From NCBI GenBank assembly GCA_037130135.1, contig JBAXTO010000002.1:288695-352694 (forward strand): a stretch of 64,000 nucleotides of DNA, read 5' to 3'. The notes under the pieces were generated by a model. That model saw only the letters and a list, made by a program, of their open reading frames with translations. It ran no database searches and was not told the origin of the DNA. Source of the stretch: Bacteroidota bacterium. GTDB lineage: Bacteria; Bacteroidota; Bacteroidia; Chitinophagales; CAMDFR01. The position numbers and the translations under genes were made by a program. Below, in pieces: positions 1-64,000 of this stretch; the first letter of the stretch is position 1; every line of letters begins with the position of its first letter.

Positions 1-1047
1 TGCCCAATCAAATGTATCTAGATTTTTTACTGATTCTCTCAATAAATCGATACTTCCTTTAATATCACTTTTATCGCACATTTCTATTACTTGGTGAATA
101 TTACGAGTAGGTATTGATACTGCACCAGCTATTGTACCATTCTTAGCCATACGTTGCATCCCTGCTGTATCAGTACCTCCAGCAGTTAATATTTCTAATT
201 GAAATTTTATTTTTTTCTTTGTAGCCACTTGTTTCATATACTCAACCATTCTATAATCGCATATCGCTGAAGAGTCCATTACTTTAATAGCCGTTCCTTT
301 CCCTAATTCTGTAATCATTTCATGCGCAGGGGCACCAGGGGTGTCGTTTGCAATGGTTGTATCTAATCCGAAACCGAAATCAGGATTGATATGATGTGCA
401 GCTACATGCGCACCTCTAATACCTACTTCTTCTTGAACTGTAAATACCCCATAAAAATCAAATGGAATTTTTTCTTTTTTTAATTCTTTCATCACTTCTA
501 CTAATATAAAAACAGAAACTCTATTATCTAGTGATTTTACATTTACATTATTACCCATTTCTATTAATTCTCTTTCGCGAGTAACAGCATCTCCAACTTT
601 AACAATTTTCTCTACTTCTTCTTTACTTAATCCTAAATCGATATAGTAATCTTTTGTTTGAGGTACTTTTGCTCTTTCTTCTGGAGTCATTACGTGAATA
701 GGTTTAGCCCCCATTACTCCAATAACATCTTTTTTACCATGTACAATTACTCTTTGTGCAGTAAGTGTTTTAGGATCAAAGCCGCCAATTGTATGGAAAC
801 GTAAAAATCCTTTTTCATCAATATGAGTAACCATAAATCCGATTTCATCCATATGTGCAGCAGCCATTACTCTTTTCTTAGCACTTTTGCCTTTTTTTAC
901 AGTGATTAAATTGCCCATATGGTCGGTATACATTTCATCTACATAACCTTTTAATTCTTTTTGTACAAAGGCTCTTACTTTATGTTCAAAACCTGAGGTG
1001 CCTGGAATACGACAGATATCAGCTAATAGCTTAACATTTATTGACAT
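1..1047 (-). CDS. M42 family metallopeptidase (glutamyl aminopeptidase / CelM-FrvX type); C-terminus runs off the left edge
   Basis: Not in the ORF track because there is no stop in the window. The reverse strand has an ATG at 1047..1045 and an open frame down to nt 1 (349 codons). Translation begins MSINVKLLADICRIPGTSGFEHKVRAFV and contains AAAHMDEIGF, typical of M42 peptidases. Confidence 0.8.
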   Translation of the reverse strand, partial: MSINVKLLADICRIPGTSGFEHKVRAFVQKELKGYVDEMYTDHMGNLITVKKGKSAKKRVMAAAHMDEIGFMVTHIDEKGFLRFHTIGGFDPKTLTAQRVIVHGKKDVIGVMGAKPIHVMTPEERAKVPQTKDYYIDLGLSKEEVEKIVKVGDAVTRERELIEMGNNVNVKSLDNRVSVFILVEVMKELKKEKIPFDFYGVFTVQEEVGIRGAHVAAHHINPDFGFGLDTTIANDTPGAPAHEMITELGKGTAIKVMDSSAICDYRMVEYMKQVATKKKIKFQLEILTAGGTDTAGMQRMAKNGTIAGAVSIPTRNIHQVIEMCDKSDIKGSIDLLRESVKNLDTFDWA

Positions 1048-1178
1048 GATAATAGAAATTTAAAAAATGATTAATGAGTGCAAATATACTAGTATAAATG
1101 ATGGATTTATAAATTTTATAGGGTTATATAAAAAAACTATGAATACTAGATGTTCAAATTATAAATTCAAAAAAAAAA

Positions 1179-1475
1179 TTATTTCATCGCTTTAGCACTT
1201 GCTTTCATTACATTGGCTATAGCCCCTAACCAATAATTTCTGAAGCCAAAACCTACAGCACTACCTTCAACTTTTACACACTTAATAATTTTTTTAGTGG
1301 CTATATCAAAAGTGGTAACATAAATAAATGCTTTCTCTTTCGTTTTATCAAAACTCTCTACTACAAATACAAGTCCTGTCCCAGTTTCTTTTGATTTATA
1401 ATCTTTAATAACTTTATCAATTGCCGCTCTTTCAAGAGTATAAGAATTATTTGTTACCAAAGTTGAAACATTCAC
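1179..1475 (-). CDS. hypothetical protein, probably the C-terminal part of a split gene (GTG start only)
   Basis: 98-aa ORF with no ATG start. Its frame stays open upstream into the preceding ORF (see finding). Confidence 0.4.
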   Translation of the reverse strand: MNVSTLVTNNSYTLERAAIDKVIKDYKSKETGTGLVFVVESFDKTKEKAFIYVTTFDIATKKIIKCVKVEGSAVGFGFRNYWLGAIANVMKASAKAMK

Positions 1476-1513
1476 AGTTTTATTTCTTCGCTCACAAATA
1501 CTTAAATCTCTAT

Positions 1514-1750
1514 TTACCGTTGTTTTTGAAAATATTTACCAATATTGTATTTATCACTTTCTGTTACAATCACATTATTCCATTCATTGAAATAATAATC
1601 TTTAATTTTTTGTACATCTGTAAAGCCCTCATAACCTATCAATCGGGCTTGTGTAAAATCTACACCAAACCATACTACAGCATCATTATTTTGTGCTACT
1701 GAAATGAATGATGCACTAAGAATACATATAAACAATATTATTTTTTTCAT
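1514..1750 (-). CDS. hypothetical secreted protein, probably the N-terminal part of a split gene
   Basis: The 78-aa ORF starts with a classic signal peptide, MKKIILFICILSASFISVAQ. Confidence 0.45.
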   Translation of the reverse strand: MKKIILFICILSASFISVAQNNDAVVWFGVDFTQARLIGYEGFTDVQKIKDYYFNEWNNVIVTESDKYNIGKYFQKQR

Positions 1751-1816
1751 TGTGATTAGAAATTTGATTCATTCAAATGTAAATAATTATTTATAGTATC
1801 TATAATTATAACCTAA

Positions 1817-2782
1817 TTATTTTTCTTTTAACCATACTTCTATTTCGTCCATATTTAGTAGATAATATTTTTCACACAATTTCACTGCTTTTGAATTATC
1901 TACCATATAAATTTTAGGGAAAGAGGCATCGGTGTCTTTCATCAATATTTTATTGCTTGTAAAATAATAATCTATGTTTTTAAACTTCGACTCTTTTTTA
2001 AAGTTTGCAACTAATCCTTTATTTCCAACTAGAATAAAATGAATAGGCAGCTTTGGATTTTTTTCTTTGAATAAACTTAATTTTTGTGCCGCAATTTTAC
2101 AATGTACACAATACATACTTAGATATGCTATTATCTGTTTATTATTTTTGAGCTCAAGCGATTGACTACTTATTATTGAATCTTCATTATAGAGTGAATC
2201 AAGCGTTAAATTATGTGGTATCTTTTCTGGTATAAATCCTTTTTCATTAATGGCCATTGGATTTAATACAAATGGAATACTGAAAGATAAAACTGAAAAA
2301 ATGCTTACTAATACAACATAATATTTAAAAGAAAAAACCGTATATGATTGTAAAAAATAAGCAAGTAAAATAACTATAATGATAATGATATTTTTAACAA
2401 TCCCTTGTAAAGGTGTCATTGTTATTTGCACTCCAAAACAGCCGCAATTTCCTGTATTTCCATATTTTTGAATACTGAGTAGTAAATAGAAAATAAAAAA
2501 CACCAACGTAAATAAGGCAATAGGATAAGTTATTTTTTTAAGTTTAAACTGACTAATGAATAAGACACCTAAAACAAATTCAAAAGAAATTAATAATCTT
2601 GCTAATAAGGGTGCAATATTCCATGAAATAAAACCAATATCTACTAGATTATTTTCTAATATCTCTATTAAATAAATTTTAGAATAGGCTGAGTAAAGAA
2701 ATAAAACACCAAGAAGTAAATGGATAATGAATACTGTTATTTTTTTCAGTTGTATAATTTTAACTGGGCTCATTTTAAGCAT
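1817..2782 (-). CDS. MauE/DoxX-family membrane protein fused to a thioredoxin-like (TlpA-type) domain
   Basis: The N-terminal half is multi-TM and carries a GNCGCFG motif. The C-terminal half carries YCVHCK (a CxxC motif in a thioredoxin-like context). Its start overlaps the upstream gene's stop by 1 nt (TAATG). Confidence 0.6.
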   Translation of the reverse strand: MLKMSPVKIIQLKKITVFIIHLLLGVLFLYSAYSKIYLIEILENNLVDIGFISWNIAPLLARLLISFEFVLGVLFISQFKLKKITYPIALFTLVFFIFYLLLSIQKYGNTGNCGCFGVQITMTPLQGIVKNIIIIIVILLAYFLQSYTVFSFKYYVVLVSIFSVLSFSIPFVLNPMAINEKGFIPEKIPHNLTLDSLYNEDSIISSQSLELKNNKQIIAYLSMYCVHCKIAAQKLSLFKEKNPKLPIHFILVGNKGLVANFKKESKFKNIDYYFTSNKILMKDTDASFPKIYMVDNSKAVKLCEKYYLLNMDEIEVWLKEK

Positions 2783-3792
2783 TACTTAACACCATCTTTG
2801 CCCGTTTCATCATGCTGTCTTCCTAGTTGTTGACCTTTTTGCTGATACAGTTTTTCTTCGTTTTCCTGCTCTTTTTTCTCATCAGCAGATAATGGCTTAT
2901 CTTCCAGTTTGCTTAAATCTGGTTGACCTGCATTTACCCAACAAGTAAACCATATAGAACCTACGTCTAAAATGGAGGCCCGCATTCTTCGTTCAACCAA
3001 ATCACCCATCATCAAATCATAAGCTTTAGTAAACTCTTCACTATATACTTTTACTATAGTTTCTCCACGTTGTTCATAGCTATAAATCCGATCGCTTGGA
3101 AACGTTTCTTTTAATTTTTTATCAAAAGATAAAACCGTATCTAATGCTTGATGACTTTGTAAAACAATACTCCATATCCAATCATTCGGATTTTTTACTA
3201 CACTAGCCTTTCCAACAAAATAATCATAATCTTCACCTAATAACTCTGGCACTCTACTTTCCCAAAAACCATGTATGCCAACTTGATTAGTCATTTGTCC
3301 ATTATAATTTTCACTAGTATGTAATGGCACATGTGCATCAGCTGTATAATGACCAATATCAGCTGCATATTTCAAAATTTTATTTTTATCTTTTTCTTTA
3401 AATGCATTTGTCAATCGGGTCATCATAATTTGAATATACCAAGGGACAATTCCATATGCATTGAGTGTATCTTCGCTATATTTAGCTTTAGCATCATTCC
3501 ATTTTTTGGGGAAATCTTTACAAGGATATACACAATAATGATCTAAATCGATATAATGACGAGGCGCTTCTTCTTTAATTGCATATCTTCTTTTGTCAGG
3601 ATCTACCGCATGATCTGTAAGAAACTCAATATTCGCTTTAAACAAAGGCATCATTTCAGGTGGTAATGTAAATACGGCCAATCTATTAATTCGCTTATGT
3701 GCCCAAAAACCCCAGGCAAATGCTTGATGCACACCTACTACCTGCAACATAATAAAGAGTATTATGAATTGATATTTTTTATTCATCTTCAT
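2782..3792 (-). CDS. zinc-dependent phospholipase C / S1-P1 nuclease-fold family protein (secreted)
   Basis: Signal peptide followed by AWGFWAHKRINRLA, and His/Asp-rich segments (HYIDLDH, HYTADAHVPLH). The start is probably MKMNKKY (3792) or MNKKY (3786) rather than the 3828 ORF start, which would overlap the upstream gene by 50 nt. Confidence 0.55.
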   Translation of the reverse strand: MKMNKKYQFIILFIMLQVVGVHQAFAWGFWAHKRINRLAVFTLPPEMMPLFKANIEFLTDHAVDPDKRRYAIKEEAPRHYIDLDHYCVYPCKDFPKKWNDAKAKYSEDTLNAYGIVPWYIQIMMTRLTNAFKEKDKNKILKYAADIGHYTADAHVPLHTSENYNGQMTNQVGIHGFWESRVPELLGEDYDYFVGKASVVKNPNDWIWSIVLQSHQALDTVLSFDKKLKETFPSDRIYSYEQRGETIVKVYSEEFTKAYDLMMGDLVERRMRASILDVGSIWFTCWVNAGQPDLSKLEDKPLSADEKKEQENEEKLYQQKGQQLGRQHDETGKDGVK

Positions 3793-4372
3793 TGTTAGGT
3801 TTAATATCAATATGTGTAACTCCTCCACTTACAATAAATTTCATTGCTTCACTAGAATTAATATTGATAGGCTTTATAAGCTCTTTTTCTACTAAATATA
3901 AATCACCAGCTATTGAATACGATATAGGTAAGTAAACAGCAATTAAATCTTTTTCAGCTATCAAATCCATACTTTTTTGAGTAATAAAACCTAATTTATA
4001 AATCCCATTATGTTTATCCATTTGAACTAATACAGGTTTATTGAATTTTTTCTTTTCACCCATAAAGGCATTCGATAAATCTTTGATAGACGTATATATC
4101 ATTCGTATTAATGAATTTCTTAGAATAATATTCTCTATCCCTTTAAATATTCCTCTGAAAATTATTGTTGAACTTAAAAATCCTAAAAAGGTTATTGTTA
4201 TTAATATTAATAAAAATCCCAAGCCTTTATAATATCTTCCAAAAATGATATTTATAATTTCATTGGCTGGATCATCTACCATGTTAAAAGCCTTGGTAAT
4301 TATAAATACTGTAAAAATAAAAGGCGAAAATACTAATAGACCTTGTACGAAATATGTGACTAATTTTTTCAT
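3779..4372 (-). CDS. DUF502 family membrane protein
   Basis: 197 aa with two N-terminal TM helices. Size and layout fit DUF502. Confidence 0.5.
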   Translation of the reverse strand: MKKLVTYFVQGLLVFSPFIFTVFIITKAFNMVDDPANEIINIIFGRYYKGLGFLLILITITFLGFLSSTIIFRGIFKGIENIILRNSLIRMIYTSIKDLSNAFMGEKKKFNKPVLVQMDKHNGIYKLGFITQKSMDLIAEKDLIAVYLPISYSIAGDLYLVEKELIKPININSSEAMKFIVSGGVTHIDIKPNNEDE

Positions 4373-4414
4373 TGCACTTCAAAGTTATTACTTTTACCAC
4401 TTAGTTAATTTATT

Positions 4415-5551
4415 TTGAAAAAGATTTTTTTACTTATCGTCGTTGTTTTAGCCTTTTTATATTCTAAAGGTTCTAATAAATTCTATTTACAACCTCCTAG
4501 GCAGGCAAAGTATGGTTTTGAAACCACTTATTATTTTGGTAAGATCATAAAACATAATAGCAGAGTAACTACACCCATTCATCAGTTCTCTAATGCCTAT
4601 GAAATTGGAATTAATTTCTATAATTTTGGTGAAAAGCCATGGCAAAGACAACGTAAATACCCAAGCGTAGGAGTATCATTTATCCACGCCATTTATGGAG
4701 ATAGACAATATTTTGGTCATTCTTTTTCATTACTTCCATATATAAATTTATGGCTATTTAGAACTAAACATGTCGATGGTTTTTTTAGAATGGGCTTTGG
4801 TATTGGATTCTTAACTAAACACAATAATCCTGTCGACAATCCTTTAAATGTTATGACTGGCTCTGTTATTAACAACATCACTCAATTTAAAATGGGATTT
4901 AACTGGAAAATAAACGATCATATATATCTTACAACAGGTGCTTCATTAACACACTGGTCGAATGCAAAATTTCAAAATCCAAACTTAGGGATCAACTTAA
5001 TTGCTGGTTCTATTGGTCTTCATATCTTTCCTTGGATTAGCGATTACTCCTACAACTTAAACAAACCTGGGAAACCAAGAAAACGCAATGAAGGTCTTAT
5101 AAAATTTAGTATGGGATTTAATGAAATGGGCAAAGTAGCTGGTGGACCTAAGTTTCCAAAGTATATTGGTACCATCGGTTATAATAGATATACAGGCTCC
5201 GTTAATAAAATTATGATGGGTGTAAACATTGCATACGATCCAATGTTATATCAACAATTTAAATATTCAGAAATTTATAAAGGTACTAATCAACGATGGA
5301 AAGCTACTAATATGAGTGTATATATTGGAGATGAACTGATGTTTGGTAAACTTGGATTATTTGCTTTAGTGGGTTATTATGTTTACTATGTGGAACCTAA
5401 ACCAAAATCGTATTATTTTAAATTTGGTGCAAATTATTATTATTATGCTTTTGGCAAAAACAAAGAGCAAAAAATGTTTGTAAGTGTTAATTTAAAAACA
5501 CATAACGCTATAGCTGAAATGCTTGAATTTGGAACGGGTATTACCTTTTAA
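4415..5551 (+). CDS. outer-membrane beta-barrel protein, acyloxyacyl hydrolase (PagL-like) family candidate
   Basis: TTG start and a signal peptide. Alternating aromatic/Gly-rich beta-strand pattern ending in a C-terminal F. Confidence 0.4.
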   Translation: MKKIFLLIVVVLAFLYSKGSNKFYLQPPRQAKYGFETTYYFGKIIKHNSRVTTPIHQFSNAYEIGINFYNFGEKPWQRQRKYPSVGVSFIHAIYGDRQYFGHSFSLLPYINLWLFRTKHVDGFFRMGFGIGFLTKHNNPVDNPLNVMTGSVINNITQFKMGFNWKINDHIYLTTGASLTHWSNAKFQNPNLGINLIAGSIGLHIFPWISDYSYNLNKPGKPRKRNEGLIKFSMGFNEMGKVAGGPKFPKYIGTIGYNRYTGSVNKIMMGVNIAYDPMLYQQFKYSEIYKGTNQRWKATNMSVYIGDELMFGKLGLFALVGYYVYYVEPKPKSYYFKFGANYYYYAFGKNKEQKMFVSVNLKTHNAIAEMLEFGTGITF

Positions 5552-6522
5552 ATTTCTCTACTTATTGTATAGTCTATTAATAATCTTAATGAGTTAGAAG
5601 CTTCATTAGATTCAAACGTGTCTAAAATTTTTAGAGCTTCTTCTTTATAGTCATTCATCTTTTGAATCGTGTATTCGATACCTCCATATTGCTTTACATA
5701 AGCAATTACTTCACGTACTTTATCTTTATCCTCATTTTCGTTTTTAACGATATTAATGATTTTCTTTTTAATGTTTGACTCACATTTATTTAATGTATAA
5801 ATGAGAGGTAATGTCATCTTACGTTCTTTAATATCTATCCCTCTTGGTTTACCAATTTCTACATCTCCATAATCAAATAAATCATCCTTAATTTGAAATG
5901 CCATTCCAATTTTTTCTCCAAGCAGTTTTGCTTGCTGAATAACTTTTTCATCATTTGTAGATGACGCTGCACCACATGCACAAGCACTTGAAATTAATGA
6001 AGCTGTTTTCTGACGAATAATTTCATAATATACTTCTTCTTTAATATCTAATCTTCTTGCTTTTTCAATTTGTAACAACTCCCCTTCACTCATATCTTTT
6101 ACAGCATTTGAAACGATCTGAAGCATACTGAATCGTCCGTTTTCAACGGATAATAATAAGCCTTTTGATAATAAATAATCTCCTACTAAAACAGCGATTT
6201 TGTTTTTCCAAACAGCATTAATACTTAAAAATCCTCTGCGTTGATATGATTCATCTACTACATCGTCGTGTACTAAAGTAGCAGTATGTAATAACTCTAC
6301 TAACGAAGCTGCATCATAGGTGGCTTGTGTTACATCACCGCAAAGTCTTGCTGTTAGAAATACAAACATAGGTCTGATTTGCTTGCCTTTTCGCTGTACG
6401 ATATAGTTCATTATTGTATCTAATAATACAACATTACTTTTCATACTCTCCTTGAGCTTATCTTCAAAAGAATTTAATTCTTTTAATATAGGTTTTTTGA
6501 TTTCATCAAGAATTTTTGACAT
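5548..6522 (-). CDS. polyprenyl diphosphate synthase (octaprenyl/IspB-like)
   Basis: Both aspartate-rich motifs are present: LVHDDVVDES and FQIKDDLFDYG. Confidence 0.85.
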   Translation of the reverse strand: MSKILDEIKKPILKELNSFEDKLKESMKSNVVLLDTIMNYIVQRKGKQIRPMFVFLTARLCGDVTQATYDAASLVELLHTATLVHDDVVDESYQRRGFLSINAVWKNKIAVLVGDYLLSKGLLLSVENGRFSMLQIVSNAVKDMSEGELLQIEKARRLDIKEEVYYEIIRQKTASLISSACACGAASSTNDEKVIQQAKLLGEKIGMAFQIKDDLFDYGDVEIGKPRGIDIKERKMTLPLIYTLNKCESNIKKKIINIVKNENEDKDKVREVIAYVKQYGGIEYTIQKMNDYKEEALKILDTFESNEASNSLRLLIDYTISREI

Positions 6523-6559
6523 ATATTTATGTGTATATAATATTCAAAGGTATCTATTT

Positions 6560-7420
6560 ATGGAAGAATATAAGGAAGAATTTATTATTAATAATAGTAA
6601 TGGCAAACCTATTTTATGTGACATTAGATTTCCTAAACATTATTCAACAACTACTGAAAAAATTCCAATAATCATTTTTTCACATGGATTTAAAGGGTTC
6701 AAAGATTTTGGATGTTTCAATTTAATAGCATCAGAAATTGCTAAAACTGGGTATGTCTTTTTAAAATTTAATTTTTCGATGAATGGAACTACTCCTGATT
6801 ATCCGGATACTTTTTTTGATTTAGAGGCTTTTGCTGAAAATACATTTTCTCAAGAATTAAATGATTTAGGCGATGTCATTGATTTTGTCAATTCATCTAC
6901 ATGTATCGAAAAATACCCAATTGATAATAAAGAAATATATTTAATGGGACATAGTATGGGAGGTGGCATTTCAATATTGAAAGCAAATGAAGATGCTAGA
7001 ATAAAAAAAATAATTACACTCGCTTCTATTTTTGAATTTGGAAAATTTTGGAATACCGAAATGTTAAATAAATGGGAAAAAGAAGGAATTAGGTACGAAT
7101 TTAACTCGCGTACCAAACAAGATATGCCTTTAAAATATATCATCTATGAAGACTTTATAACACATATCGATAGATTAAATATCCCTAATGCTGTAAAAAA
7201 CATACATATTCCTTTCTGTTTAATACATGGAGATAAGGATGAAACTGTACCCGTTTTAGTAGTAGATGCCTTTAAAAAAGTGAATCAACATATTGATATT
7301 CATATAATTAAAGATGCCAATCATACTTTCGGCATGACACAACCTTGGAATGAAAATGTTTTACCTATCGCCTGTAGTGAACTTGTTGCTAAAATTCTTG
7401 TTTTTATAGCATCTAATTAA
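6560..7420 (+). CDS. alpha/beta hydrolase
   Basis: GHSMGG nucleophile elbow and a C-terminal HGDKDE..H motif. The ATG at 6560 (MEEYKEEF) is preferred because the longer ORF start at 6452 overlaps the divergent polyprenyl synthase gene. Confidence 0.7.
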   Translation: MEEYKEEFIINNSNGKPILCDIRFPKHYSTTTEKIPIIIFSHGFKGFKDFGCFNLIASEIAKTGYVFLKFNFSMNGTTPDYPDTFFDLEAFAENTFSQELNDLGDVIDFVNSSTCIEKYPIDNKEIYLMGHSMGGGISILKANEDARIKKIITLASIFEFGKFWNTEMLNKWEKEGIRYEFNSRTKQDMPLKYIIYEDFITHIDRLNIPNAVKNIHIPFCLIHGDKDETVPVLVVDAFKKVNQHIDIHIIKDANHTFGMTQPWNENVLPIACSELVAKILVFIASN

Positions 7421-7528
7421 ATGTTACTAATTGGTTGAAAAATTTGCAATTATCAACAAATCATAGTACCTTAACATGTTAAAACTAAATTATATAGATT
7501 ACAATTTTACATTTATAAAGCCATAGTC

Positions 7529-10500
7529 ATGCGTAAAAGTTATTTTTTATTACTTTTTGTAATATGTTATCAATTAACATATGCTCAAATTGTAGGTACC
7601 AATGTGTATTTACAAGGAACCAAAACAGAAGTTGGTATTTCTAATTGCGGATCTTTTGGAACCGCTATACCACCGGCTGTTCCCGTCGGATATCATAATA
7701 ATGTTACTAGTAGAGGTCTAGGATTCGTTGCTGATGCTGGTAGAAATGGATGGACCACTGCAGGCCCAGGAACACTTCCTAATTATTGTGGTGATTACTT
7801 CCTACCTGGATCACCAGTAGAAGGATTTGGAGTTCAAATTGGTACTACTAATTTTAGAAATTTTAATAACTCTGGTATATGTGACTTCAATCAAATGCCA
7901 GGTTCAATTCTTTGTTATCAAAATACTCCACAACGTAAAAGTGCAACTTGGAGATCAACGGGTCTTGTTAGTGGTGCTATACGAGTATCTGCAACTACTT
8001 ATGTACCTGATACTGCATTGTTTTTCGTAACTCAAGTTCAACTGTGTAATGAGTCTGGTACAACTCAACGAAATGTTTACTACTTAAGACACTTAGATCC
8101 TGACAATGATCAACCTTGGACTGGTGGTAGCTTTACTACAGATAATACTGTTGTATCACAAGGAAGTTCTACTACTCCAGCTCTTGTAACTGCAAGATCT
8201 GTCTTACAATGTTATTTAGGACTTGGTTCAGAAAGTCCAAATGCTAAAGTGTCTGTCGGTGGTTTTGCCCCACCATTATTGAGCTCAGATGTATACAATG
8301 GTGTTTCGCCCTATACAACTACTGTAGGTTATAACAGCAGAGCTGATGAAGCAATCTCATTATGTTTTAAATTCGATTCCATTAGACCAGGGGAGTGTAT
8401 TTGTTTTGGTTATGCTCACGTGCTTAATCCTTCAGATTTAAATAGAGCCTTAGCGCTTACTTCTTCTGCAATATCTTTCTATTCTGATTCAACTGATATC
8501 TCCGATTCATTAAAAATTAACTTATGTTATGGTGATTCTTCCAAAGTTAAAGCACTTAGTAATTGTGCATCGAGTTATATATGGAATTGGGTAGCAGATC
8601 CTCCTGGCAGTATCGTAGGTTCAACTAGTTACGATTCTGTTCGTATTGCTCCGCAAGTCAATACCATATATACCGCATTAGGTTCTGGAACATGTGGAGT
8701 TGATACGTATCGTGTAATAGTAACAGTAGATACTTTGCTTAAAAACTCAAGAATTACTCCTATAGATTCGGCCATATGTATGGGGGCCACTTCTACCATT
8801 ACCGCCATAGGTGGCACCTCCTATAGTTGGAGTCCCGGTGGTGCAACAACTAGTAGTGTAAGTGTTACTCCTCTCTCTACAACAACTTATACAGTTACCA
8901 TTACTTCACCATTTCGGTGCAGAAGAATTTTTTCTACCAGGGTATTGGTTGATACCATAAGGGCCAATGCAGGAATAGATGATTCCTTATGTCCTGGCAG
9001 GTCAATCACACTTGGTGGAGCGCCAACTACTACAGGTATAGGGTTTCCTACAACTTGGACAGGCTATCCTCCAACAGCAAGCGCCTATTTATCATCAACT
9101 ACTGCATCAAATCCAACGCTTACAATTCCTTCAGTTGGAGCATCTGGTAGTATTGGCTACTTAGTTACTAGTACACGATATGGTTGTATTGCAAGAGACA
9201 GTGTTAGTATACGAATACTAACTGCTCCTCCTATTGATTTTACTGGCCTTGATTCAATCTATTGTATTTCAAGTGCTGCAGAATTATTAACCGGTACTCC
9301 TGCTGGTGGTGTTTTCTCAGGGTCTGGTATGATTGGCAGTAATTTCACTCCTCTCATTGCAGGAGTTGGTGGACCAAAAAAAATATTATATACCTATACA
9401 TTTCCTAATGGATGTATTGGAAAAGATAGTGCTTTTACATACGTAGATAGTCTTCCTAAAGTTAGATTTACCGGACTAGCATCTTCCTATTGTGTATACG
9501 ATTCAGCAGTTATATTAAGACCCACACCAAGTGGAGGAATTTTTTCAGGTACAGGTATCATTGGCAATACCTTCAATCCTAGTATTGCAGGGCCAGGAAC
9601 CTTCAATATTAGATATGCCTACACAAACCCTGTAAGTTTATGTTATGATGATACAATTATCAGTGTTACAGTATATGCTAGACCGGTAGTTGATATTATT
9701 GGATTGGATAGCTTATATTGTCAATACGAATCTCCCGACACATTAGTTGGAAGTCCTTCAGGTGGTGTTTTTTCAGGAACAGGTATCATAGGATCTGTTT
9801 TTTATCCAAACTTAGCTGGTACTTCAACTATCATTCAAATTATATACACTTACACAAATCCTACTACAGGCTGTGTTAACCGAGATACTGGGTATACTAC
9901 TGTTTCTAATAGACCTACAACAGGTATTGTTGGACTAAGTTCAAATTATTGTATTTATGATCCAATCGACACCTTAATTGGTTCTCCTGCTGGTGGTACA
10001 TTTAGTGGTCCAGGCATTACAAGTAATAGATTCAATCCAGCTGCTGCTGGTGTTGGTGGACCCTATAGAATAATTTATTATTATATTAATCCAGTTACTG
10101 GATGTAGTAATGCCGATACACAACTTATTTATGTGAGACCTAGACCTATAGTTAATTTTACAGGATTAGCTAGTCAATATTGTTTTTACGATTCTACTGC
10201 TTTACTTACCGGCACTCCTAATGGAGGCACATTCAGTGGAACTGGTATTATTCCTACTAATAGATTTTCTCCATCTACGGCAGGAGTAAGTTCTTCTATA
10301 AATATATATTATACTTATACAGATACTTTTGGTTGTATCAATTACGATACAAATACAACTAGAGTAAATGCTCGACCAATCATAAGTTTTTCAGGTTTAG
10401 CAACTCAATATTGTTATTATGCACCAAGTGTTACTTTAACCGGTAGCCCTGCTGGAGGTACATTTAGCGGTACAGGAATCACTGGTACTACATTTAATCC

Positions 10501-13500
10501 TGCAACTGCAGGTATTGGTACACATACCATAAGATATTCTTATACAGATCCAGTTACTGGTTGTTTTAATATGGATTCACAAAGTGTTATAATTAATGAT
10601 AGACCAATTGTATCTATCTCTGGATTATTACCAAGATATTGCGTACATGCAACACCAGTAGTAATTACTGGTTCTCCTGCCGGTGGCGTATTTAGTGGAA
10701 TTGGAATGTCTGGTTCTACATTTAATCCTGCAACTGCAGGTATTGGTGGGCCTTATCTAATCACTTATTCATATACCTCTCCTACAACAGGATGTAGTAG
10801 AATTGATAGTGAATACGTAAGTGTATTACCTAGACCTATAGTTAGTTTTGGTGGATTGGCTACTCAATATTGTTTATATGATTCAGCAGCTTTACTTACA
10901 GGTATACCTGCAGGCGGTACATATAGTGGCACAGGAATTATCCCTACCAATCGCTTTTCTCCTAGCACTGCTGGTGTAAATCCTTCTATCAATATTTATT
11001 ATACTTATACAGACACGAATGGATGTATTAATTACGATACTAATACAACAAGAGTAAATGCTAGACCAATAGTAAGTTTTACAGGTTTAGCAACTCAATA
11101 TTGTTTTTATGCACCTAATGTTACATTAACTGGTAGTCCGTTGGGTGGTACATTTAGTGGTACAGGTATTAGTGGCACTACATTTAGTCCATCAACTGCT
11201 GGCATTGGAACTTATTATATTAAATATAGCTATACAGATCCGACTACAGGTTGTACTAATATAGATTCTCAACGGGTAGTAATTAATGATAGACCAGTTG
11301 TTAGTTTTTCTGGATTAGCTACAAGATATTGCTTAACATCACCAAATGCAACGTTAATTGGATCTCCAACTGGAGGCACATTTAGTGGTACAGGTATTAG
11401 TGGTACAACCTTTAGTCCAACTATAGCTGGTATAGGTGGACCTTATATGATTATTTATAATTACACATCACCAACTACAGGATGTAGTAATTCAGACACC
11501 CAATATGTTAGTGTAAATGTATTACCAGACCCTAGCTTTACAGGTTTAGCAAATCAATATTGTTTTTATTCACCAAATGTAACTTTAACAGGTATCCCTT
11601 CAGGTGGTACTTTTAGTGGAACAGGTATATCAGGAACTACATTCAGCCCTTCTACTGCAGGTATTGGTGGTCCCTATAGAATTATATATAGTTATACAGA
11701 TCCAGTTACTGGTTGTAGCGATAATGACACTCAATTTGTAACTGTTACCGGAAGACCAACTATTACAATTAGTGGATTAGCACGTAAATATTGTATTAAT
11801 TCAGCTCCTGCTACTATTACAGCTACTCCTTCAGGTGGTTGGTTTACGGGGGTAGGTTTATTTGGAAATACTTTTAATCCTGCTGTTGCTGGAGTTGGCG
11901 GACCTTATGACATAGTGTATTATGTAATTGATTCTGCAACGGGTTGTTTTAATAAAGATTCATTAACAACAAATGTATATGCATTACCAATTGCAAATTT
12001 TACAGGATTAAATCCTGCATATTGCTTGAATGCTCCACTTGCACCATTAACAGGAATTCCTGCTGGTGGAACGTTTAGTGGTACTGGAATTAGTGGTACT
12101 AACTTTAATGCAGCAACTGCAGGCGTTGGTGGCCCATATTCAATTACTTATTCATATACTGATACGAATGGATGCAGTGACGATACATTTAGAAATACTG
12201 TAGTAAATCCTTTACCTATAGCTAATGCCGGATTAGATGATACAATTTGTTATGGAAGTACTACTTCACTTACTGCCACTGGTGGATCAACTTATTTATG
12301 GTCTCCTGGAGGAGGAACTACTAGTAGTATTTTAGTTGCTCCATTAGCTAATACAACTTATACAGTTACTGTTACTGATATTAATAATTGTTCTGCTAGT
12401 GATAACGTAACTATTTCTGTTAAAATAATAACAAGTAATATGTCTCATACAAATGTAACTTGTTATAGAGCTAAAAATGGTACAGCTACAGTAACACCAA
12501 CTAACGGAATACCGCCATATTCATTTGTATGGAGTGATTCTCGTGCTCAAACTACTCAAACTGCCGACTCATTAGATATAGGAACATACTCTGTAACTAT
12601 TACAGATGGAGAAGGATGTACAGGTACTAAATCTGTAATAATTACTGAACCTACATTATATACTATTACTATAGTTCCTACTGACGTTAATTGCGGAGGT
12701 GATAGTACAGGTAAAGTTACTATTACATCTAGTGGTGGAACACCTCCATATACATACTCGTATAGTAAAGATGGTATAAGATTTTTTACAACACGTATTG
12801 CTACAAATTTAACAGTTGGTACCTATACAGGTTTTTCAGCAGATGCAAATGGATGTACTGTAAATATTGATTTCGTTATTAATGAACCTCAACCATTAGC
12901 TATTCAATATAATTTAAGCGAACCAAAATGCTATGGATATTCAGACGGAGCAATATTTGTATTAGCAACTGGAGCTACACCTCCATACACATTTACTATT
13001 AATCCTAATTCTAATTCTACTGGTTGGTTTACTAATTTACCAGCAGGATTACATCAATTAACTGTTACTGATAGTAATAATTGTGAGTTTATTTATCAAT
13101 TAACACTTGGTCAACCTGATCCAGTAGTTGTAGATATAAATCCTGATACTTTAATTTTAGAACTTGGTGAAAGTGGTCAATTCTTTACATCATTTACTGG
13201 TGCCCCGGCAGATAGTGTATCATTTGAATGGAATACTCCTTCTGGTTTAAACTGTACTGATTGTCCAAATCCAATTGTAAATCCTTATGTAGATAAAGTT
13301 TATACTGTAAAAGTATACGACATAAGTGATATATCAAATCCATACCCTTGTATGGGTGAAGCTATTGGTTACGTAATTGTATCTGATGGACAGCCAATAT
13401 ATATACCAAATGCTTTTACACCAAATGGTGATGGTGAAAATGATAAGTTCTATGTATATGGTAAAGATTTGAAAATAGTACATATGCAAATATTTGACAG

Positions 13501-13663
13501 ATGGGGTGAAATGTTATTTGAAACTTCTCGTCAAGATTATGGATGGGATGGTAGTTATAAAGGCATAATTCAAAATCCAGGCGTTTATATTTATAAAGTA
13601 GATGCTGAATATTTAAATGGTAAAAAAATAGCTCAAAGTGGCAGTGTTACTTTAATGAAATAA
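7529..13663 (+). CDS. giant T9SS-secreted cell-surface adhesin (Ig-like repeats, SprB-type repeats, type B gliding-motility C-terminal domain)
   Basis: 2044 aa. Signal peptide, 13 tandem ~76-aa units, then C.G..NG....T..GG.PPYT.. SprB-like repeats. The C-terminus reads IYIPNAFTPNGDGENDKFYVYG...FDRWGEMLF...WDG, a CHU_C/type B CTD. Confidence 0.85.
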   Translation: MRKSYFLLLFVICYQLTYAQIVGTNVYLQGTKTEVGISNCGSFGTAIPPAVPVGYHNNVTSRGLGFVADAGRNGWTTAGPGTLPNYCGDYFLPGSPVEGFGVQIGTTNFRNFNNSGICDFNQMPGSILCYQNTPQRKSATWRSTGLVSGAIRVSATTYVPDTALFFVTQVQLCNESGTTQRNVYYLRHLDPDNDQPWTGGSFTTDNTVVSQGSSTTPALVTARSVLQCYLGLGSESPNAKVSVGGFAPPLLSSDVYNGVSPYTTTVGYNSRADEAISLCFKFDSIRPGECICFGYAHVLNPSDLNRALALTSSAISFYSDSTDISDSLKINLCYGDSSKVKALSNCASSYIWNWVADPPGSIVGSTSYDSVRIAPQVNTIYTALGSGTCGVDTYRVIVTVDTLLKNSRITPIDSAICMGATSTITAIGGTSYSWSPGGATTSSVSVTPLSTTTYTVTITSPFRCRRIFSTRVLVDTIRANAGIDDSLCPGRSITLGGAPTTTGIGFPTTWTGYPPTASAYLSSTTASNPTLTIPSVGASGSIGYLVTSTRYGCIARDSVSIRILTAPPIDFTGLDSIYCISSAAELLTGTPAGGVFSGSGMIGSNFTPLIAGVGGPKKILYTYTFPNGCIGKDSAFTYVDSLPKVRFTGLASSYCVYDSAVILRPTPSGGIFSGTGIIGNTFNPSIAGPGTFNIRYAYTNPVSLCYDDTIISVTVYARPVVDIIGLDSLYCQYESPDTLVGSPSGGVFSGTGIIGSVFYPNLAGTSTIIQIIYTYTNPTTGCVNRDTGYTTVSNRPTTGIVGLSSNYCIYDPIDTLIGSPAGGTFSGPGITSNRFNPAAAGVGGPYRIIYYYINPVTGCSNADTQLIYVRPRPIVNFTGLASQYCFYDSTALLTGTPNGGTFSGTGIIPTNRFSPSTAGVSSSINIYYTYTDTFGCINYDTNTTRVNARPIISFSGLATQYCYYAPSVTLTGSPAGGTFSGTGITGTTFNPATAGIGTHTIRYSYTDPVTGCFNMDSQSVIINDRPIVSISGLLPRYCVHATPVVITGSPAGGVFSGIGMSGSTFNPATAGIGGPYLITYSYTSPTTGCSRIDSEYVSVLPRPIVSFGGLATQYCLYDSAALLTGIPAGGTYSGTGIIPTNRFSPSTAGVNPSINIYYTYTDTNGCINYDTNTTRVNARPIVSFTGLATQYCFYAPNVTLTGSPLGGTFSGTGISGTTFSPSTAGIGTYYIKYSYTDPTTGCTNIDSQRVVINDRPVVSFSGLATRYCLTSPNATLIGSPTGGTFSGTGISGTTFSPTIAGIGGPYMIIYNYTSPTTGCSNSDTQYVSVNVLPDPSFTGLANQYCFYSPNVTLTGIPSGGTFSGTGISGTTFSPSTAGIGGPYRIIYSYTDPVTGCSDNDTQFVTVTGRPTITISGLARKYCINSAPATITATPSGGWFTGVGLFGNTFNPAVAGVGGPYDIVYYVIDSATGCFNKDSLTTNVYALPIANFTGLNPAYCLNAPLAPLTGIPAGGTFSGTGISGTNFNAATAGVGGPYSITYSYTDTNGCSDDTFRNTVVNPLPIANAGLDDTICYGSTTSLTATGGSTYLWSPGGGTTSSILVAPLANTTYTVTVTDINNCSASDNVTISVKIITSNMSHTNVTCYRAKNGTATVTPTNGIPPYSFVWSDSRAQTTQTADSLDIGTYSVTITDGEGCTGTKSVIITEPTLYTITIVPTDVNCGGDSTGKVTITSSGGTPPYTYSYSKDGIRFFTTRIATNLTVGTYTGFSADANGCTVNIDFVINEPQPLAIQYNLSEPKCYGYSDGAIFVLATGATPPYTFTINPNSNSTGWFTNLPAGLHQLTVTDSNNCEFIYQLTLGQPDPVVVDINPDTLILELGESGQFFTSFTGAPADSVSFEWNTPSGLNCTDCPNPIVNPYVDKVYTVKVYDISDISNPYPCMGEAIGYVIVSDGQPIYIPNAFTPNGDGENDKFYVYGKDLKIVHMQIFDRWGEMLFETSRQDYGWDGSYKGIIQNPGVYIYKVDAEYLNGKKIAQSGSVTLMK
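9225..12215 (+). repeat. 13 tandem ~230-bp coding repeats inside the adhesin gene
   Basis: Each unit follows the pattern F(T/S)GL..YC......L.G.P.GG.FSG.GI....F.P..AG.GG...I.Y.YT....GC...D. Units 5-7 and 8-10 form a 690-bp higher-order duplication. Confidence 0.85.
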
Positions 13664-13676
13664 TCTATTTAACTTT

Positions 13677-13713
13677 ATCCCATTCAGTAAATTTACTGAA
13701 TGGGATTTTTTTA
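13677..13713 (+). terminator. rho-independent terminator of the adhesin gene
   Basis: Perfect inverted repeat atcccattcagtaaa/tttactgaatgggat followed by a T-run. Confidence 0.8.
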
Positions 13714-13728
13714 TTAAAAACAATTAGT

Positions 13729-14565
13729 ATGAAAACAATTAACGAAAAAATAGACGAATTAAAATCTGAAGGATATGACTTTTCAATATCCAACATCATT
13801 TCTGACAGTTTTGATTTATATAAATTACACCTAGGATTATTCGTAGGTTTTTTTGTAGTCTATTTTATTGGTGCTGCAATTGTGTCTGCCATAGCTGGTT
13901 TAATTCCTTATGGTATAGGTCGTATTGCTTTTCAAGTGGGTATAGCTCCTATGAGCTTGGGTGCATTTTATGTGCTACATAGAATTAAAAATAATAGAGA
14001 ATTTTCTTTTGAGAATTTTTTTGATGGATATAAAGATTTTACTAAAATCATCATCTATACATTGTTGAACTTCCTAATAATATTGCCAGTTTTAACTCCT
14101 GTAATAATATATATTATATATAAAGTATATCAAGGATTTGATTTTGTACGTGCTTTTTCAGACCCACAAACTATGCAAGAACTTATTATGAATGGGGAGT
14201 TTTTCAAAATGTATGCTTCCATTATTTTTTTAGCATTAGGAGCTTTATATGTTAGTTTTTGTTTTCAATTTGTAAGTTTCTTAGTATTGTTTTTAGAGGT
14301 TGATTATTCTAATGCTTTCAAATGGAGTTTCTCTATAGTAAACAAACGTATATTTAAATTATTTGCTTGTCATTTTGTGCTAGGTCTAATTGCTTTATCT
14401 GGAATAATATTATGTGGTATAGGCATCATTTTCACAATCCCTATCATCTATTTTGGTCAATATTTATTATTCTATCATATTTTTGATATTGGTAATCTTG
14501 ACCATCCAATGAGAGATAAAATACATGATTATTTAGAAGTCGATAAAGACCAAATGTTCCGCTAA
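13729..14565 (+). CDS. polytopic membrane protein of unknown function
   Basis: 278 aa with about 6 hydrophobic helices. No motif recognised. Confidence 0.5.
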   Translation: MKTINEKIDELKSEGYDFSISNIISDSFDLYKLHLGLFVGFFVVYFIGAAIVSAIAGLIPYGIGRIAFQVGIAPMSLGAFYVLHRIKNNREFSFENFFDGYKDFTKIIIYTLLNFLIILPVLTPVIIYIIYKVYQGFDFVRAFSDPQTMQELIMNGEFFKMYASIIFLALGALYVSFCFQFVSFLVLFLEVDYSNAFKWSFSIVNKRIFKLFACHFVLGLIALSGIILCGIGIIFTIPIIYFGQYLLFYHIFDIGNLDHPMRDKIHDYLEVDKDQMFR

Positions 14566-15551
14566 ACTAATTTGTATTTAATTAAATATTCTGCAATTTG
14601 TATTGCATTAGTAGCAGCTCCTTTGCGTAAATTATCAGAAACAATCCAGCAGTTTAATGTCTTCTCTTGAGATTCGTCTCTGCGAATTCTACCAACAAAT
14701 ACTGAATCACTTCCTGCAGCAAATAATGGCATAGGATAATGGTTGTTGCTTATATTGTCTTGTAAAACAACTCCATGAGTGTTTTCTAATATGTTTTTAA
14801 TATCATTAATGTCAAATTCTTTTTCGAATTCAATATTGACGCTTTCACTATGACCTGCTTTCACTGGAATACGAACCGCAGTAGCCGTAATTGCAATACT
14901 TGAATCACGCATAATTTTTCTAGTTTCATTTTTCATTTTCTCTTCTTCTTTGGTATAACCATTCTCTAAAAAAATATCTATTTGAGGAATTGCATTTAAA
15001 TCTATTGGATATTGATAAGCTCTTTCTCCCTCTAATTGTGATCTTTCGTTCATTAATTGATTAATAGCTTTTACTCCTGTTCCACTAACGCTTTGATACG
15101 TACTAATAACTAATCGTTTTATAGTATATTTTTTATGCAAAGGGTTTAGAACCATTACTAATTGTATAGTAGAACAATTTGGGTTCGCAATTATTTTATC
15201 ATCTTTAGTGAGTATGTCTGCATTAATTTCAGGAACAACTAATTTATGATCAGGATGCATTCTCCATGCCGAAGAATTATCAATAACCACACAACCAACT
15301 GCTGCATACTTTGGTGCCCATTCTAATGATGTATTACCACCTGCAGAAAAAAGGGCAATGCTTGGTTTTTTTGCAATAGCTTCAACATGAGAATGTATAA
15401 TATATTCTTTATCCTTATGCTTTTTTATTTGACCATGAGATTTTTCTGATGCAACTAAAATTAATTCGTCATACTGTACTCCTCTTTCTTCTAAAACTTG
15501 CAACATCATATTTCCAACCAATCCAGTAGCTCCAACTATTGCTATTATCAT
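14562..15551 (-). CDS. asd: aspartate-semialdehyde dehydrogenase
   Basis: MIIAIVGATGLVG Rossmann N-terminus, an active-site NPNCSTI segment, and the expected length of 329 aa. Confidence 0.9.
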   Translation of the reverse strand: MIIAIVGATGLVGNMMLQVLEERGVQYDELILVASEKSHGQIKKHKDKEYIIHSHVEAIAKKPSIALFSAGGNTSLEWAPKYAAVGCVVIDNSSAWRMHPDHKLVVPEINADILTKDDKIIANPNCSTIQLVMVLNPLHKKYTIKRLVISTYQSVSGTGVKAINQLMNERSQLEGERAYQYPIDLNAIPQIDIFLENGYTKEEEKMKNETRKIMRDSSIAITATAVRIPVKAGHSESVNIEFEKEFDINDIKNILENTHGVVLQDNISNNHYPMPLFAAGSDSVFVGRIRRDESQEKTLNCWIVSDNLRKGAATNAIQIAEYLIKYKLV

Positions 15552-15572
15552 TTTATATTTTTTTTATTAAAG

Positions 15573-15580
15573 CAAAATTA
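15573..15580 (-). promoter_or_regulatory. candidate Bacteroidota -7 box (TAATTTTG) for asd
   Basis: Perfect match to TAnnTTTG on the minus strand, about 22 nt upstream of the asd ATG. Confidence 0.35.
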
Positions 15581-15599
15581 TAATATGTAATTTAGTGTT

Positions 15600-18206
15600 A
15601 TGAGATTATTATACATTTTATTGATATTTCTACCATTTTTTTCAAATGCTCAGGTTTTTGATGATTTTTCTGATGGAGAATTATTAAGTAGCCCTACCTG
15701 GATTGGTGATATAGATAGCTTTAATGCAACTGGACTTAAATTAAATAGTGCAGGACCAGCTGCCTCATCTGTTATTCATGTAAGTACGGCTAATACTATG
15801 ATTGATAATACAGAGTGGCACTTTACTTTACAGCTTGATTTTAATCCAAGTAGCACCAATTTTGTAAAATTATTTTTAGTGAGTAATAACTCAGATTTAG
15901 AAAGTAGCTTAAATGGATATTATGTATACTTTGGAGAAACTGGAAATGATTCAATAATTATCTACAAACAGACAGGCTCTATTTCAACAAGGGTTTTTAA
16001 AGGTACTAGAACTCTAATGCCAGCAACATCTGTTAGTAATACAGTCGGCATTAAAATTACAAGAGATATAAGTGGGATTTGGAATGTATATACAGATAAT
16101 ACAGGAGGGACAGCCTATTTAAACGAAGGATCATTTACTGATTTAACATATACGAGTACTAATTTTTTTGGAATGGTTTGCGATTATAGTACAGCAAGTA
16201 GAAATACTTTATATCATTTAGATAACTTATACATTGGAAATATCATAGTAGATATAGATCCCCCATTAGTTGAAGATGCCTTTATTAATAATCTACAAAC
16301 TGTATCTATTTTATTTAATGAATATATCGATACAAATACTGCGATTTTTTCAAGCAATTACTCTATTACTCCCAGCTTATTAAATCCTGCTTTTGTTGAA
16401 ATTGACTCTATAAATAAACGATTAATTCATTTGAAATATGCTACTAATTTAATTCCAGGCATAGTTTATAATGCTAATATTTCAGGAGTAAGTGATATGG
16501 CTGGTAATATTATGAGTGCTGTTGCTAAATCACTATACTTACCTAATACGAATGACATCGTTATAAATGAAATATATGCTGACCCTGATAGTACTATCAC
16601 TTTACTACCTAATACAGAATTTATTGAGATTAAAAACACTTCCTCACAAATTATTTCATTAAATAATTGGCATTTTTATGATGCTTCTACAATTGGAGAC
16701 ATTGGTGCTATTTTTCAGCAAGTTCGTTTATTACCAAATGAATATGCAATTGTATGCGATTGGGATGATACGTTAAGATTTCAATCGTATGGAAAGACAA
16801 TAGGAATTAATAATTTTCCGTCTTTAAATAATACAGATGAGGAATTATTAATCAAAGATAATTTAAATAGGTCGATTAATTATGTAGCATATACTGATAA
16901 ATGGTATAAAGATGACGCAAAAAAATCGGGTGGTTATACATTAGAAAGAATTGATCCTTTAAAAGCATGTATAGGTGAAGAGAACTGGAGAGCATCTCTT
17001 GATAGTGTTGGAGGAACACCTGCTGCTCAGAATTCAGTTAATGGAATTGTTATAGATACTATTTTACCAAAGCTTTTAAGAGCAAGATATGTTGATTTAA
17101 GAACTATTGAATTACTATTTAATGAATCAATAAATGAAACAAGTGCTTTATTATTGAGTAATTATATTGTAGATAATGGTTTAGTTATATCATCTGTAGA
17201 ATTAAGTAACTATAATTCACAAATAGTAAAAATACACTTTACATCTGATTTAATAACAAGTACTATCTATTCGATTACCATATCAAATATTACAGATTGT
17301 AGTGGAAATTCATTAGGATTATTTAATCATGCATCTTTCGGAATTCCTCAAGCTATTGAAAATAATGATATTGTTATCAATGAAATATTATTTAATCCAA
17401 AAACACTTGGTTACGATTTTATTGAGTTGTATAATAGAAGTAATAAAATTTTAGATTTGAAAAATATTAAAATATTAGAACAAGATCCTAAAGACACATC
17501 TACATATAGCGATTTTTCAATTATAAGTACGGAATCATTCTTAATGATGCCAGGTGATTATGCAGTAATTACAGAAAACAGCAGTAATATAGAAGAGAAC
17601 TATTTTGTTGCAAATCCTGGAGCATTATTAACAGTTGCTGGGATGCCAAATTATCCTGATGATGAAGGAATCATTGAATTATATCAACCACTACTAATGA
17701 TTGATAAATTACATTATTCTCATAATTGGCATTATTCATTATTAGATATAGAAGATGGTGTTTCACTAGAACGTATCAGTTATGATGATGCTACTCAAAA
17801 AGAAAGTAATTGGCATAGCGCCTCTACTACAGTTGGATATGCAACACCTACCTATAAAAATTCACAATTTATTGCTAATGTCAATTCAGAAGAAGTTGTA
17901 AAAATTGAACCTGAAATATTCACACCAAATGAGGATGGTGAAAATGATATAACTACTATAAATTATACTTTTGACAAACCAGGCTATATGTTAAGTATAA
18001 AAATATTTGACAGTAATGGTAGACTAACACGCACATTAGTCAATAATGAAATGGTAAGCGACAAAGGTAGATATACTTGGGATGGAATAAGTGATTTAAA
18101 GGAAAAGGCTACTATTGGAATCTATATTATTTATTTGGATGTATTTGATGAGAATGGAAAAACTAAGCATTATAAAGCCAAAGTAGTTGTAGGAACTAAA
18201 TTTTAG
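15600..18206 (+). CDS. secreted protein with two lamin-tail domains (LTD) and a CTD-like C-terminus
   Basis: Signal peptide, then two NDIVINEI(Y/L)..P modules (about 16551-16960 and 17361-17785). The C-terminus reads FTPNEDGENDI...WDG...GIYIIYL. Confidence 0.65.
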   Translation: MRLLYILLIFLPFFSNAQVFDDFSDGELLSSPTWIGDIDSFNATGLKLNSAGPAASSVIHVSTANTMIDNTEWHFTLQLDFNPSSTNFVKLFLVSNNSDLESSLNGYYVYFGETGNDSIIIYKQTGSISTRVFKGTRTLMPATSVSNTVGIKITRDISGIWNVYTDNTGGTAYLNEGSFTDLTYTSTNFFGMVCDYSTASRNTLYHLDNLYIGNIIVDIDPPLVEDAFINNLQTVSILFNEYIDTNTAIFSSNYSITPSLLNPAFVEIDSINKRLIHLKYATNLIPGIVYNANISGVSDMAGNIMSAVAKSLYLPNTNDIVINEIYADPDSTITLLPNTEFIEIKNTSSQIISLNNWHFYDASTIGDIGAIFQQVRLLPNEYAIVCDWDDTLRFQSYGKTIGINNFPSLNNTDEELLIKDNLNRSINYVAYTDKWYKDDAKKSGGYTLERIDPLKACIGEENWRASLDSVGGTPAAQNSVNGIVIDTILPKLLRARYVDLRTIELLFNESINETSALLLSNYIVDNGLVISSVELSNYNSQIVKIHFTSDLITSTIYSITISNITDCSGNSLGLFNHASFGIPQAIENNDIVINEILFNPKTLGYDFIELYNRSNKILDLKNIKILEQDPKDTSTYSDFSIISTESFLMMPGDYAVITENSSNIEENYFVANPGALLTVAGMPNYPDDEGIIELYQPLLMIDKLHYSHNWHYSLLDIEDGVSLERISYDDATQKESNWHSASTTVGYATPTYKNSQFIANVNSEEVVKIEPEIFTPNEDGENDITTINYTFDKPGYMLSIKIFDSNGRLTRTLVNNEMVSDKGRYTWDGISDLKEKATIGIYIIYLDVFDENGKTKHYKAKVVVGTKF

Positions 18207-18425
18207 AATCTTAGACTAACTACTAACATTATTCTATCGCCTATTATTTATAATTTTAATTTGTCATGAAAATAATATTCTCATCTATTATATTATAAAA
18301 TATAAATTAATCATATTCGATTTGATAATTCCATTATTAGATTTTAAACTAATTAATTGATTTAATATTTACTTTATCAAAGCTACTAAATGCTGTATTT
18401 TTACATTTCAGTAAATCTATTCAAA

Positions 18426-19127
18426 ATGAAAAAACATAGCCTATTAATATTTTTTACATTATTATTATCGTATAGCCTTTTTTCACAAATTGAAAAAGGA
18501 AGTTCTATGATGGGTTTCAATCTAAATGGAAACTATTCCCAACACAAAAACAATACTGGATTTAAAACATTTTCATACTCTAGTGGATTTGGTATTAATC
18601 CAAATTTTGGATATTTTATTAGAAAAAACACTTGTATAGGAATTTCAACTGGATACAACTACACTAAACAATTTACTAATAATTACATAGTTAATAATCC
18701 TGCAATAGGAATTTTTGATACCGATTATGTTGCAAATAAAAATATTATGAATTCATTTAACATTGGATTGTTTTTTAGAAAATATTTTTTCTTAAACAAT
18801 CAATTTGCATTAGCAACTCATATATCTACAGGAGCAAACTATAGTATTATTAGAACAACAACTCAATCAGACTTATTCAATAAAACTATATACTCATATA
18901 ACATAGCTTTTAATGTAGGATTAAGTCCTACTATGATATACTTCCCTCATCCTCAATATGGAATTGAATTAAGTTATGGATATATCGGTTATAATTATAA
19001 TGCAACATACTTTAATCAAGAAAATATATCAAATGAAGACGGCTTCAAATTTAATTTTGGACCTAATACATTACAGTTAGGATTTCATTTCTATATGTTT
19101 AAAAAATCATCTACAATTAAAAAATAA
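18426..19127 (+). CDS. outer-membrane beta-barrel (porin-family) protein
   Basis: Start taken at [10 protein letters not shown] (signal peptide). Alternating beta-strand pattern rich in Y/F/G/N. Confidence 0.5.
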
Positions 19128-19137
19128 AAAAACAATT

Positions 19138-20535
19138 ATGGAATTTAGAAAAGAAAAAGACACCATGGGGATCGTAGAAGTGCCTGCTCATGTATATTGG
19201 GGAGCACAAACCCAAAGATCTATTGAAAATTTTAAAATTGCTCAAGACACGAATAAAATGCCTCGAGAAATTATTGAAGCTTTTGCTTACTTAAAAAAGG
19301 CTGCCGCGATAACAAATTTCGAAGCTGGCGTATTGCCTGAAATTACTAAAAATTTAATAAGCCAAGTATGTGATGAAATATTGGAAGGTAAATTGAATGA
19401 CCAATTTCCTTTAGTAGTATGGCAAACTGGAAGTGGTACACAGAGCAATATGAATGTTAATGAAGTAGTAGCCTATAGAGCACATGTACTTCAGGGTGGA
19501 AGTTTATTAGATGAAAAAAAAGTGGTACATCCTAATGATGATGTAAACAAATCTCAAAGTAGTAACGATACTTTCCCAACGGCGATGCATATTGCTGCTT
19601 ATAAAATATTACGTGAAGTAACACTACCTGGTTTACATAAATTGAAAGATACACTTTCTTATAAATCTAAAGAATTTATGAAAGTTGTAAAAATTGGTAG
19701 AACCCATTTTATGGATGCTACTCCATTAACATTAGGTCAAGAAATAAGTGGTTATGTATCTCAATTAGAACATGGTATTAAAGCAATTGAAAATACCTTA
19801 GAGCATTTAAGTGAATTGGCATTAGGTGGTACAGCGGTAGGAACTGGAATTAATACTCCTGCTGGATATGATGTAAATGTAGCTAAAAATATTGCCGAAC
19901 TTACAGGTTACCCTTTTATTACTGCACATAACAAATTTGAAGCACTTGCGGCTCATGATGCTATAGTAGAAGCACATGGTGCATTAAAAACAGTAGGGGT
20001 ATCTTTAATGAAAATTGCCAATGATATTCGTATGTTAAGTAGTGGTCCTAGATGTGGCATTGGTGAAATATACATTCCAGATAATGAACCTGGTTCTTCT
20101 ATAATGCCTGGCAAAGTAAATCCTACGCAATGTGAAGCATTAACCATGATTGCTGCACAAGTATTAGGAAATGATGTAGCTATAAATATTGGAGGTGCTA
20201 CTGGACATTTTGAGTTAAATGTATTCAAACCTATGATGATTTATAATTTCCTTCATAGTGCGCGATTAATTGGAGAAGGTTGTATTTCTTTTAACGACAA
20301 ATGTGCCATTGGAATTGAGCCTTTACATGAGAATATCAAAACAAATTTGAACAACTCATTGATGTTAGTTACCTCACTAAACACTAAAATTGGCTATTAT
20401 AAAGCTGCTGAAATTGCTCAGACAGCGCATAAAGAAGGTAAAACACTTAAACAAACGGCAATTGATTTAGGATATGTAACTTCGGAAGAATTTGACGAAT
20501 GGGTAAAACCAGAAGATATGGTAGGTAAAATTTAA
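19138..20535 (+). CDS. fumC: class II fumarate hydratase
   Basis: [11 protein letters not shown] signature and 465 aa. The N-terminus EKDTMG...VP....YWGAQTQRS is typical. Confidence 0.95.
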
Positions 20536-20548
20536 TCACCAACTATAC

Positions 20549-20586
20549 AAAAAAAGCCTCTAATCAAATGATTAGAGGCTTTTTTT
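20549..20586. terminator. bidirectional rho-independent terminator (fumC and convergent DUF4476 gene)
   Basis: 11-bp stem agcctctaatc/gattagaggct with a 4-nt loop. An A-run lies upstream and a T-run downstream. Confidence 0.8.
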
Positions 20587-20603
20587 ATACGTATCCTAAT
20601 TAA

Positions 20604-21617
20604 CTATTTACCAATAAAAGAATTTAAATCATCAATACTACTTTCAAATTTAAATGCATCATTAACTTTAAAATAATTACCTACATCAAAAGTATGAGCA
20701 TAGGCATGTTTTGAAAAATCTAATCGTGATTCTTCAAAAGAAAATAAATCCATAATTTGTTTTACTTGACTTGCAGTTAAGCAATTTGAATTAGCCACTT
20801 GTTTAGCAGTTGTAAGTTTACTTTCTTCAAATGATTTAGATGAAATACTTGCTTTTGCGCTATTAAAATCGGCATCTTTCATCGGCCATCCATTACAACC
20901 AGTTGGACCTGTATAACCACTCATATAAGGTTGTTCTGTTATCACTCCTCCATTGGTATTGGTATTCGTACTAGTTGTAGTGGTAGTAGTGCTATAAGTT
21001 GTGGTAGTGGTAGCATTTGAATTTAAATAAGGATCATTAATATTTACATTCATCCCTAAACCAACCCCATCCACATTTACATTTACATTTGCTCCAACAT
21101 TACCATTTGTATTAATATTTGAATTTGTTGTACCATCATTTACTGTAGTAGTAGTAGTTGTTGTTGTTGTAGAATAGGTAATAGGAGCTTTAGCAACCGT
21201 AGTATATTTAATTTCTTTTACTCCTGGTTCAGTAGGAGGAGCTAATACCATAGCTACTTGTACAAACATTCTTAATGCTCTAGAACCATCTTTAGTGTTT
21301 ATTATATGATAATTCGTTTCATAAGGTTGCCCTCTATCATCTTGGATATAGAGCATTTTTTTCTCAATCATAGGAATGTTTTTATCCTCAAAAATAATTT
21401 TAGCTGAATAATAAGGTGCTGTTAAATTGGTTACTTTAACATTCGTTTCAGGTAAATCATTTTGTCTGATACCATTAAGAATTAAATAAAATTTTTGACC
21501 ATCTTCAGAAAAAACGATCAAATTCCCACTTAAACCATCATTAGGTCCGCCCATTTGAGCAAACATATTGGTACTGATAATTAAACTTGCGACGAATAGT
21601 AAAATTTTGTTTTTCAT
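20604..21617 (-). CDS. DUF4476 domain-containing secreted protein
   Basis: Start taken at MKNKILLF. The C-terminal block AKQVANSNCLTASQVKQIMDLFSFEESRLDFSKHAY...NYFKVNDAF matches my memory of DUF4476. A poly-Thr/Asn linker sits in the middle. Confidence 0.6.
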   Translation of the reverse strand: MKNKILLFVASLIISTNMFAQMGGPNDGLSGNLIVFSEDGQKFYLILNGIRQNDLPETNVKVTNLTAPYYSAKIIFEDKNIPMIEKKMLYIQDDRGQPYETNYHIINTKDGSRALRMFVQVAMVLAPPTEPGVKEIKYTTVAKAPITYSTTTTTTTTTVNDGTTNSNINTNGNVGANVNVNVDGVGLGMNVNINDPYLNSNATTTTTYSTTTTTTSTNTNTNGGVITEQPYMSGYTGPTGCNGWPMKDADFNSAKASISSKSFEESKLTTAKQVANSNCLTASQVKQIMDLFSFEESRLDFSKHAYAHTFDVGNYFKVNDAFKFESSIDDLNSFIGK

Positions 21618-21664
21618 TATATTTAAATTTTTGTGACTTTTCCTAGACAACTAATATGCCAAAA

Positions 21665-22537
21665 TTATTTAACAATTGCTTTATTTAACTCATTGATACT
21701 ATTTTCCGTAGTAAATACATCATTTAGTTTAAAATAATTTCCTTTATCAATAGTATAAACATACGCATATTTAGCCAATTCCAATCTTGAATCTTCTAAC
21801 TCAAATAATTTGACAATTGTTTTTACTTGAGTAACACTTAAACAGTTGTTGCTTATTATTTGTTTAGCAGACAACATCTTTCCTTCAGTAGTAGATCTTG
21901 CTTTTATACTGGAAATGGCGCTATTATAATCTTCTTCACCTAATATATTTCCTGAACAAGGTAAAGATACGGTAGTAGGTGCCGTGGTAGAAACTACGGT
22001 GGTAGTAGTTTGTTCGGTGGTAGTATTAGAATTGCCACCTGTATTAAAACTTACTGAACCTCCTAGTCCCCCTATATTTACATTTACCCCTGATTTGACA
22101 GGTTCAGTAGTGGTGGTTGTAGTTTGTTGAACGACTTGGTTTCCTGCATTTACTACTACAACTGTAGGTTTGTTTGTTTCGATATAACCTGGATAAGTTG
22201 TTTGTGATTTCCAATAAAGACCCATTTCATCTTTATTATTTTTTTTCAAAACATAGGTAACATCTACTGGTGCCCCTTGTGCATCATGTACATTAAATAT
22301 TTTCTTTTCTATATTCCCAATAGTACCATCAACAAACACAATTTTTATTGAATAATAAGATTGAGTTAAATTCAGCATTCGAACACGCTCAGCAGGTTCT
22401 TCATTTTTTTTCTCCCCATTAAGAAATACAGTAAACTTTTCACCATTTAGTGCGAAAATGGTACAATGTGAGTAAAATTCAGCTTGACTTATAAGACTGG
22501 TTAAAATAAAGGATAAAAAAAATAAAACTTTTTTCAT
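21665..22537 (-). CDS. DUF4476 domain-containing secreted protein (tandem paralogue)
   Basis: Same N-terminal and C-terminal blocks as the neighbouring gene (AKQIISNNCLSVTQVKTIVKLFELEDSRLELAKYAY). Confidence 0.6.
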   Translation of the reverse strand: MKKVLFFLSFILTSLISQAEFYSHCTIFALNGEKFTVFLNGEKKNEEPAERVRMLNLTQSYYSIKIVFVDGTIGNIEKKIFNVHDAQGAPVDVTYVLKKNNKDEMGLYWKSQTTYPGYIETNKPTVVVVNAGNQVVQQTTTTTTEPVKSGVNVNIGGLGGSVSFNTGGNSNTTTEQTTTTVVSTTAPTTVSLPCSGNILGEEDYNSAISSIKARSTTEGKMLSAKQIISNNCLSVTQVKTIVKLFELEDSRLELAKYAYVYTIDKGNYFKLNDVFTTENSINELNKAIVK

Positions 22538-22552
22538 GATGAATAAAAAAAA

Positions 22553-23698
22553 TTAAAATTTACTAATCGCGTCTCTGCTAATAACAATACGTTGAACTTC
22601 GCTAGTCCCTTCATAAATTTGTGTAATCTTAGCATCACGCATTAATCTTTCTACATGATATTCTTTAACAAATCCATATCCTCCATGAATTTGAACCGCT
22701 TCAACAGTATGTTTCATAGCCACTTCACTTGCATATAATTTGGCCATTGCGCTAGCTGTATTATAATCTTTCCCTTGGTCTTTTAACACCGCCGCTTTAT
22801 ACACTAATAATCTGGCTGCCTCAATTTGAGTTGCCATATCAGCTAATTTAAATTGAATAATTTGATGATTGCAAATTTCTGTTCCAAAAGCTTTTCTTTG
22901 CTTACTATACTCAAGTGCTAACTCATATGCGCCTGCAGCAATACCTAATGCTTGAGCAGCAATACCAATTCTACCACCCGCTAATGTTTTCATGGCAAAT
23001 TTAAATCCAAAACCATCTTCACCAATTCTATTTTCTTTAGGAACTTTTACGTTATTAAATAGCAAAGTATGCGTATCAGATGAACGAATTCCTAATTTAT
23101 CTTCTTTTTTAGCAACTTCAAAACCAGGCATCCCTTTTTCGATTATTAAGGCATTGATACCTCTATGACCTAATTCTTTATTTGTTTGAGCTATCACAAT
23201 ATAAGTTGAAGCCATTCCACCATTTGTAATCCAGTTTTTAGTACCATTTACTAAATAGTGATCACCCATATCAATAGCTGTAGTAGTTTGGCTAGTAGCG
23301 TCACTACCTGCTTCTGGTTCAGATAGACAAAAAGCACCAAGAACTTCCCCTTTTGCTAAGGCAGGTATATATTTTTGTTTTTGTGCTTCATTTCCATATT
23401 CTTGAAGCCCCCATAAAACTAATGAATTATTAACTGACATAATCACAGAGCACGAATTATCAACCTTAGAAATTTCTTCAAGAGCTAAAACATAACTGAG
23501 GGTATCCATCTCTCCTCCACTGTATTTGCCATCAATCATCATCCCTAAAAACCCAAGTTCTGCCATTTTTTTTACCTGTTCATGAGGGTAATTCATGGTA
23601 GTATCTCTATCTATCACACCAGGTTTACAATCATTTTGAGCAAAATCTCTAGCTGCTTGCTTAATCATTAAATGTTCTTCAGAAAGTTGGAATTGCAT
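22553..23698 (-). CDS. acyl-CoA dehydrogenase (short/butyryl-CoA type)
   Basis: 381 aa. C-terminal YEGTSEVQR catalytic-glutamate motif and typical ACAD blocks (GAFCLSEPEAGSD). Confidence 0.9.
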   Translation of the reverse strand: MQFQLSEEHLMIKQAARDFAQNDCKPGVIDRDTTMNYPHEQVKKMAELGFLGMMIDGKYSGGEMDTLSYVLALEEISKVDNSCSVIMSVNNSLVLWGLQEYGNEAQKQKYIPALAKGEVLGAFCLSEPEAGSDATSQTTTAIDMGDHYLVNGTKNWITNGGMASTYIVIAQTNKELGHRGINALIIEKGMPGFEVAKKEDKLGIRSSDTHTLLFNNVKVPKENRIGEDGFGFKFAMKTLAGGRIGIAAQALGIAAGAYELALEYSKQRKAFGTEICNHQIIQFKLADMATQIEAARLLVYKAAVLKDQGKDYNTASAMAKLYASEVAMKHTVEAVQIHGGYGFVKEYHVERLMRDAKITQIYEGTSEVQRIVISRDAISKF

Positions 23699-23766
23699 AT
23701 ATTTCTCTATTATTTAAGTAATCGATATTTACCATTAAGTTAAATATCTAATCAGTTTACAATAAG

Positions 23767-23774
23767 CAAATTTA
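23767..23774 (-). promoter_or_regulatory. candidate -7 box (TAAATTTG) for the acyl-CoA dehydrogenase gene
   Basis: Perfect TAnnTTTG on the minus strand, about 69 nt upstream of the ATG at 23698. Confidence 0.3.
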
Positions 23775-23811
23775 TAGCATTTAAATCTTTTTTTTCACAC
23801 TTTAACGACAA

Positions 23812-23843
23812 TAAAAAAGAGACTTAATGAATTAAGTCTCTTT
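23812..23843 (-). terminator. rho-independent terminator of the 23875..26256 gene
   Basis: Inverted repeat aaagagacttaat/attaagtctcttt. On the minus strand it is followed by a U-run (plus-strand A6). Confidence 0.7.
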
Positions 23844-23874
23844 CCCTTACATGAACTAAAAACTATATTAATAA

Positions 23875-26256
23875 TTATTGGGCAATTAATTTGCCTGTTC
23901 CCATAGCTTTATTATTATTAAATATTTTAAATATATACATGCCTGCCACTAGATCTTTACGTTGAATAATAAATTCATTATTTGATCCTTTCCCTTCATA
24001 TACACAATGTCCATCAAGGCTATACACTTTAATGCTAGAATGATTATCTATTTGATTAGATGAAATATGTACTTCTGTTTGGAAAGGATTAGGATATGCT
24101 ATTACATTAAACTTATCAGGGTTGATCGATTCAAAACCTGAATACATGAGTCTACCAATAGTTAAGAAGGTCGTATTGGTGATTACTGGTTCATTGATAT
24201 CAAAGGTAATTCCAGCTTTGTTATAAATAACTGATCCATCTGGTAAATTTGGTTGTTGATTAATAGTAAATTCTATATATCCATGACTTGCTGGTTCGTT
24301 GTGCACGCTATCTTGTAATCGAATATTATTAAATTCAAAAACCACATGATTATTTGCAGTCATAAATCTTGTAACAGAATGGCTACTACCAGTAACTGCA
24401 ATAGAACCCATTTGAAGCAATGGAGAAATAGAATCATCAATAGCTACATAAAAAGCTGTGTCATTTCCAGTATTTTGGAAATCAATTCGATACTTAATAG
24501 AGGTATTTTTTTCAATCAATCTAGCAGCTGTAATACCTGAAGGAGTATTGCTTTTCATATTTGGATCAAATGAAGATCTTACTTCATCACAAGTAATATC
24601 TACATAAACTGGTTGATCGTCTAAAGGGAAATTATTGATTAAACCATAACTTATAGTGTCTGTCGAAGATTCAGTAGCACCTTCAATAGATGCGGCTGTA
24701 TAAGTCTTATTAGGATTATTAGGGGTTTGATTTGCTTGAATACGGTACATTTTTCCATTACTTGGTAAACGTATAATCATTTGTTGACCTACGTTTAACA
24801 TTAAATCAGATCTATTAATAATCATAATGATATCTTCAACAACTGTAAGGATTGTTGGAGAAGACATATTCCCTGAACCTACATTCATAACTTTAAGAAC
24901 AACTGAATCTATACCTATTGTATCTTCATAAGTGCTAGCAATTAAATTAGATTGATCCCAACCACTTGGTGGTGGTGGACAAATGGTGTCTGGATATATA
25001 TGAGCTTCTGTACATACTGTTTGATTGATGGTTAACCAACAATGAGCTCTACCATAAACATGGAATGAACCACCAGTTAAAAATGGCACTGAGCCAACAT
25101 CGAAACGATATCTATTTCCAGTAACTGAAAGTAAAGGAGCTGAAGCGCTATCAAAAGTGATTGTAGTATCAAGAGTAATTTCTACCCAAGTTGTAGGAGA
25201 AGTTGTTCCTCCATTAAAATAATTTACATTATATACTACTGTGCTACAAGGACGCACTAAGAATGTACTAATTGTTGTACTCAAATAAGGACAAGAACGA
25301 ATAGTACCAGCTAAGTCGATTACACCTGAATCAGCTGTTGAATCAATAGAAATATATTGATCTGCACAAGCAGCTGGAAGAATATAAGGAGAAGCTATTA
25401 ATCTTACTCTCCAATCACCAGGACTTAAAATAGCAGTATAATTTCCTGCAATATCAGAACTTGCATATCGATGAGTACCTGTAAGTGTATCTACTAGTTC
25501 GATATTATTATTAGGTAAACCTGTTTCGCCAATATCTTTAGTACAATTTGCATTTATATCGTAATATACACGTCCTTTTACAAAACTATAAGCTACACCA
25601 CTTGTAGTACAAACGCTATTATAACAAAACCTCCAACCTTCATTTTCACTATACCAGTTTGTATTATTTCTACCTGGCGCAAAAATATGAGTCCCGCCAG
25701 TATCTGCTATTCCAATAGTACTATTAGGGATTAAAGTAGCACAAGAATCTTTTTGTTGTAAATAAACATCAATATTATTAGATCCTTCATATAATACTAC
25801 TTGACCTGTATAATTATGAGTCATACAAGTGCTACCAGATCCAAAACGAACAATATCATAATAATTGACTACAAATACTCTATCTGGTGCAGTACCTACA
25901 GTATAATAATTGATATTACCTGGGTGACCCGCTAATCCAGGAAACATATCATGCATATTGGCGTATATTTCCTTATATGCCGTACCTAGAGACATTCTAA
26001 GTCCTGGTGTAGAATTAAATGCAATAACGGCATTTGAGTTAATAAACACATTCGTATGTGTTTCATTAAAAAACTGAAAAGGGAATCCAATCGGAATTGC
26101 TGGTGTATTTTGATCATCACCTAAGTATACTGTTGTACCTCCCGTATATGGATAAGGGCTATAGGGTATAGATGAAACGCTATACGTTACTGCAAAAATA
26201 CTATTGATGTAAAACAAAAATAGTAATGTGATAGATGCTTGAATAAGTTTTTTCAT
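23875..26256 (-). CDS. T9SS type A sorting-domain protein with a DUF11-like conserved repeat domain
   Basis: Start taken at MKKLIQ. Internal segment SSFDPNMKS...YRIDFQNTGNDTA. C-terminus YPNPF..EV.I......IKVYSLDG..V..........GMYIFKI is a type A CTD. Confidence 0.7.
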   Translation of the reverse strand: MKKLIQASITLLFLFYINSIFAVTYSVSSIPYSPYPYTGGTTVYLGDDQNTPAIPIGFPFQFFNETHTNVFINSNAVIAFNSTPGLRMSLGTAYKEIYANMHDMFPGLAGHPGNINYYTVGTAPDRVFVVNYYDIVRFGSGSTCMTHNYTGQVVLYEGSNNIDVYLQQKDSCATLIPNSTIGIADTGGTHIFAPGRNNTNWYSENEGWRFCYNSVCTTSGVAYSFVKGRVYYDINANCTKDIGETGLPNNNIELVDTLTGTHRYASSDIAGNYTAILSPGDWRVRLIASPYILPAACADQYISIDSTADSGVIDLAGTIRSCPYLSTTISTFLVRPCSTVVYNVNYFNGGTTSPTTWVEITLDTTITFDSASAPLLSVTGNRYRFDVGSVPFLTGGSFHVYGRAHCWLTINQTVCTEAHIYPDTICPPPPSGWDQSNLIASTYEDTIGIDSVVLKVMNVGSGNMSSPTILTVVEDIIMIINRSDLMLNVGQQMIIRLPSNGKMYRIQANQTPNNPNKTYTAASIEGATESSTDTISYGLINNFPLDDQPVYVDITCDEVRSSFDPNMKSNTPSGITAARLIEKNTSIKYRIDFQNTGNDTAFYVAIDDSISPLLQMGSIAVTGSSHSVTRFMTANNHVVFEFNNIRLQDSVHNEPASHGYIEFTINQQPNLPDGSVIYNKAGITFDINEPVITNTTFLTIGRLMYSGFESINPDKFNVIAYPNPFQTEVHISSNQIDNHSSIKVYSLDGHCVYEGKGSNNEFIIQRKDLVAGMYIFKIFNNNKAMGTGKLIAQ

Positions 26257-26386
26257 TATATAGAATTTATGATAATACAAACTTGCATATAGTTTTTGAT
26301 AAAAAAAAGGTCATTTTTATTTATTTGTCGGATATTTTTATACAACTAATCATATTTATTAGTATATTTATTAATATTTTGTCGGA

Positions 26387-27781
26387 ATGTATAAAAGTAA
26401 ACTAATACAAGTTTTCAGCAAGTTATCCTCCAAAGATCAATTACTCATTAAATCTTACCTGAGAGATATCAGTTTTAACACTCATAATAAGGTAATAGAA
26501 TTATATGATTTTATATATGAACATAAAGAATCGATTCATAATATCGATAAAAAAACGGTTTATCATTATTTATTTAAAAAAGACAACTACAATGATTTAG
26601 CATTACGGCATCTAATGTCGTACTTAATAAAACTAATAGAACAATTTGGAATTATCCGATATAATGAAAAAAGTTCATTTGAAGAATATCATGAGGAGAT
26701 GCGTTTCTACTCATCTATAGAGTATGAAAAAGGTATAGAAGAAACAATATCCAGATATCAGAAAGAATTACAAAAAAACAAGGTATTAAATACCGAAGAA
26801 ATATATACAAAATATTTAGTAGATACATTTATTTACAACCATTCTATTAAACAAAAAAGAACAGATATAGTACAATTAAGTGAATTAAATAAATCATTGG
26901 ATGAGTTTTTTATATTAAGCAAATTAAAGGTTGCCTGTAATATTATTAATCAACAAAACATATTTAATTTAACCATTGATAGTGGTTTTTTTAAAGACTT
27001 GATGGAATACGTAGGAAAATTATATTTATCCAATAAGATGATTTCTTTATATTACCATATCTATAAATTAATTTCAACCAATGATGATAAGATATATAAA
27101 TTCTGTGTTGAAAATTTAGAAGAATGTTTGACGATACGTAAAAAAAATGATTTAAAAGATGCACTTGTTTTATTGATAAACTTTTGTATTAAAAAAATTA
27201 ATCAAGGAGATATCACCTATGAAATAGCAGTGTTTAATCATTATAAGATTGGCATTGACAATACTATTTTAATTGAAAAAGAAATGCTATCGCCATTCAC
27301 CTATAGTAATGCATTAAATATCGCTATCAAATTGAATGATTTAAAATGGGCTGAAGAAATGCTCGAAAAATATAAAGATCATTTAGATACTGAATATCCA
27401 CATGATTATTATTCATTGAATAAAGCAAAAGTATTATTAGCATATAAAAAATTTAATGAAGCATTAGATTTTGTAAACAAAACGGAGATAAATGATATCC
27501 TTACGCAGCTTCAATTAAGAATTGTACAACTAAAAATTTTTATAGAATTAGATGAATATCGATTGGCAGAATCTTATATAGCCAATTTTAAGCAGCTCTT
27601 AAAGCGTAAAGGAATCATTAATTATCATAAGACTAACTTTAACAAAATAGCAAGTTATATGCTTAAATTAATTAATTTAGCCCCATACTCAAAAGCTGGT
27701 AAAATCAAGCTTATTAAGGCTATTCAAATGGAACCTGTACTATCTGAAAAAAGTTGGTTATTGGAAAAATTGAATAATTAG
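26387..27781 (+). CDS. hypothetical all-alpha (TPR-like) cytoplasmic protein
   Basis: 464 aa, rich in K/E/L/Y with helical repeat character. No signal peptide and no catalytic motif recognised. Confidence 0.4.
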   Translation: MYKSKLIQVFSKLSSKDQLLIKSYLRDISFNTHNKVIELYDFIYEHKESIHNIDKKTVYHYLFKKDNYNDLALRHLMSYLIKLIEQFGIIRYNEKSSFEEYHEEMRFYSSIEYEKGIEETISRYQKELQKNKVLNTEEIYTKYLVDTFIYNHSIKQKRTDIVQLSELNKSLDEFFILSKLKVACNIINQQNIFNLTIDSGFFKDLMEYVGKLYLSNKMISLYYHIYKLISTNDDKIYKFCVENLEECLTIRKKNDLKDALVLLINFCIKKINQGDITYEIAVFNHYKIGIDNTILIEKEMLSPFTYSNALNIAIKLNDLKWAEEMLEKYKDHLDTEYPHDYYSLNKAKVLLAYKKFNEALDFVNKTEINDILTQLQLRIVQLKIFIELDEYRLAESYIANFKQLLKRKGIINYHKTNFNKIASYMLKLINLAPYSKAGKIKLIKAIQMEPVLSEKSWLLEKLNN

Positions 27782-27950
27782 ATTAAAGCAAGCTATTTGA
27801 TTTTAATCTTTTATTATTAAAGTTGTCTCTCACAAAAGAACTTGTAATCTATCAATTTATTTAGTAGGTGAGATTATGTATGAGTTAGAATATACACAAG
27901 GATAATTTGACCTTTAGACTAATTTAATCTAATTAGTATTATACAATAAA

Positions 27951-28871
27951 TCATTTAACTCGGTAGAATAACACACTTTGATTAAAAGCGCAAAATATAC
28001 CACGTGCGCCTTTAACATTGCTATAAATTTCAGGCACTTCTTCATAAGCTCCTAAATCATAAGCATAATATTGAGTTAGCGATTTCTCAAAATTTACATA
28101 GTTATTACTTACATTTCGAACCAATAAATAAAAACTATATCGATGATATAACTCAATATTAGTAGTGTTAGAAGGATAAAAACTTAATGAAATGTTTTTA
28201 TCTAGTCCATTAAATGTTTCGTCTGTGATATATGGATTATTTAGATAGCGAAGATATTTTGCTCCTTGCAATTTGGTGATATAGGTAAAACTACTATTTC
28301 TACTTTCGACTGTATCTGTTCCTGAAATCACCTTTTGAGCAAAAGAATCTATGATAAAAAAAGTATAATTATTATCTTCAATTGGATTATCTTGAATAAT
28401 AATATTTACTTTTTGTAATAAGGTAGAATCTGGATTAAGTAAAGATGAATAAGTTAGTGAATTTATATCAAATGTAGCAGGGATTGTATCTGTTGCTTCT
28501 ATATGACCATAAATAGGATGATCCATTTTTATGCTATAGGCATGTCCTTGTTGAGCAATTAATGTTGATTGATAATAACCAAAATCAACTAAAGTAGGAT
28601 GCGGTACATAGTTTAATCTTTCTTTATAAATGCCGTCTTCATAAAGAAATATATCTGCATCTGTAATAGCATGAATCATCGAACTATCGATATGCATATC
28701 TTTAGTGAATGACACTTTAAGTACTTGACCTGCACTAAACCTACAATTGACAATGGCTGTAGAACTTTGATATGTATTATTATAAGAAAAATCTTTTTCA
28801 CAGGCATTCAAAAATATTGTTAGTATCAATAACCATAAAAACTTATAATAATTTTTCATTTTAGTATTCAT
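27951..28871 (-). CDS. DUF4249 family lipoprotein
   Basis: Lipobox (FLNAC). It lies immediately downstream of a TonB-dependent receptor with a 1-nt overlap, the canonical DUF4249 context. Confidence 0.55.
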   Translation of the reverse strand: MNTKMKNYYKFLWLLILTIFLNACEKDFSYNNTYQSSTAIVNCRFSAGQVLKVSFTKDMHIDSSMIHAITDADIFLYEDGIYKERLNYVPHPTLVDFGYYQSTLIAQQGHAYSIKMDHPIYGHIEATDTIPATFDINSLTYSSLLNPDSTLLQKVNIIIQDNPIEDNNYTFFIIDSFAQKVISGTDTVESRNSSFTYITKLQGAKYLRYLNNPYITDETFNGLDKNISLSFYPSNTTNIELYHRYSFYLLVRNVSNNYVNFEKSLTQYYAYDLGAYEEVPEIYSNVKGARGIFCAFNQSVLFYRVK

Positions 28872-31330
28872 TATAATTTGATCGTATATGTTATTGAAGG
28901 CACAAAAGGGAACAATGTTAATGATTTTGTCACATTATACGCGTTACCATTTTTATCATATCTTCTATCTGAATACACATCAAATACATTGAAGTGATTA
29001 TAGATATTATAAATACTTACATTTAAAATATGTGTCACTTTTTTATCTTGTTTAGTATAATTAAAACCGATATCTAAATGATGATATGCAGGTAATCGAT
29101 AATTATTTCTTTCTTTATTACTAATGATGTAAGGATATTGAGTATCACCATTTGTAAAGTCGTAATAGTCGATACTATATTGACTTGGATATTGCGACTT
29201 CCATAGACTTATCCAATTTCCTGAGGCATAAACCCAATTTAAAGAAAAATCAAAATGTCTATTTAATTTGTAAGCTAAAACAATACTAACATCATGTCTT
29301 CTGTCATATTTATAAAAATATTTATTCCCTTGATTTAATTCGCTAAACTGTCTGGTTGTCCAACCTAAATTATATTTTGCCCAAGCTGTGAATTTTCCTT
29401 TGGTTTTGCTTACAAAAAATTCTGCGCCATAAGCTTCTCCTTTCCCTCCGCCTATAATTTGATTTTCCCAACTATCGCCTATAAGTATTTTACTCACTCC
29501 ATTTTTGTATTCAATTACATTATTCATTTTTTTGTAATAAGCATCGACACTACATTCAAATTGTTTTGAAAAATTCAATTGAATTCCACCACTGACTTGC
29601 CAAACATTTTCGGGTAATAATTTTTTAGTTGCAGGTACCCATAAATCTGTCAACACTATAGATGAGCCACTTGTAAGCAAATGAATGTTTTGTGTACTAG
29701 TGATGAATGAGGTTCTAAAAACCCAATTCTTATTAGGTGTATAAAGTAAGTTCATACGGGGTTGGAAGGAAAAAAAATTGGACGATTTATATAAATAATG
29801 AACTACATGAAATCCGATATTTAATAATACTTTAGAATGGATTTTAAATTCATTTTCTATAAAAATAGTATTCTCTAATGTTTTATTTAATGTATTAGTA
29901 TATGTGGTATCGATATTAGCTTTATTGAGTCGATCTCTTTGATATTTTCCATTACCTATCTGATAAGGTTTATAAGTAATTTGAGCACCTACTAACAAAT
30001 GATTATTTTGAAAATCATAGGACCATTCATTACGTATTGCATATTCACGTACAAAATTTTGATTGGTATATTTTTTTAAACTCCTATCTACAATAAGTTG
30101 ATTTCTATATTCTGTTTCCTCTTGATTAAAATTACTATTTAGTGTATAATTACTAATATAGGCTAATAAGCAACTGGATAAATTAGTATTCACTTGATGT
30201 TGCCATTGCAAGGTGGCAGTATTATTATTCCAATTGACTTTATTACTATAATGATAAATATATTGCCAAGCATTATTTATTTTATCTGATTCGTTTTTAT
30301 CTTTTTTAAAATGAAAAATATCATGACTATAAAAACTACTAAATTTAATAAGATCTTTTTCAGAAAAACGATGCGTAAATGCAATATTCATATCATAGAA
30401 ATTATAGCTGATACTTCCTCCATATCCAGCTCTTTTAAATTGCATTGCAGAGATAGGCTTAGCATACAATCCTACATAGGAGCCGCGTGCAGCAATACTA
30501 AAAGTAGTTTTTTTATTTTTACCTATTGGTCCATCAATGGCTATTCGGGTAGATAATAAACCAATAGTGATGCTAGTTTTTATTTTTTGCGAATTTCCAA
30601 AATTACTTCCTATACTGATAACCGCTCCAAGTCGACCACCAAATCGAGCCGGAAAATCATTTTTATATAAATCTACTTTATCAATACTTTCGCCATTAAA
30701 TACCGACATAAAACCATATAAATGTGTTACATTATAAACAGGAGTTCGGTCTAACAATATAAGTGTTTGATCTGGGCTTCCACCACGAATAAAGATACCT
30801 CTGGTACCTTCATTACCACTTTGAACACCAGGCAATAACTGTATGGCTTTTAATATATCTTTTTCTCCACCTATATTAGGTAATGCATCTAAAGTATTTT
30901 TATTGATTGTTATTATACCATTCGAAGAGGAAGAGCTGCTTTTTAAAAATTTTGTATCTGTTACTACTACTTCATTAAGCGTATTATTTTCAATAAGATT
31001 TAATTGAAAACTTGTATCAGCTTGTGCTTGAAGAATGATTAATTTTTTTAAGAATCCTATTCGAGAGATTTCTAATAGAGTAAAAGCATTCGCTTTAAAT
31101 GTTACATAGCCTAATGAATCGCTAGTATAAAAGGTATTTTTAGCTGCTTGACATTTAACGGAGGTATAACTTAATGGGTTATTTTGTTGATCGACTATTT
31201 GAATTGAATATTGAACTTGAGCTCTAGCTGATGCTATAATCAAGATAAACAGAACGATATATAATCCAAGCGATTTCACTTTTGTAAAGTTATTAGAAAA
31301 GAAGCAATATGTACTTGCTATTAATTCCAA
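28871..31330 (-). CDS. TonB-dependent receptor with an N-terminal carboxypeptidase-regulatory-like domain
   Basis: 819 aa. Plug-domain blocks (GGEKDILKAIQLLPGVQ, RGGSPDQTLILLD) and a C-terminal beta-barrel. Confidence 0.85.
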   Translation of the reverse strand: MELIASTYCFFSNNFTKVKSLGLYIVLFILIIASARAQVQYSIQIVDQQNNPLSYTSVKCQAAKNTFYTSDSLGYVTFKANAFTLLEISRIGFLKKLIILQAQADTSFQLNLIENNTLNEVVVTDTKFLKSSSSSSNGIITINKNTLDALPNIGGEKDILKAIQLLPGVQSGNEGTRGIFIRGGSPDQTLILLDRTPVYNVTHLYGFMSVFNGESIDKVDLYKNDFPARFGGRLGAVISIGSNFGNSQKIKTSITIGLLSTRIAIDGPIGKNKKTTFSIAARGSYVGLYAKPISAMQFKRAGYGGSISYNFYDMNIAFTHRFSEKDLIKFSSFYSHDIFHFKKDKNESDKINNAWQYIYHYSNKVNWNNNTATLQWQHQVNTNLSSCLLAYISNYTLNSNFNQEETEYRNQLIVDRSLKKYTNQNFVREYAIRNEWSYDFQNNHLLVGAQITYKPYQIGNGKYQRDRLNKANIDTTYTNTLNKTLENTIFIENEFKIHSKVLLNIGFHVVHYLYKSSNFFSFQPRMNLLYTPNKNWVFRTSFITSTQNIHLLTSGSSIVLTDLWVPATKKLLPENVWQVSGGIQLNFSKQFECSVDAYYKKMNNVIEYKNGVSKILIGDSWENQIIGGGKGEAYGAEFFVSKTKGKFTAWAKYNLGWTTRQFSELNQGNKYFYKYDRRHDVSIVLAYKLNRHFDFSLNWVYASGNWISLWKSQYPSQYSIDYYDFTNGDTQYPYIISNKERNNYRLPAYHHLDIGFNYTKQDKKVTHILNVSIYNIYNHFNVFDVYSDRRYDKNGNAYNVTKSLTLFPFVPSITYTIKL

Positions 31331-31794
31331 TTTCGTTGGTTGTTATTTCGTAATTTCTGAAAAAAATCTTTTAGTAATTGAATAGCTTCTTTTTCTTCTA
31401 CCCCAAAAATGATTTCAGTTTTTGCATTCAATAGATGATTCGCTTTATACTTTGTTATAAAACCCTCTTTTTCGTCAGCTGCTGCAATCACTAATTTAGA
31501 TATTCTGCTCCATTTGATTGCTCCTGCACACATCATACAAGGTTCGAGTGTTACATAGAGCGTACAATCATTTAAAAACTTAGCACCTAAATATTCTGAT
31601 GCGCTTGTTATACATATCATTTCAGCATGTGCAGTAGCGTCAGCTAGAACTTCTACTTGATTATAGGCTTTCGCAATAATATGATTATTACAAACCATAA
31701 TTGCACCCACGGGCACTTCATTTTCTTCGAAGGCACGTTTTGCTTGCTTTATCGCTTCTCTCATAAAGAAAGCGTCTGTATTGATATCCAACAT
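31321..31794 (-). CDS. tadA: tRNA adenosine(34) deaminase
   Basis: HAEM ... PCMMCAGA zinc-binding CDA motifs; 157 aa. Confidence 0.85.
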   Translation of the reverse strand: MLDINTDAFFMREAIKQAKRAFEENEVPVGAIMVCNNHIIAKAYNQVEVLADATAHAEMICITSASEYLGAKFLNDCTLYVTLEPCMMCAGAIKWSRISKLVIAAADEKEGFITKYKANHLLNAKTEIIFGVEEKEAIQLLKDFFQKLRNNNQRNWN

Positions 31795-31797
31795 CTT

Positions 31798-32148
31798 TTA
31801 TTTATTTGAATCATCTAATGCATCCCAAAACTCTGCAGCTCTCCTAGTATGAGGAATAACAATACTTCCGCCAACTAAATTAGCTATGGCAAACACTTCA
31901 TATATTTCTGCTGTAGTACATTGTAGTTCATAACATTTACCTAAATGATATTTAATACAATCATCGCAACGCAGCACCATAGAAGCTACTAAGCCTAAGA
32001 ATTCTTTAGTTTTAGTAGATATTGCCCCATCTGCATATGCTTGATTATCTAAACTCCAAAATCTTTTCAATACTAGATTGTCTTCGCTTAAGATACGATC
32101 ATTCATTTTAGCTCTATAGGCATCAAATTCATTTATTAAATCACTCAT
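31798..32148 (-). CDS. carboxymuconolactone decarboxylase (AhpD-like) family protein
   Basis: 116 aa with a CDDCIKYH motif, typical of the CMD/AhpD-like fold. Confidence 0.6.
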   Translation of the reverse strand: MSDLINEFDAYRAKMNDRILSEDNLVLKRFWSLDNQAYADGAISTKTKEFLGLVASMVLRCDDCIKYHLGKCYELQCTTAEIYEVFAIANLVGGSIVIPHTRRAAEFWDALDDSNK

Positions 32149-32165
32149 ATTTTTTTTGTTTTAAT

Positions 32166-33104
32166 TTATTTTTTTCGTTCCCAATATTTATAATTTTCTT
32201 TATAATCTTCTATTATTTTAATATAATTATCATATCTATTTGCATCGATATCTCCTTTAGCAACCGCCATTTTAACGGCACATTTGGGCTCTTCCATATG
32301 CATACAATTATTAAACTGGCATTGATTTACCAAAGCTTTCATCTCAGGAAAAAAGCCACTGATTTCTTCAATTTCAAAACCCATAATACCAAATTCTTTA
32401 ATTCCTGGCGTATCAATAATGAGTGTTTCAGCATCGTCCACTTCAATCATTTCAGCAAAAGTGGTAGTATGTATACCTTTATCATGTTTAGAAGAAATAT
32501 CTCCGGTACGTAAGCTTAAGTGTGGATTTAATGCATTTAATAAAGTACTTTTTCCTACCCCAGAATGACCAGATAGTAATGTTGTTTTTCCTTTCAGCTT
32601 CTGGCGAACTAGTTCAATATCTGCTGTATCTAAACAAGAAATAGTTAAAGTATCATATCCAATTTTTTTATAGATGGCCTCTAACTCTTCTTGTTTGTCA
32701 ACTTCTTTAGCATTTAGTAAATCTTTTTTATTAAAAACAATAATTACTGGAATGGCGTACGCTTCAGCTACTAACAAAAAACGATCAATAAAACCTGATG
32801 AAGTACGAGGAGATGCAATTGTAACTAAAATAATTGCTTGGTCGAGATTAGAAGCGATAATATGTTTGGCATGTTTATGTTTAGGAGACTCTCTAACCAT
32901 ATAGTTTTTCCGAGGGTGAATAGCACTTACTACATAATCGCCCTCTTCATTTTCCATATCTACAATATCGCCAACAGCAATAGGATTAGTAGATTGTATG
33001 TCTTCTAGTCTAATTTTACCTTTCAAGCGGCATGAACGCATTTCGCCAGTTTGATCTTTAATTTCATACCAACTACCCGTGCTTTTATATACAGTACCTG
33101 TCAT
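32166..33104 (-). CDS. rsgA: ribosome small-subunit-dependent GTPase A
   Basis: Circularly permuted GTPase: NKKD precedes GHSGVGKSTLLN. C-terminal zinc finger C.F..C.H..EP.CAV. Confidence 0.9.
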   Translation of the reverse strand: MTGTVYKSTGSWYEIKDQTGEMRSCRLKGKIRLEDIQSTNPIAVGDIVDMENEEGDYVVSAIHPRKNYMVRESPKHKHAKHIIASNLDQAIILVTIASPRTSSGFIDRFLLVAEAYAIPVIIVFNKKDLLNAKEVDKQEELEAIYKKIGYDTLTISCLDTADIELVRQKLKGKTTLLSGHSGVGKSTLLNALNPHLSLRTGDISSKHDKGIHTTTFAEMIEVDDAETLIIDTPGIKEFGIMGFEIEEISGFFPEMKALVNQCQFNNCMHMEEPKCAVKMAVAKGDIDANRYDNYIKIIEDYKENYKYWERKK

Positions 33105-33230
33105 CCTCTAATCTTATATAACAAAGATATAGGATGTTCTAAAAAGAAACTATTTTTTTCTTTTTATTAAAATAAATATGACTAAGAACGTATCTTTTTC
33201 TAAATTTACAGCTACATTAAATCCATTCAT

Positions 33231-34145
33231 ATGTATTTATCTATAGTTGTGCCTGTATATAAATCAGAAAACACTTTAGCCGAATTGACAAAACGAATTG
33301 GCACTTCTTTACAGGATATTTGTGGTACTAACTATGAAATCATTTTTGTTGAAGATTGTGGTGGAGATAATAGTTGGCAAGTAATAGAACAACTGAAAAA
33401 AGAATTTCCTAATAATATAAGAGGTATTAAACTATCTAGAAATTTTGGACAACACAATGCTATATTATGCGGTTTTAATAGTATAAAAGGTGACTTGGTA
33501 ATTACTATGGATGATGATTTACAAAATCCACCTGAGGAAATTCCTAAACTTATTGCCAAACAAAAAGAAACCAATGCCGATTTGGTATATGCCATATATG
33601 ACGATAAAAAACATAGTGGTGTTAGAAATTTAGGAAGCTATCTCGTAAAAAAAGTTTTTAAAATTGTATTTAATGCTAAGCCAGATGGAAGTTCCTTTCG
33701 CTTGATGCAAGCCAGTTTAGTACATAAACTTACTATTCACAATCAAAACTTCGTGTTTATTGATGGTTTGATTCATTGGCATACTAGTAATATTGCCTAT
33801 CAGCATACTGAACACCATACAAGAAAACATGGAAGCAGTAACTATACTTGGACTAAATTAATTCAATTAACCACGAATCTTTTTTTCAATTTTACCGTTA
33901 TCCCTTTAAGAATTATAACCGTGGTAGGTATTATTGTATCGATTTTGAGTTTTTTAATGGGATTGTTTTTTGGAATTCGTAAATTATTTTATGATATGCC
34001 ATTAGGTTATACTTCAATAGTTACAAGTATATTATTCTCTACTAGTTTAATTATGATAAGTTTGGGAGTAATAGGTGAATATATCAGTAGAATATATATG
34101 TTGCAAAACAACAAACCACAGTTTTCTATAGAAAAACACATTTAG
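33231..34145 (+). CDS. GT2 polyprenyl-phosphate glycosyltransferase (ArnC/GtrB-like)
   Basis: VVPVYKSE, VEDCGGD and MDDDLQNPPEEIP motifs, plus two C-terminal TM helices. Confidence 0.8.
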   Translation: MYLSIVVPVYKSENTLAELTKRIGTSLQDICGTNYEIIFVEDCGGDNSWQVIEQLKKEFPNNIRGIKLSRNFGQHNAILCGFNSIKGDLVITMDDDLQNPPEEIPKLIAKQKETNADLVYAIYDDKKHSGVRNLGSYLVKKVFKIVFNAKPDGSSFRLMQASLVHKLTIHNQNFVFIDGLIHWHTSNIAYQHTEHHTRKHGSSNYTWTKLIQLTTNLFFNFTVIPLRIITVVGIIVSILSFLMGLFFGIRKLFYDMPLGYTSIVTSILFSTSLIMISLGVIGEYISRIYMLQNNKPQFSIEKHI

Positions 34146-34149
34146 CCAT

Positions 34150-35166
34150 ATGAAAGCAAGAATACAAGCCATAAGTTATTATTTACCTTTAAGTACTTTA
34201 AGTAATACCGATATTAACAAATTATTTCCTGAATGGAGTATTGATAAAATTGCTGAAAAAACGGGAATTGTCAATCGCCCTATTTCAGGTGCTGATGAAT
34301 TTTCGAGCGATATGGGTATAAAAGCAGCCGAACGTTTATTTGAAGAACATCAAATAGACAGAAACACTATTGACTTTATTTTATTTTGCACCCAAAGTCC
34401 TGATTATTTTTTACCTACAACGGCATGTGTTATTCAAGATCGATTGAATATCCCCACCAGTGCTGGAGCTATGGATTTTAATTTAGGGTGCTCTGGATAT
34501 ATCTATGGATTGGGTGTTGCTAAAGGATTGATTGAAAGTGGTATTGCTAAAAACGTATTGTTTATTACTGCAGAAACTTACACTAAATTTATACATCCAA
34601 ACGATAAAAGTGTACGTACTATTTTTGGGGATGCAGCTGCAGCTACGCTTATTACCGGAATAGAAAGTGTTGAAGAGCAAATTGGACCTTTTGTTTTAGG
34701 AACGGATGGCAAAGGTGCTGAAAAATTAATGGTAAAAAATGGAGGAATGCGACATGCATTCATACATACTGAAGAGGCATTTGGCGAAGACTCTCTAGGT
34801 AATTTTCAATCGAGTGATCATTTATATATGAAAGGCTCTGACATCTTTGTATTTACATTACAATCTGTTCCTAAATTATGCAGAGAATTACTAGAAAAAG
34901 CACAAACCAATTATGATCAAATCGATCTAATCATTTTCCATCAGGCCAATAAGCATATGTTAGAGGCATTGAGAAAAAAAATCAATATCCCTGCTGAGAA
35001 ATTTTACATTTTTATTGAGAACTGTGGTAATACCGTTTCTTCGACTATCCCCATTGCATTGAGTGAAGCCATAAAAGAAGGAAAAGCCAAAAGTGGCGAT
35101 ACCGTGATGTTGGTTGGATTTGGTGTAGGCTATTCTTGGGGAGGAACAATCATTAAAATAGGCTAA
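34150..35166 (+). CDS. 3-oxoacyl-ACP synthase III (FabH-like) family protein
   Basis: Cys-His-Asn triad contexts are intact: NLGCSGY, FHQANKHM, CGNTVSSTIP. Confidence 0.8.
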   Translation: MKARIQAISYYLPLSTLSNTDINKLFPEWSIDKIAEKTGIVNRPISGADEFSSDMGIKAAERLFEEHQIDRNTIDFILFCTQSPDYFLPTTACVIQDRLNIPTSAGAMDFNLGCSGYIYGLGVAKGLIESGIAKNVLFITAETYTKFIHPNDKSVRTIFGDAAAATLITGIESVEEQIGPFVLGTDGKGAEKLMVKNGGMRHAFIHTEEAFGEDSLGNFQSSDHLYMKGSDIFVFTLQSVPKLCRELLEKAQTNYDQIDLIIFHQANKHMLEALRKKINIPAEKFYIFIENCGNTVSSTIPIALSEAIKEGKAKSGDTVMLVGFGVGYSWGGTIIKIG

Positions 35167-35218
35167 AAGCAGAAAAAAACAGCTAAATTTGTACAATCAA
35201 ATTATATAGTTTTAAATT

Positions 35219-35452
35219 ATGGAAACAGCAGAATTTATAGCAAATGTGGAGGAGCAATTTATGGAAACGGATCCTGGTACCATTCAAATGAACACTGAAT
35301 TTAGAAACGTCGAAGAATGGAGTTCATTAATTGCATTAATGTTAATTGCTATGGTAGATGAAAAATATGATGTAGTATTGACAGGTGATGATATTAGAAA
35401 CTCAAATACTATTCAAGACCTATACGATAAAGTAAGTAGTAAACTCAATTAA
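35219..35452 (+). CDS. acyl carrier protein (divergent)
   Basis: 77 aa, acidic. EEWSSLIALMLIAMVDEKY corresponds to the (D/S)SL phosphopantetheine-attachment helix. Confidence 0.6.
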   Translation: METAEFIANVEEQFMETDPGTIQMNTEFRNVEEWSSLIALMLIAMVDEKYDVVLTGDDIRNSNTIQDLYDKVSSKLN

Positions 35453-35466
35453 ACCCTTCATACACG

Positions 35467-36528
35467 ATGGCTTACTTCTCCATTAATCAGGTTGCTGTTG
35501 CAGGAATGAGTGCCTGTGTGCCAAAAGAATACTTCTTAAACTCTCGTGATCAATTACCTGGATTAGACCAAGCGGAATTACTAAAGATAGTAAGTATGAC
35601 GGGTATCGATAAACATCATATTGCTCCTAAAGAAATTTGTACTTCAGATTTGTGTTATACCGCAGCAGAAAAATTAATTGAAAAATTAGCTTGGGGTAAA
35701 AATGAAATCGAACTACTCATTTTTGTTTCACAAACACCCGATTATATCCTACCTATGACGAGTACTATTCTTCAAAACAGATTAGGTCTCTCCTCACAGT
35801 GCTTAGCATTTGATATGTCTATTGGATGTTCTGGTTTCGTATACGGTATGTCGGCAATCTCTAGTATGATTGCAGCTACCAAAATTAAAAAAGCAATTTT
35901 ATTAGTAGGTGATACCATTACTAAAACACTATCCATTAAAGATCGTAGCACTTTTCCATTATTTGGTGATGCCGGTACAGCTACTGCTTTATGTTACGAC
36001 GAACAAGCAGCTCCTATCCATTTTCAATTGAATAGTGATGGAAGTGCTTATAAGGCTATCATTATTAATGATGGTGGACAAAGAAGTCCATTTAGTGAAC
36101 AATCATTATTGCCTATTAAATCAGATGATGGCATTGAAAAAACCAATGCTCAATTGTATTTGAATGGCATGGATGTATTTAATTTTAGTATTACTAAAGC
36201 ACCTAAATCATTCAATGATATTTTACAAGAATCTACAACAAACATAGAAGACATAAACTATTTTGCTTTTCATCAAGCGAATAAATTAATGAATGAAACG
36301 ATTCGTAAAAAACTAAAAATCGATCCTGCTAAATACTTATATAGCCTAGGAAAATATGGCAATACGAGCAGTGCCACTATTCCTTTAACTTTAGTTTCTG
36401 AATTGCAAAACGAACTTAGTACACAATCGCTAAAACTTGGTTTATGTGGCTTTGGGGTTGGGCTTTCATGGGGAAGTATGATTTTAGAAACAAAATCTAT
36501 TTGCACATTACCAGTGATAGAAATTTAA
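35467..36528 (+). CDS. 3-oxoacyl-ACP synthase III (FabH-like) family protein, second copy
   Basis: SIGCSGF, FHQANKLM and YGNTSSATIP; triad intact. Confidence 0.8.
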   Translation: MAYFSINQVAVAGMSACVPKEYFLNSRDQLPGLDQAELLKIVSMTGIDKHHIAPKEICTSDLCYTAAEKLIEKLAWGKNEIELLIFVSQTPDYILPMTSTILQNRLGLSSQCLAFDMSIGCSGFVYGMSAISSMIAATKIKKAILLVGDTITKTLSIKDRSTFPLFGDAGTATALCYDEQAAPIHFQLNSDGSAYKAIIINDGGQRSPFSEQSLLPIKSDDGIEKTNAQLYLNGMDVFNFSITKAPKSFNDILQESTTNIEDINYFAFHQANKLMNETIRKKLKIDPAKYLYSLGKYGNTSSATIPLTLVSELQNELSTQSLKLGLCGFGVGLSWGSMILETKSICTLPVIEI

Positions 36529-36529
36529 T

Positions 36530-37654
36530 ATGGAAAATGATTTTCAATATTTACACGCTATAGTACCTAATGATTATTATCATAATGAAAGTGTTTTTGA
36601 AAAAGAACAAGAACTCATTTTTAAAAATTCATGGTACTATGTCTGCACTACCTTATCGCTCGAAAATCATAATGATTTTGTAACCATAGAAATTGGTGGT
36701 GTATCGGTAGTAGTTCAAAATTTCAGAGGGGTTTATAAAGCCTATCATAATATTTGTACGCATCGTTTCAATAAAATTCAAAATGAACAAAGTGGCAATA
36801 GAGCATTGATTTGTCAATATCATGGCTGGAACTATAATGCCGATGGAGTACCTTATGGTATTCCATTAAAAAAAGAATTTACTGGTTTAGATGATGCAGC
36901 ACTAAAAAAAATCTGTTTAAAAAATTTCGATTTAGAAGTTTGTGGCAAATTTGTTTTTGTAAAAATTACTCCTAGCTCAATATCATTAGAGGAATATTTA
37001 GGTGGTAGCAAAGAACGTATATTACAAATAAGTGCCATGTTAGGTAGGAAAATAGAGTACTATGAAATACCGAATGAAGCCAATTGGAAAATAGTGATGG
37101 AAAACACTTTAGAAGGCTATCATATTAGCACCGTGCATCCTAATACTTTCTATAAACTAGGTTTTAATTTAAAGTCTACGATGGATACAGAAATTCATGG
37201 TTTACATAGCAATATGACACTTTCACTGGGCGATACGAGTCCTAATCCTCATAGAGATAAATTTCATACGATGATTAAACAAAGACCATTTCAACCAGAT
37301 GGGTTTTTTCATCAAATTATATTTCCTAATTTAACAATCGGTTCTGCTTGGGGAGTAACCGTATATATTGGAACCATCAAAGCACTAAATGCCAATCAAT
37401 CGATTTTTGCTTATGATTTATTTGAAACTAATTTAGGAGATGGTAAATTATTAAATGATGCTATTTCAGGGATGGTTAATTTTTCTGCCATTGAATTTAC
37501 ACATACTACTCTAGCAGAAGACAAAGCCATTTGCGAGTCGGTACATAAAGGCATGAAAGAGAAGAATGAAAATATAGGTATACTAAGCAATACAGAGATT
37601 AGGATTATTGAATTTCAAAAAGCCTATTTGAAACAAATGCAGTTAGAAGTATAA
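36530..37654 (+). CDS. Rieske [2Fe-2S] non-haem iron oxygenase, alpha-subunit type, stand-alone
   Basis: CTHR...(17 aa)...CQYHGW Rieske motif and a mononuclear-iron EGYHISTVHP (H-x4-H) segment. Confidence 0.8.
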   Translation: MENDFQYLHAIVPNDYYHNESVFEKEQELIFKNSWYYVCTTLSLENHNDFVTIEIGGVSVVVQNFRGVYKAYHNICTHRFNKIQNEQSGNRALICQYHGWNYNADGVPYGIPLKKEFTGLDDAALKKICLKNFDLEVCGKFVFVKITPSSISLEEYLGGSKERILQISAMLGRKIEYYEIPNEANWKIVMENTLEGYHISTVHPNTFYKLGFNLKSTMDTEIHGLHSNMTLSLGDTSPNPHRDKFHTMIKQRPFQPDGFFHQIIFPNLTIGSAWGVTVYIGTIKALNANQSIFAYDLFETNLGDGKLLNDAISGMVNFSAIEFTHTTLAEDKAICESVHKGMKEKNENIGILSNTEIRIIEFQKAYLKQMQLEV

Positions 37655-37715
37655 TCATTTCTATTTTTGTACAACTCATTTTATTCACTTACATTTATAC
37701 AAATATTGATTTGTT

Positions 37716-38465
37716 ATGCACCCATTTGATTTAAGTCAAAAAACTATTTTAATTACTGGAGCATCTTCAGGAATTGGTCGTCAAACTGCCATTACTTTAG
37801 CTTCGCTCGGTGCTCGATGTATAATCACAGGTAGAAATGAAGAGCAATTAGATTATACTTTAAGTAGCATGAGTGGTGCTAATCATTATAAAATTCAAGC
37901 AGATTTATGTCAAGAAGATGACTTAAAAAAATTAGTGAATGAAATTGAACCGCTTGATGGAGTGGTTTTCTCAGCCGGAATAGTAAAGGTATTACCTTTT
38001 CGTTTCATCAATAAGCCTGATATGAAAAATATTTTTGAAACCAATTTTGAAGCACCTGTTTTTTTATTACAATCTATCATCAAAGCAAAAAAATTACAGA
38101 AAAAAGCAGCTGTACTTTTTATTAGTTCAATAAGTGGAGTAAAGGTAGGATTAGTTGCCAATGGCATGTATAGTGCTAGTAAGGCTGCTTTATCAGGTAT
38201 TACAAAAACATTAGCATTAGAATTAGCGCCACAACATATTCGCGTAAATACCCTAGCTCCAGGAATGGTGCGCACCGAAATGATTAGCGATGGAGTAAGT
38301 GCTTCTGTATCTTCCGAAGCACTGAGTGAAGATGAAAAGATTTATCCATTAGGTTATGGAGATGTAAACGATGTGGCAAACACCATTGCCTTTTTAATGT
38401 CGGATGCTTCCAAATGGATCACAGGTACTGATATTATTATAGATGGTGGTTATTCATGTAAATAA
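37716..38465 (+). CDS. SDR family oxidoreductase (FabG-like ketoreductase)
   Basis: TGASSGIG cofactor motif and the catalytic S...YSASK. Confidence 0.85.
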   Translation: MHPFDLSQKTILITGASSGIGRQTAITLASLGARCIITGRNEEQLDYTLSSMSGANHYKIQADLCQEDDLKKLVNEIEPLDGVVFSAGIVKVLPFRFINKPDMKNIFETNFEAPVFLLQSIIKAKKLQKKAAVLFISSISGVKVGLVANGMYSASKAALSGITKTLALELAPQHIRVNTLAPGMVRTEMISDGVSASVSSEALSEDEKIYPLGYGDVNDVANTIAFLMSDASKWITGTDIIIDGGYSCK

Positions 38466-38491
38466 ATTATTCATTATAAATTATATAAATT

Positions 38492-39463
38492 ATGAACTTT
38501 TCTAAATTAGATTCAGATAGATTTCAGTTGAATATATTCCGTGACAATTATGAGCAATTACCTGCCGACCTTTTAAATCAGTTGATAGAGAACAAAGTTG
38601 ATATAGGTATATTACGTTTAAACACCAAAGAACAAGCAAGTTTAAACCTACTAGATAATATGGGATTGCCATTTATAGTGGCTGATACATTAGTGGAATA
38701 TATTGCTAAAACAAGTGCACCTAAAGAATTGAAACTATTAAACAAAGATATTGAAGTACTAGAAGCTCATACTGAATCTGATTGGAAAGAGGTAGACCGA
38801 ATGGTGGAGTTGTGTTTTTCCAATTATTCGAATCATTATTTTTCAAATCCTTATTTAAGTAAAATAGGAAATATTGAAGGTTATAAAGAATGGTCGAGAA
38901 ACTGTAGTGGAGACAAAGGAGTGACCTATATAGTAAAAAGCAACTCAGTTGCAGCAGGATTCTTTTCAATAGGATTTAAAGGCGATTTAGCAGATGGTGG
39001 ACCAGGTGGAATTATTCCTGCTTTTGAAGGAAGTGGTTTATACTTAGATTTTCACAAGATGTTGCCTCAATTAATTTTTCAAAAAGGATTAAAAAGACTA
39101 AAAACATCTACTCAAATTCAAAATACCTTAGTACAACGTCAATGGAATATGAGTGGGTGGATGTTAAGTCATTCATGGGTGACGCTTCATGTCAATACGT
39201 TTATTCAAGAAGCTATGAAAGGGAGCAATACTACTAGTAACTATCAACACAGCAATACCATTTCATTTATTGATAGCATTCAACCTTTGGCGGCATACAA
39301 TTCCATTCAAATGCATCAATTACATCCTTTAGTAGAAAATGCCAGTTATACTGTACATATCAGTCACGAAATTAAAAACTATAATAACAATAGCTCTATT
39401 CGTTCTGTAGTGATTGAAGATGCTACTAATAAAATTCAAGTATTAGCTTGGTTAAAAGCATAG
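38492..39463 (+). CDS. GNAT-fold acyltransferase candidate (WecD / TDP-fucosamine acetyltransferase-like)
   Basis: The N-terminus LDSDRFQLNIFR resembles the WDS.FFG..I.R start of WecD-type enzymes. A central block GFFSIG...GGIIPAFEGSGL is GNAT motif-A-like. Confidence 0.4.
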   Translation: MNFSKLDSDRFQLNIFRDNYEQLPADLLNQLIENKVDIGILRLNTKEQASLNLLDNMGLPFIVADTLVEYIAKTSAPKELKLLNKDIEVLEAHTESDWKEVDRMVELCFSNYSNHYFSNPYLSKIGNIEGYKEWSRNCSGDKGVTYIVKSNSVAAGFFSIGFKGDLADGGPGGIIPAFEGSGLYLDFHKMLPQLIFQKGLKRLKTSTQIQNTLVQRQWNMSGWMLSHSWVTLHVNTFIQEAMKGSNTTSNYQHSNTISFIDSIQPLAAYNSIQMHQLHPLVENASYTVHISHEIKNYNNNSSIRSVVIEDATNKIQVLAWLKA

Positions 39464-39503
39464 ATTATAAATTGATTCATCATAAAGAGTTTAGATAATT
39501 ATC

Positions 39504-39511
39504 TATCTTTG
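39504..39511 (+). promoter_or_regulatory. candidate -7 box (TATCTTTG) for thiL, implying a near-leaderless mRNA
   Basis: Perfect TAnnTTTG ending 5 nt before the thiL ATG. Confidence 0.3.
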
Positions 39512-39516
39512 CAAGT

Positions 39517-40551
39517 ATGAATGAAAAACGTACAGAAATAGCAAGCTTAGGTGAATTTGGACTGATTAAACAATTGACTCAACAATTTCCCATCAACCAA
39601 AAATCTACGATAAAAGGAATTGGTGATGATGCTGCAGTAATTAAATATAGTATAGATAAACATACTGTGATCAGTACTGATTTGTTATTAGAAGGGATTC
39701 ATTTTGATTTGATGTATTGTCCTTTAAAACATTTAGGATATAAATCTGTAGTAGTAAACGTTTCTGATATTTATGCCATGAATGCCATTCCTCGTCAAAT
39801 TACTGTATCTATTGGTATATCGAATCGTTTTTCAGTAGAAGCTCTAGAAGAATTTTATGATGGCGTACGTTTAGCCTGTAAAAATTATGGAGTAGATCTA
39901 ATTGGTGGAGACACTACTTCTTCGCAAAAAGGCTTTATCATTAGTATTACTGCTATTGGTGAGGTAGAAGAATCAAAATTAGCTTATAGAAATACCGCGA
40001 AAGAAGGTGATTTGATATTTGTTACGGGAGATTTAGGTGCTTCTTATTTAGGTTTACAGATATTGGAAAGAGAAAAGAAAATATTTATAGAAAATCCTGG
40101 GGTTGAAGTAAAATTAGAAGAAGATCAATATTTAGTAGAGCGACAATTAAAGCCGGAAGCACAACGTGAAACGGTAGAATTATTTCATGAATTAGAAATT
40201 ACTCCTACTGCTATGATTGATATTTCTGATGGTTTATCCTCCGAATTAAAACATATCTGTGCGCAATCAAATGTGGGTTGTCATATATTTGAAGAACAAA
40301 TTCCCATATTTCAAGAGACTTATGATGCGGCATTGAAATTACATTTAGATCCTATCACCTGTGCAATGAATGGTGGTGAAGATTATGAGTTATTATTCTG
40401 CATGAATAAAACAGATGCACAAAAAATATATGGTCGACATGGAATTAAATGTATAGGAGAAATTAAAAACGCATCCTACGGTTTAGTATTAGAAAGCAAA
40501 GCAGGATTCCATCACGAAATAACTGCACAAGGCTGGAATCATATATTATAA
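39517..40551 (+). CDS. thiL: thiamine-monophosphate kinase
   Basis: AIR-synthase-related fold (GDDAAV, GGDTT). 344 aa. The N-terminus GEFGLI..L is typical of ThiL. Confidence 0.8.
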   Translation: MNEKRTEIASLGEFGLIKQLTQQFPINQKSTIKGIGDDAAVIKYSIDKHTVISTDLLLEGIHFDLMYCPLKHLGYKSVVVNVSDIYAMNAIPRQITVSIGISNRFSVEALEEFYDGVRLACKNYGVDLIGGDTTSSQKGFIISITAIGEVEESKLAYRNTAKEGDLIFVTGDLGASYLGLQILEREKKIFIENPGVEVKLEEDQYLVERQLKPEAQRETVELFHELEITPTAMIDISDGLSSELKHICAQSNVGCHIFEEQIPIFQETYDAALKLHLDPITCAMNGGEDYELLFCMNKTDAQKIYGRHGIKCIGEIKNASYGLVLESKAGFHHEITAQGWNHIL

Positions 40552-40560
40552 AAGTTATTT

Positions 40561-41655
40561 TTATCTAAACGGATTTTGAAATTTCGGATTCACAACTACA
40601 GTAGAATCTGTCATGCTCAACATAAATGCTACTAAATCATCTCGCTCGCTATTCGTTAAGTTCAATCGAATATTTCCGGTATGAATCATTACTGCATCTA
40701 GAGTTGGCGACATGTGTACACTATCCGCATAAAAATCTACCACTTCACGTAAGGTACTAAAACGTCCATCAAATCCATAAGGTGCTGTATACGCTAAATT
40801 GCGTAAGCTAGGTGTTTTCATTTTTCCGTTATCTGTCTGCACATTAGTAATAGCTCCTCTACCATTATCCGCAAAATTAAAACTACCATCATTGTATTGT
40901 ATACCGTCATTATGAAATTGATTATCTGTAGTTAGAATATTAGTGAAATGACAATGGAAACAATCTGCTCTGGCAGAAGTAAATAATAGAAAACCGCGAG
41001 AAGCAGCTGGGCTAAGCTGTGTATAATCATTGGTTGTAAAAAATTTCTTATCTATTTCTGATTCGCCACTTGAAATAATACTTCGCATAAATTGCGAGAT
41101 AGCTTTTAATACATTTTCTTTTGTAACAGCATCGCAACCAAAAGCTTTTTTAAAGTTAGCTGCGTAGAAACTATTATTTTCTAAATAAGGCAATGTTACT
41201 TCCCAGTTAACCTCCATTTCATTTTTGGTTGCATCATCAACAGCCTCTTCTATACTAGCACTTCGACCATCAAAGAAAAATTTATTTTGAAAGCCCGCAT
41301 TTAAAAGTGCCGGAGTATTTCTTTTAGTCATTAAACCTTTGCTATTCGTACTAAATTGTTTGCCTCCATCACTAAAGCCAAATTCAGGTTTATGGCAACT
41401 ACCACAAGAAATTTGATGATTAATTGAAAGTGTAGTATCAAAAAACAAAAACCTTCCTAACTCCACTCCCTCCTCTGTCATAGGATTATCTGTTGGCAAA
41501 TTCATTTCCGGAAATCTAAATGGAGAGGTTAAATTAAAGGGAGTTGCAAATTCAGGGTCGCATTTACTATCAGGTACACATGATGATACAATACTAAACA
41601 CGGAAACTATAATAATGATGATAGCGATGATATGAAATTTATTAAACTTTTTCAT
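40561..41655 (-). CDS. di-haem cytochrome c peroxidase family enzyme (MauG/MbnH-like)
   Basis: Two CxxCH haem sites (CGSCH, CFHCH) and a signal/lipoprotein N-terminus. Confidence 0.8.
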   Translation of the reverse strand: MKKFNKFHIIAIIIIIVSVFSIVSSCVPDSKCDPEFATPFNLTSPFRFPEMNLPTDNPMTEEGVELGRFLFFDTTLSINHQISCGSCHKPEFGFSDGGKQFSTNSKGLMTKRNTPALLNAGFQNKFFFDGRSASIEEAVDDATKNEMEVNWEVTLPYLENNSFYAANFKKAFGCDAVTKENVLKAISQFMRSIISSGESEIDKKFFTTNDYTQLSPAASRGFLLFTSARADCFHCHFTNILTTDNQFHNDGIQYNDGSFNFADNGRGAITNVQTDNGKMKTPSLRNLAYTAPYGFDGRFSTLREVVDFYADSVHMSPTLDAVMIHTGNIRLNLTNSERDDLVAFMLSMTDSTVVVNPKFQNPFR

Positions 41656-42410
41656 TATTCTAAGGTAATTGCAGCTGCGTAATTATTTAACAATTTATTT
41701 GCGATATCGGGTTTATTGGTGGTATGTGTTTCTAGTTCTGTTTTAAAGTTGATTGGAGATGGGCCATTCCAAAATTTTAACACATCGATATTAAATGGAA
41801 TCTCTACCGTTTCTTTTTCTTTTAAGGTAAAAGATTTATTAAAACTTACTTCTTTAATATAACCATTATCACCGATATGATATACATACGAATAAGTTAA
41901 TGGTGCGCCTGGAGTATTTGAAGTATCTACAAATCCTTCTAGTTTAGAGAAAATATAACTATTGTTCATAATCCAATAATTACCACTATTGGTGCCCATT
42001 GGATGATTGGTATTATAGTCATCAGGAACTGTACTATTTAAAGTATTATCAAGTCCTATGGTATATGTTATTTGTGTATATTCACCTGCAGGAATGGAAT
42101 AATTAGCTGTTTTTGCATAAATATCTTTCCAATAAAATAATCTGACAGCATCTGCACCACTTAGGCTCACCACAGAGTTATCTTTTTTAGTTAACTTAAT
42201 AGATGATATATAAAATTCTAAATGATCCATTCTAAAACGAACGCCTTGAGTAGGATCGGTATAGATGGTATTTGCAATATCAATATCACTTCCGTTAATG
42301 GTAGGATGCATAGATAAAATTAAAGTACCATTCCCTTTATATTTAGTACAAGAAAATGAAATAAAAACCAGAACAATCAAAACGCTGAATAAAGAAACTA
42401 GTTTTTTCAT
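41655..42410 (-). CDS. MbnP-like lipoprotein (candidate copper-binding partner of the di-haem enzyme)
   Basis: Lipobox (SFSC) and 251 aa. The segment FRMDHLEFYISSIKL fits my memory of the MbnP family. Its stop overlaps the peroxidase start by 1 nt. Confidence 0.45.
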   Translation of the reverse strand: MKKLVSLFSVLIVLVFISFSCTKYKGNGTLILSMHPTINGSDIDIANTIYTDPTQGVRFRMDHLEFYISSIKLTKKDNSVVSLSGADAVRLFYWKDIYAKTANYSIPAGEYTQITYTIGLDNTLNSTVPDDYNTNHPMGTNSGNYWIMNNSYIFSKLEGFVDTSNTPGAPLTYSYVYHIGDNGYIKEVSFNKSFTLKEKETVEIPFNIDVLKFWNGPSPINFKTELETHTTNKPDIANKLLNNYAAAITLE

Positions 42411-42426
42411 AGTATAAATATTTTAA

Positions 42427-43011
42427 TTAATCGGCATCTGCAACCACTTCTGTTACTTCGGGTATCATTCTTTTTAATAAACCTTCTACACCATTTTTTA
42501 ATGTCGCATTCGAAGAAGGACAACCACTGCATGCACCTTGCATACTCAGTGTTACAATGCCGTTTTCAAATTTTTTGAATTCGATATTTCCTCCATCCAT
42601 TTCTACAGCTGGCTTCACATACTTGGCTAATAAGGCGATAATTTTATCATCAATACTCGAATTTTCATTCGTAAGTACAGGAGGTAATTGATTTAATTTT
42701 TCGTAAAATGCTTTAGTGAAAATCTCTTGACCACTAGTGATATAAGTACGTATACATTCTTTTAACTCAGGAATGATTTCATACCAATCATACTCAGGTT
42801 TTTTAGTGAGCGTAATAAAATGACTCGAAATAAAAACTTGTTGTACAAAAGGTGTATCAAATAAAAATTGTGCAATAGGACTTTCAGATGCACTTTCTTT
42901 GGTTTTATATTCTACTGAAGAATTTTTCAACAAAAATTTCGAGGTCACAAATTTCATCGATTCAGGATTAGGCGACGACTCGGTATAAATTTCTAAAATA
43001 ATTGGATCCAT
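42427..43011 (-). CDS. NifU/Nfu-type Fe-S cluster scaffold protein
   Basis: C-terminal GACSGCPSS (CxxC) Nfu motif and an N-terminal Nfu_N-like domain. Confidence 0.8.
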   Translation of the reverse strand: MDPIILEIYTESSPNPESMKFVTSKFLLKNSSVEYKTKESASESPIAQFLFDTPFVQQVFISSHFITLTKKPEYDWYEIIPELKECIRTYITSGQEIFTKAFYEKLNQLPPVLTNENSSIDDKIIALLAKYVKPAVEMDGGNIEFKKFENGIVTLSMQGACSGCPSSNATLKNGVEGLLKRMIPEVTEVVADAD

Positions 43012-43032
43012 AAATTTTAATTGCGTATAAAG

Positions 43033-45135
43033 TTAGTAACTAAAAATCTTTTCAATATGTTCCATATTGTTAAATTTAGTTCGTACTAAATAAAATCCTT
43101 TTTGAGGCAGCCCAATTTTATATTGGTAATTGCCTTTAACTTGTTTATAATCATTCAACAAAGTCTCCACTATTTGTCCAGATGCATTATATAATTGTAT
43201 AGATATGGTTGTGGGTTGATTCAATTCATAACTCAAAAAAGTTTCATTTTTAGCAGGATTAGGAGCTAATGAGATATGGTAATTCGTTTGCATAGCCGCT
43301 ATTCCTTCTCCAAAAAAACGTACGCCTTGAGATGTTTTTTTCAAACAGCCAAAAGAATCTAATACGTTACAAGTGATCGTATCGACTATCATAGGAACAT
43401 TTTCATGAACAATTTTTAAGTGAAATCTGCTAAAAGAATCAATGGATATGTATTGTTCTCTACTCATATCAAAATGGATTTCTTGAATATGTTGAGTAGA
43501 ATCCGGATAATACAAATCACAATTTAATCCAGTTGATGTAAATAAAAAATCTGCATTACAAGTATCGCTTATGTCTGTATGTACTAAAATAGTTATAGAT
43601 GTACTATCGCTACAAGCACTATTATTACTAGTTGTTAATGAAACATGCAACTCAGTTGCATCATTAAAATTAATAATGGGGAAAGGTGTAGTATCTGTTT
43701 GTCCATTGCCAAAATTCCATAGCCAATGATCGGGCATGGGTGTGGTTAAATCGACAAACTGATAGATATTTTCATTATAGTTTAACGTGTCAATTCTAAA
43801 CTTTGCATGGCAACAATTCGGAATTTGTTGTTTTAATGTAATAGGCACTATACTGATATTATTGCTTCTATCTCCATCTAAGAAACGATTATTTGGATCG
43901 AATTCTGTCACCAAAAAATAATTGCCATTACATATCGAGTCAAATCGAATTTCTTGCCCTGCTAAAGACCAATCATAGATATCGGAATAGCCCACTGATA
44001 AGCCTTGTATACTGGTACCACAAGAAGTAAAACCATTACCTAATCCATTGTTTGGTAAGCTAGAATACAAATGCATATCCGAACCATATTGACAATTGGC
44101 AAAAGTGCCACCACAAATTAAATGATCATAAATACAAAAAGAGACTTTTGTGCCGGTACCTATTATTGGCCAGGTGCGAATATCTGCTTGTGGTCCACGA
44201 ATACGAATGGTATTCACCGCCCAATCATCAATATGTAAATGATTATGTCCTAGGTCGGAATGAAATTGCATATTGCCCACCAGTGTATCTATAAAATCAA
44301 AAAAACCGACTCCTGCATTCTTAATAAATACCCGTTGTTTGACCCGTTGTTTGGCAAATTGTCCATCGGGACAAAGACCTGGACCACCTACAATAGAATC
44401 GTTACAAGTCCAAACACCCGTACCAATTAATTCCATAGGGCCGAATCCTACATTTGCACATGAGTTGGTGACCATCAATTGATTAAAAGATTCGCGTTGC
44501 CAAAATGTATCTTGCAACATACTAGTTGCTGTGAGAATATCAGGTAATAACCAACAGCTGCTATCCCCATCTGGACATTGACAAGCAGTAGGTGTATAAT
44601 CGTCGCAAGGCCCAATAGAAATAGATATAGGTGGAGCAGGACTATATCCAAAGGTGAGCGTAAAATCAATAAGTGAACCTGTATCACCTACTACATAATC
44701 GGTAATGATTAAGCGCCAAATTCCATTCCCCATTTGCCCATCATTAAAGCTACCAAGACTATGTTCGGGTATAAAATCGCCAGTAAAAGGAGGCGTGCCA
44801 GCCGAAATTAATTGAGTAGCGTTCATATCAAAACAAGTAGCTATATAATTATCATTCAAGCCACCATTACCGCTACAAAGTTCTACTGTAGTGCCGTTAG
44901 GACTCATAAGGTATATGGCTAAATCTCTATCTGCCGTATGATTAATATTGATGCAAACATGTTCAAGTCCGTAATTGGTAGTTAATGTAGCTGAATCTAA
45001 AGCACTGATTAAAATAGGTATTTGAAGAGGCGAACCATGGTCTGGAATAGATGCACCAGAGCTTGTATAGCTTTGAGCTATAGAATGGCTATACAATAAA
45101 ACGATCAGTAAAAAGAAGAAAGAAATCTTTTTCAT
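43033..45135 (-). CDS. T9SS-secreted protein: proprotein-convertase P-domain + lysyl-oxidase-like domain + PKD-like domain + type A CTD
   Basis: Start taken at MKKISFF. The P-domain includes VCININHTADRDLAIYLMSPNGT. LOX-like blocks are HNHLH, TKVSFCIYDHLIC and QGLSVGYSDIYDW...NGNYFLV...DRSNN. The PKD-like part has WNFGNGQ. The C-terminus reads APNPAKNE...IQLYNASGQ. Confidence 0.7.
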   Translation of the reverse strand: MKKISFFFLLIVLLYSHSIAQSYTSSGASIPDHGSPLQIPILISALDSATLTTNYGLEHVCININHTADRDLAIYLMSPNGTTVELCSGNGGLNDNYIATCFDMNATQLISAGTPPFTGDFIPEHSLGSFNDGQMGNGIWRLIITDYVVGDTGSLIDFTLTFGYSPAPPISISIGPCDDYTPTACQCPDGDSSCWLLPDILTATSMLQDTFWQRESFNQLMVTNSCANVGFGPMELIGTGVWTCNDSIVGGPGLCPDGQFAKQRVKQRVFIKNAGVGFFDFIDTLVGNMQFHSDLGHNHLHIDDWAVNTIRIRGPQADIRTWPIIGTGTKVSFCIYDHLICGGTFANCQYGSDMHLYSSLPNNGLGNGFTSCGTSIQGLSVGYSDIYDWSLAGQEIRFDSICNGNYFLVTEFDPNNRFLDGDRSNNISIVPITLKQQIPNCCHAKFRIDTLNYNENIYQFVDLTTPMPDHWLWNFGNGQTDTTPFPIINFNDATELHVSLTTSNNSACSDSTSITILVHTDISDTCNADFLFTSTGLNCDLYYPDSTQHIQEIHFDMSREQYISIDSFSRFHLKIVHENVPMIVDTITCNVLDSFGCLKKTSQGVRFFGEGIAAMQTNYHISLAPNPAKNETFLSYELNQPTTISIQLYNASGQIVETLLNDYKQVKGNYQYKIGLPQKGFYLVRTKFNNMEHIEKIFSY

Positions 45136-45280
45136 TCTATAAAATGACGATGATTGGTAGTACAAAGATGCATGAAAAAGTGTGAAATGATGAATCGAAA
45201 TAAATCCGTAATAAAATTTTTCATTTCCCTATCTAATGTTAAAAAAAATTATACTTTTTACTACTATCAAAATAGAATAG

Positions 45281-45288
45281 TAAGTTTG
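45281..45288 (+). promoter_or_regulatory. candidate -7 box (TAAGTTTG) upstream of the 45322 ORF / RND operon
   Basis: Perfect TAnnTTTG about 34 nt upstream of the ATG at 45322. Confidence 0.3.
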
Positions 45289-45321
45289 TGGTAAGATTTT
45301 TGCAGTGAACTCTGAAGTTAT

Positions 45322-45765
45322 ATGAAAAAACCCAATTTAAAATCAAATATTAATCCTTTTATATGGTGTAAAGCAATTTTTAAATATTGCTTTATGTTGT
45401 TATTGCTTACTTTATTTGTGGGTGCCTCTGCGTCAAGTTTTTATAAAAATCATACAAACGAATCAATAGCAATTCCAACTGTTCATATACCTTTATCAAC
45501 TAGCATCATATTAAATGAAGGTGCTCCAAACCATCAGTTACTTGCAAACTATCCTGTTTCAATGGATATATTTAGTATCAATGAAGACTTGATTGATGAA
45601 GATGTTGATGACCATTGCCCAAATGATATTATAGGCGATTTACGCGAACAATTATTTCAATCTGTAGCTGAAAAACTTTTTTCGGCTGTATCGAATACCT
45701 CAAAGGATCGTACGTCGATTCCATATTTTATACTCTACCATTCTTGGAAGAGTTATTTGTCATAA
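45322..45765 (+). CDS. hypothetical single-pass membrane protein
   Basis: 147 aa with one TM helix (CFMLLLLTLFVGASA) and an acidic tail. No motif recognised. Confidence 0.35.
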   Translation: MKKPNLKSNINPFIWCKAIFKYCFMLLLLTLFVGASASSFYKNHTNESIAIPTVHIPLSTSIILNEGAPNHQLLANYPVSMDIFSINEDLIDEDVDDHCPNDIIGDLREQLFQSVAEKLFSAVSNTSKDRTSIPYFILYHSWKSYLS

Positions 45766-45878
45766 TCATATTATAGTACTCATCAGCATTTATTGGGTAC
45801 TTATTTAATTCCATTGCAGGTCTGGTCTTTGCGTGGTTTTTAATCCATTTAATATTCAATCATCTAAAAAATAAAATT

Positions 45879-46964
45879 ATGAAGAGGATCATTATTCTCC
45901 TAAGTCTGACTAGCGTATTAGCATATGTAGGCTGCAAACAAGAAAAACACGAAAAAGAGGAAGAAGCCAAATTTATGGTTACTAGTCCTGTATTAAAAGA
46001 CACTATGATTTATAAAGATTATGTATGTCAAATTCACGCCATTAATCATATAGAACTTCGTTCGCTTGAAAAAGGCTATTTACAGAACATTTATGTAGAT
46101 GAAGGTCAGTTTGTAAAAAAAGGTCAATTGATGTTTAAGATTATGCCAATTATTTATCAGGCTGAAACGCAGAAGGCACAAGCTAATGTAAATTATGCGG
46201 AGATTGAATATCAAAACACCAAGAGTTTAGCTGATAGTGGAATTGTATCAAAAAATGAACTAGCACTTGCTAAAGCTACTCTAGATAAAGAGCGAGCAGA
46301 ATTATCTTTATCGCAAGCACATTTAGCCTTTACAGAAATTCGTGCACCATTTGATGGCTATATGGATCGATTTTATGAGCGACTTGGGAGTCTAGTGGAT
46401 GAAGGAGAATTGCTTACCACCATTTCAGATAATAGTCAGATGTGGGCCTATTTTAATGTACCTGAAGCAGAGTATTTGAGCTATATCACCAATACTAAAA
46501 AACAAGATGTACAAAAAGTAAACTTACAAATGGCGAACAATGAAATTTTTGATCAAACAGGAACTGTTCAAACGATTGAAGCAGATTTCAATAATGAAAC
46601 TGGAAATATCGCATTTAGAGCTACATTTCAAAATCCTAAACAAATATTACGACATGGTGAAACAGGCAATATTTTAATGCCTGTATATATTAAAAATGCC
46701 ATACTAATTCCACAAGAAGCAACATTCGATATTTTAGATAAAAAATATGTATATGTGGTAGATGAACATGAAGTAATACACTCCCGACAAATCACTATTG
46801 GCCAAGAAATGTCGCATTTATATGTAGTGACAGAAGGATTGAAAGCAAGTGATAAAATTCTTTTAGAAGGATTAGGTAAAGTAAAAAACAATGAAAAAAT
46901 CGAAACAGAGTTTGTGCCGTTTGATAAAGTAATGAATGAATTAAATAATTTACACGCCGAGTAG
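45879..46964 (+). CDS. efflux RND transporter periplasmic adaptor subunit
   Basis: Lipoprotein N-terminus (AYVGC). HlyD/MFP coiled-coil and barrel-sandwich pattern (IRAPFDGY). Confidence 0.85.
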   Translation: MKRIIILLSLTSVLAYVGCKQEKHEKEEEAKFMVTSPVLKDTMIYKDYVCQIHAINHIELRSLEKGYLQNIYVDEGQFVKKGQLMFKIMPIIYQAETQKAQANVNYAEIEYQNTKSLADSGIVSKNELALAKATLDKERAELSLSQAHLAFTEIRAPFDGYMDRFYERLGSLVDEGELLTTISDNSQMWAYFNVPEAEYLSYITNTKKQDVQKVNLQMANNEIFDQTGTVQTIEADFNNETGNIAFRATFQNPKQILRHGETGNILMPVYIKNAILIPQEATFDILDKKYVYVVDEHEVIHSRQITIGQEMSHLYVVTEGLKASDKILLEGLGKVKNNEKIETEFVPFDKVMNELNNLHAE

Positions 46965-46985
46965 GCATAAACAAAAAATAAAAAA

Positions 46986-49900
46986 ATGTTTGAGAAATTT
47001 ATAAAAAGACCAGTTCTAGCGATAGCCATATCTGTGGTTATCGTTTTCTTAGGACTACTGGCCATAAAAACTACGCCAGTGGCGCAGTTTCCAGAGATTG
47101 CCCCACCTAGGGTAAATATCTCGATTGAGTTTCCAGGCTCAAACGCCGATGTATTAGTCAAATCTACTCTTACTATTATTGAACGAGCCATCAATGGAGT
47201 TCAAGGGATGCAATATATGTTATCGGATGCTACTAGTGCCAGTGAAGCAAGTATTGATATTGTATTCGAACCTGGTACTGACCCAACTATTGCTGCTGCT
47301 AGAGTAAAGTCGAGAGTGGATCAAGTAATGACTAATCTACCAACTTTAGTACAGCGAGAAGGTGTTATTATTAAACCTTTACAGCCGAGTATGTTGATGT
47401 ATTTGAATCTATATAGTACAGATAAAAAAGCTGATGAAAAGTTTTTATTCAATTATGCAAACACCTACATTTTACCAGAAATACAAAGGATTAGTGGTAT
47501 GGGTATGGCTGAAGCTATTGGTAGTCGTGCATTTGCAATACGTGTCTGGTTAAACCCAGATCGTATGAGAGCATATAATATTTCTCCTGAAGATGTATTG
47601 AAAGCCATTGATGAACAAAGTGTCTTGGCTCGTCCAGGTAGAGTAGGATTAAGTTCGGGTATAAAAGCACAATCGCAAGAATATGTATTTACGTATAAAG
47701 GATGGTTTAATAAACCGGAACAATATAACGACATTATTCTTCGAGCAAATCCGAATGGAGAAGTACTCAAATTAAAAGATGTTGCTAAAGTAGAAGTTGG
47801 AAGTGAATTCGTAGATATATATTCTAATAAAGATGGGTATCCTTCTGCATCGCTAGTATTAAAACAAAATCCAGGAAGTAATGCCAATAAAGTAATTGAA
47901 GATGTTAAAGTAAAATTAGAAGAATTAAAAAAAGATTTCCCTCCAGGAATGAATTATGAAATCAATTATGATGTATCCAAATTTGTGGATGCCTCTATTG
48001 AAAAAGTACTTCACACCTTGATTGAAGCTTTTATTTTAGTGGCGCTAGTGGTGTTTATATTTTTGGGCGATTGGCGTTCTACACTTATTCCTATTTTGGC
48101 GGTACCTGTATCGCTCATTGGTACTTTTATTTTTATGCAAATGTTTGGCTTAAGTATCAATTTGATTACATTGTTTGCGTTGGTACTAGCCATAGGAATT
48201 GTTGTAGATAACGCCATAGTAGTAGTAGAAGCCGTACACGTGGCTATGGAGGAAAATAATTTATCTCCATTCAAAGCCGTTCAGAAAGTGTTAGGTGAAA
48301 TCAGTGGTGCTATTATCGCTATTACATTAGTAATGACAGCTGTATTTATACCTGTAGCTTTTATGACTGGACCAGTAGGTGTATTGTATCGACAGTTTTC
48401 TATTACGATGGCTACTTCTATTATTTTATCGGGTGTTGTAGCGCTAACACTAACGCCTGTTTTGTGTGCTATGATTTTAAAAAACACACATGGTAAACCA
48501 AAGCGAAGAACACCTATCAGTATGTTCATTGATTGGTTTAATAAAATATTTGAAAAAATTACTGGAAAATATACTAATCTACTTACTTTAATTGTAAACA
48601 GAAGAGTGATTACGTTTGGATTACTTATTGCATTTGCATTTGGAATCGTTGGTATCAATAAAATATTGCCTGCAGGATTTATTCCAAATGAAGATCAAGG
48701 TCAAATTTACGCAATCATTCAAACCCCTCCTGGTACAACCTTAGAGCGAACCAATGAAATTTCAAAACAATTACAACATTTAGCAAAAGAAGTTGATGGA
48801 GTACAATCTGTAACAGCATTGGCTGGATTTGAAATTCTAACAGAAGGTAGAGGTTCTAATGCGGGTACATGTTTAATCAACCTAAAAGATTGGTCGGATA
48901 GAAAGCATAATGTAAAACAAGTGATTGAAGAATTAGAAAAAAAATCAAAGGATCTACCAGCAAATATCGAATACTTCGAACCTCCAGCAGTACCTGGATA
49001 TGGCTCATCTGATGGTTTCTCACTTCGTTTATTAGATAAAGGTGGTGATGTAGATTATCAAGCATTTGATAAAGTGAATCATGATTTTGTGGAGGCATTG
49101 AAAAAAAGAAAAGAATTAAGTGGGCTCTTTGCATTCTATTCTGCTAAATATCCGCAATATGAAATTACCATCGACAACGCATTAGCGATGCAAAAGGGTG
49201 TTTCGATTGGAGAAGCGATGGAAAACTTGAATATTATGGTTGGCAGTACTTATGAGCAAGGATTTATTCGATTTAATAATTATTATAAAGTATATACACA
49301 GGCGGGTCCAGAGTTCAGAAAACAACCTTCAGATTTATTAAAGATGTATATCAAAAATGATCAAGGTGAAATGGTACCGTACTCTGCATTTATGAAAATT
49401 AAAAAGACACAAGGGCCTAATGAAATTTCTCGTTATAATTTATATATCTCTTCTTTAATTAATGGTATGCCTGCATCTGGCTATTCATCGGGTGATGCCA
49501 TTAATGCGATAAAAGAAGTAGCCAAAGAATCTTTACCAAGAGGCTATGATATTGCTTGGGAAGGTTTATCTTATGATGAGGCTAAAAGAGGAAATGAAGC
49601 AGTCTATATTTTCTTAGTGGTGTTATTTTTAGTGTATTTGATTTTAGCATCGCAATATGAAAGTTTTTTACTCCCTTTTGCAGTATTATTATCCATTCCT
49701 CCTGGAATATTTGGATCCTTTATGTTACTAAAAATGATGGGCTTGTCGAATGACGTGTATGCACAAGTAGGCTTGATCATGCTTACTGGTTTATTAGGTA
49801 AAAATGCGGTATTGATTGTAGAGTTTGCAGTGCAACGTCAACAACAAGGGTTAACGGTATTAGAAGCTGCGATTGAAGGAGCTAAAGTGCGTTTCCGTCC

Positions 49901-50219
49901 AATCTTAATGACTTCGTTTGCATTTATCGCAGGCCTTATTCCATTGGTATTAGCAACTGGCCCAGGAGCAGTAGGAAACCATACGATTGGTGCTTCGGCT
50001 TTGGGAGGTATGTTGTTTGGAACTGTGTTTGGGGTGATATTAGTACCTGGACTCTATTTCATATTTGCTAAACTTCAAGAAGGTCGACAACTTATCAGAG
50101 ATGAAGATGTGAATCCATTAACTGAAGATTTTGTATCCAATCAATCTGATGTTGCGATGAATCTAACAATCAGAAAATTAATCACCAAATATTTAAGGAG
50201 AAAGAAAAATGAAAAATAA
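46986..50219 (+). CDS. efflux RND transporter permease (AcrB family)
   Basis: 1077 aa with 12-TM topology and two large periplasmic loops. The N-terminus FIKRPVLAI is typical. Confidence 0.9.
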   Translation: MFEKFIKRPVLAIAISVVIVFLGLLAIKTTPVAQFPEIAPPRVNISIEFPGSNADVLVKSTLTIIERAINGVQGMQYMLSDATSASEASIDIVFEPGTDPTIAAARVKSRVDQVMTNLPTLVQREGVIIKPLQPSMLMYLNLYSTDKKADEKFLFNYANTYILPEIQRISGMGMAEAIGSRAFAIRVWLNPDRMRAYNISPEDVLKAIDEQSVLARPGRVGLSSGIKAQSQEYVFTYKGWFNKPEQYNDIILRANPNGEVLKLKDVAKVEVGSEFVDIYSNKDGYPSASLVLKQNPGSNANKVIEDVKVKLEELKKDFPPGMNYEINYDVSKFVDASIEKVLHTLIEAFILVALVVFIFLGDWRSTLIPILAVPVSLIGTFIFMQMFGLSINLITLFALVLAIGIVVDNAIVVVEAVHVAMEENNLSPFKAVQKVLGEISGAIIAITLVMTAVFIPVAFMTGPVGVLYRQFSITMATSIILSGVVALTLTPVLCAMILKNTHGKPKRRTPISMFIDWFNKIFEKITGKYTNLLTLIVNRRVITFGLLIAFAFGIVGINKILPAGFIPNEDQGQIYAIIQTPPGTTLERTNEISKQLQHLAKEVDGVQSVTALAGFEILTEGRGSNAGTCLINLKDWSDRKHNVKQVIEELEKKSKDLPANIEYFEPPAVPGYGSSDGFSLRLLDKGGDVDYQAFDKVNHDFVEALKKRKELSGLFAFYSAKYPQYEITIDNALAMQKGVSIGEAMENLNIMVGSTYEQGFIRFNNYYKVYTQAGPEFRKQPSDLLKMYIKNDQGEMVPYSAFMKIKKTQGPNEISRYNLYISSLINGMPASGYSSGDAINAIKEVAKESLPRGYDIAWEGLSYDEAKRGNEAVYIFLVVLFLVYLILASQYESFLLPFAVLLSIPPGIFGSFMLLKMMGLSNDVYAQVGLIMLTGLLGKNAVLIVEFAVQRQQQGLTVLEAAIEGAKVRFRPILMTSFAFIAGLIPLVLATGPGAVGNHTIGASALGGMLFGTVFGVILVPGLYFIFAKLQEGRQLIRDEDVNPLTEDFVSNQSDVAMNLTIRKLITKYLRRKKNEK

Positions 50220-51642
50220 AGCAATAATGAAGTATCTGCTTATAGGTATTGTACTTCTACAACTAAGTGCTTGTAAGCTTTTCAAAGAGCCTATACGAAC
50301 TGAAAATAAAAAAGTACCCAATGCCTATACGAATATCATTGATACTACTTCTGGCAATGTAGCTAAAGTAAAATGGCGTAATTATTTTACTGATCCTAAT
50401 TTGGTTGCATTGATTGATACTGCCTTAAAAAATAATCAGGAGTTGAATATTACGATGCAAGAAATTAAAATTGCAGTGAATGAAATCAAAGCTAAGAAAG
50501 GAGCCTATCTTCCAAACTTAGGTGTTGGATTAGCTGCAGGTGCTGATAAATCTGGTAAATACACCTGGGATGGCTTAGCTGAAGAAGATAATAAAGCACA
50601 TCCAGGTGTAAATCCAAAGTATATTGGTGATTTTAATTTAAGTGCTATTTTTTCTTGGGAATTAGATATTTGGAAAAAACTACGCAATGAAAAAAATGCA
50701 GCAGTATCCAGATATTTAGCGAGTGTAGAAGGCAAAAATTTTATGGTAAGTAATTTAGTTGCTGAAATAGCCAATACCTATTATGAATTGGAAGCGCTCG
50801 ACAATCAATTAGCGATTATACAACAGAATATTAGCATACAAGAAAATGCCTTGCATATTATCAAACAACAAAAAGATGCAGGACGAGAAACCCAATTAGC
50901 GGTAAATAGATTTGAAGCACAATTATTAAACACAAAGAATTTGCAATATGATATTTTGCAACAGATCACCGAGACAGAAAATGAAATTAATTTTTTGACT
51001 GCTCGTTTCCCTGCACCTATTGTTAGAAGTGATGTGGCATTCAACAGTTTAGTATTCGATTCAATTTCAGCAGGTGTGCCTAGTCAATTATTAGAAAATC
51101 GTCCAGATATCCGTCAGGCCGAACAACAATTAGCGGCTGCCAAATTAGATGTAAAAGTGGCGAAGGCGAATTTTTATCCGAATATTCGAATCTCTGCTGC
51201 ATTAGGTTTTCAAGCCTTTAATCCGGCTGTATGGTTTAAACCTGAGTCTATTTTGTATAATATTATTGGTGATTTATTTGCCCCATTGGTAAATCGAAAT
51301 GAAATTAAAGCCAACTATCAAAGTTCTAGAGCTAAGCAAGTACAGGCTGTTATAAGCTATGAGCAAACTATATTAAAAGCGTTTTTAGAAGTAGAAAATC
51401 AACTTTCAAGTATCAATAACTATACAAAAAGTTATGAAACAAAATCTAATGAAGTGGAAATTTTAAATAACTCCATTACTATTTCTGATAATTTATTCAA
51501 ATCTGCAAAGGCTGATTATTTAGAAGTTTTATTGACACAACGAGAAGCCTTAGAATCAAAAATGGAATTGATTGAGATTAAGAAAAAACAATTACATGCA
51601 GAAGTGAGTATATACAAAGCACTTGGTGGTGGTTGGAACTAA
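50209..51642 (+). CDS. efflux transporter outer-membrane factor (TolC/NodT family lipoprotein)
   Basis: Lipobox (LSAC), duplicated alpha-helical/beta-barrel repeats, and a C-terminal ALGGGW. Confidence 0.85.
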   Translation: MKNKAIMKYLLIGIVLLQLSACKLFKEPIRTENKKVPNAYTNIIDTTSGNVAKVKWRNYFTDPNLVALIDTALKNNQELNITMQEIKIAVNEIKAKKGAYLPNLGVGLAAGADKSGKYTWDGLAEEDNKAHPGVNPKYIGDFNLSAIFSWELDIWKKLRNEKNAAVSRYLASVEGKNFMVSNLVAEIANTYYELEALDNQLAIIQQNISIQENALHIIKQQKDAGRETQLAVNRFEAQLLNTKNLQYDILQQITETENEINFLTARFPAPIVRSDVAFNSLVFDSISAGVPSQLLENRPDIRQAEQQLAAAKLDVKVAKANFYPNIRISAALGFQAFNPAVWFKPESILYNIIGDLFAPLVNRNEIKANYQSSRAKQVQAVISYEQTILKAFLEVENQLSSINNYTKSYETKSNEVEILNNSITISDNLFKSAKADYLEVLLTQREALESKMELIEIKKKQLHAEVSIYKALGGGWN

Positions 51643-51661
51643 TACTTAAATAGCACTACAC

Positions 51662-51698
51662 AAAAAAACCTGTTATAATTAAATAACAGGTTTTTTTA
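51662..51698. terminator. bidirectional rho-independent terminator
   Basis: Stem acctgttat/ataacaggt with a 6-nt loop, flanked by A7 upstream and T7 downstream. It lies between convergent genes. Confidence 0.75.
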
Positions 51699-51721
51699 TA
51701 TATTATATTAACTATATACTA

Positions 51722-52822
51722 CTACCATCTAGGGCAGAATAATGTTTTAGCTTTTCTACCTGGGAAGAAACCTTGATAGGCTGCAAATATTTCCCATGCA
51801 CCTTTTGAACGTGAGGCAAGTTTATCGTGACCCACATTGATATCATATGAAATACCAAGAGTAATATGTTTATATTCTAATTTTGCAGGTAGAATAACCG
51901 ATTCAGAATTGATGACTCTATCTTTCCAAACTGCTTTCGTATCACCACCATTAATACGATATAAAACACCTAATGAAAAACCATCTTCACTTTCATCATC
52001 AAAAAATTTCACTTTGACATCAGTACCTATATTAGTTTGCCATTGAACACCTTGATAAAGCACTACAAATTTGGGACTTACACTAAAAAAATCTCCAATT
52101 GGAATAGTAACTCCACCATGACCTACAAATTTGTAAGGCACTTTTGCCTCTGTTCCACTGCCTTTATAAAATGATTCATCATAACGATTTACGTGATGCA
52201 TAGCAAAGCCTAAATAAGCATTTCCTCTATCCATCATTTTCATGTACCATAATAAACCAAAATTAACATCGTACATTAAAAATTTATCATCAAATTGCTG
52301 GTATAATGAAGGATCAGTTGGCAAACTATAATTACAACCTGTGCCATCATAATTGGTTCCGAAACATAATAATGATGTATTTAATGATCGTTGCCACACG
52401 CCCCCTTGAAAACCTAGAGTAATAACTTGAGTAGCTCGTCTATTTAATGCTTTATGATAGGCTAATGAACCTAGAATGCCTATAGTTCCGAAATTAACTG
52501 CACCTGCTTTATCAGCTTGCATAGCCAAACCGAATCCAAAAGCATCACCATCCATAAATGCTTTATTAGTTCTAAAATCTACTGCTGCAGAATAGGTTCT
52601 AAAAGTAGGTGTACCTTTTTTATCTAGGGCATTTCCAGCTAATACGCTACCCCATTGACCTCTAAATATACCTGATACACGATAATTGCCTGAGAAAGCA
52701 CCCGTCATAGCAGGATTTAAGGTAAGTGGTGAAGCATAAAACATACTATATTGAGGGTCTTGTGCTCTGGAAAGCATAGTAACACAAGTAATAAAGCTAA
52801 GAAGGAGTATAATTCTTTTCAT
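51722..52822 (-). CDS. PorP/SprF family type IX secretion system membrane protein
   Basis: Signal peptide followed by QDPQYSMFYASPLTLNPAMTG, the hallmark PorP/SprF N-terminus. 366-aa beta-barrel. Confidence 0.8.
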   Translation of the reverse strand: MKRIILLLSFITCVTMLSRAQDPQYSMFYASPLTLNPAMTGAFSGNYRVSGIFRGQWGSVLAGNALDKKGTPTFRTYSAAVDFRTNKAFMDGDAFGFGLAMQADKAGAVNFGTIGILGSLAYHKALNRRATQVITLGFQGGVWQRSLNTSLLCFGTNYDGTGCNYSLPTDPSLYQQFDDKFLMYDVNFGLLWYMKMMDRGNAYLGFAMHHVNRYDESFYKGSGTEAKVPYKFVGHGGVTIPIGDFFSVSPKFVVLYQGVQWQTNIGTDVKVKFFDDESEDGFSLGVLYRINGGDTKAVWKDRVINSESVILPAKLEYKHITLGISYDINVGHDKLASRSKGAWEIFAAYQGFFPGRKAKTLFCPRW

Positions 52823-53022
52823 GTATTATATCTTATAAATTCCTGTTTTGTTTTAATTCGACTTTAACGCTGTTTACAGAATGTTTATTGTTATAAACAG
52901 TTTGTAAACATACATATCTTTTATAAAGATACATCAAATTTTTTTAGATTTATACAATTCTGCCCATAAAAAGCTTATTATTTGGATATTTGCAATCTGA
53001 AATAATAAAATATATATAAAAC

Positions 53023-54798
53023 ATGAATGCATCTACACATTATCGTTCTCATAATTGTGGCGAACTTACAGAAAAGAACATTGATAAAGAGGTAACTATT
53101 TGTGGCTGGGTAGCCAAAGTGCGTGATTTTGGTGGTCTTACCTTTGTAGATATTCGAGATCGATATGGCATTACTCAATTGGCATTTAATATAGAAACCA
53201 ATGAAGCTTTATGTTTAAAAGCTCGTGGTTTAGGTCGTGAGTATGTGGTGCAAGCCAAAGGAAAAGTGATTGAGCGTAGCAATAAGAACAAAAATATTGC
53301 AACCGGTGATATTGAAATTGAGGTTACTGATTTACAGATACTTAATGAATCTATTACTCCTCCATTTACAATAGAAAACGATACAGATGGTGGAGAGGAA
53401 CTTAGAATGAAATATCGATACTTAGATATTCGTCGCCCTATTTTAAATGAACGATTAGTGACTCGTGCTAGAGTAGTTAAAGCTATGCGTGCGTATTTGG
53501 ATGAAAGAGATTTTACTGAAATTGAAACCCCTGTATTGATTAAAAGTACTCCTGAAGGAGCGCGCGATTTCTTAGTTCCTTCACGTATGCAACCAGGTAA
53601 TTTTTATGCCTTACCTCAGAGCCCTCAAATATTAAAACAGCTATTGATGGTAGCAGGGATGGACCGTTATTACCAAGTGGTAAAGTGTTATAGAGATGAA
53701 GATTTTAGAGGAGATCGTCAACCAGAATTTACGCAACTCGATTGCGAAATGAGTTTTGTAAATCAAGAAGATGTTTTACAAACCTTTGAAGGATTGACCA
53801 AATATGTATTCAAAGAAATTAAAAATATTGACTTACCTGATATTATTCGATTGCCTTATGCTGATGCGATTAAATATTATGGCAGTGATAAACCTGATTT
53901 ACGATTTGATTGTAAAATCATAGATATTGATGCATTAGATGCTATTAAAAACAATAGTTTCCCATTGTTTCAAAATGCAAGTACTGCTAAACATATGGTA
54001 TCTGCAATAGTTGCAAAAGGTTGTGCTGCTATGAGCAGAAAACAAACTGATGAAATGGTAGATTATGTAAAGATGCCCAATAGAGGATTAAGCGGCTTGA
54101 TTCAAATTAAGGTAAATGAAGATGGAACCATCAAATCTACTATTGATAAATTCATGAATGAAACACAGTTGCAAGAAATTGCACAAGCAGTTCAAGCCGA
54201 AAAAGGCGATTTGATTTTGATAGCAGTAGAGAAAGAATCAAAAGTGCGAAAAGCATTAGGTGATTTACGATTGGAATTAGCGAAAAAACAAAATTGGATT
54301 GATAAAGACAAATGGTCTTTATTATGGATTGTAGATTTCCCTTTGTTTGAATTAGATGAAGAAACAGGTGCCATCATATTTGTTCACCATCCGTTCTGTA
54401 ATATACATCCAGAGGATGTTGCCTATTTTGATACTGACCCTTTAAAATGTAGAGCACAACAATACGATTTAGTCATTAATGGTGCTGAATGTTTAAGTGG
54501 AAGTATACGTATTCACAATAAAGAATTGCAAGACAAAGTATTTCAAAAATTAGGATTTAGTGAAGCGGAGAAAGAGGAACGATTTGGATTTATGGTCAAT
54601 GCCTTTCAATATGGAGCACCTCCGCATGGTGGCTGTGCATTTGGGGTTGATAGATGGGTAGCATTATTGACCGGAGCAGAGGTAATTCGTGATGTAATCG
54701 CTTTCCCTAAAAACAATTCAGGTAGAGATTTAATGATGGATGCACCAAGTGTGGTTGATCCGAAACAGTTAAAAGAGTTAGGGATCAATATTCAATAA
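53023..54798 (+). CDS. aspS: aspartate--tRNA ligase
   Basis: 591 aa. Class II motifs (FRGDRQPEFTQLD, GGCAFGVDR) and an OB-fold N-terminus. Confidence 0.95.
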   Translation: MNASTHYRSHNCGELTEKNIDKEVTICGWVAKVRDFGGLTFVDIRDRYGITQLAFNIETNEALCLKARGLGREYVVQAKGKVIERSNKNKNIATGDIEIEVTDLQILNESITPPFTIENDTDGGEELRMKYRYLDIRRPILNERLVTRARVVKAMRAYLDERDFTEIETPVLIKSTPEGARDFLVPSRMQPGNFYALPQSPQILKQLLMVAGMDRYYQVVKCYRDEDFRGDRQPEFTQLDCEMSFVNQEDVLQTFEGLTKYVFKEIKNIDLPDIIRLPYADAIKYYGSDKPDLRFDCKIIDIDALDAIKNNSFPLFQNASTAKHMVSAIVAKGCAAMSRKQTDEMVDYVKMPNRGLSGLIQIKVNEDGTIKSTIDKFMNETQLQEIAQAVQAEKGDLILIAVEKESKVRKALGDLRLELAKKQNWIDKDKWSLLWIVDFPLFELDEETGAIIFVHHPFCNIHPEDVAYFDTDPLKCRAQQYDLVINGAECLSGSIRIHNKELQDKVFQKLGFSEAEKEERFGFMVNAFQYGAPPHGGCAFGVDRWVALLTGAEVIRDVIAFPKNNSGRDLMMDAPSVVDPKQLKELGINIQ

Positions 54799-54816
54799 AA
54801 AAATACTGATTATAAG

Positions 54817-54850
54817 AAAGGCGATTCATTAATGAATCGCCTTTCTTTGT
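54817..54850. terminator. bidirectional rho-independent terminator after aspS
   Basis: Perfect 14-nt arms aaaggcgattcatt/aatgaatcgccttt followed by a T-rich tract. Confidence 0.75.
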
Positions 54851-54864
54851 TTGATTAAATGCAA

Positions 54865-55275
54865 TTATGGTCTTACGTATACTTGAATGTTTTTAGTGGT
54901 GGTTGCTTCATCATGATCTTCTGCGCTTATTTCAACAGTTACTGGAGTAAGAGTAGTAATTCCTGTGAAAGAATAATGTTCATGATAGTTATATGATTTT
55001 AAATCATGTACACTAGTAGTAGTATCAGCAAAATAAGTAGTAGAAGCATCTTTAATTTTTACCGATAAATAATGTAGTGCGTCGTCATCTGAAACGGTAA
55101 ATTCGACATGTAATTCAGGATCGCTAGCTATAGTAATCGTATCATTATTACTAGGTTCTAGTATAGCAATTTCTGGTGCTTTATTTTCTTTCTTACATGA
55201 AGAAGTGAGCGTGCTGATAAAAAAGATACTGATACTTAAAATGCTTAAAATTAAAATTGATTTGAATGATTTCAT
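54865..55275 (-). CDS. small Ig-like lipoprotein (DUF4625-like candidate)
   Basis: Lipobox (LTSSC), 136 aa, beta-rich, with a His-rich patch YNYHEHY. Confidence 0.35.
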   Translation of the reverse strand: MKSFKSILILSILSISIFFISTLTSSCKKENKAPEIAILEPSNNDTITIASDPELHVEFTVSDDDALHYLSVKIKDASTTYFADTTTSVHDLKSYNYHEHYSFTGITTLTPVTVEISAEDHDEATTTKNIQVYVRP

Positions 55276-55309
55276 TTTTTTGTTTTTGTTTTTATGATTA
55301 AGAAATATT

Positions 55310-56221
55310 TTAAAAATTGATTAAGAAATTAGCCATCCATCTAGGTTGACTAATGATTTGTTTATTTGCATAATTTTGATAAAGTGGTAATAGTGATTTC
55401 ACACCAAATCCGAACCGTGCAATATAAATATCTAAGCCAGGAAGGGCATACAAGGCATTCCCTCCACTTTGTGTTATGATTGCTTTCATTTTACTATCGC
55501 TTTGTGCCTGTTCGAATTGAAGGCCTAATTGAGGAAGCAGTGATACTTTCTTTTTCGAAATCCAGTAAAACAAACTTACTGTGCTGGTAAATCTGTTGCC
55601 AAAATGATAGTGTAGATTATTTGATAGATTGTATTTGTAATTTAACTCTGTATTGAATCCAATACTTTTTCTGCGCAAGGTATAAATCATATCTATAATA
55701 AAATCTGCACTACCGGTTCCGTTTTGCAAATTAGGATTAAAATCTGTTTCGCCTTTATGCACTTTTTGATAAGTACCTAATGGCAATTTGATTCCTGCTC
55801 CTGCCAATAAGCTATGTTTTATAGGGCTTGTAGAATGTTGTGCGGTATTTACAATTACATAGTTCGCTATAATTGTTGGGTCGCCCATTCCATTGGATTG
55901 ATAGCTTGTATTTCCTTCTTTTTGTGAAAAAATATTATATGGTAATATTATGAAGAGTTGTACTTTTTTAGAAGGATAGAAACGTGCAAAAAATTCTAAG
56001 GTGCTATAATTTTCTTTCGAATAATTTACTCCTTTTAAAGTACTATGTGTCATATACGACGTAAAACTTCTTTGATACAAACGTATCCCTACAAAATGAT
56101 TATTATATTGGGGTAAAATTCCTATTGAGCTTCCTCCTGCTGAGCAACCACAGGTACTGCAGGCTTTTACCTGTAACACTTGTAGCAGCCAAAGAGAAAT
56201 AATAAATACTATTTTCTTCAT
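55310..56221 (-). CDS. outer-membrane beta-barrel protein with an N-terminal CxxCxC motif
   Basis: The signal peptide ends VKA and is followed at once by CSTCGCSAGG. The rest has an alternating beta-strand pattern ending in F. Confidence 0.45.
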   Translation of the reverse strand: MKKIVFIISLWLLQVLQVKACSTCGCSAGGSSIGILPQYNNHFVGIRLYQRSFTSYMTHSTLKGVNYSKENYSTLEFFARFYPSKKVQLFIILPYNIFSQKEGNTSYQSNGMGDPTIIANYVIVNTAQHSTSPIKHSLLAGAGIKLPLGTYQKVHKGETDFNPNLQNGTGSADFIIDMIYTLRRKSIGFNTELNYKYNLSNNLHYHFGNRFTSTVSLFYWISKKKVSLLPQLGLQFEQAQSDSKMKAIITQSGGNALYALPGLDIYIARFGFGVKSLLPLYQNYANKQIISQPRWMANFLINF

Positions 56222-56286
56222 GCTATTTTATTTAATAATTATATCATTCATCCCATATAATGGAATGTATCTATATGGCTATTAAA

Positions 56287-56673
56287 TTAAGCTTGTGGTG
56301 GTGGAGAAATGACCGGTATTGATTGTTCGGTATAAGGGATTAAAACAAAGTTTGAGAACTGTTTTGTTGTAAATATTATCTGTTTGTCAAACGTAAAGCG
56401 TATTAGCGAAACATTCGTATAAAGCTCTGAGTTTATCGTAATGATGGGTGTTGCAGATTTCTCGTCGTTGCTTGTTTTGGATAATTGACTTTTTAAATGA
56501 CATTTTCCGTTACAATGCAATTGAGGTTTATTTTTATTGATACAGTAGGTTTGAGTAATATATTGCGTATTGAGTAAATAATTGCTGAGTACGAACGATT
56601 GAATAATCGTTTGACTAAATAAGGTACAAGCAAGCAATATAACTAGTATTTTTTTCAATATACAAATGTACAA
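56287..56673 (-). CDS. hypothetical small membrane protein with a C-x10-HC-x3-C-H motif
   Basis: No ATG start is available; TTG occurs at 56673 or 56658 (the latter gives MKKILVILLAC). One TM helix, then YCINKNKPQLHCNGKCHL. Confidence 0.4.
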   Translation of the reverse strand: MYICILKKILVILLACTLFSQTIIQSFVLSNYLLNTQYITQTYCINKNKPQLHCNGKCHLKSQLSKTSNDEKSATPIITINSELYTNVSLIRFTFDKQIIFTTKQFSNFVLIPYTEQSIPVISPPPQA

Positions 56674-56705
56674 CTAACTTGAAAAAGATACTAAAATAAA
56701 TGCAT

Positions 56706-57368
56706 CTATTTTAATTGATCTTTATATTCTTTTCTAAACTTCTCAACTTTAGGACTGATTACATACACACAATATCCTTGATTAGGATTGGTTTTATAAT
56801 AGTTTTGATGATAATCTTCCGCTTTATAAAAAACACTTAAAGGTTCAAGTGTTGTAACGATTGGATTAGGCCAAATTTTTTGAATAGAAGCTTCTAATTT
56901 AGATTTTTCAGCAATTTGTTTTTCTTCTTCATTTGCATAAAAAATTACTGATCTGTATTGCGTTCCGGCATCGTTTCCTTGTTTGTTTAAAGTAGTGGGA
57001 TCATGCACATGCCAGAAAATATCTACGATATCTTTAAATGTAATAATCTTCGGATTGTAGGTAAGCTTTATCACTTCAGCGTGTCCGGTGGTACCTGTAC
57101 ATACGTCTTTATAACTCGGATTTTTCATACTACCACCACAATAGCCACTTTCTACTTTTTCAATTCCTTTTAAATCTTGATAAACAGCTTCTGTACACCA
57201 AAAGCAACCGCCACCAATTATAATGGTTTTAAACGTTGTTGTGCTATCAGTTGCAGTAACAGAAGGAGTATTAGAGGTTTGCATAGTAGTCGAATTTTTA
57301 GTTTTGCAAGAGGTGTTGAATAACAAAGAGCTTAAAAAGATAATTATAAATTGATACATGTTTTTCAT
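56706..57368 (-). CDS. msrA: peptide-methionine (S)-S-oxide reductase (exported form)
   Basis: GGGCFWC active-site motif. Signal/lipoprotein N-terminus. Confidence 0.9.
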   Translation of the reverse strand: MKNMYQFIIIFLSSLLFNTSCKTKNSTTMQTSNTPSVTATDSTTTFKTIIIGGGCFWCTEAVYQDLKGIEKVESGYCGGSMKNPSYKDVCTGTTGHAEVIKLTYNPKIITFKDIVDIFWHVHDPTTLNKQGNDAGTQYRSVIFYANEEEKQIAEKSKLEASIQKIWPNPIVTTLEPLSVFYKAEDYHQNYYKTNPNQGYCVYVISPKVEKFRKEYKDQLK

Positions 57369-57457
57369 TTGAGTGGCAAGGTTAGCAATAATTAGGATAA
57401 CAAGTATTTATCTTAAATGTTTTTAACGCTTTATTGAAAATGAGGCATGTACTAGAT

Positions 57458-58078
57458 TTAATTGCTCAAATAATTTTCATATGGCAATCTTCCAGAGAAG
57501 GAACGAGCCAATGTTAAATCATCGGTATATTCGAGCTCTCCACCAAATGCAATACCCCGAGAAATAGAGGTGATACTGATATTTTTGTCTTTGCTCAGTT
57601 TTGTGATATAAAATATAGTGGTATCTCCTTCCATGGTTGGGTTTAAGGCCATGATTAATTCTTTACAAGCGCCTTGTTCAATTCTACTCATTAAGCTTGC
57701 AATATTTAATTGGTCGGGACCAATGCCATCAACAGGTGAAATAATACCTCCTAATACATGATATAGTCCGTTATAAACGCCTGTATTTTCTATCGCAATA
57801 ATATCCCTTATATTTTCGACAATACAAATTTTTGATTGGTCTCGTCTGTTATCTATACAAATGGTGCAAATTTGTTCGTCAGATACGTTATGGCACGTAG
57901 AGCAGAATTTAATTTCATTACGCATACGTTCAATAGCAGTAGAAAAAGAAGAGACCTGATCCTTCTCTTGTTTCAATAAATGCAATACTAAGCGTAATGC
58001 TGTTTTCTCTCCTATACCTGGAAGTTTTGAAAAAGATGCCACAGCATCTGCTATTAATTTAGAAGGGAATTGCATCAT
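57458..58078 (-). CDS. recR: recombination protein RecR
   Basis: HhH motif LPGIGEKTALR, a C4 zinc finger CSTCHN...CTIC, and a Toprim domain. Confidence 0.95.
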   Translation of the reverse strand: MMQFPSKLIADAVASFSKLPGIGEKTALRLVLHLLKQEKDQVSSFSTAIERMRNEIKFCSTCHNVSDEQICTICIDNRRDQSKICIVENIRDIIAIENTGVYNGLYHVLGGIISPVDGIGPDQLNIASLMSRIEQGACKELIMALNPTMEGDTTIFYITKLSKDKNISITSISRGIAFGGELEYTDDLTLARSFSGRLPYENYLSN

Positions 58079-58098
58079 AATTTCTTTGCAAAATTATT

Positions 58099-58953
58099 TC
58101 ATTCTAGTACAACATCCTCAACTTTATATCCTTTTTTTCTCAACAAATTAATCAGTCCGTTTTCTCCTCCTAAATGTCCGGCTCCAACAGCTACTAAAGT
58201 AGGCTTATCAGCCAATAGTGGTATCATTCGAGCCAACATACGTTCATTTCGTTCATCTAATAAATTTTGTATCTCAGTAGGTGACATTTGTTTGATGAGA
58301 TAATCATATAAAAGTGCCACATCATTTTTCATATATAAAGAAGTTGAAAGATCTACTAGCTTTATTGAATCAGCATGAATAAATTCTTTTAAAGCTTGTA
58401 CTTGTTCTTCTAATGGAATACTCAATAAAGAAGACATTTGTTCATTCATAGTTTCTAATCCTTCTACCTTCAATTTCTTTTTTTTCGCTTGTGATTGTAG
58501 GGCTATATCCATATAAAGAGCGTCGGTACTATCTTTATTATCAAGTGTATTCATCTCGATGAAAGCTTGAATGATAATAGGTTGAAATTTTTTTACAAAA
58601 TCAATGGGTATCTTTGCATTTTGATTCAGGTACTGAGTTAAACTGATATATTCTTCTGTGCTTAAATAATCTTGAATACTTTTATTATCAGGCAACGTCA
58701 TTTGATTCACCATACTTAACATCGCCAATGAGTTTTCCATTTTTACTTCTAGTGCATAGGTTTTACAATGTGGTAATAAGGCTTTTGCTTTTTCAAATAT
58801 AGGTACTGAATCTTGATATAATATATGAATAGTTCCAAGTAAATAGGAAGGGTCTTTCACATTTTTTCCGCTTATTTTAAGTAGAAGTGATTGGGCGAAA
58901 ATGGCAGAAGAAGATAAAACTAATACGATTAATAACAGGATACTTTTTTTCAT
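58099..58953 (-). CDS. TraB/GumN family protein
   Basis: Signal peptide, a GTIH motif (LLGTIHIL) and a C-terminal VAVGAGHLGGENG. Confidence 0.75.
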   Translation of the reverse strand: MKKSILLLIVLVLSSSAIFAQSLLLKISGKNVKDPSYLLGTIHILYQDSVPIFEKAKALLPHCKTYALEVKMENSLAMLSMVNQMTLPDNKSIQDYLSTEEYISLTQYLNQNAKIPIDFVKKFQPIIIQAFIEMNTLDNKDSTDALYMDIALQSQAKKKKLKVEGLETMNEQMSSLLSIPLEEQVQALKEFIHADSIKLVDLSTSLYMKNDVALLYDYLIKQMSPTEIQNLLDERNERMLARMIPLLADKPTLVAVGAGHLGGENGLINLLRKKGYKVEDVVLE

Positions 58954-60008
58954 GAATAATTTTTATGAAAATAGATAGGTATAGCTATAACACCCATCAA
59001 TAAATAGATATGGTAACTTAAAAAACGCCAAATCAAAGTGGCTACCTGAATTAATTTATTGGGTATAAATTGACATAGCAATGCTAAGAAAGAAATTTCT
59101 GCAACACCAATTCCTCCTGGAGAGAGAGGCAATATGCTTAAGGTTCTAATAAAATATAATTTAGAATATACATCTAAAACATTAGGGAATTGTTTCATCA
59201 TAGATGCAATCACAAAAAACGCTAGAATATAACGTGCGCTCCATGAACAAAAAGTAAAAAATATGGCTTGTAACCAAAAGTTAATACTTTTTGATTTTGC
59301 TTCTTTAGAAGCGATTACGATATCTGTTCCGGCCTGATTTAATTGGGTTTGCCATCTATTAATCAAGGGTAAATTCCCTAGTATTTGATAGGCTTTTTGC
59401 AAACTTTTGGCATTCATAAAAAGCCCATAAAATAAAACCAAATACACTATCAATAAAAAAGTATACACTATTAAAATCAAACTTTTGAAATAAGGTATTA
59501 ATTCTAAAAAGGCTTTATTATCAATACAAGTAATATTAATCTGAAAAAAGTTTGCTCCTACTAAAATATATAAAACTGGCAGTAGAATAATAAAAATTAA
59601 TTCATCTAAAAAAGCTGTTATAAGAATAATTGATGTGCTTTTTCCTAAGGATATCTTTTCCTTTTGTAATAAAAAAACTGCAGCAATGGGTCCTCCGAAT
59701 GCACTTGGAGTAACAGCACTTGCAAACTCCCACAGAATTACAATTTGTATCAATTTACCCCATGAAATAATTCGATCTGTAAGTAAACGTAATCGAAAGA
59801 CATAATTTGCGTCACGAATGATAAACAGCAAAACAGCAAATACCATAAAAACAATAAATCGAGTATTTATTTCGATAGATTGAATTAAAGACCAAGAAAT
59901 ATCTTTTCCGATATACAGGGCAATGAGTACACTTAACAATAAAGGCAAAAGTGCTTTGTATGCACTAAAAGAAAAAGTCTTAGAGGAATTATTCGGCTGG
60001 GCTTTCAC
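58950..60008 (-). CDS. lysylphosphatidylglycerol-synthase-TM-region (flippase-like, UPF0104) membrane protein
   Basis: 352 aa with about 8 TM helices and a conserved-looking PLSPGGIGVAE segment. Confidence 0.55.
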   Translation of the reverse strand: MKAQPNNSSKTFSFSAYKALLPLLLSVLIALYIGKDISWSLIQSIEINTRFIVFMVFAVLLFIIRDANYVFRLRLLTDRIISWGKLIQIVILWEFASAVTPSAFGGPIAAVFLLQKEKISLGKSTSIILITAFLDELIFIILLPVLYILVGANFFQINITCIDNKAFLELIPYFKSLILIVYTFLLIVYLVLFYGLFMNAKSLQKAYQILGNLPLINRWQTQLNQAGTDIVIASKEAKSKSINFWLQAIFFTFCSWSARYILAFFVIASMMKQFPNVLDVYSKLYFIRTLSILPLSPGGIGVAEISFLALLCQFIPNKLIQVATLIWRFLSYHIYLLMGVIAIPIYFHKNYS

Positions 60009-60750
60009 TTATATCAATCCAAAAATTATTAAAGCCTTCACCTACAATAATTTTGAGTAGTTTTTCTTGTACTAACTCTAATATTGATAAAAATTGATAA
60101 ATAGCATGAACTCTATTTTCGCACATATCAAATAAATTTTCAAAAGCCGCTTTTTCTTTATGAGTAGAAAAATATCCTATTATATATTCTTTACAATTTT
60201 GAATGGTGTATTTATAAGTTACAATCTGGTGTACTTGTTTGTTTTTTTCTCTTTCAAATCGTTCAGTTACTTTTTGAAATGTTTTCATCAACTTAAACAA
60301 ACTTAAACTTTGCAAATCGGTTTCTGTACTGAAATTTTCACCAATTTTTTTAAGTTCAGTAGGAATATTACCTCTTTTAATCATCAACCAACGTTCTTCC
60401 TCCATTTTACGAAGTGTATCTTGAACTTCTTTATAACGTTTATATTCTAAAAGTCTATTTACCAATTCCTCTCTAGGATCTATCTCTATACCAAGTTCAT
60501 TTACTTCTTTACGAGGCAATAACATTTTAGCTTTTATACGCATTAAAGTAGCTGCTACTAATATAAATTCACTAGCCAATTCAATATTCATATCTTCCAT
60601 CCCTTTGATATATTTCAAAAATTCATCTGTGATGGTAGAAATGGGAATATCATAAATATCTAATTCGTCTCTTTCTATAAAAAACAATAAAAGATCGAAT
60701 GGACCTTCGAAAACGGGAAGTTTAATTTTATATGTATCTGAAATATTCAT
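59989..60750 (-). CDS. scpA: segregation and condensation protein A
   Basis: FEGPFDLLLFFIERDELDIYDIPIS N-terminal kleisin signature. Confidence 0.85.
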   Translation of the reverse strand: MNISDTYKIKLPVFEGPFDLLLFFIERDELDIYDIPISTITDEFLKYIKGMEDMNIELASEFILVAATLMRIKAKMLLPRKEVNELGIEIDPREELVNRLLEYKRYKEVQDTLRKMEEERWLMIKRGNIPTELKKIGENFSTETDLQSLSLFKLMKTFQKVTERFEREKNKQVHQIVTYKYTIQNCKEYIIGYFSTHKEKAAFENLFDMCENRVHAIYQFLSILELVQEKLLKIIVGEGFNNFWIDISESPAE

Positions 60751-60803
60751 TGTAAATGTAAATTTACATAATAATTTAGATTATCAGCTTGAAAATAAGA
60801 GAT

Positions 60804-61445
60804 CTAATCAACTAGATTTTGTCTAGTTATACGAGCAGGAACACCTATAACTACTGCATTATCAGGAACATCTTTAGTAACTACAGCTCCGGCACCTACA
60901 ATAACATTTTGACCTATTTTAATATTGGGCAATATTTTAGCACCTGCACCAATATGCGAATATGCACCGATTTGGCAATTTCCAAGCAAAATTGCACCAG
61001 GAGAAATTTCTACAAAATCATGTATTTTACATCCATGTGTAAGGATGGCGTTGAAATATATTAAACAAGCTTTTCCTATTTCGACATGATTTGAAATGAC
61101 TGCACCAGCTAGTATATTACAACCTATACCAATAGTAGTATTTATTGTACTAATCATTGCTTGTTGACTAATGCTAGAACTACAACTTGCACCTGTAGCA
61201 ATAAACTTTTGATAGAGCATTTGTCGTTTGTGAGGACTACCTATACCTAATACAAACTCCTGTTCAGAGCTCTGAATTAAAGCACTTAAATCGGCTTCGT
61301 TTTGTATGATAGGATATTTTGAAAGTAGCTTTGGTTCTTCGTAGGTATTGATATCATCATAAAAAAACAAGGGAATATCCGACTGATTTTCTAATATGAT
61401 TTCAGCTACTTCTAATGCAAATCCTTTAGCACCTACTATGATCAT
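60804..61445 (-). CDS. NeuD/PglD-type hexapeptide-repeat sugar N/O-acetyltransferase
   Basis: N-terminal Rossmann-like IIVGAKGFA and a C-terminal left-handed beta-helix with hexapeptide repeats. Confidence 0.75.
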   Translation of the reverse strand: MIIVGAKGFALEVAEIILENQSDIPLFFYDDINTYEEPKLLSKYPIIQNEADLSALIQSSEQEFVLGIGSPHKRQMLYQKFIATGASCSSSISQQAMISTINTTIGIGCNILAGAVISNHVEIGKACLIYFNAILTHGCKIHDFVEISPGAILLGNCQIGAYSHIGAGAKILPNIKIGQNVIVGAGAVVTKDVPDNAVVIGVPARITRQNLVD

Positions 61446-62512
61446 TTGGAATTAATTATTTTACAAATCAATGCTAGATCTGCTTCTGCTAAACCTACAG
61501 ATAAAGGGATACACATGGTACGAGAAACAATATCATCAGAGTGTTTCATCGCAACATTTTTTATATAATTCAAAGTATTTAAAGCTGGAAAAAAATTTCT
61601 CCTTGGAAAAATATCAACGGCTTGTAATGCATTTTCTACTTCCAACAAATGCTTTTCACTTTGAAATATTAATGGATAATAAGTATAATTTTCAGTTGTG
61701 TCCTTTCTCCATTTGAATTGAGAAACTTTTGTAAAATCTAGGTGATGATTGTAATAATCTACTGCTTTTTTCCTTTCAGAAGTGATAAAATCCATATAAG
61801 GCAACATAGATATTCCAATCGCTGCTTGCAATTCTGTAATTTTACCATTTATACCTAAGCGATGAAAATCTAGATAGCCATTGTGGCCAAAATTATGGCT
61901 ATAATAAACTTGCTTAATAAAATCGGCATTGTTACAAAAGGCAGCACCTCCTTCACCTGTATGAAATATTTTCGTTGCATGAAAACTACAAGTACTAATA
62001 TCTCCATAATTAAAAATGGATTGATTCTTATAGTTTATTCCAAAACAATGTGCCGCGTCGTAAATTACCTTTAAATCGTGCTTTTTAGCTATCGCTTCAA
62101 TAGCTTCAATATTACAGGCATTACCATATAAGTGTGTTGCTAAAATGGCTGTAGTTTTTGAAGTAATACTATTCTCAATTAATCGTTCATCTATGGTAGC
62201 ATATTCAGGGTCAATATCTACAAATACGGGCGTACAATTTTCCCAAACAATAGTTGAAGTTGAAGCTACATAGCTGTATGGAGTAGTAATTACTTCCCCA
62301 TTATTAGCCATTAATTTCAATGCTATTTGCAATGGAATGGTACCATTGTTTGTTATTAAAATAGAAGAGACACCTAAATAAGATTTTAGTTTATCTTCTA
62401 GTTCTAATACTAATTCACCTCTATTAGTGATCCATTCATTTTTCCAAATTCTTTGTAGTTGAATTTGATATTCTTCTAAAGGAGGGAAAAAGGTCTTAGT
62501 GGCTAAAATCAT
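61442..62512 (-). CDS. DegT/DnrJ/EryC1/StrS family sugar aminotransferase
   Basis: PLP-lysine context SFHATK. Typical blocks (AILATHLYGN, IYDAAHCFG). Confidence 0.85.
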   Translation of the reverse strand: MILATKTFFPPLEEYQIQLQRIWKNEWITNRGELVLELEDKLKSYLGVSSILITNNGTIPLQIALKLMANNGEVITTPYSYVASTSTIVWENCTPVFVDIDPEYATIDERLIENSITSKTTAILATHLYGNACNIEAIEAIAKKHDLKVIYDAAHCFGINYKNQSIFNYGDISTCSFHATKIFHTGEGGAAFCNNADFIKQVYYSHNFGHNGYLDFHRLGINGKITELQAAIGISMLPYMDFITSERKKAVDYYNHHLDFTKVSQFKWRKDTTENYTYYPLIFQSEKHLLEVENALQAVDIFPRRNFFPALNTLNYIKNVAMKHSDDIVSRTMCIPLSVGLAEADLALICKIINSK

Positions 62513-62578
62513 TAGTTAATAGCTAATTAAATTTGAACGACAAAGCTAAGTATATTATTAATAATTTGTTAATTATAG

Positions 62579-63220
62579 CTACTTAATTATGTCAGAAGAT
62601 TTATTTAAATGAGGGAATGAATCATAACAAGGTTTTTTGTCTAGGAATACACAAAGATCTTGATAGGCTTGTGGATTAGAGACATCTAAAGCTAAAAAAT
62701 GAGCTTTATTTCTAAAAAAATGGAGTATGGAGTCATTATGTAATCTATATTGATCTATGAGCAGTTTTTTATTATATATATCATTTTCAGGAGTGTTCCA
62801 AACGGCTCTGTTTTCCTCCCACATAAAGCCCTGATACCTATATGTTGCTTGTTTAAGTTCTGTTGCTGTAGGTGGACTAATTCCGTCTGACGAAAACAAT
62901 TTAGTATGAAAAGTAATAATGGATTTATACCATTCTTCTTCATCACGTAGCGTTAAAATAAATTTGCTTTCAGGAAAATAATGGTGAAGTATTAACCATG
63001 TATAGGGCGAACTAAAGGGTACATCTTGAAAAGCTTCGGCTGTTTTACAGTAGTGTATGATTGGATTCCAGTTTGCTTTAGCATAATCTCGTAATAATAA
63101 TTCAGCTTGAGCTTGATCTCCTAATTTATAACCAAAATCTTGCAAGGCTTTGCCTATAGAAGTAGTTCCTGTTTTATTTCTACCGATACAAAATATTTTG
63201 GGTTTAGAAGTAAAAAACAT
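62579..63220 (-). CDS. sulfotransferase family protein
   Basis: N-terminal GRNKTGTTS resembles the 5'-phosphosulfate-binding loop; 213 aa. Adjacent to cysQ. Confidence 0.6.
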   Translation of the reverse strand: MFFTSKPKIFCIGRNKTGTTSIGKALQDFGYKLGDQAQAELLLRDYAKANWNPIIHYCKTAEAFQDVPFSSPYTWLILHHYFPESKFILTLRDEEEWYKSIITFHTKLFSSDGISPPTATELKQATYRYQGFMWEENRAVWNTPENDIYNKKLLIDQYRLHNDSILHFFRNKAHFLALDVSNPQAYQDLCVFLDKKPCYDSFPHLNKSSDIIK

Positions 63221-63287
63221 AGTACAATATTAATTAAATATACGTATACAATAGAATAATATATTGCATCCAATCTAATATGCTATA

Positions 63288-64000
63288 TTAATAAACAATA
63301 AAGCCTGGGTTTAATAAATTTTCTTTGTTATAGACCAATTCTATTTCCGTATTTTCTTGTAATACTTGATAATTCAAAAAATTTAAGATGGCATGAGCGG
63401 CGGCTGTATCCCATTCCATTGTAGGAGCATATCTTGGGTACAAATCAGCATTAGCTTCTGCAAGTATCATAAACTTTAAAGAACTTCCCATACTCACTAA
63501 AACTGGATCTGTTAAAGATTGAACCAATGAAGTAGTTTTATCATCCATATGAGAACGAGAAGCAACTACCCGAAGACCGCTTTTTTTAAAATCTAGTGCT
63601 GATAATTTTACAGGTAAAACTATTGTATTGTTTTTCTCTCGTAAAAGCACTTGATTTTGTTCGTCCACATAATATAGTTTATCTAAAGCAGGAGCATATA
63701 CCACCCCCCAAATAGGTTTATTATTATGAATAAGTGCTATATTAACGGTAAACTCTCCATTTTTTTTAATAAATTCTTTCGTGCCATCAAGGGGATCTAC
63801 CAACCAAAACAAATCCCATTTTTTTCGTTCTTGGTAATCAATATTTTTACCTTCTTCACTTAATATAGGAATTCCTAAAGAGCTTAGCGCTTTCACTATG
63901 ATTTTATGAGATGCTTGATCAGCAATTGTTAGAGGTGATTGATCAGATTTTGTTTGTACTTCAATTGGACCCTCATTATATATATTCATTATTGCATGAC
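63288..64000 (-). CDS. cysQ: 3'(2'),5'-bisphosphate nucleotidase; N-terminus runs off the right edge
   Basis: WLVDPLDGTKEF inositol-monophosphatase-family motif and KSDQSPLTIAD. The frame remains open upstream of the ATG at 63989 to the end of the window. Confidence 0.8.
   Translation of the reverse strand, partial: HAIMNIYNEGPIEVQTKSDQSPLTIADQASHKIIVKALSSLGIPILSEEGKNIDYQERKKWDLFWLVDPLDGTKEFIKKNGEFTVNIALIHNNKPIWGVVYAPALDKLYYVDEQNQVLLREKNNTIVLPVKLSALDFKKSGLRVVASRSHMDDKTTSLVQSLTDPVLVSMGSSLKFMILAEANADLYPRYAPTMEWDTAAAHAILNFLNYQVLQENTEIELVYNKENLLNPGFIVY

Follow-up and report, generated by a model that had tools for sequence, protein, structure and literature searches.

A conserved block of seven genes in a freshwater bacterium of the Saprospirales (Bacteroidota) probably forms, on the basis of comparative genomics, a single biosynthetic cassette, whose product would be a 4-amino-6-deoxy sugar, N-acylated and lipid-linked, with which an envelope glycan is decorated. 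The cassette most likely joins two known kinds of pathway in a combination that has not yet been described. A preliminary description of the sequence had stated that no characterized pathway is known to contain this gene set. This stands for the combination as a whole but not for its FabH/ACP/reductase part, which is annotated, as a prediction, in a Flavobacterium O-antigen locus.

Layout and conservation of the cassette

The analyzed window is a stretch of 64 kb. Checking of the open reading frames places the seven genes (g1 to g7) on the + strand at positions 33231-39463, exactly as in the preliminary description, with successive intergenic gaps of 4, 52, 14, 1, 61, and 26 nt. The features are as follows.

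33105..33230, +: divergent intergenic region of 126 nt between rsgA (− strand) and g1 (sequence read)
33231..34145, +: g1, ArnC/GtrB-type polyprenyl-phosphate GT2, 304 aa, with a C-terminal membrane anchor (Pfam GT2; PDB alignments)
34150..35166, +: g2, condensing enzyme a of the KAS III type, 338 aa, triad C114/H264/N294 (Pfam ACP_syn_III, ACP_syn_III_C)
35219..35452, +: g3, acidic ACP dedicated to the cassette, 77 aa, pI 4.05, Ser36 in WSSL (weak PP-binding matches; alignment)
35467..36528, +: g4, condensing enzyme b of the KAS III type, 353 aa, triad C121/H269/N299 (both KAS III Pfam domains)
36530..37654, +: g5, alpha-only Rieske non-haem-iron oxygenase, CntA/GbcA-like, 374 aa (Pfam Rieske, Ring_hydroxyl_A)
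37716..38465, +: g6, FabG-like SDR ketoreductase, 249 aa (Pfam adh_short, adh_short_C2, KR)
38492..39463, +: g7, WecD-like N-acyltransferase in three parts: N-terminal domain, GNAT core (~125-235), and hotdog-fold domain of 88 aa at the C-terminus (AF2 fold match)

The family assignments made earlier from the sequence (a polyprenyl-phosphate GT2, two FabH-type enzymes with intact triads, a small acidic carrier, a stand-alone Rieske oxygenase, a FabG-like SDR, and, as the hardest call, a WecD-like GNAT) all held. From its position, the region upstream of g1 is presumed to contain the cassette promoter; scans for sigma-70 promoters and terminators gave only chance-level hits, and in a Bacteroidota genome such scans carry no information.

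All seven genes are under strong purifying selection, each with a dN/dS of 0.02-0.07 against a sister genome. In the sister MAG the block is collinear, with 90% nucleotide identity. Conservation of the block extends to at least four other genomes, and the gene order is kept in loci L004, L007, L008, and L009, across two chromosomal contexts. In L004, L008, and L009, the order recurs at ~70% amino-acid identity with different flanking genes. The collinear sister MAG, the low dN/dS, and the recurrence with other flanks place the cassette beyond chance. In the window lineage, g1 has relocated between two chromosomal sites together with the other six genes.

Acyl-building enzymes

g2 scores above the cut-off of the NCBIfam model PRK09352 (289 bits against 249), and its best PDB match is 3gwa (E 3e-105). 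g4, which is ~34% identical to g2, has 4efi as its best PDB match (E 8e-64). The triads of both proteins were read from the GCSG, HQAN, and GNT motifs. g3 matches ACP models only weakly, at an E of about 2e-3 that does not reach the Pfam cut-off. Its Ser36 aligns with the DSL phosphopantetheine serine of the solved ACP 2fq0, and both W34 and S36 are invariant in eight orthologues. g6 contains the classical SDR motifs TGASSGIG (TGxxxGIG) at residues 14-21 and YSASK (YxxxK) at 152-156, and takes the position of wfpF when the block is set against the cassette of Flavobacterium psychrophilum.

The Rieske oxygenase

The best PDB match of g5 is the carnitine monooxygenase CntA (6y8j, E 4e-25). Its ligands C76/H78/C95/H98 and H198/H203/D331, as well as E195, are invariant in seven relatives. 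The presence of a Rieske oxygenase in a FabH/ACP/SDR cassette had been described as particularly unusual. It is not a one-off: in seven of the eight contexts sampled, the clade of g5 occurs with KASIII, ACP, and either DegT or an N-acyltransferase for amino sugars. One locus (L026) encodes a Rieske::PglD-like fusion protein, in which the Rieske protein is joined to a sugar N-acyltransferase. In the O-polysaccharide locus of Chryseobacterium aureum (L022), the order is PglC-like, KASIII, ACP, KASIII, Rieske, SDR, PglD-like, FNR/Fer2 reductase, and DegT. No match to a reductase of the L022 type was found within the 64-kb window. The Rieske/KASIII module is not uniform, since clusters of the Marinilongibacter type have a GT2 that is not ArnC-like and lack the SDR; this counts against the pathway proposed below.

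The WecD-like N-acyltransferase

The sequence of g7 has no match in Pfam, NCBIfam, or the PDB. Its AF2 model (pLDDT 92.8) has WecD as the best PDB fold match (2fs5, E 2e-11, TM 0.77 on the target). Among members of the g7 family, 40 of 59 match Pfam GNAT models and 51 of 59 weakly match the NCBIfam WecD model. The assignment of g7 as WecD-like is one from predicted structure and transitive homology, which weighs against the proposed pathway. The model of the C-terminal domain has a pLDDT of 93.5, and its best 50 PDB matches are all hotdog-fold proteins; in some relatives, it is of the MaoC/HadB hydratase type. Its probable role in g7 is to hold the acyl-thioester. The position of g7 beside an acyl-ACP factory makes acetyl an unlikely acyl group. 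GNAT enzymes usually take acyl-CoA, not acyl-ACP, as donor, a further point against the pathway.

The lipid-loading glycosyltransferase and partner genes

Alignments of g1 with ArnC (9hwj, E 1.5e-44) and GtrB (5ekp) span the whole protein. They include the GEYI motif, the membrane region at the C-terminus, and the motif DDDLQNPPEEIP at residues 94-105; hydrophobic segments span residues 216-253 and 258-282. A score of 174 bits against the NCBIfam ArnC model, whose cut-off is 529, indicates that g1 is not an ArnC equivalog. A g1-like GT2 of the ArnC type adjoins g7 homologues in 13 of 18 loci from several phyla and is absent near the g7 homologue in 5/18. Characterized GtrB/ArnC-type enzymes use UDP-sugar donors (PMC11127046), whereas the donor of g1 would be dTDP-linked, a difference that counts against the pathway.

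A WecE-type dTDP-sugar aminotransferase adjoins g7 homologues in 10/18 loci, and all four of those scanned pass the NCBIfam WecE equivalog cut-off (545-575 bits against 375). In L008 and L009, it lies directly downstream of g7. A Myroides locus (L013) has the order RmlB, RmlA, g7-like, GNAT, WecE, with rmlB/rmlA directly upstream of the g7-like gene and WecE two genes downstream. Three loci carry an Arn-like set consisting of a large polytopic protein, a GT2, a GNAT, a small EamA/SMR-like membrane protein, and an aminotransferase: L017 (PMT_2 GT-C, GT2, g7-like, EamA/SMR-like, WecE), L020 (a 665-aa polytopic protein with Pfam DUF7024 only, GT2, g7-like, EamA-like, WecE), and L015 (GT2, g7-like, EamA-like, DegT, with a PMT_2 GT-C ~2 kb downstream). 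These sets fit the three-component scheme (PMC11127046) and the Arn logic, in which ArnC takes the N-acylated sugar (PMC12690121), and count in favor of lipid loading by g1.

Neither a WecE-type aminotransferase nor a GT-C candidate was found within the 64-kb window, and no rmlA/rmlB, GtrA, or SMR-type flippase appears among the window ORFs that were annotated, a part of all ORFs. Together with the lack of an L022-type reductase in the window, this makes the cassette incomplete on its own, which also counts against the pathway. In agreement with this, the preliminary description had placed the partner genes elsewhere. Its candidate aminotransferase, the DegT at 61442, is a weaker one: it is of another type than WecE and is directly followed by a VioB/PglD-type acetyltransferase of its own.

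Proposed pathway and alternatives

Gene integrity, conservation, families, folds, and neighborhoods are observed; from them we infer every chemical step, which sugar is acylated, where oxygenation occurs, and which acceptor is used. On g3, the private ACP, the KAS III pair g2 and g4 would work with the ketoreductase g6 to build a short acyl chain (C4-C6, 3-hydroxy or 3,5-dihydroxy), a step that follows the prediction for wfpC-F of F. psychrophilum. g5, with electrons from a reductase encoded elsewhere, would add an oxygen function to this chain, while it is still an ACP thioester or directly after it has been transferred. g7 would then use the chain to acylate the 4-amino group of a Fuc4N- or Qui4N-type dTDP-4-amino-4,6-dideoxyhexose, for whose synthesis RmlA, RmlB, and an aminotransferase of the WecE type would be encoded at other sites of the genome. 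g1 would move the N-acyl sugar onto undecaprenyl phosphate, and an unlinked flippase and GT-C enzyme would bring it to its acceptor in the periplasm, which may be O-antigen, LPS core, lipid A, or a glycoprotein. The sequence from ACP-bound acyl chain through GNAT to GT2 had already been proposed; the wfp analogy and the WecE (10/18) and GT2 (13/18) neighbors now argue for it on comparative rather than experimental grounds.

The N-acyl nucleotide sugar could instead enter a conventional cytoplasmic repeat-unit pathway for O-antigen or capsule, as in F. psychrophilum, with g1 loading an ordinary sugar (Glc or GlcNAc) or acting independently. The Rieske/KASIII cassettes of L022, L027, and L028 do lie within ordinary polysaccharide loci (Wzx, Wzt, PglC-like, Leloir glycosyltransferases), one g7-family locus (L011) is of the ABC-transporter type, and a distinct polysaccharide locus occupies 56-64 kb of the window and extends past it. 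The UDP-sugar donors of known GtrB-type enzymes and the five g7-family loci lacking a nearby g1-like GT2 point the same way. We nevertheless consider this route improbable: the g1-like GT2 is the immediate neighbor of g7 homologues in most loci and in unrelated phyla, forms a compact Arn-like set with the g7-like gene in L017, L020, and L015, and in the window lineage shifted chromosomal site with the other six genes.

A smaller probability is given to a Rieske enzyme that leaves the acyl chain alone and modifies the sugar, the nucleotide-sugar, or a lipid-linked intermediate, or acts as a CntA/GbcA-like oxidative demethylase or C-N cleavage enzyme on a quaternary or methylated amine. The closest solved or curated relatives of g5 are indeed carnitine monooxygenase CntA and glycine-betaine monooxygenase GbcA, and SAM methyltransferases flank g7 homologues in L001, L008, L010, and L011. 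However, g5 falls far under the GbcA/CntA equivalog cut-offs, and its clade accompanies KASIII and ACP, not methyltransferases, in all but one of the sampled contexts, with a Nostoc member (L025) inside a PKS/PfaD cluster, adjoining a type I PKS. The dihydroxyhexanoyl sugar of F. psychrophilum is made without a Rieske gene, which suggests that the enzyme tailors the acyl group. The same Nostoc cluster would also suit a non-sugar product (a small hydroxy-acid or polyketide-like metabolite, an N-acyl lipid, or an N-acyl amino acid), in which g7 acylates a non-sugar amine and the GT2 glycosylates the product or is unrelated. Proteins with the GNAT fold also include N-acyl amino acid synthases and AHL synthases that use acyl-ACP; no curated model of a sugar acyltransferase recognizes g7, and the window lacks a linked aminotransferase. 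We rate this as the least probable of the alternatives: WecD is the best fold match of g7, WecD models match most of its family, and its recurrent neighbors are WecE-type aminotransferase, RmlA, RmlB, and glycan genes.

Comparison with known systems

In three-component periplasmic glycosylation (GtrA/GtrB/Gtr*; Kelly et al. 2024, PMC11127046), the first component is, like g1, a polyprenyl-phosphate sugar synthase of the GtrB/ArnC type, anchored in the membrane by a short C-terminal segment. Its donors are plain UDP-hexoses or UDP-HexNAc, whereas that of g1 would be an N-hydroxyacyl 4-amino-6-deoxyhexose; components two and three are absent from the window.

With CntA/GbcA, g5 shares the CxH...CxxH Rieske motif, the 2-His-1-carboxylate iron site, the Glu ahead of the first iron histidine (E195), and the lack of a beta subunit. 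A CntB-like FNR/Fer2 reductase adjoins the homologous cluster of C. aureum, whereas the window has none for g5. The scores are low (~92 bits to CntA; 104 bits to the GbcA model, cut-off 670), and the context is glycan acyl-chain biosynthesis rather than quaternary-amine catabolism.

In the enterobacterial common antigen pathway, the WecE and WecD steps lead through dTDP-Fuc4N to dTDP-Fuc4NAc. The fold of g7 is closest to WecD, its family matches WecD models, and the aminotransferase of its relatives passes the WecE cut-off. Unlike WecD, g7 itself fails the WecD sequence models and has the additional hotdog domain, and its product appears to pass to an ArnC-type GT2 instead of a WecF-type transferase.

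The Arn pathway (ArnB, ArnA, ArnC, ArnD, ArnE/F, ArnT) adds aminoarabinose to lipid A. The shared steps are a 4-aminotransferase, N-acylation of a nucleotide-amino-sugar, a GT2 acting on undecaprenyl phosphate, a small-membrane-protein flippase, and a GT-C transferase; among the relatives, L017 and L015 have the PMT_2 GT-C, L020 has the large polytopic protein in its place, and all three have the EamA/SMR-like protein. The sugar that ArnC takes is N-acylated (PMC12690121). The differences are the sub-threshold ArnC score of g1 (174 against 529), a WecE-type (dTDP-6-deoxyhexose) aminotransferase in the relatives instead of ArnB, a GNAT-delivered hydroxyacyl in place of the formyl delivered by ArnA, no ArnD-type deacylase seen, and a GT-C, flippase, and aminotransferase that are unlinked in the window.

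A close counterpart of g2-g7 is wfpC-G of the F. psychrophilum O-antigen locus (Cisar et al. 2019, PMC6519341). The wfp functions are predictions, in which wfpC-F synthesize 3,5-dihydroxyhexanoyl-ACP and the acyl group goes to UDP-Qui2NAc4N. A Rieske oxygenase is missing from that cassette, its acyltransferase is PglD-like with a left-handed beta-helix whereas g7 is a GNAT-hotdog protein, and its sugar is UDP-Qui2NAc4N. It also lies in a Wzx/Wzy locus in which wfpC-G follow a PglC-like phosphoglycosyltransferase, whereas g2-g7 lie behind an ArnC-like GT2. The likeness is one of gene order and size, with the sequence link bridged through C. aureum L022 (31-48% identity): KASIII, ACP, KASIII, and 3-ketoacyl-ACP reductase come in the same order, followed by an amino-sugar N-acyltransferase, with 338, 77, 353, and 249 aa for g2, g3, g4, and g6 against 333, 76, 350, and 242 aa for wfpC, D, E, and F. 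Both would follow the same logic, in which a hydroxyacyl group from a private ACP is put on the 4-amino group of a nucleotide sugar.

A conserved seven-gene cassette

The cassette and its flanking genes are arranged as follows.

33231–39463 (+ strand): seven-gene cassette, consisting of g1 (GT2), g2 (KAS III), g3 (putative ACP), g4 (KAS III), g5 (Rieske oxygenase), g6 (SDR), and g7 (WecD-like protein)
32166–33104 (divergent to the cassette): rsgA, identified from its translation only
39517–40551 (other flank): thiL (TIGR01379, 319 bits)

The coordinates of the seven + strand open reading frames in the preliminary description are exact, with intervening gaps of 4, 52, 14, 1, 61, and 26 nt. The closest public relative of the window, which has a G+C content of ~31%, is a freshwater MAG labeled Saprospirales bacterium RE-4nov15-381 (L007; L numbers denote comparison loci or contigs around homologs). 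It is collinear with the window between 28.5 and 45.3 kb at 89–90% nucleotide identity, and all seven genes show dN/dS values of 0.02–0.07 between the two, indicating strong purifying selection. Three further loci (L004, L008, and L009) keep the identical gene order at ~48–82% amino-acid identity to the window. The genes upstream differ from those in the window: cca, miaA, and an MFS transporter are annotated by Pfam in L004 and deduced in L008 from 74% nucleotide collinearity with L004 and matching ORF sizes. The seven genes have thus stayed together in two chromosomal settings. This conservation and the dN/dS values exclude a chance arrangement, bearing out the earlier proposal that the seven genes form a real unit. 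In scans of 32900–40700, the numbers of sigma-70 promoter sites (40, with 43.6 expected) and of sites resembling intrinsic terminators (four, with 2.9 expected, all inside coding sequence) are both at chance level; these scans carry no information on operon structure.

The contigs of L008 and L009 (CAMDFR010000021.1 and CAMBZT010000007.1) are titled 'Chitinophaga pinensis', and their cassettes share ~70% amino-acid identity with that of the window. The label looks doubtful, given that a Saprospirales MAG is the nearest relative of the window and that L008 and L004 are collinear.

Other features were observed elsewhere in the window.

4415–5551 (+ strand): 378-aa protein, much longer than the 136-position PagL model, whose PagL lipid A 3-O-deacylase domain (E 4e-11) is confined to residues 62–202
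5548–6522 (− strand): polyprenyl synthetase gene adjoining the preceding one
7529–13663 (+ strand): single 2044-aa ORF with a local G+C peak of 0.36–0.39, against ~0.31 for the window
20604–22537 (− strand): neighboring genes for two paralogs of 348 and 290 aa, both with a DUF4476 domain at the C-terminus

Predicted acyl-building genes and the GT2

Both g2 and g4 contain the two KAS III Pfam domains and a catalytic triad (C114/H264/N294 and C121/H269/N299, respectively). Their mutual identity is only ~34%, and they score 289 and 230 bits with NCBIfam PRK09352, above and below its cut-off of 249. The putative ACP g3 has 77 residues and a pI of 4.05. Its Pfam PP-binding score of 18.2 bits lies just below the cut-off of 20.8; Ser36 aligns with the phosphopantetheine (DSL) serine of the solved ACP 2fq0, and eight orthologs all retain both this serine and W34. 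g6 is a classical FabG-like SDR.

Residues 3–302 of g1 align with ArnC (9hwj, E 1.5e-44) and GtrB (5ekp, E 7e-37), and the alignment covers the DDDLQNPPEEIP loop, the C-terminal membrane segments, and the GEYI motif. The protein has the defining features of the family, namely a GT-A domain with a DxD motif (DDD, residues 94–96), a C-terminal anchor of one or two helices (hydrophobic segments within residues 216–282), and full-length alignment to solved members. It is not an ArnC equivalog, scoring 174.3 bits against the NCBIfam NF007986 cut-off of 529. By this score and the full-length alignment, g1 is a polyprenyl-phosphate sugar synthase of the ArnC/GtrB class and no ArnC ortholog. It is predicted to load a sugar onto polyprenyl phosphate, a function that we consider likely.

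g7 is a WecD-like protein with a probable hotdog domain

When g7 is searched alone, no match is found in Pfam, NCBIfam, or the PDB sequences, and a WecD assignment by sequence model fails, as NF008212 and TIGR02382 give no match at E ≤ 0.01. The AlphaFold model (AF2, 13 homologs; pLDDT 92.8) displays the WecD-type two-domain fold, with an N-terminal domain and a GNAT core. Its best PDB match is the dTDP-fucosamine acetyltransferase WecD (2fs5_A; E 2e-11, TM 0.77 on the target, 240 aligned columns). In 59 sampled members of the g7 family, NF008212 and TIGR02382 give weak matches to 51 and 29, respectively (best E 2e-12), the Pfam GNAT model matches 40, and nine possess a C-terminal MaoC hydratase domain. 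The fold match and these family-wide matches uphold the earlier WecD-like call at the level of fold and family.

A k-mer homolog search returned 12 matches, as if g7 were extremely rare; an exhaustive profile search (E ≤ 1e-30) retrieves 341 clusters at 50% identity. Only the window-type subclade is rare. Its members escape Pfam, and for g7 the fold search and family-wide scans are the only informative approaches.

The last 88 residues of g7, modeled alone, reach a pLDDT of 93.5. Each of the 50 top-ranking PDB matches is a thioesterase or dehydratase with the hotdog fold, at marginal E-values of 2e-3 to 2e-2. The uniform fold class among these marginal matches suggests that the predicted domain is a hotdog. 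None of the window-type members has the hydratase-2 motif. An HMM built from eight window-type C-terminal domains gives no significant match to the MaoC-bearing relatives, so that sequence homology to MaoC is unproven; its best E-value for a protein outside the eight is 8e-6.

A Rieske clade associated with KASIII/ACP modules

g5 is an alpha-only Rieske oxygenase, with both Pfam domains above their cut-offs. The ligands of the [2Fe-2S] cluster (C76/H78/C95/H98, CxH-x16-CxxH) and of the mononuclear iron (H198/H203/D331) are invariant in seven relatives. Carnitine monooxygenase CntA is the nearest solved relative (E 4e-25), which raises the alternative of a quaternary-amine monooxygenase of the CntA/GbcA kind. 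Against this, the best NCBIfam model, GbcA, gives 103.9 bits for a cut-off of 670, no reductase was recognized in the window, and the genomic context is one of glycan biosynthesis, not catabolism.

The g5 clade comprises at least 138 clusters at 90% identity (E ≤ 1e-30), of which eight contexts outside the window were sampled. A KASIII/ACP sugar-acylation module occurs in seven of the eight, which ties the clade to such modules.

Table. Sampled genomic contexts of g5-clade Rieske oxygenases (locus; type or source; genes).
L004; window-type; Rieske within the seven-gene cassette
L006; window-type; KASIII, ACP, KASIII, Rieske, SDR, g7-like, flanked by WecE, GT2s, and a polytopic protein
L021/L024; Marinilongibacter type; PMT_2 GT-C, ACP, KASIII, KASIII, PglD-like, GT2, Rieske, FAD oxidase
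L022; Chryseobacterium aureum, polysaccharide locus; PglC-like, KASIII, ACP, KASIII, Rieske, SDR, PglD-like, FNR/Fer2 reductase, DegT
L026; metagenome contig; ACP, KASIII, SDR, Rieske::PglD-like fusion, KASIII
L027; metagenome contig, polysaccharide locus; KASIII/ACP cassette and Rieske
L028; Flavobacterium sp., polysaccharide locus; KASIII/ACP cassette and Rieske
L025; Nostoc; Rieske in a type I PKS/PfaD cluster, without KASIII

In L026 (3345–5108), a 587-aa protein fuses an N-terminal g5-clade Rieske oxygenase to a C-terminal PglD/NeuD-like hexapeptide sugar N-acyltransferase, placing the oxygenase physically at the acyl-transfer step. The cluster conserved between Marinilongibacter aquaticus (L021, 4009–12486) and a related 5-Mb genome (L024, 3974–12486) encodes a PMT_2 GT-C enzyme of ~670 aa, a Rieske oxygenase 59% identical to g5, and an amine-oxidase-like FAD protein. 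Its GT2 is not of the ArnC type, and the absence of an SDR suggests a different acyl chemistry.

The Rieske homolog of Nostoc sp. KVJ3 (L025, 1–13136) is 38% identical to g5. Its cluster contains a type I PKS, a PfaD-like enoyl reductase, two sulfotransferases, an APS kinase, a carbamoyltransferase, and an ABC exporter, without sugar genes. A 323-aa protein without Pfam match adjoining the L027 cassette equals g7 in length and was considered as a relative; the two are unrelated.

Neighborhoods of g7 homologs and candidate partner genes

We compared 18 independent loci with g7 homologs, from Bacteroidota, Acidobacteriota, Desulfobacterota, Actinomycetota, and WOR-3. A full-length g1-like GT2 adjoins the g7 homolog in 13 of them, and a single clade of closely related aminotransferases does so in ten (L001, L006, L008–L011, L013, L017, L018, and L020), the window, L007, and L004 not being among them. 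All four scanned members of this clade exceed the NCBIfam WecE equivalog cut-off (545–575 bits, against 375); WecE is the dTDP-4-amino-4,6-dideoxygalactose transaminase. In L008 and L009, which hold the full cassette, the WecE gene and a SAM methyltransferase gene directly follow g7, and the order in Myroides (L013) is RmlB, RmlA, g7-like, GNAT, WecE.

Three loci contain compact gene sets that resemble Arn operons with a WecE-type aminotransferase and a predicted GNAT-hotdog N-acylating enzyme.

L017 (Desulfobacterium), 6619–12596: PMT_2 GT-C (745 aa), GT2, g7-like, 122-aa EamA/SMR-like membrane protein, WecE
L020 (Desulfobacterium MAG), 7040–12670: layout of L017, with a 665-aa polytopic protein in first place
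L015 (WOR-3 MAG), 75–8312: GT2, g7-like, EamA-like, DegT, with a PMT_2 GT-C ~2 kb beyond

Across the three, the EamA/SMR-like proteins measure 122–134 aa. Pfam recognizes the PMT_2 GT-C in L017 and L015 only, not in L020. The aminotransferases of L017 and L020 are WecE-type, at 53–54% identity, and that of L015 is a more distant DegT protein (28%). The polytopic neighbors in L001, L006, and L010 (458–529 aa; 9–16 hydrophobic segments in a crude hydropathy count) are mutually dissimilar and give no Pfam match even at E ≤ 1, so that a GT-C identity could not be shown for them.

The 64-kb window contains neither a WecE-type aminotransferase nor a match to the L022 reductase. No GT-C candidate was found: apart from one unannotated 1077-aa, 14-segment ORF, no ORF of >400 aa has many membrane segments. 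No rmlA or rmlB was found in ten extra ORFs scanned, and no flippase was recognized among the annotated ORFs. The DegT gene at 61442, put forward in the preliminary description as a partner, could supply a 4-amino sugar. However, it is not WecE-type (its best model, DesI, gives 216 bits for a cut-off of 650), directly after it comes its own NeuD/PglB/VioB-family acetyltransferase gene in a separate polysaccharide and sulfation locus, and nothing ties it to the cassette.

This region is organized as follows.

60804–62512 (− strand), continuing past the window end (L023, the extended window locus): DegT-family aminotransferase, then the acetyltransferase (193 bits with TIGR03570, whose cut-off is 160.8)
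58950–60008 (− strand): 352-aa polytopic protein (Pfam LPG_synthase_TM, PF03706, MprF flippase-like), ~0.8 kb from this pair

Beyond DegT, L023 encodes, in order, a Sulfotransfer_4 sulfotransferase, CysQ-, CysN-, CysD-, and CysC-like proteins, a Wza-like exporter, an 819-aa protein, and a WecA-like GT4; it looks like a sulfated-polysaccharide locus. The 352-aa protein is conceivable as a lipid-linked-sugar flippase.

Proposed pathway

In the pathway that we propose, g2, g4, and g6 would assemble a C4–C6 hydroxyacyl chain on g3, and g5 would oxygenate it with electrons from an unlinked CntB-like reductase of the L022 kind. With this chain g7 would acylate the 4-amino group of a dTDP-4-amino-4,6-dideoxyhexose, and g1 would move the N-acyl sugar to undecaprenyl phosphate. 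An unlinked flippase and a GT-C enzyme would then add the sugar to an envelope glycan. The integrity of the genes, their families, folds, and neighborhoods are direct observations, and we infer every chemical step; on balance, the evidence somewhat favors the five-step chain as a whole. Sugar N-acylation, viewed separately, is very likely. The site of oxygen insertion is assigned with less confidence than the chain as a whole.

The model has several weak points, among them the partner genes not recognized in the window. GNATs usually act with CoA thioesters, and g7 would take an ACP-built acyl group. The Marinilongibacter-type clusters have a different GT2 and no SDR. Finally, a dTDP-linked donor is proposed for g1, unlike the UDP-sugars that characterized GtrB/ArnC enzymes take (PMC11127046).

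On a bolder reading, the Rieske oxygenase would hydroxylate or desaturate a short 3-hydroxyacyl chain, either still bound to the ACP or just after its transfer. Such a reaction is undescribed in the superfamily and would endow bacterial amino sugars with a new family of oxygenated N-acyl groups. g1 and g7 would define an undescribed Arn-like three-component system whose lipid-linked donor is a dTDP-derived N-acyl-4-amino-6-deoxyhexose, and an ACP would be the acyl donor from which the GNAT-hotdog protein N-acylates its sugar. That the new Rieske reaction, the Arn-like g1/g7 system in several phyla, and the ACP-using N-acyltransferase all hold together is doubtful.

Relevance and comparison with known systems

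The antigenicity of O-antigens and capsules depends in large part on the N-acyl groups of their amino sugars. To our knowledge, few of the routes to these groups have been demonstrated, and most are inferred. The widespread Rieske clade tied to KASIII/ACP modules predicts unreported oxygenated acyl decorations, and an Arn-like route using WecE/WecD-type chemistry would add to the lipid-linked donors available for glycan modification in the periplasm. Carriers in culture include Chryseobacterium kwangjuense, C. aureum, Marinilongibacter aquaticus, Jiulongibacter, and a Flavobacterium sp. The pathway is a well-supported, testable prediction of interest to bacterial glycobiologists, and overturns no concept.

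The cassette fails the score thresholds of the ArnC, WecD, CntA, and GbcA equivalog families and thus lies outside all of them. In the literature covered, with subscription journals outside its scope, we found no paper on a Rieske oxygenase in KASIII/ACP sugar-acylation cassettes and no description of the GNAT-hotdog WecD-like family or of a WecE/WecD-type Arn analog. Searches combining Rieske with KASIII/ACP/O-antigen, MaoC with hydroxybutyryl, and ArnC/ArnT with fucosamine/viosamine returned only Flavobacterium psychrophilum papers as relevant.

The O-antigen locus of F. psychrophilum encodes the KAS III enzymes WfpC (333 aa) and WfpE (350 aa), the ACP WfpD (76 aa), the ketoreductase WfpF (242 aa), and the PglD-like acyltransferase WfpG (PMC6519341). 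Its authors predicted that wfpC–G make the 3,5-dihydroxyhexanoyl group, chemically established on this O-antigen, and move it from the ACP to UDP-Qui2NAc4N (PMC6519341). The order KASIII, ACP, KASIII, ketoreductase is common to wfpC–F and to g2, g3, g4, and g6, with nearly equal sizes. In the cassette, however, the Rieske gene is inserted ahead of the reductase, the acyltransferase is a GNAT-hotdog protein instead of a PglD-like (hexapeptide) one, and the flanks are rsgA and thiL, whereas wfpC–G lie inside an O-antigen locus.

Three-component periplasmic glycan modification involves a polyprenyl-phosphate-sugar synthase, a flippase, and a GT-C enzyme (PMC11127046), a scheme that the Arn look-alike sets of L017, L020, and L015 fit. 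In the window the predicted synthase, g1, is present; a flippase and a GT-C enzyme were not recognized among the ORFs scanned. By analogy, the cassette may be seen as a hybrid between an N-acyl cassette of the wfpC–G type, itself of predicted function, and an Arn-like three-component glycan modification system.
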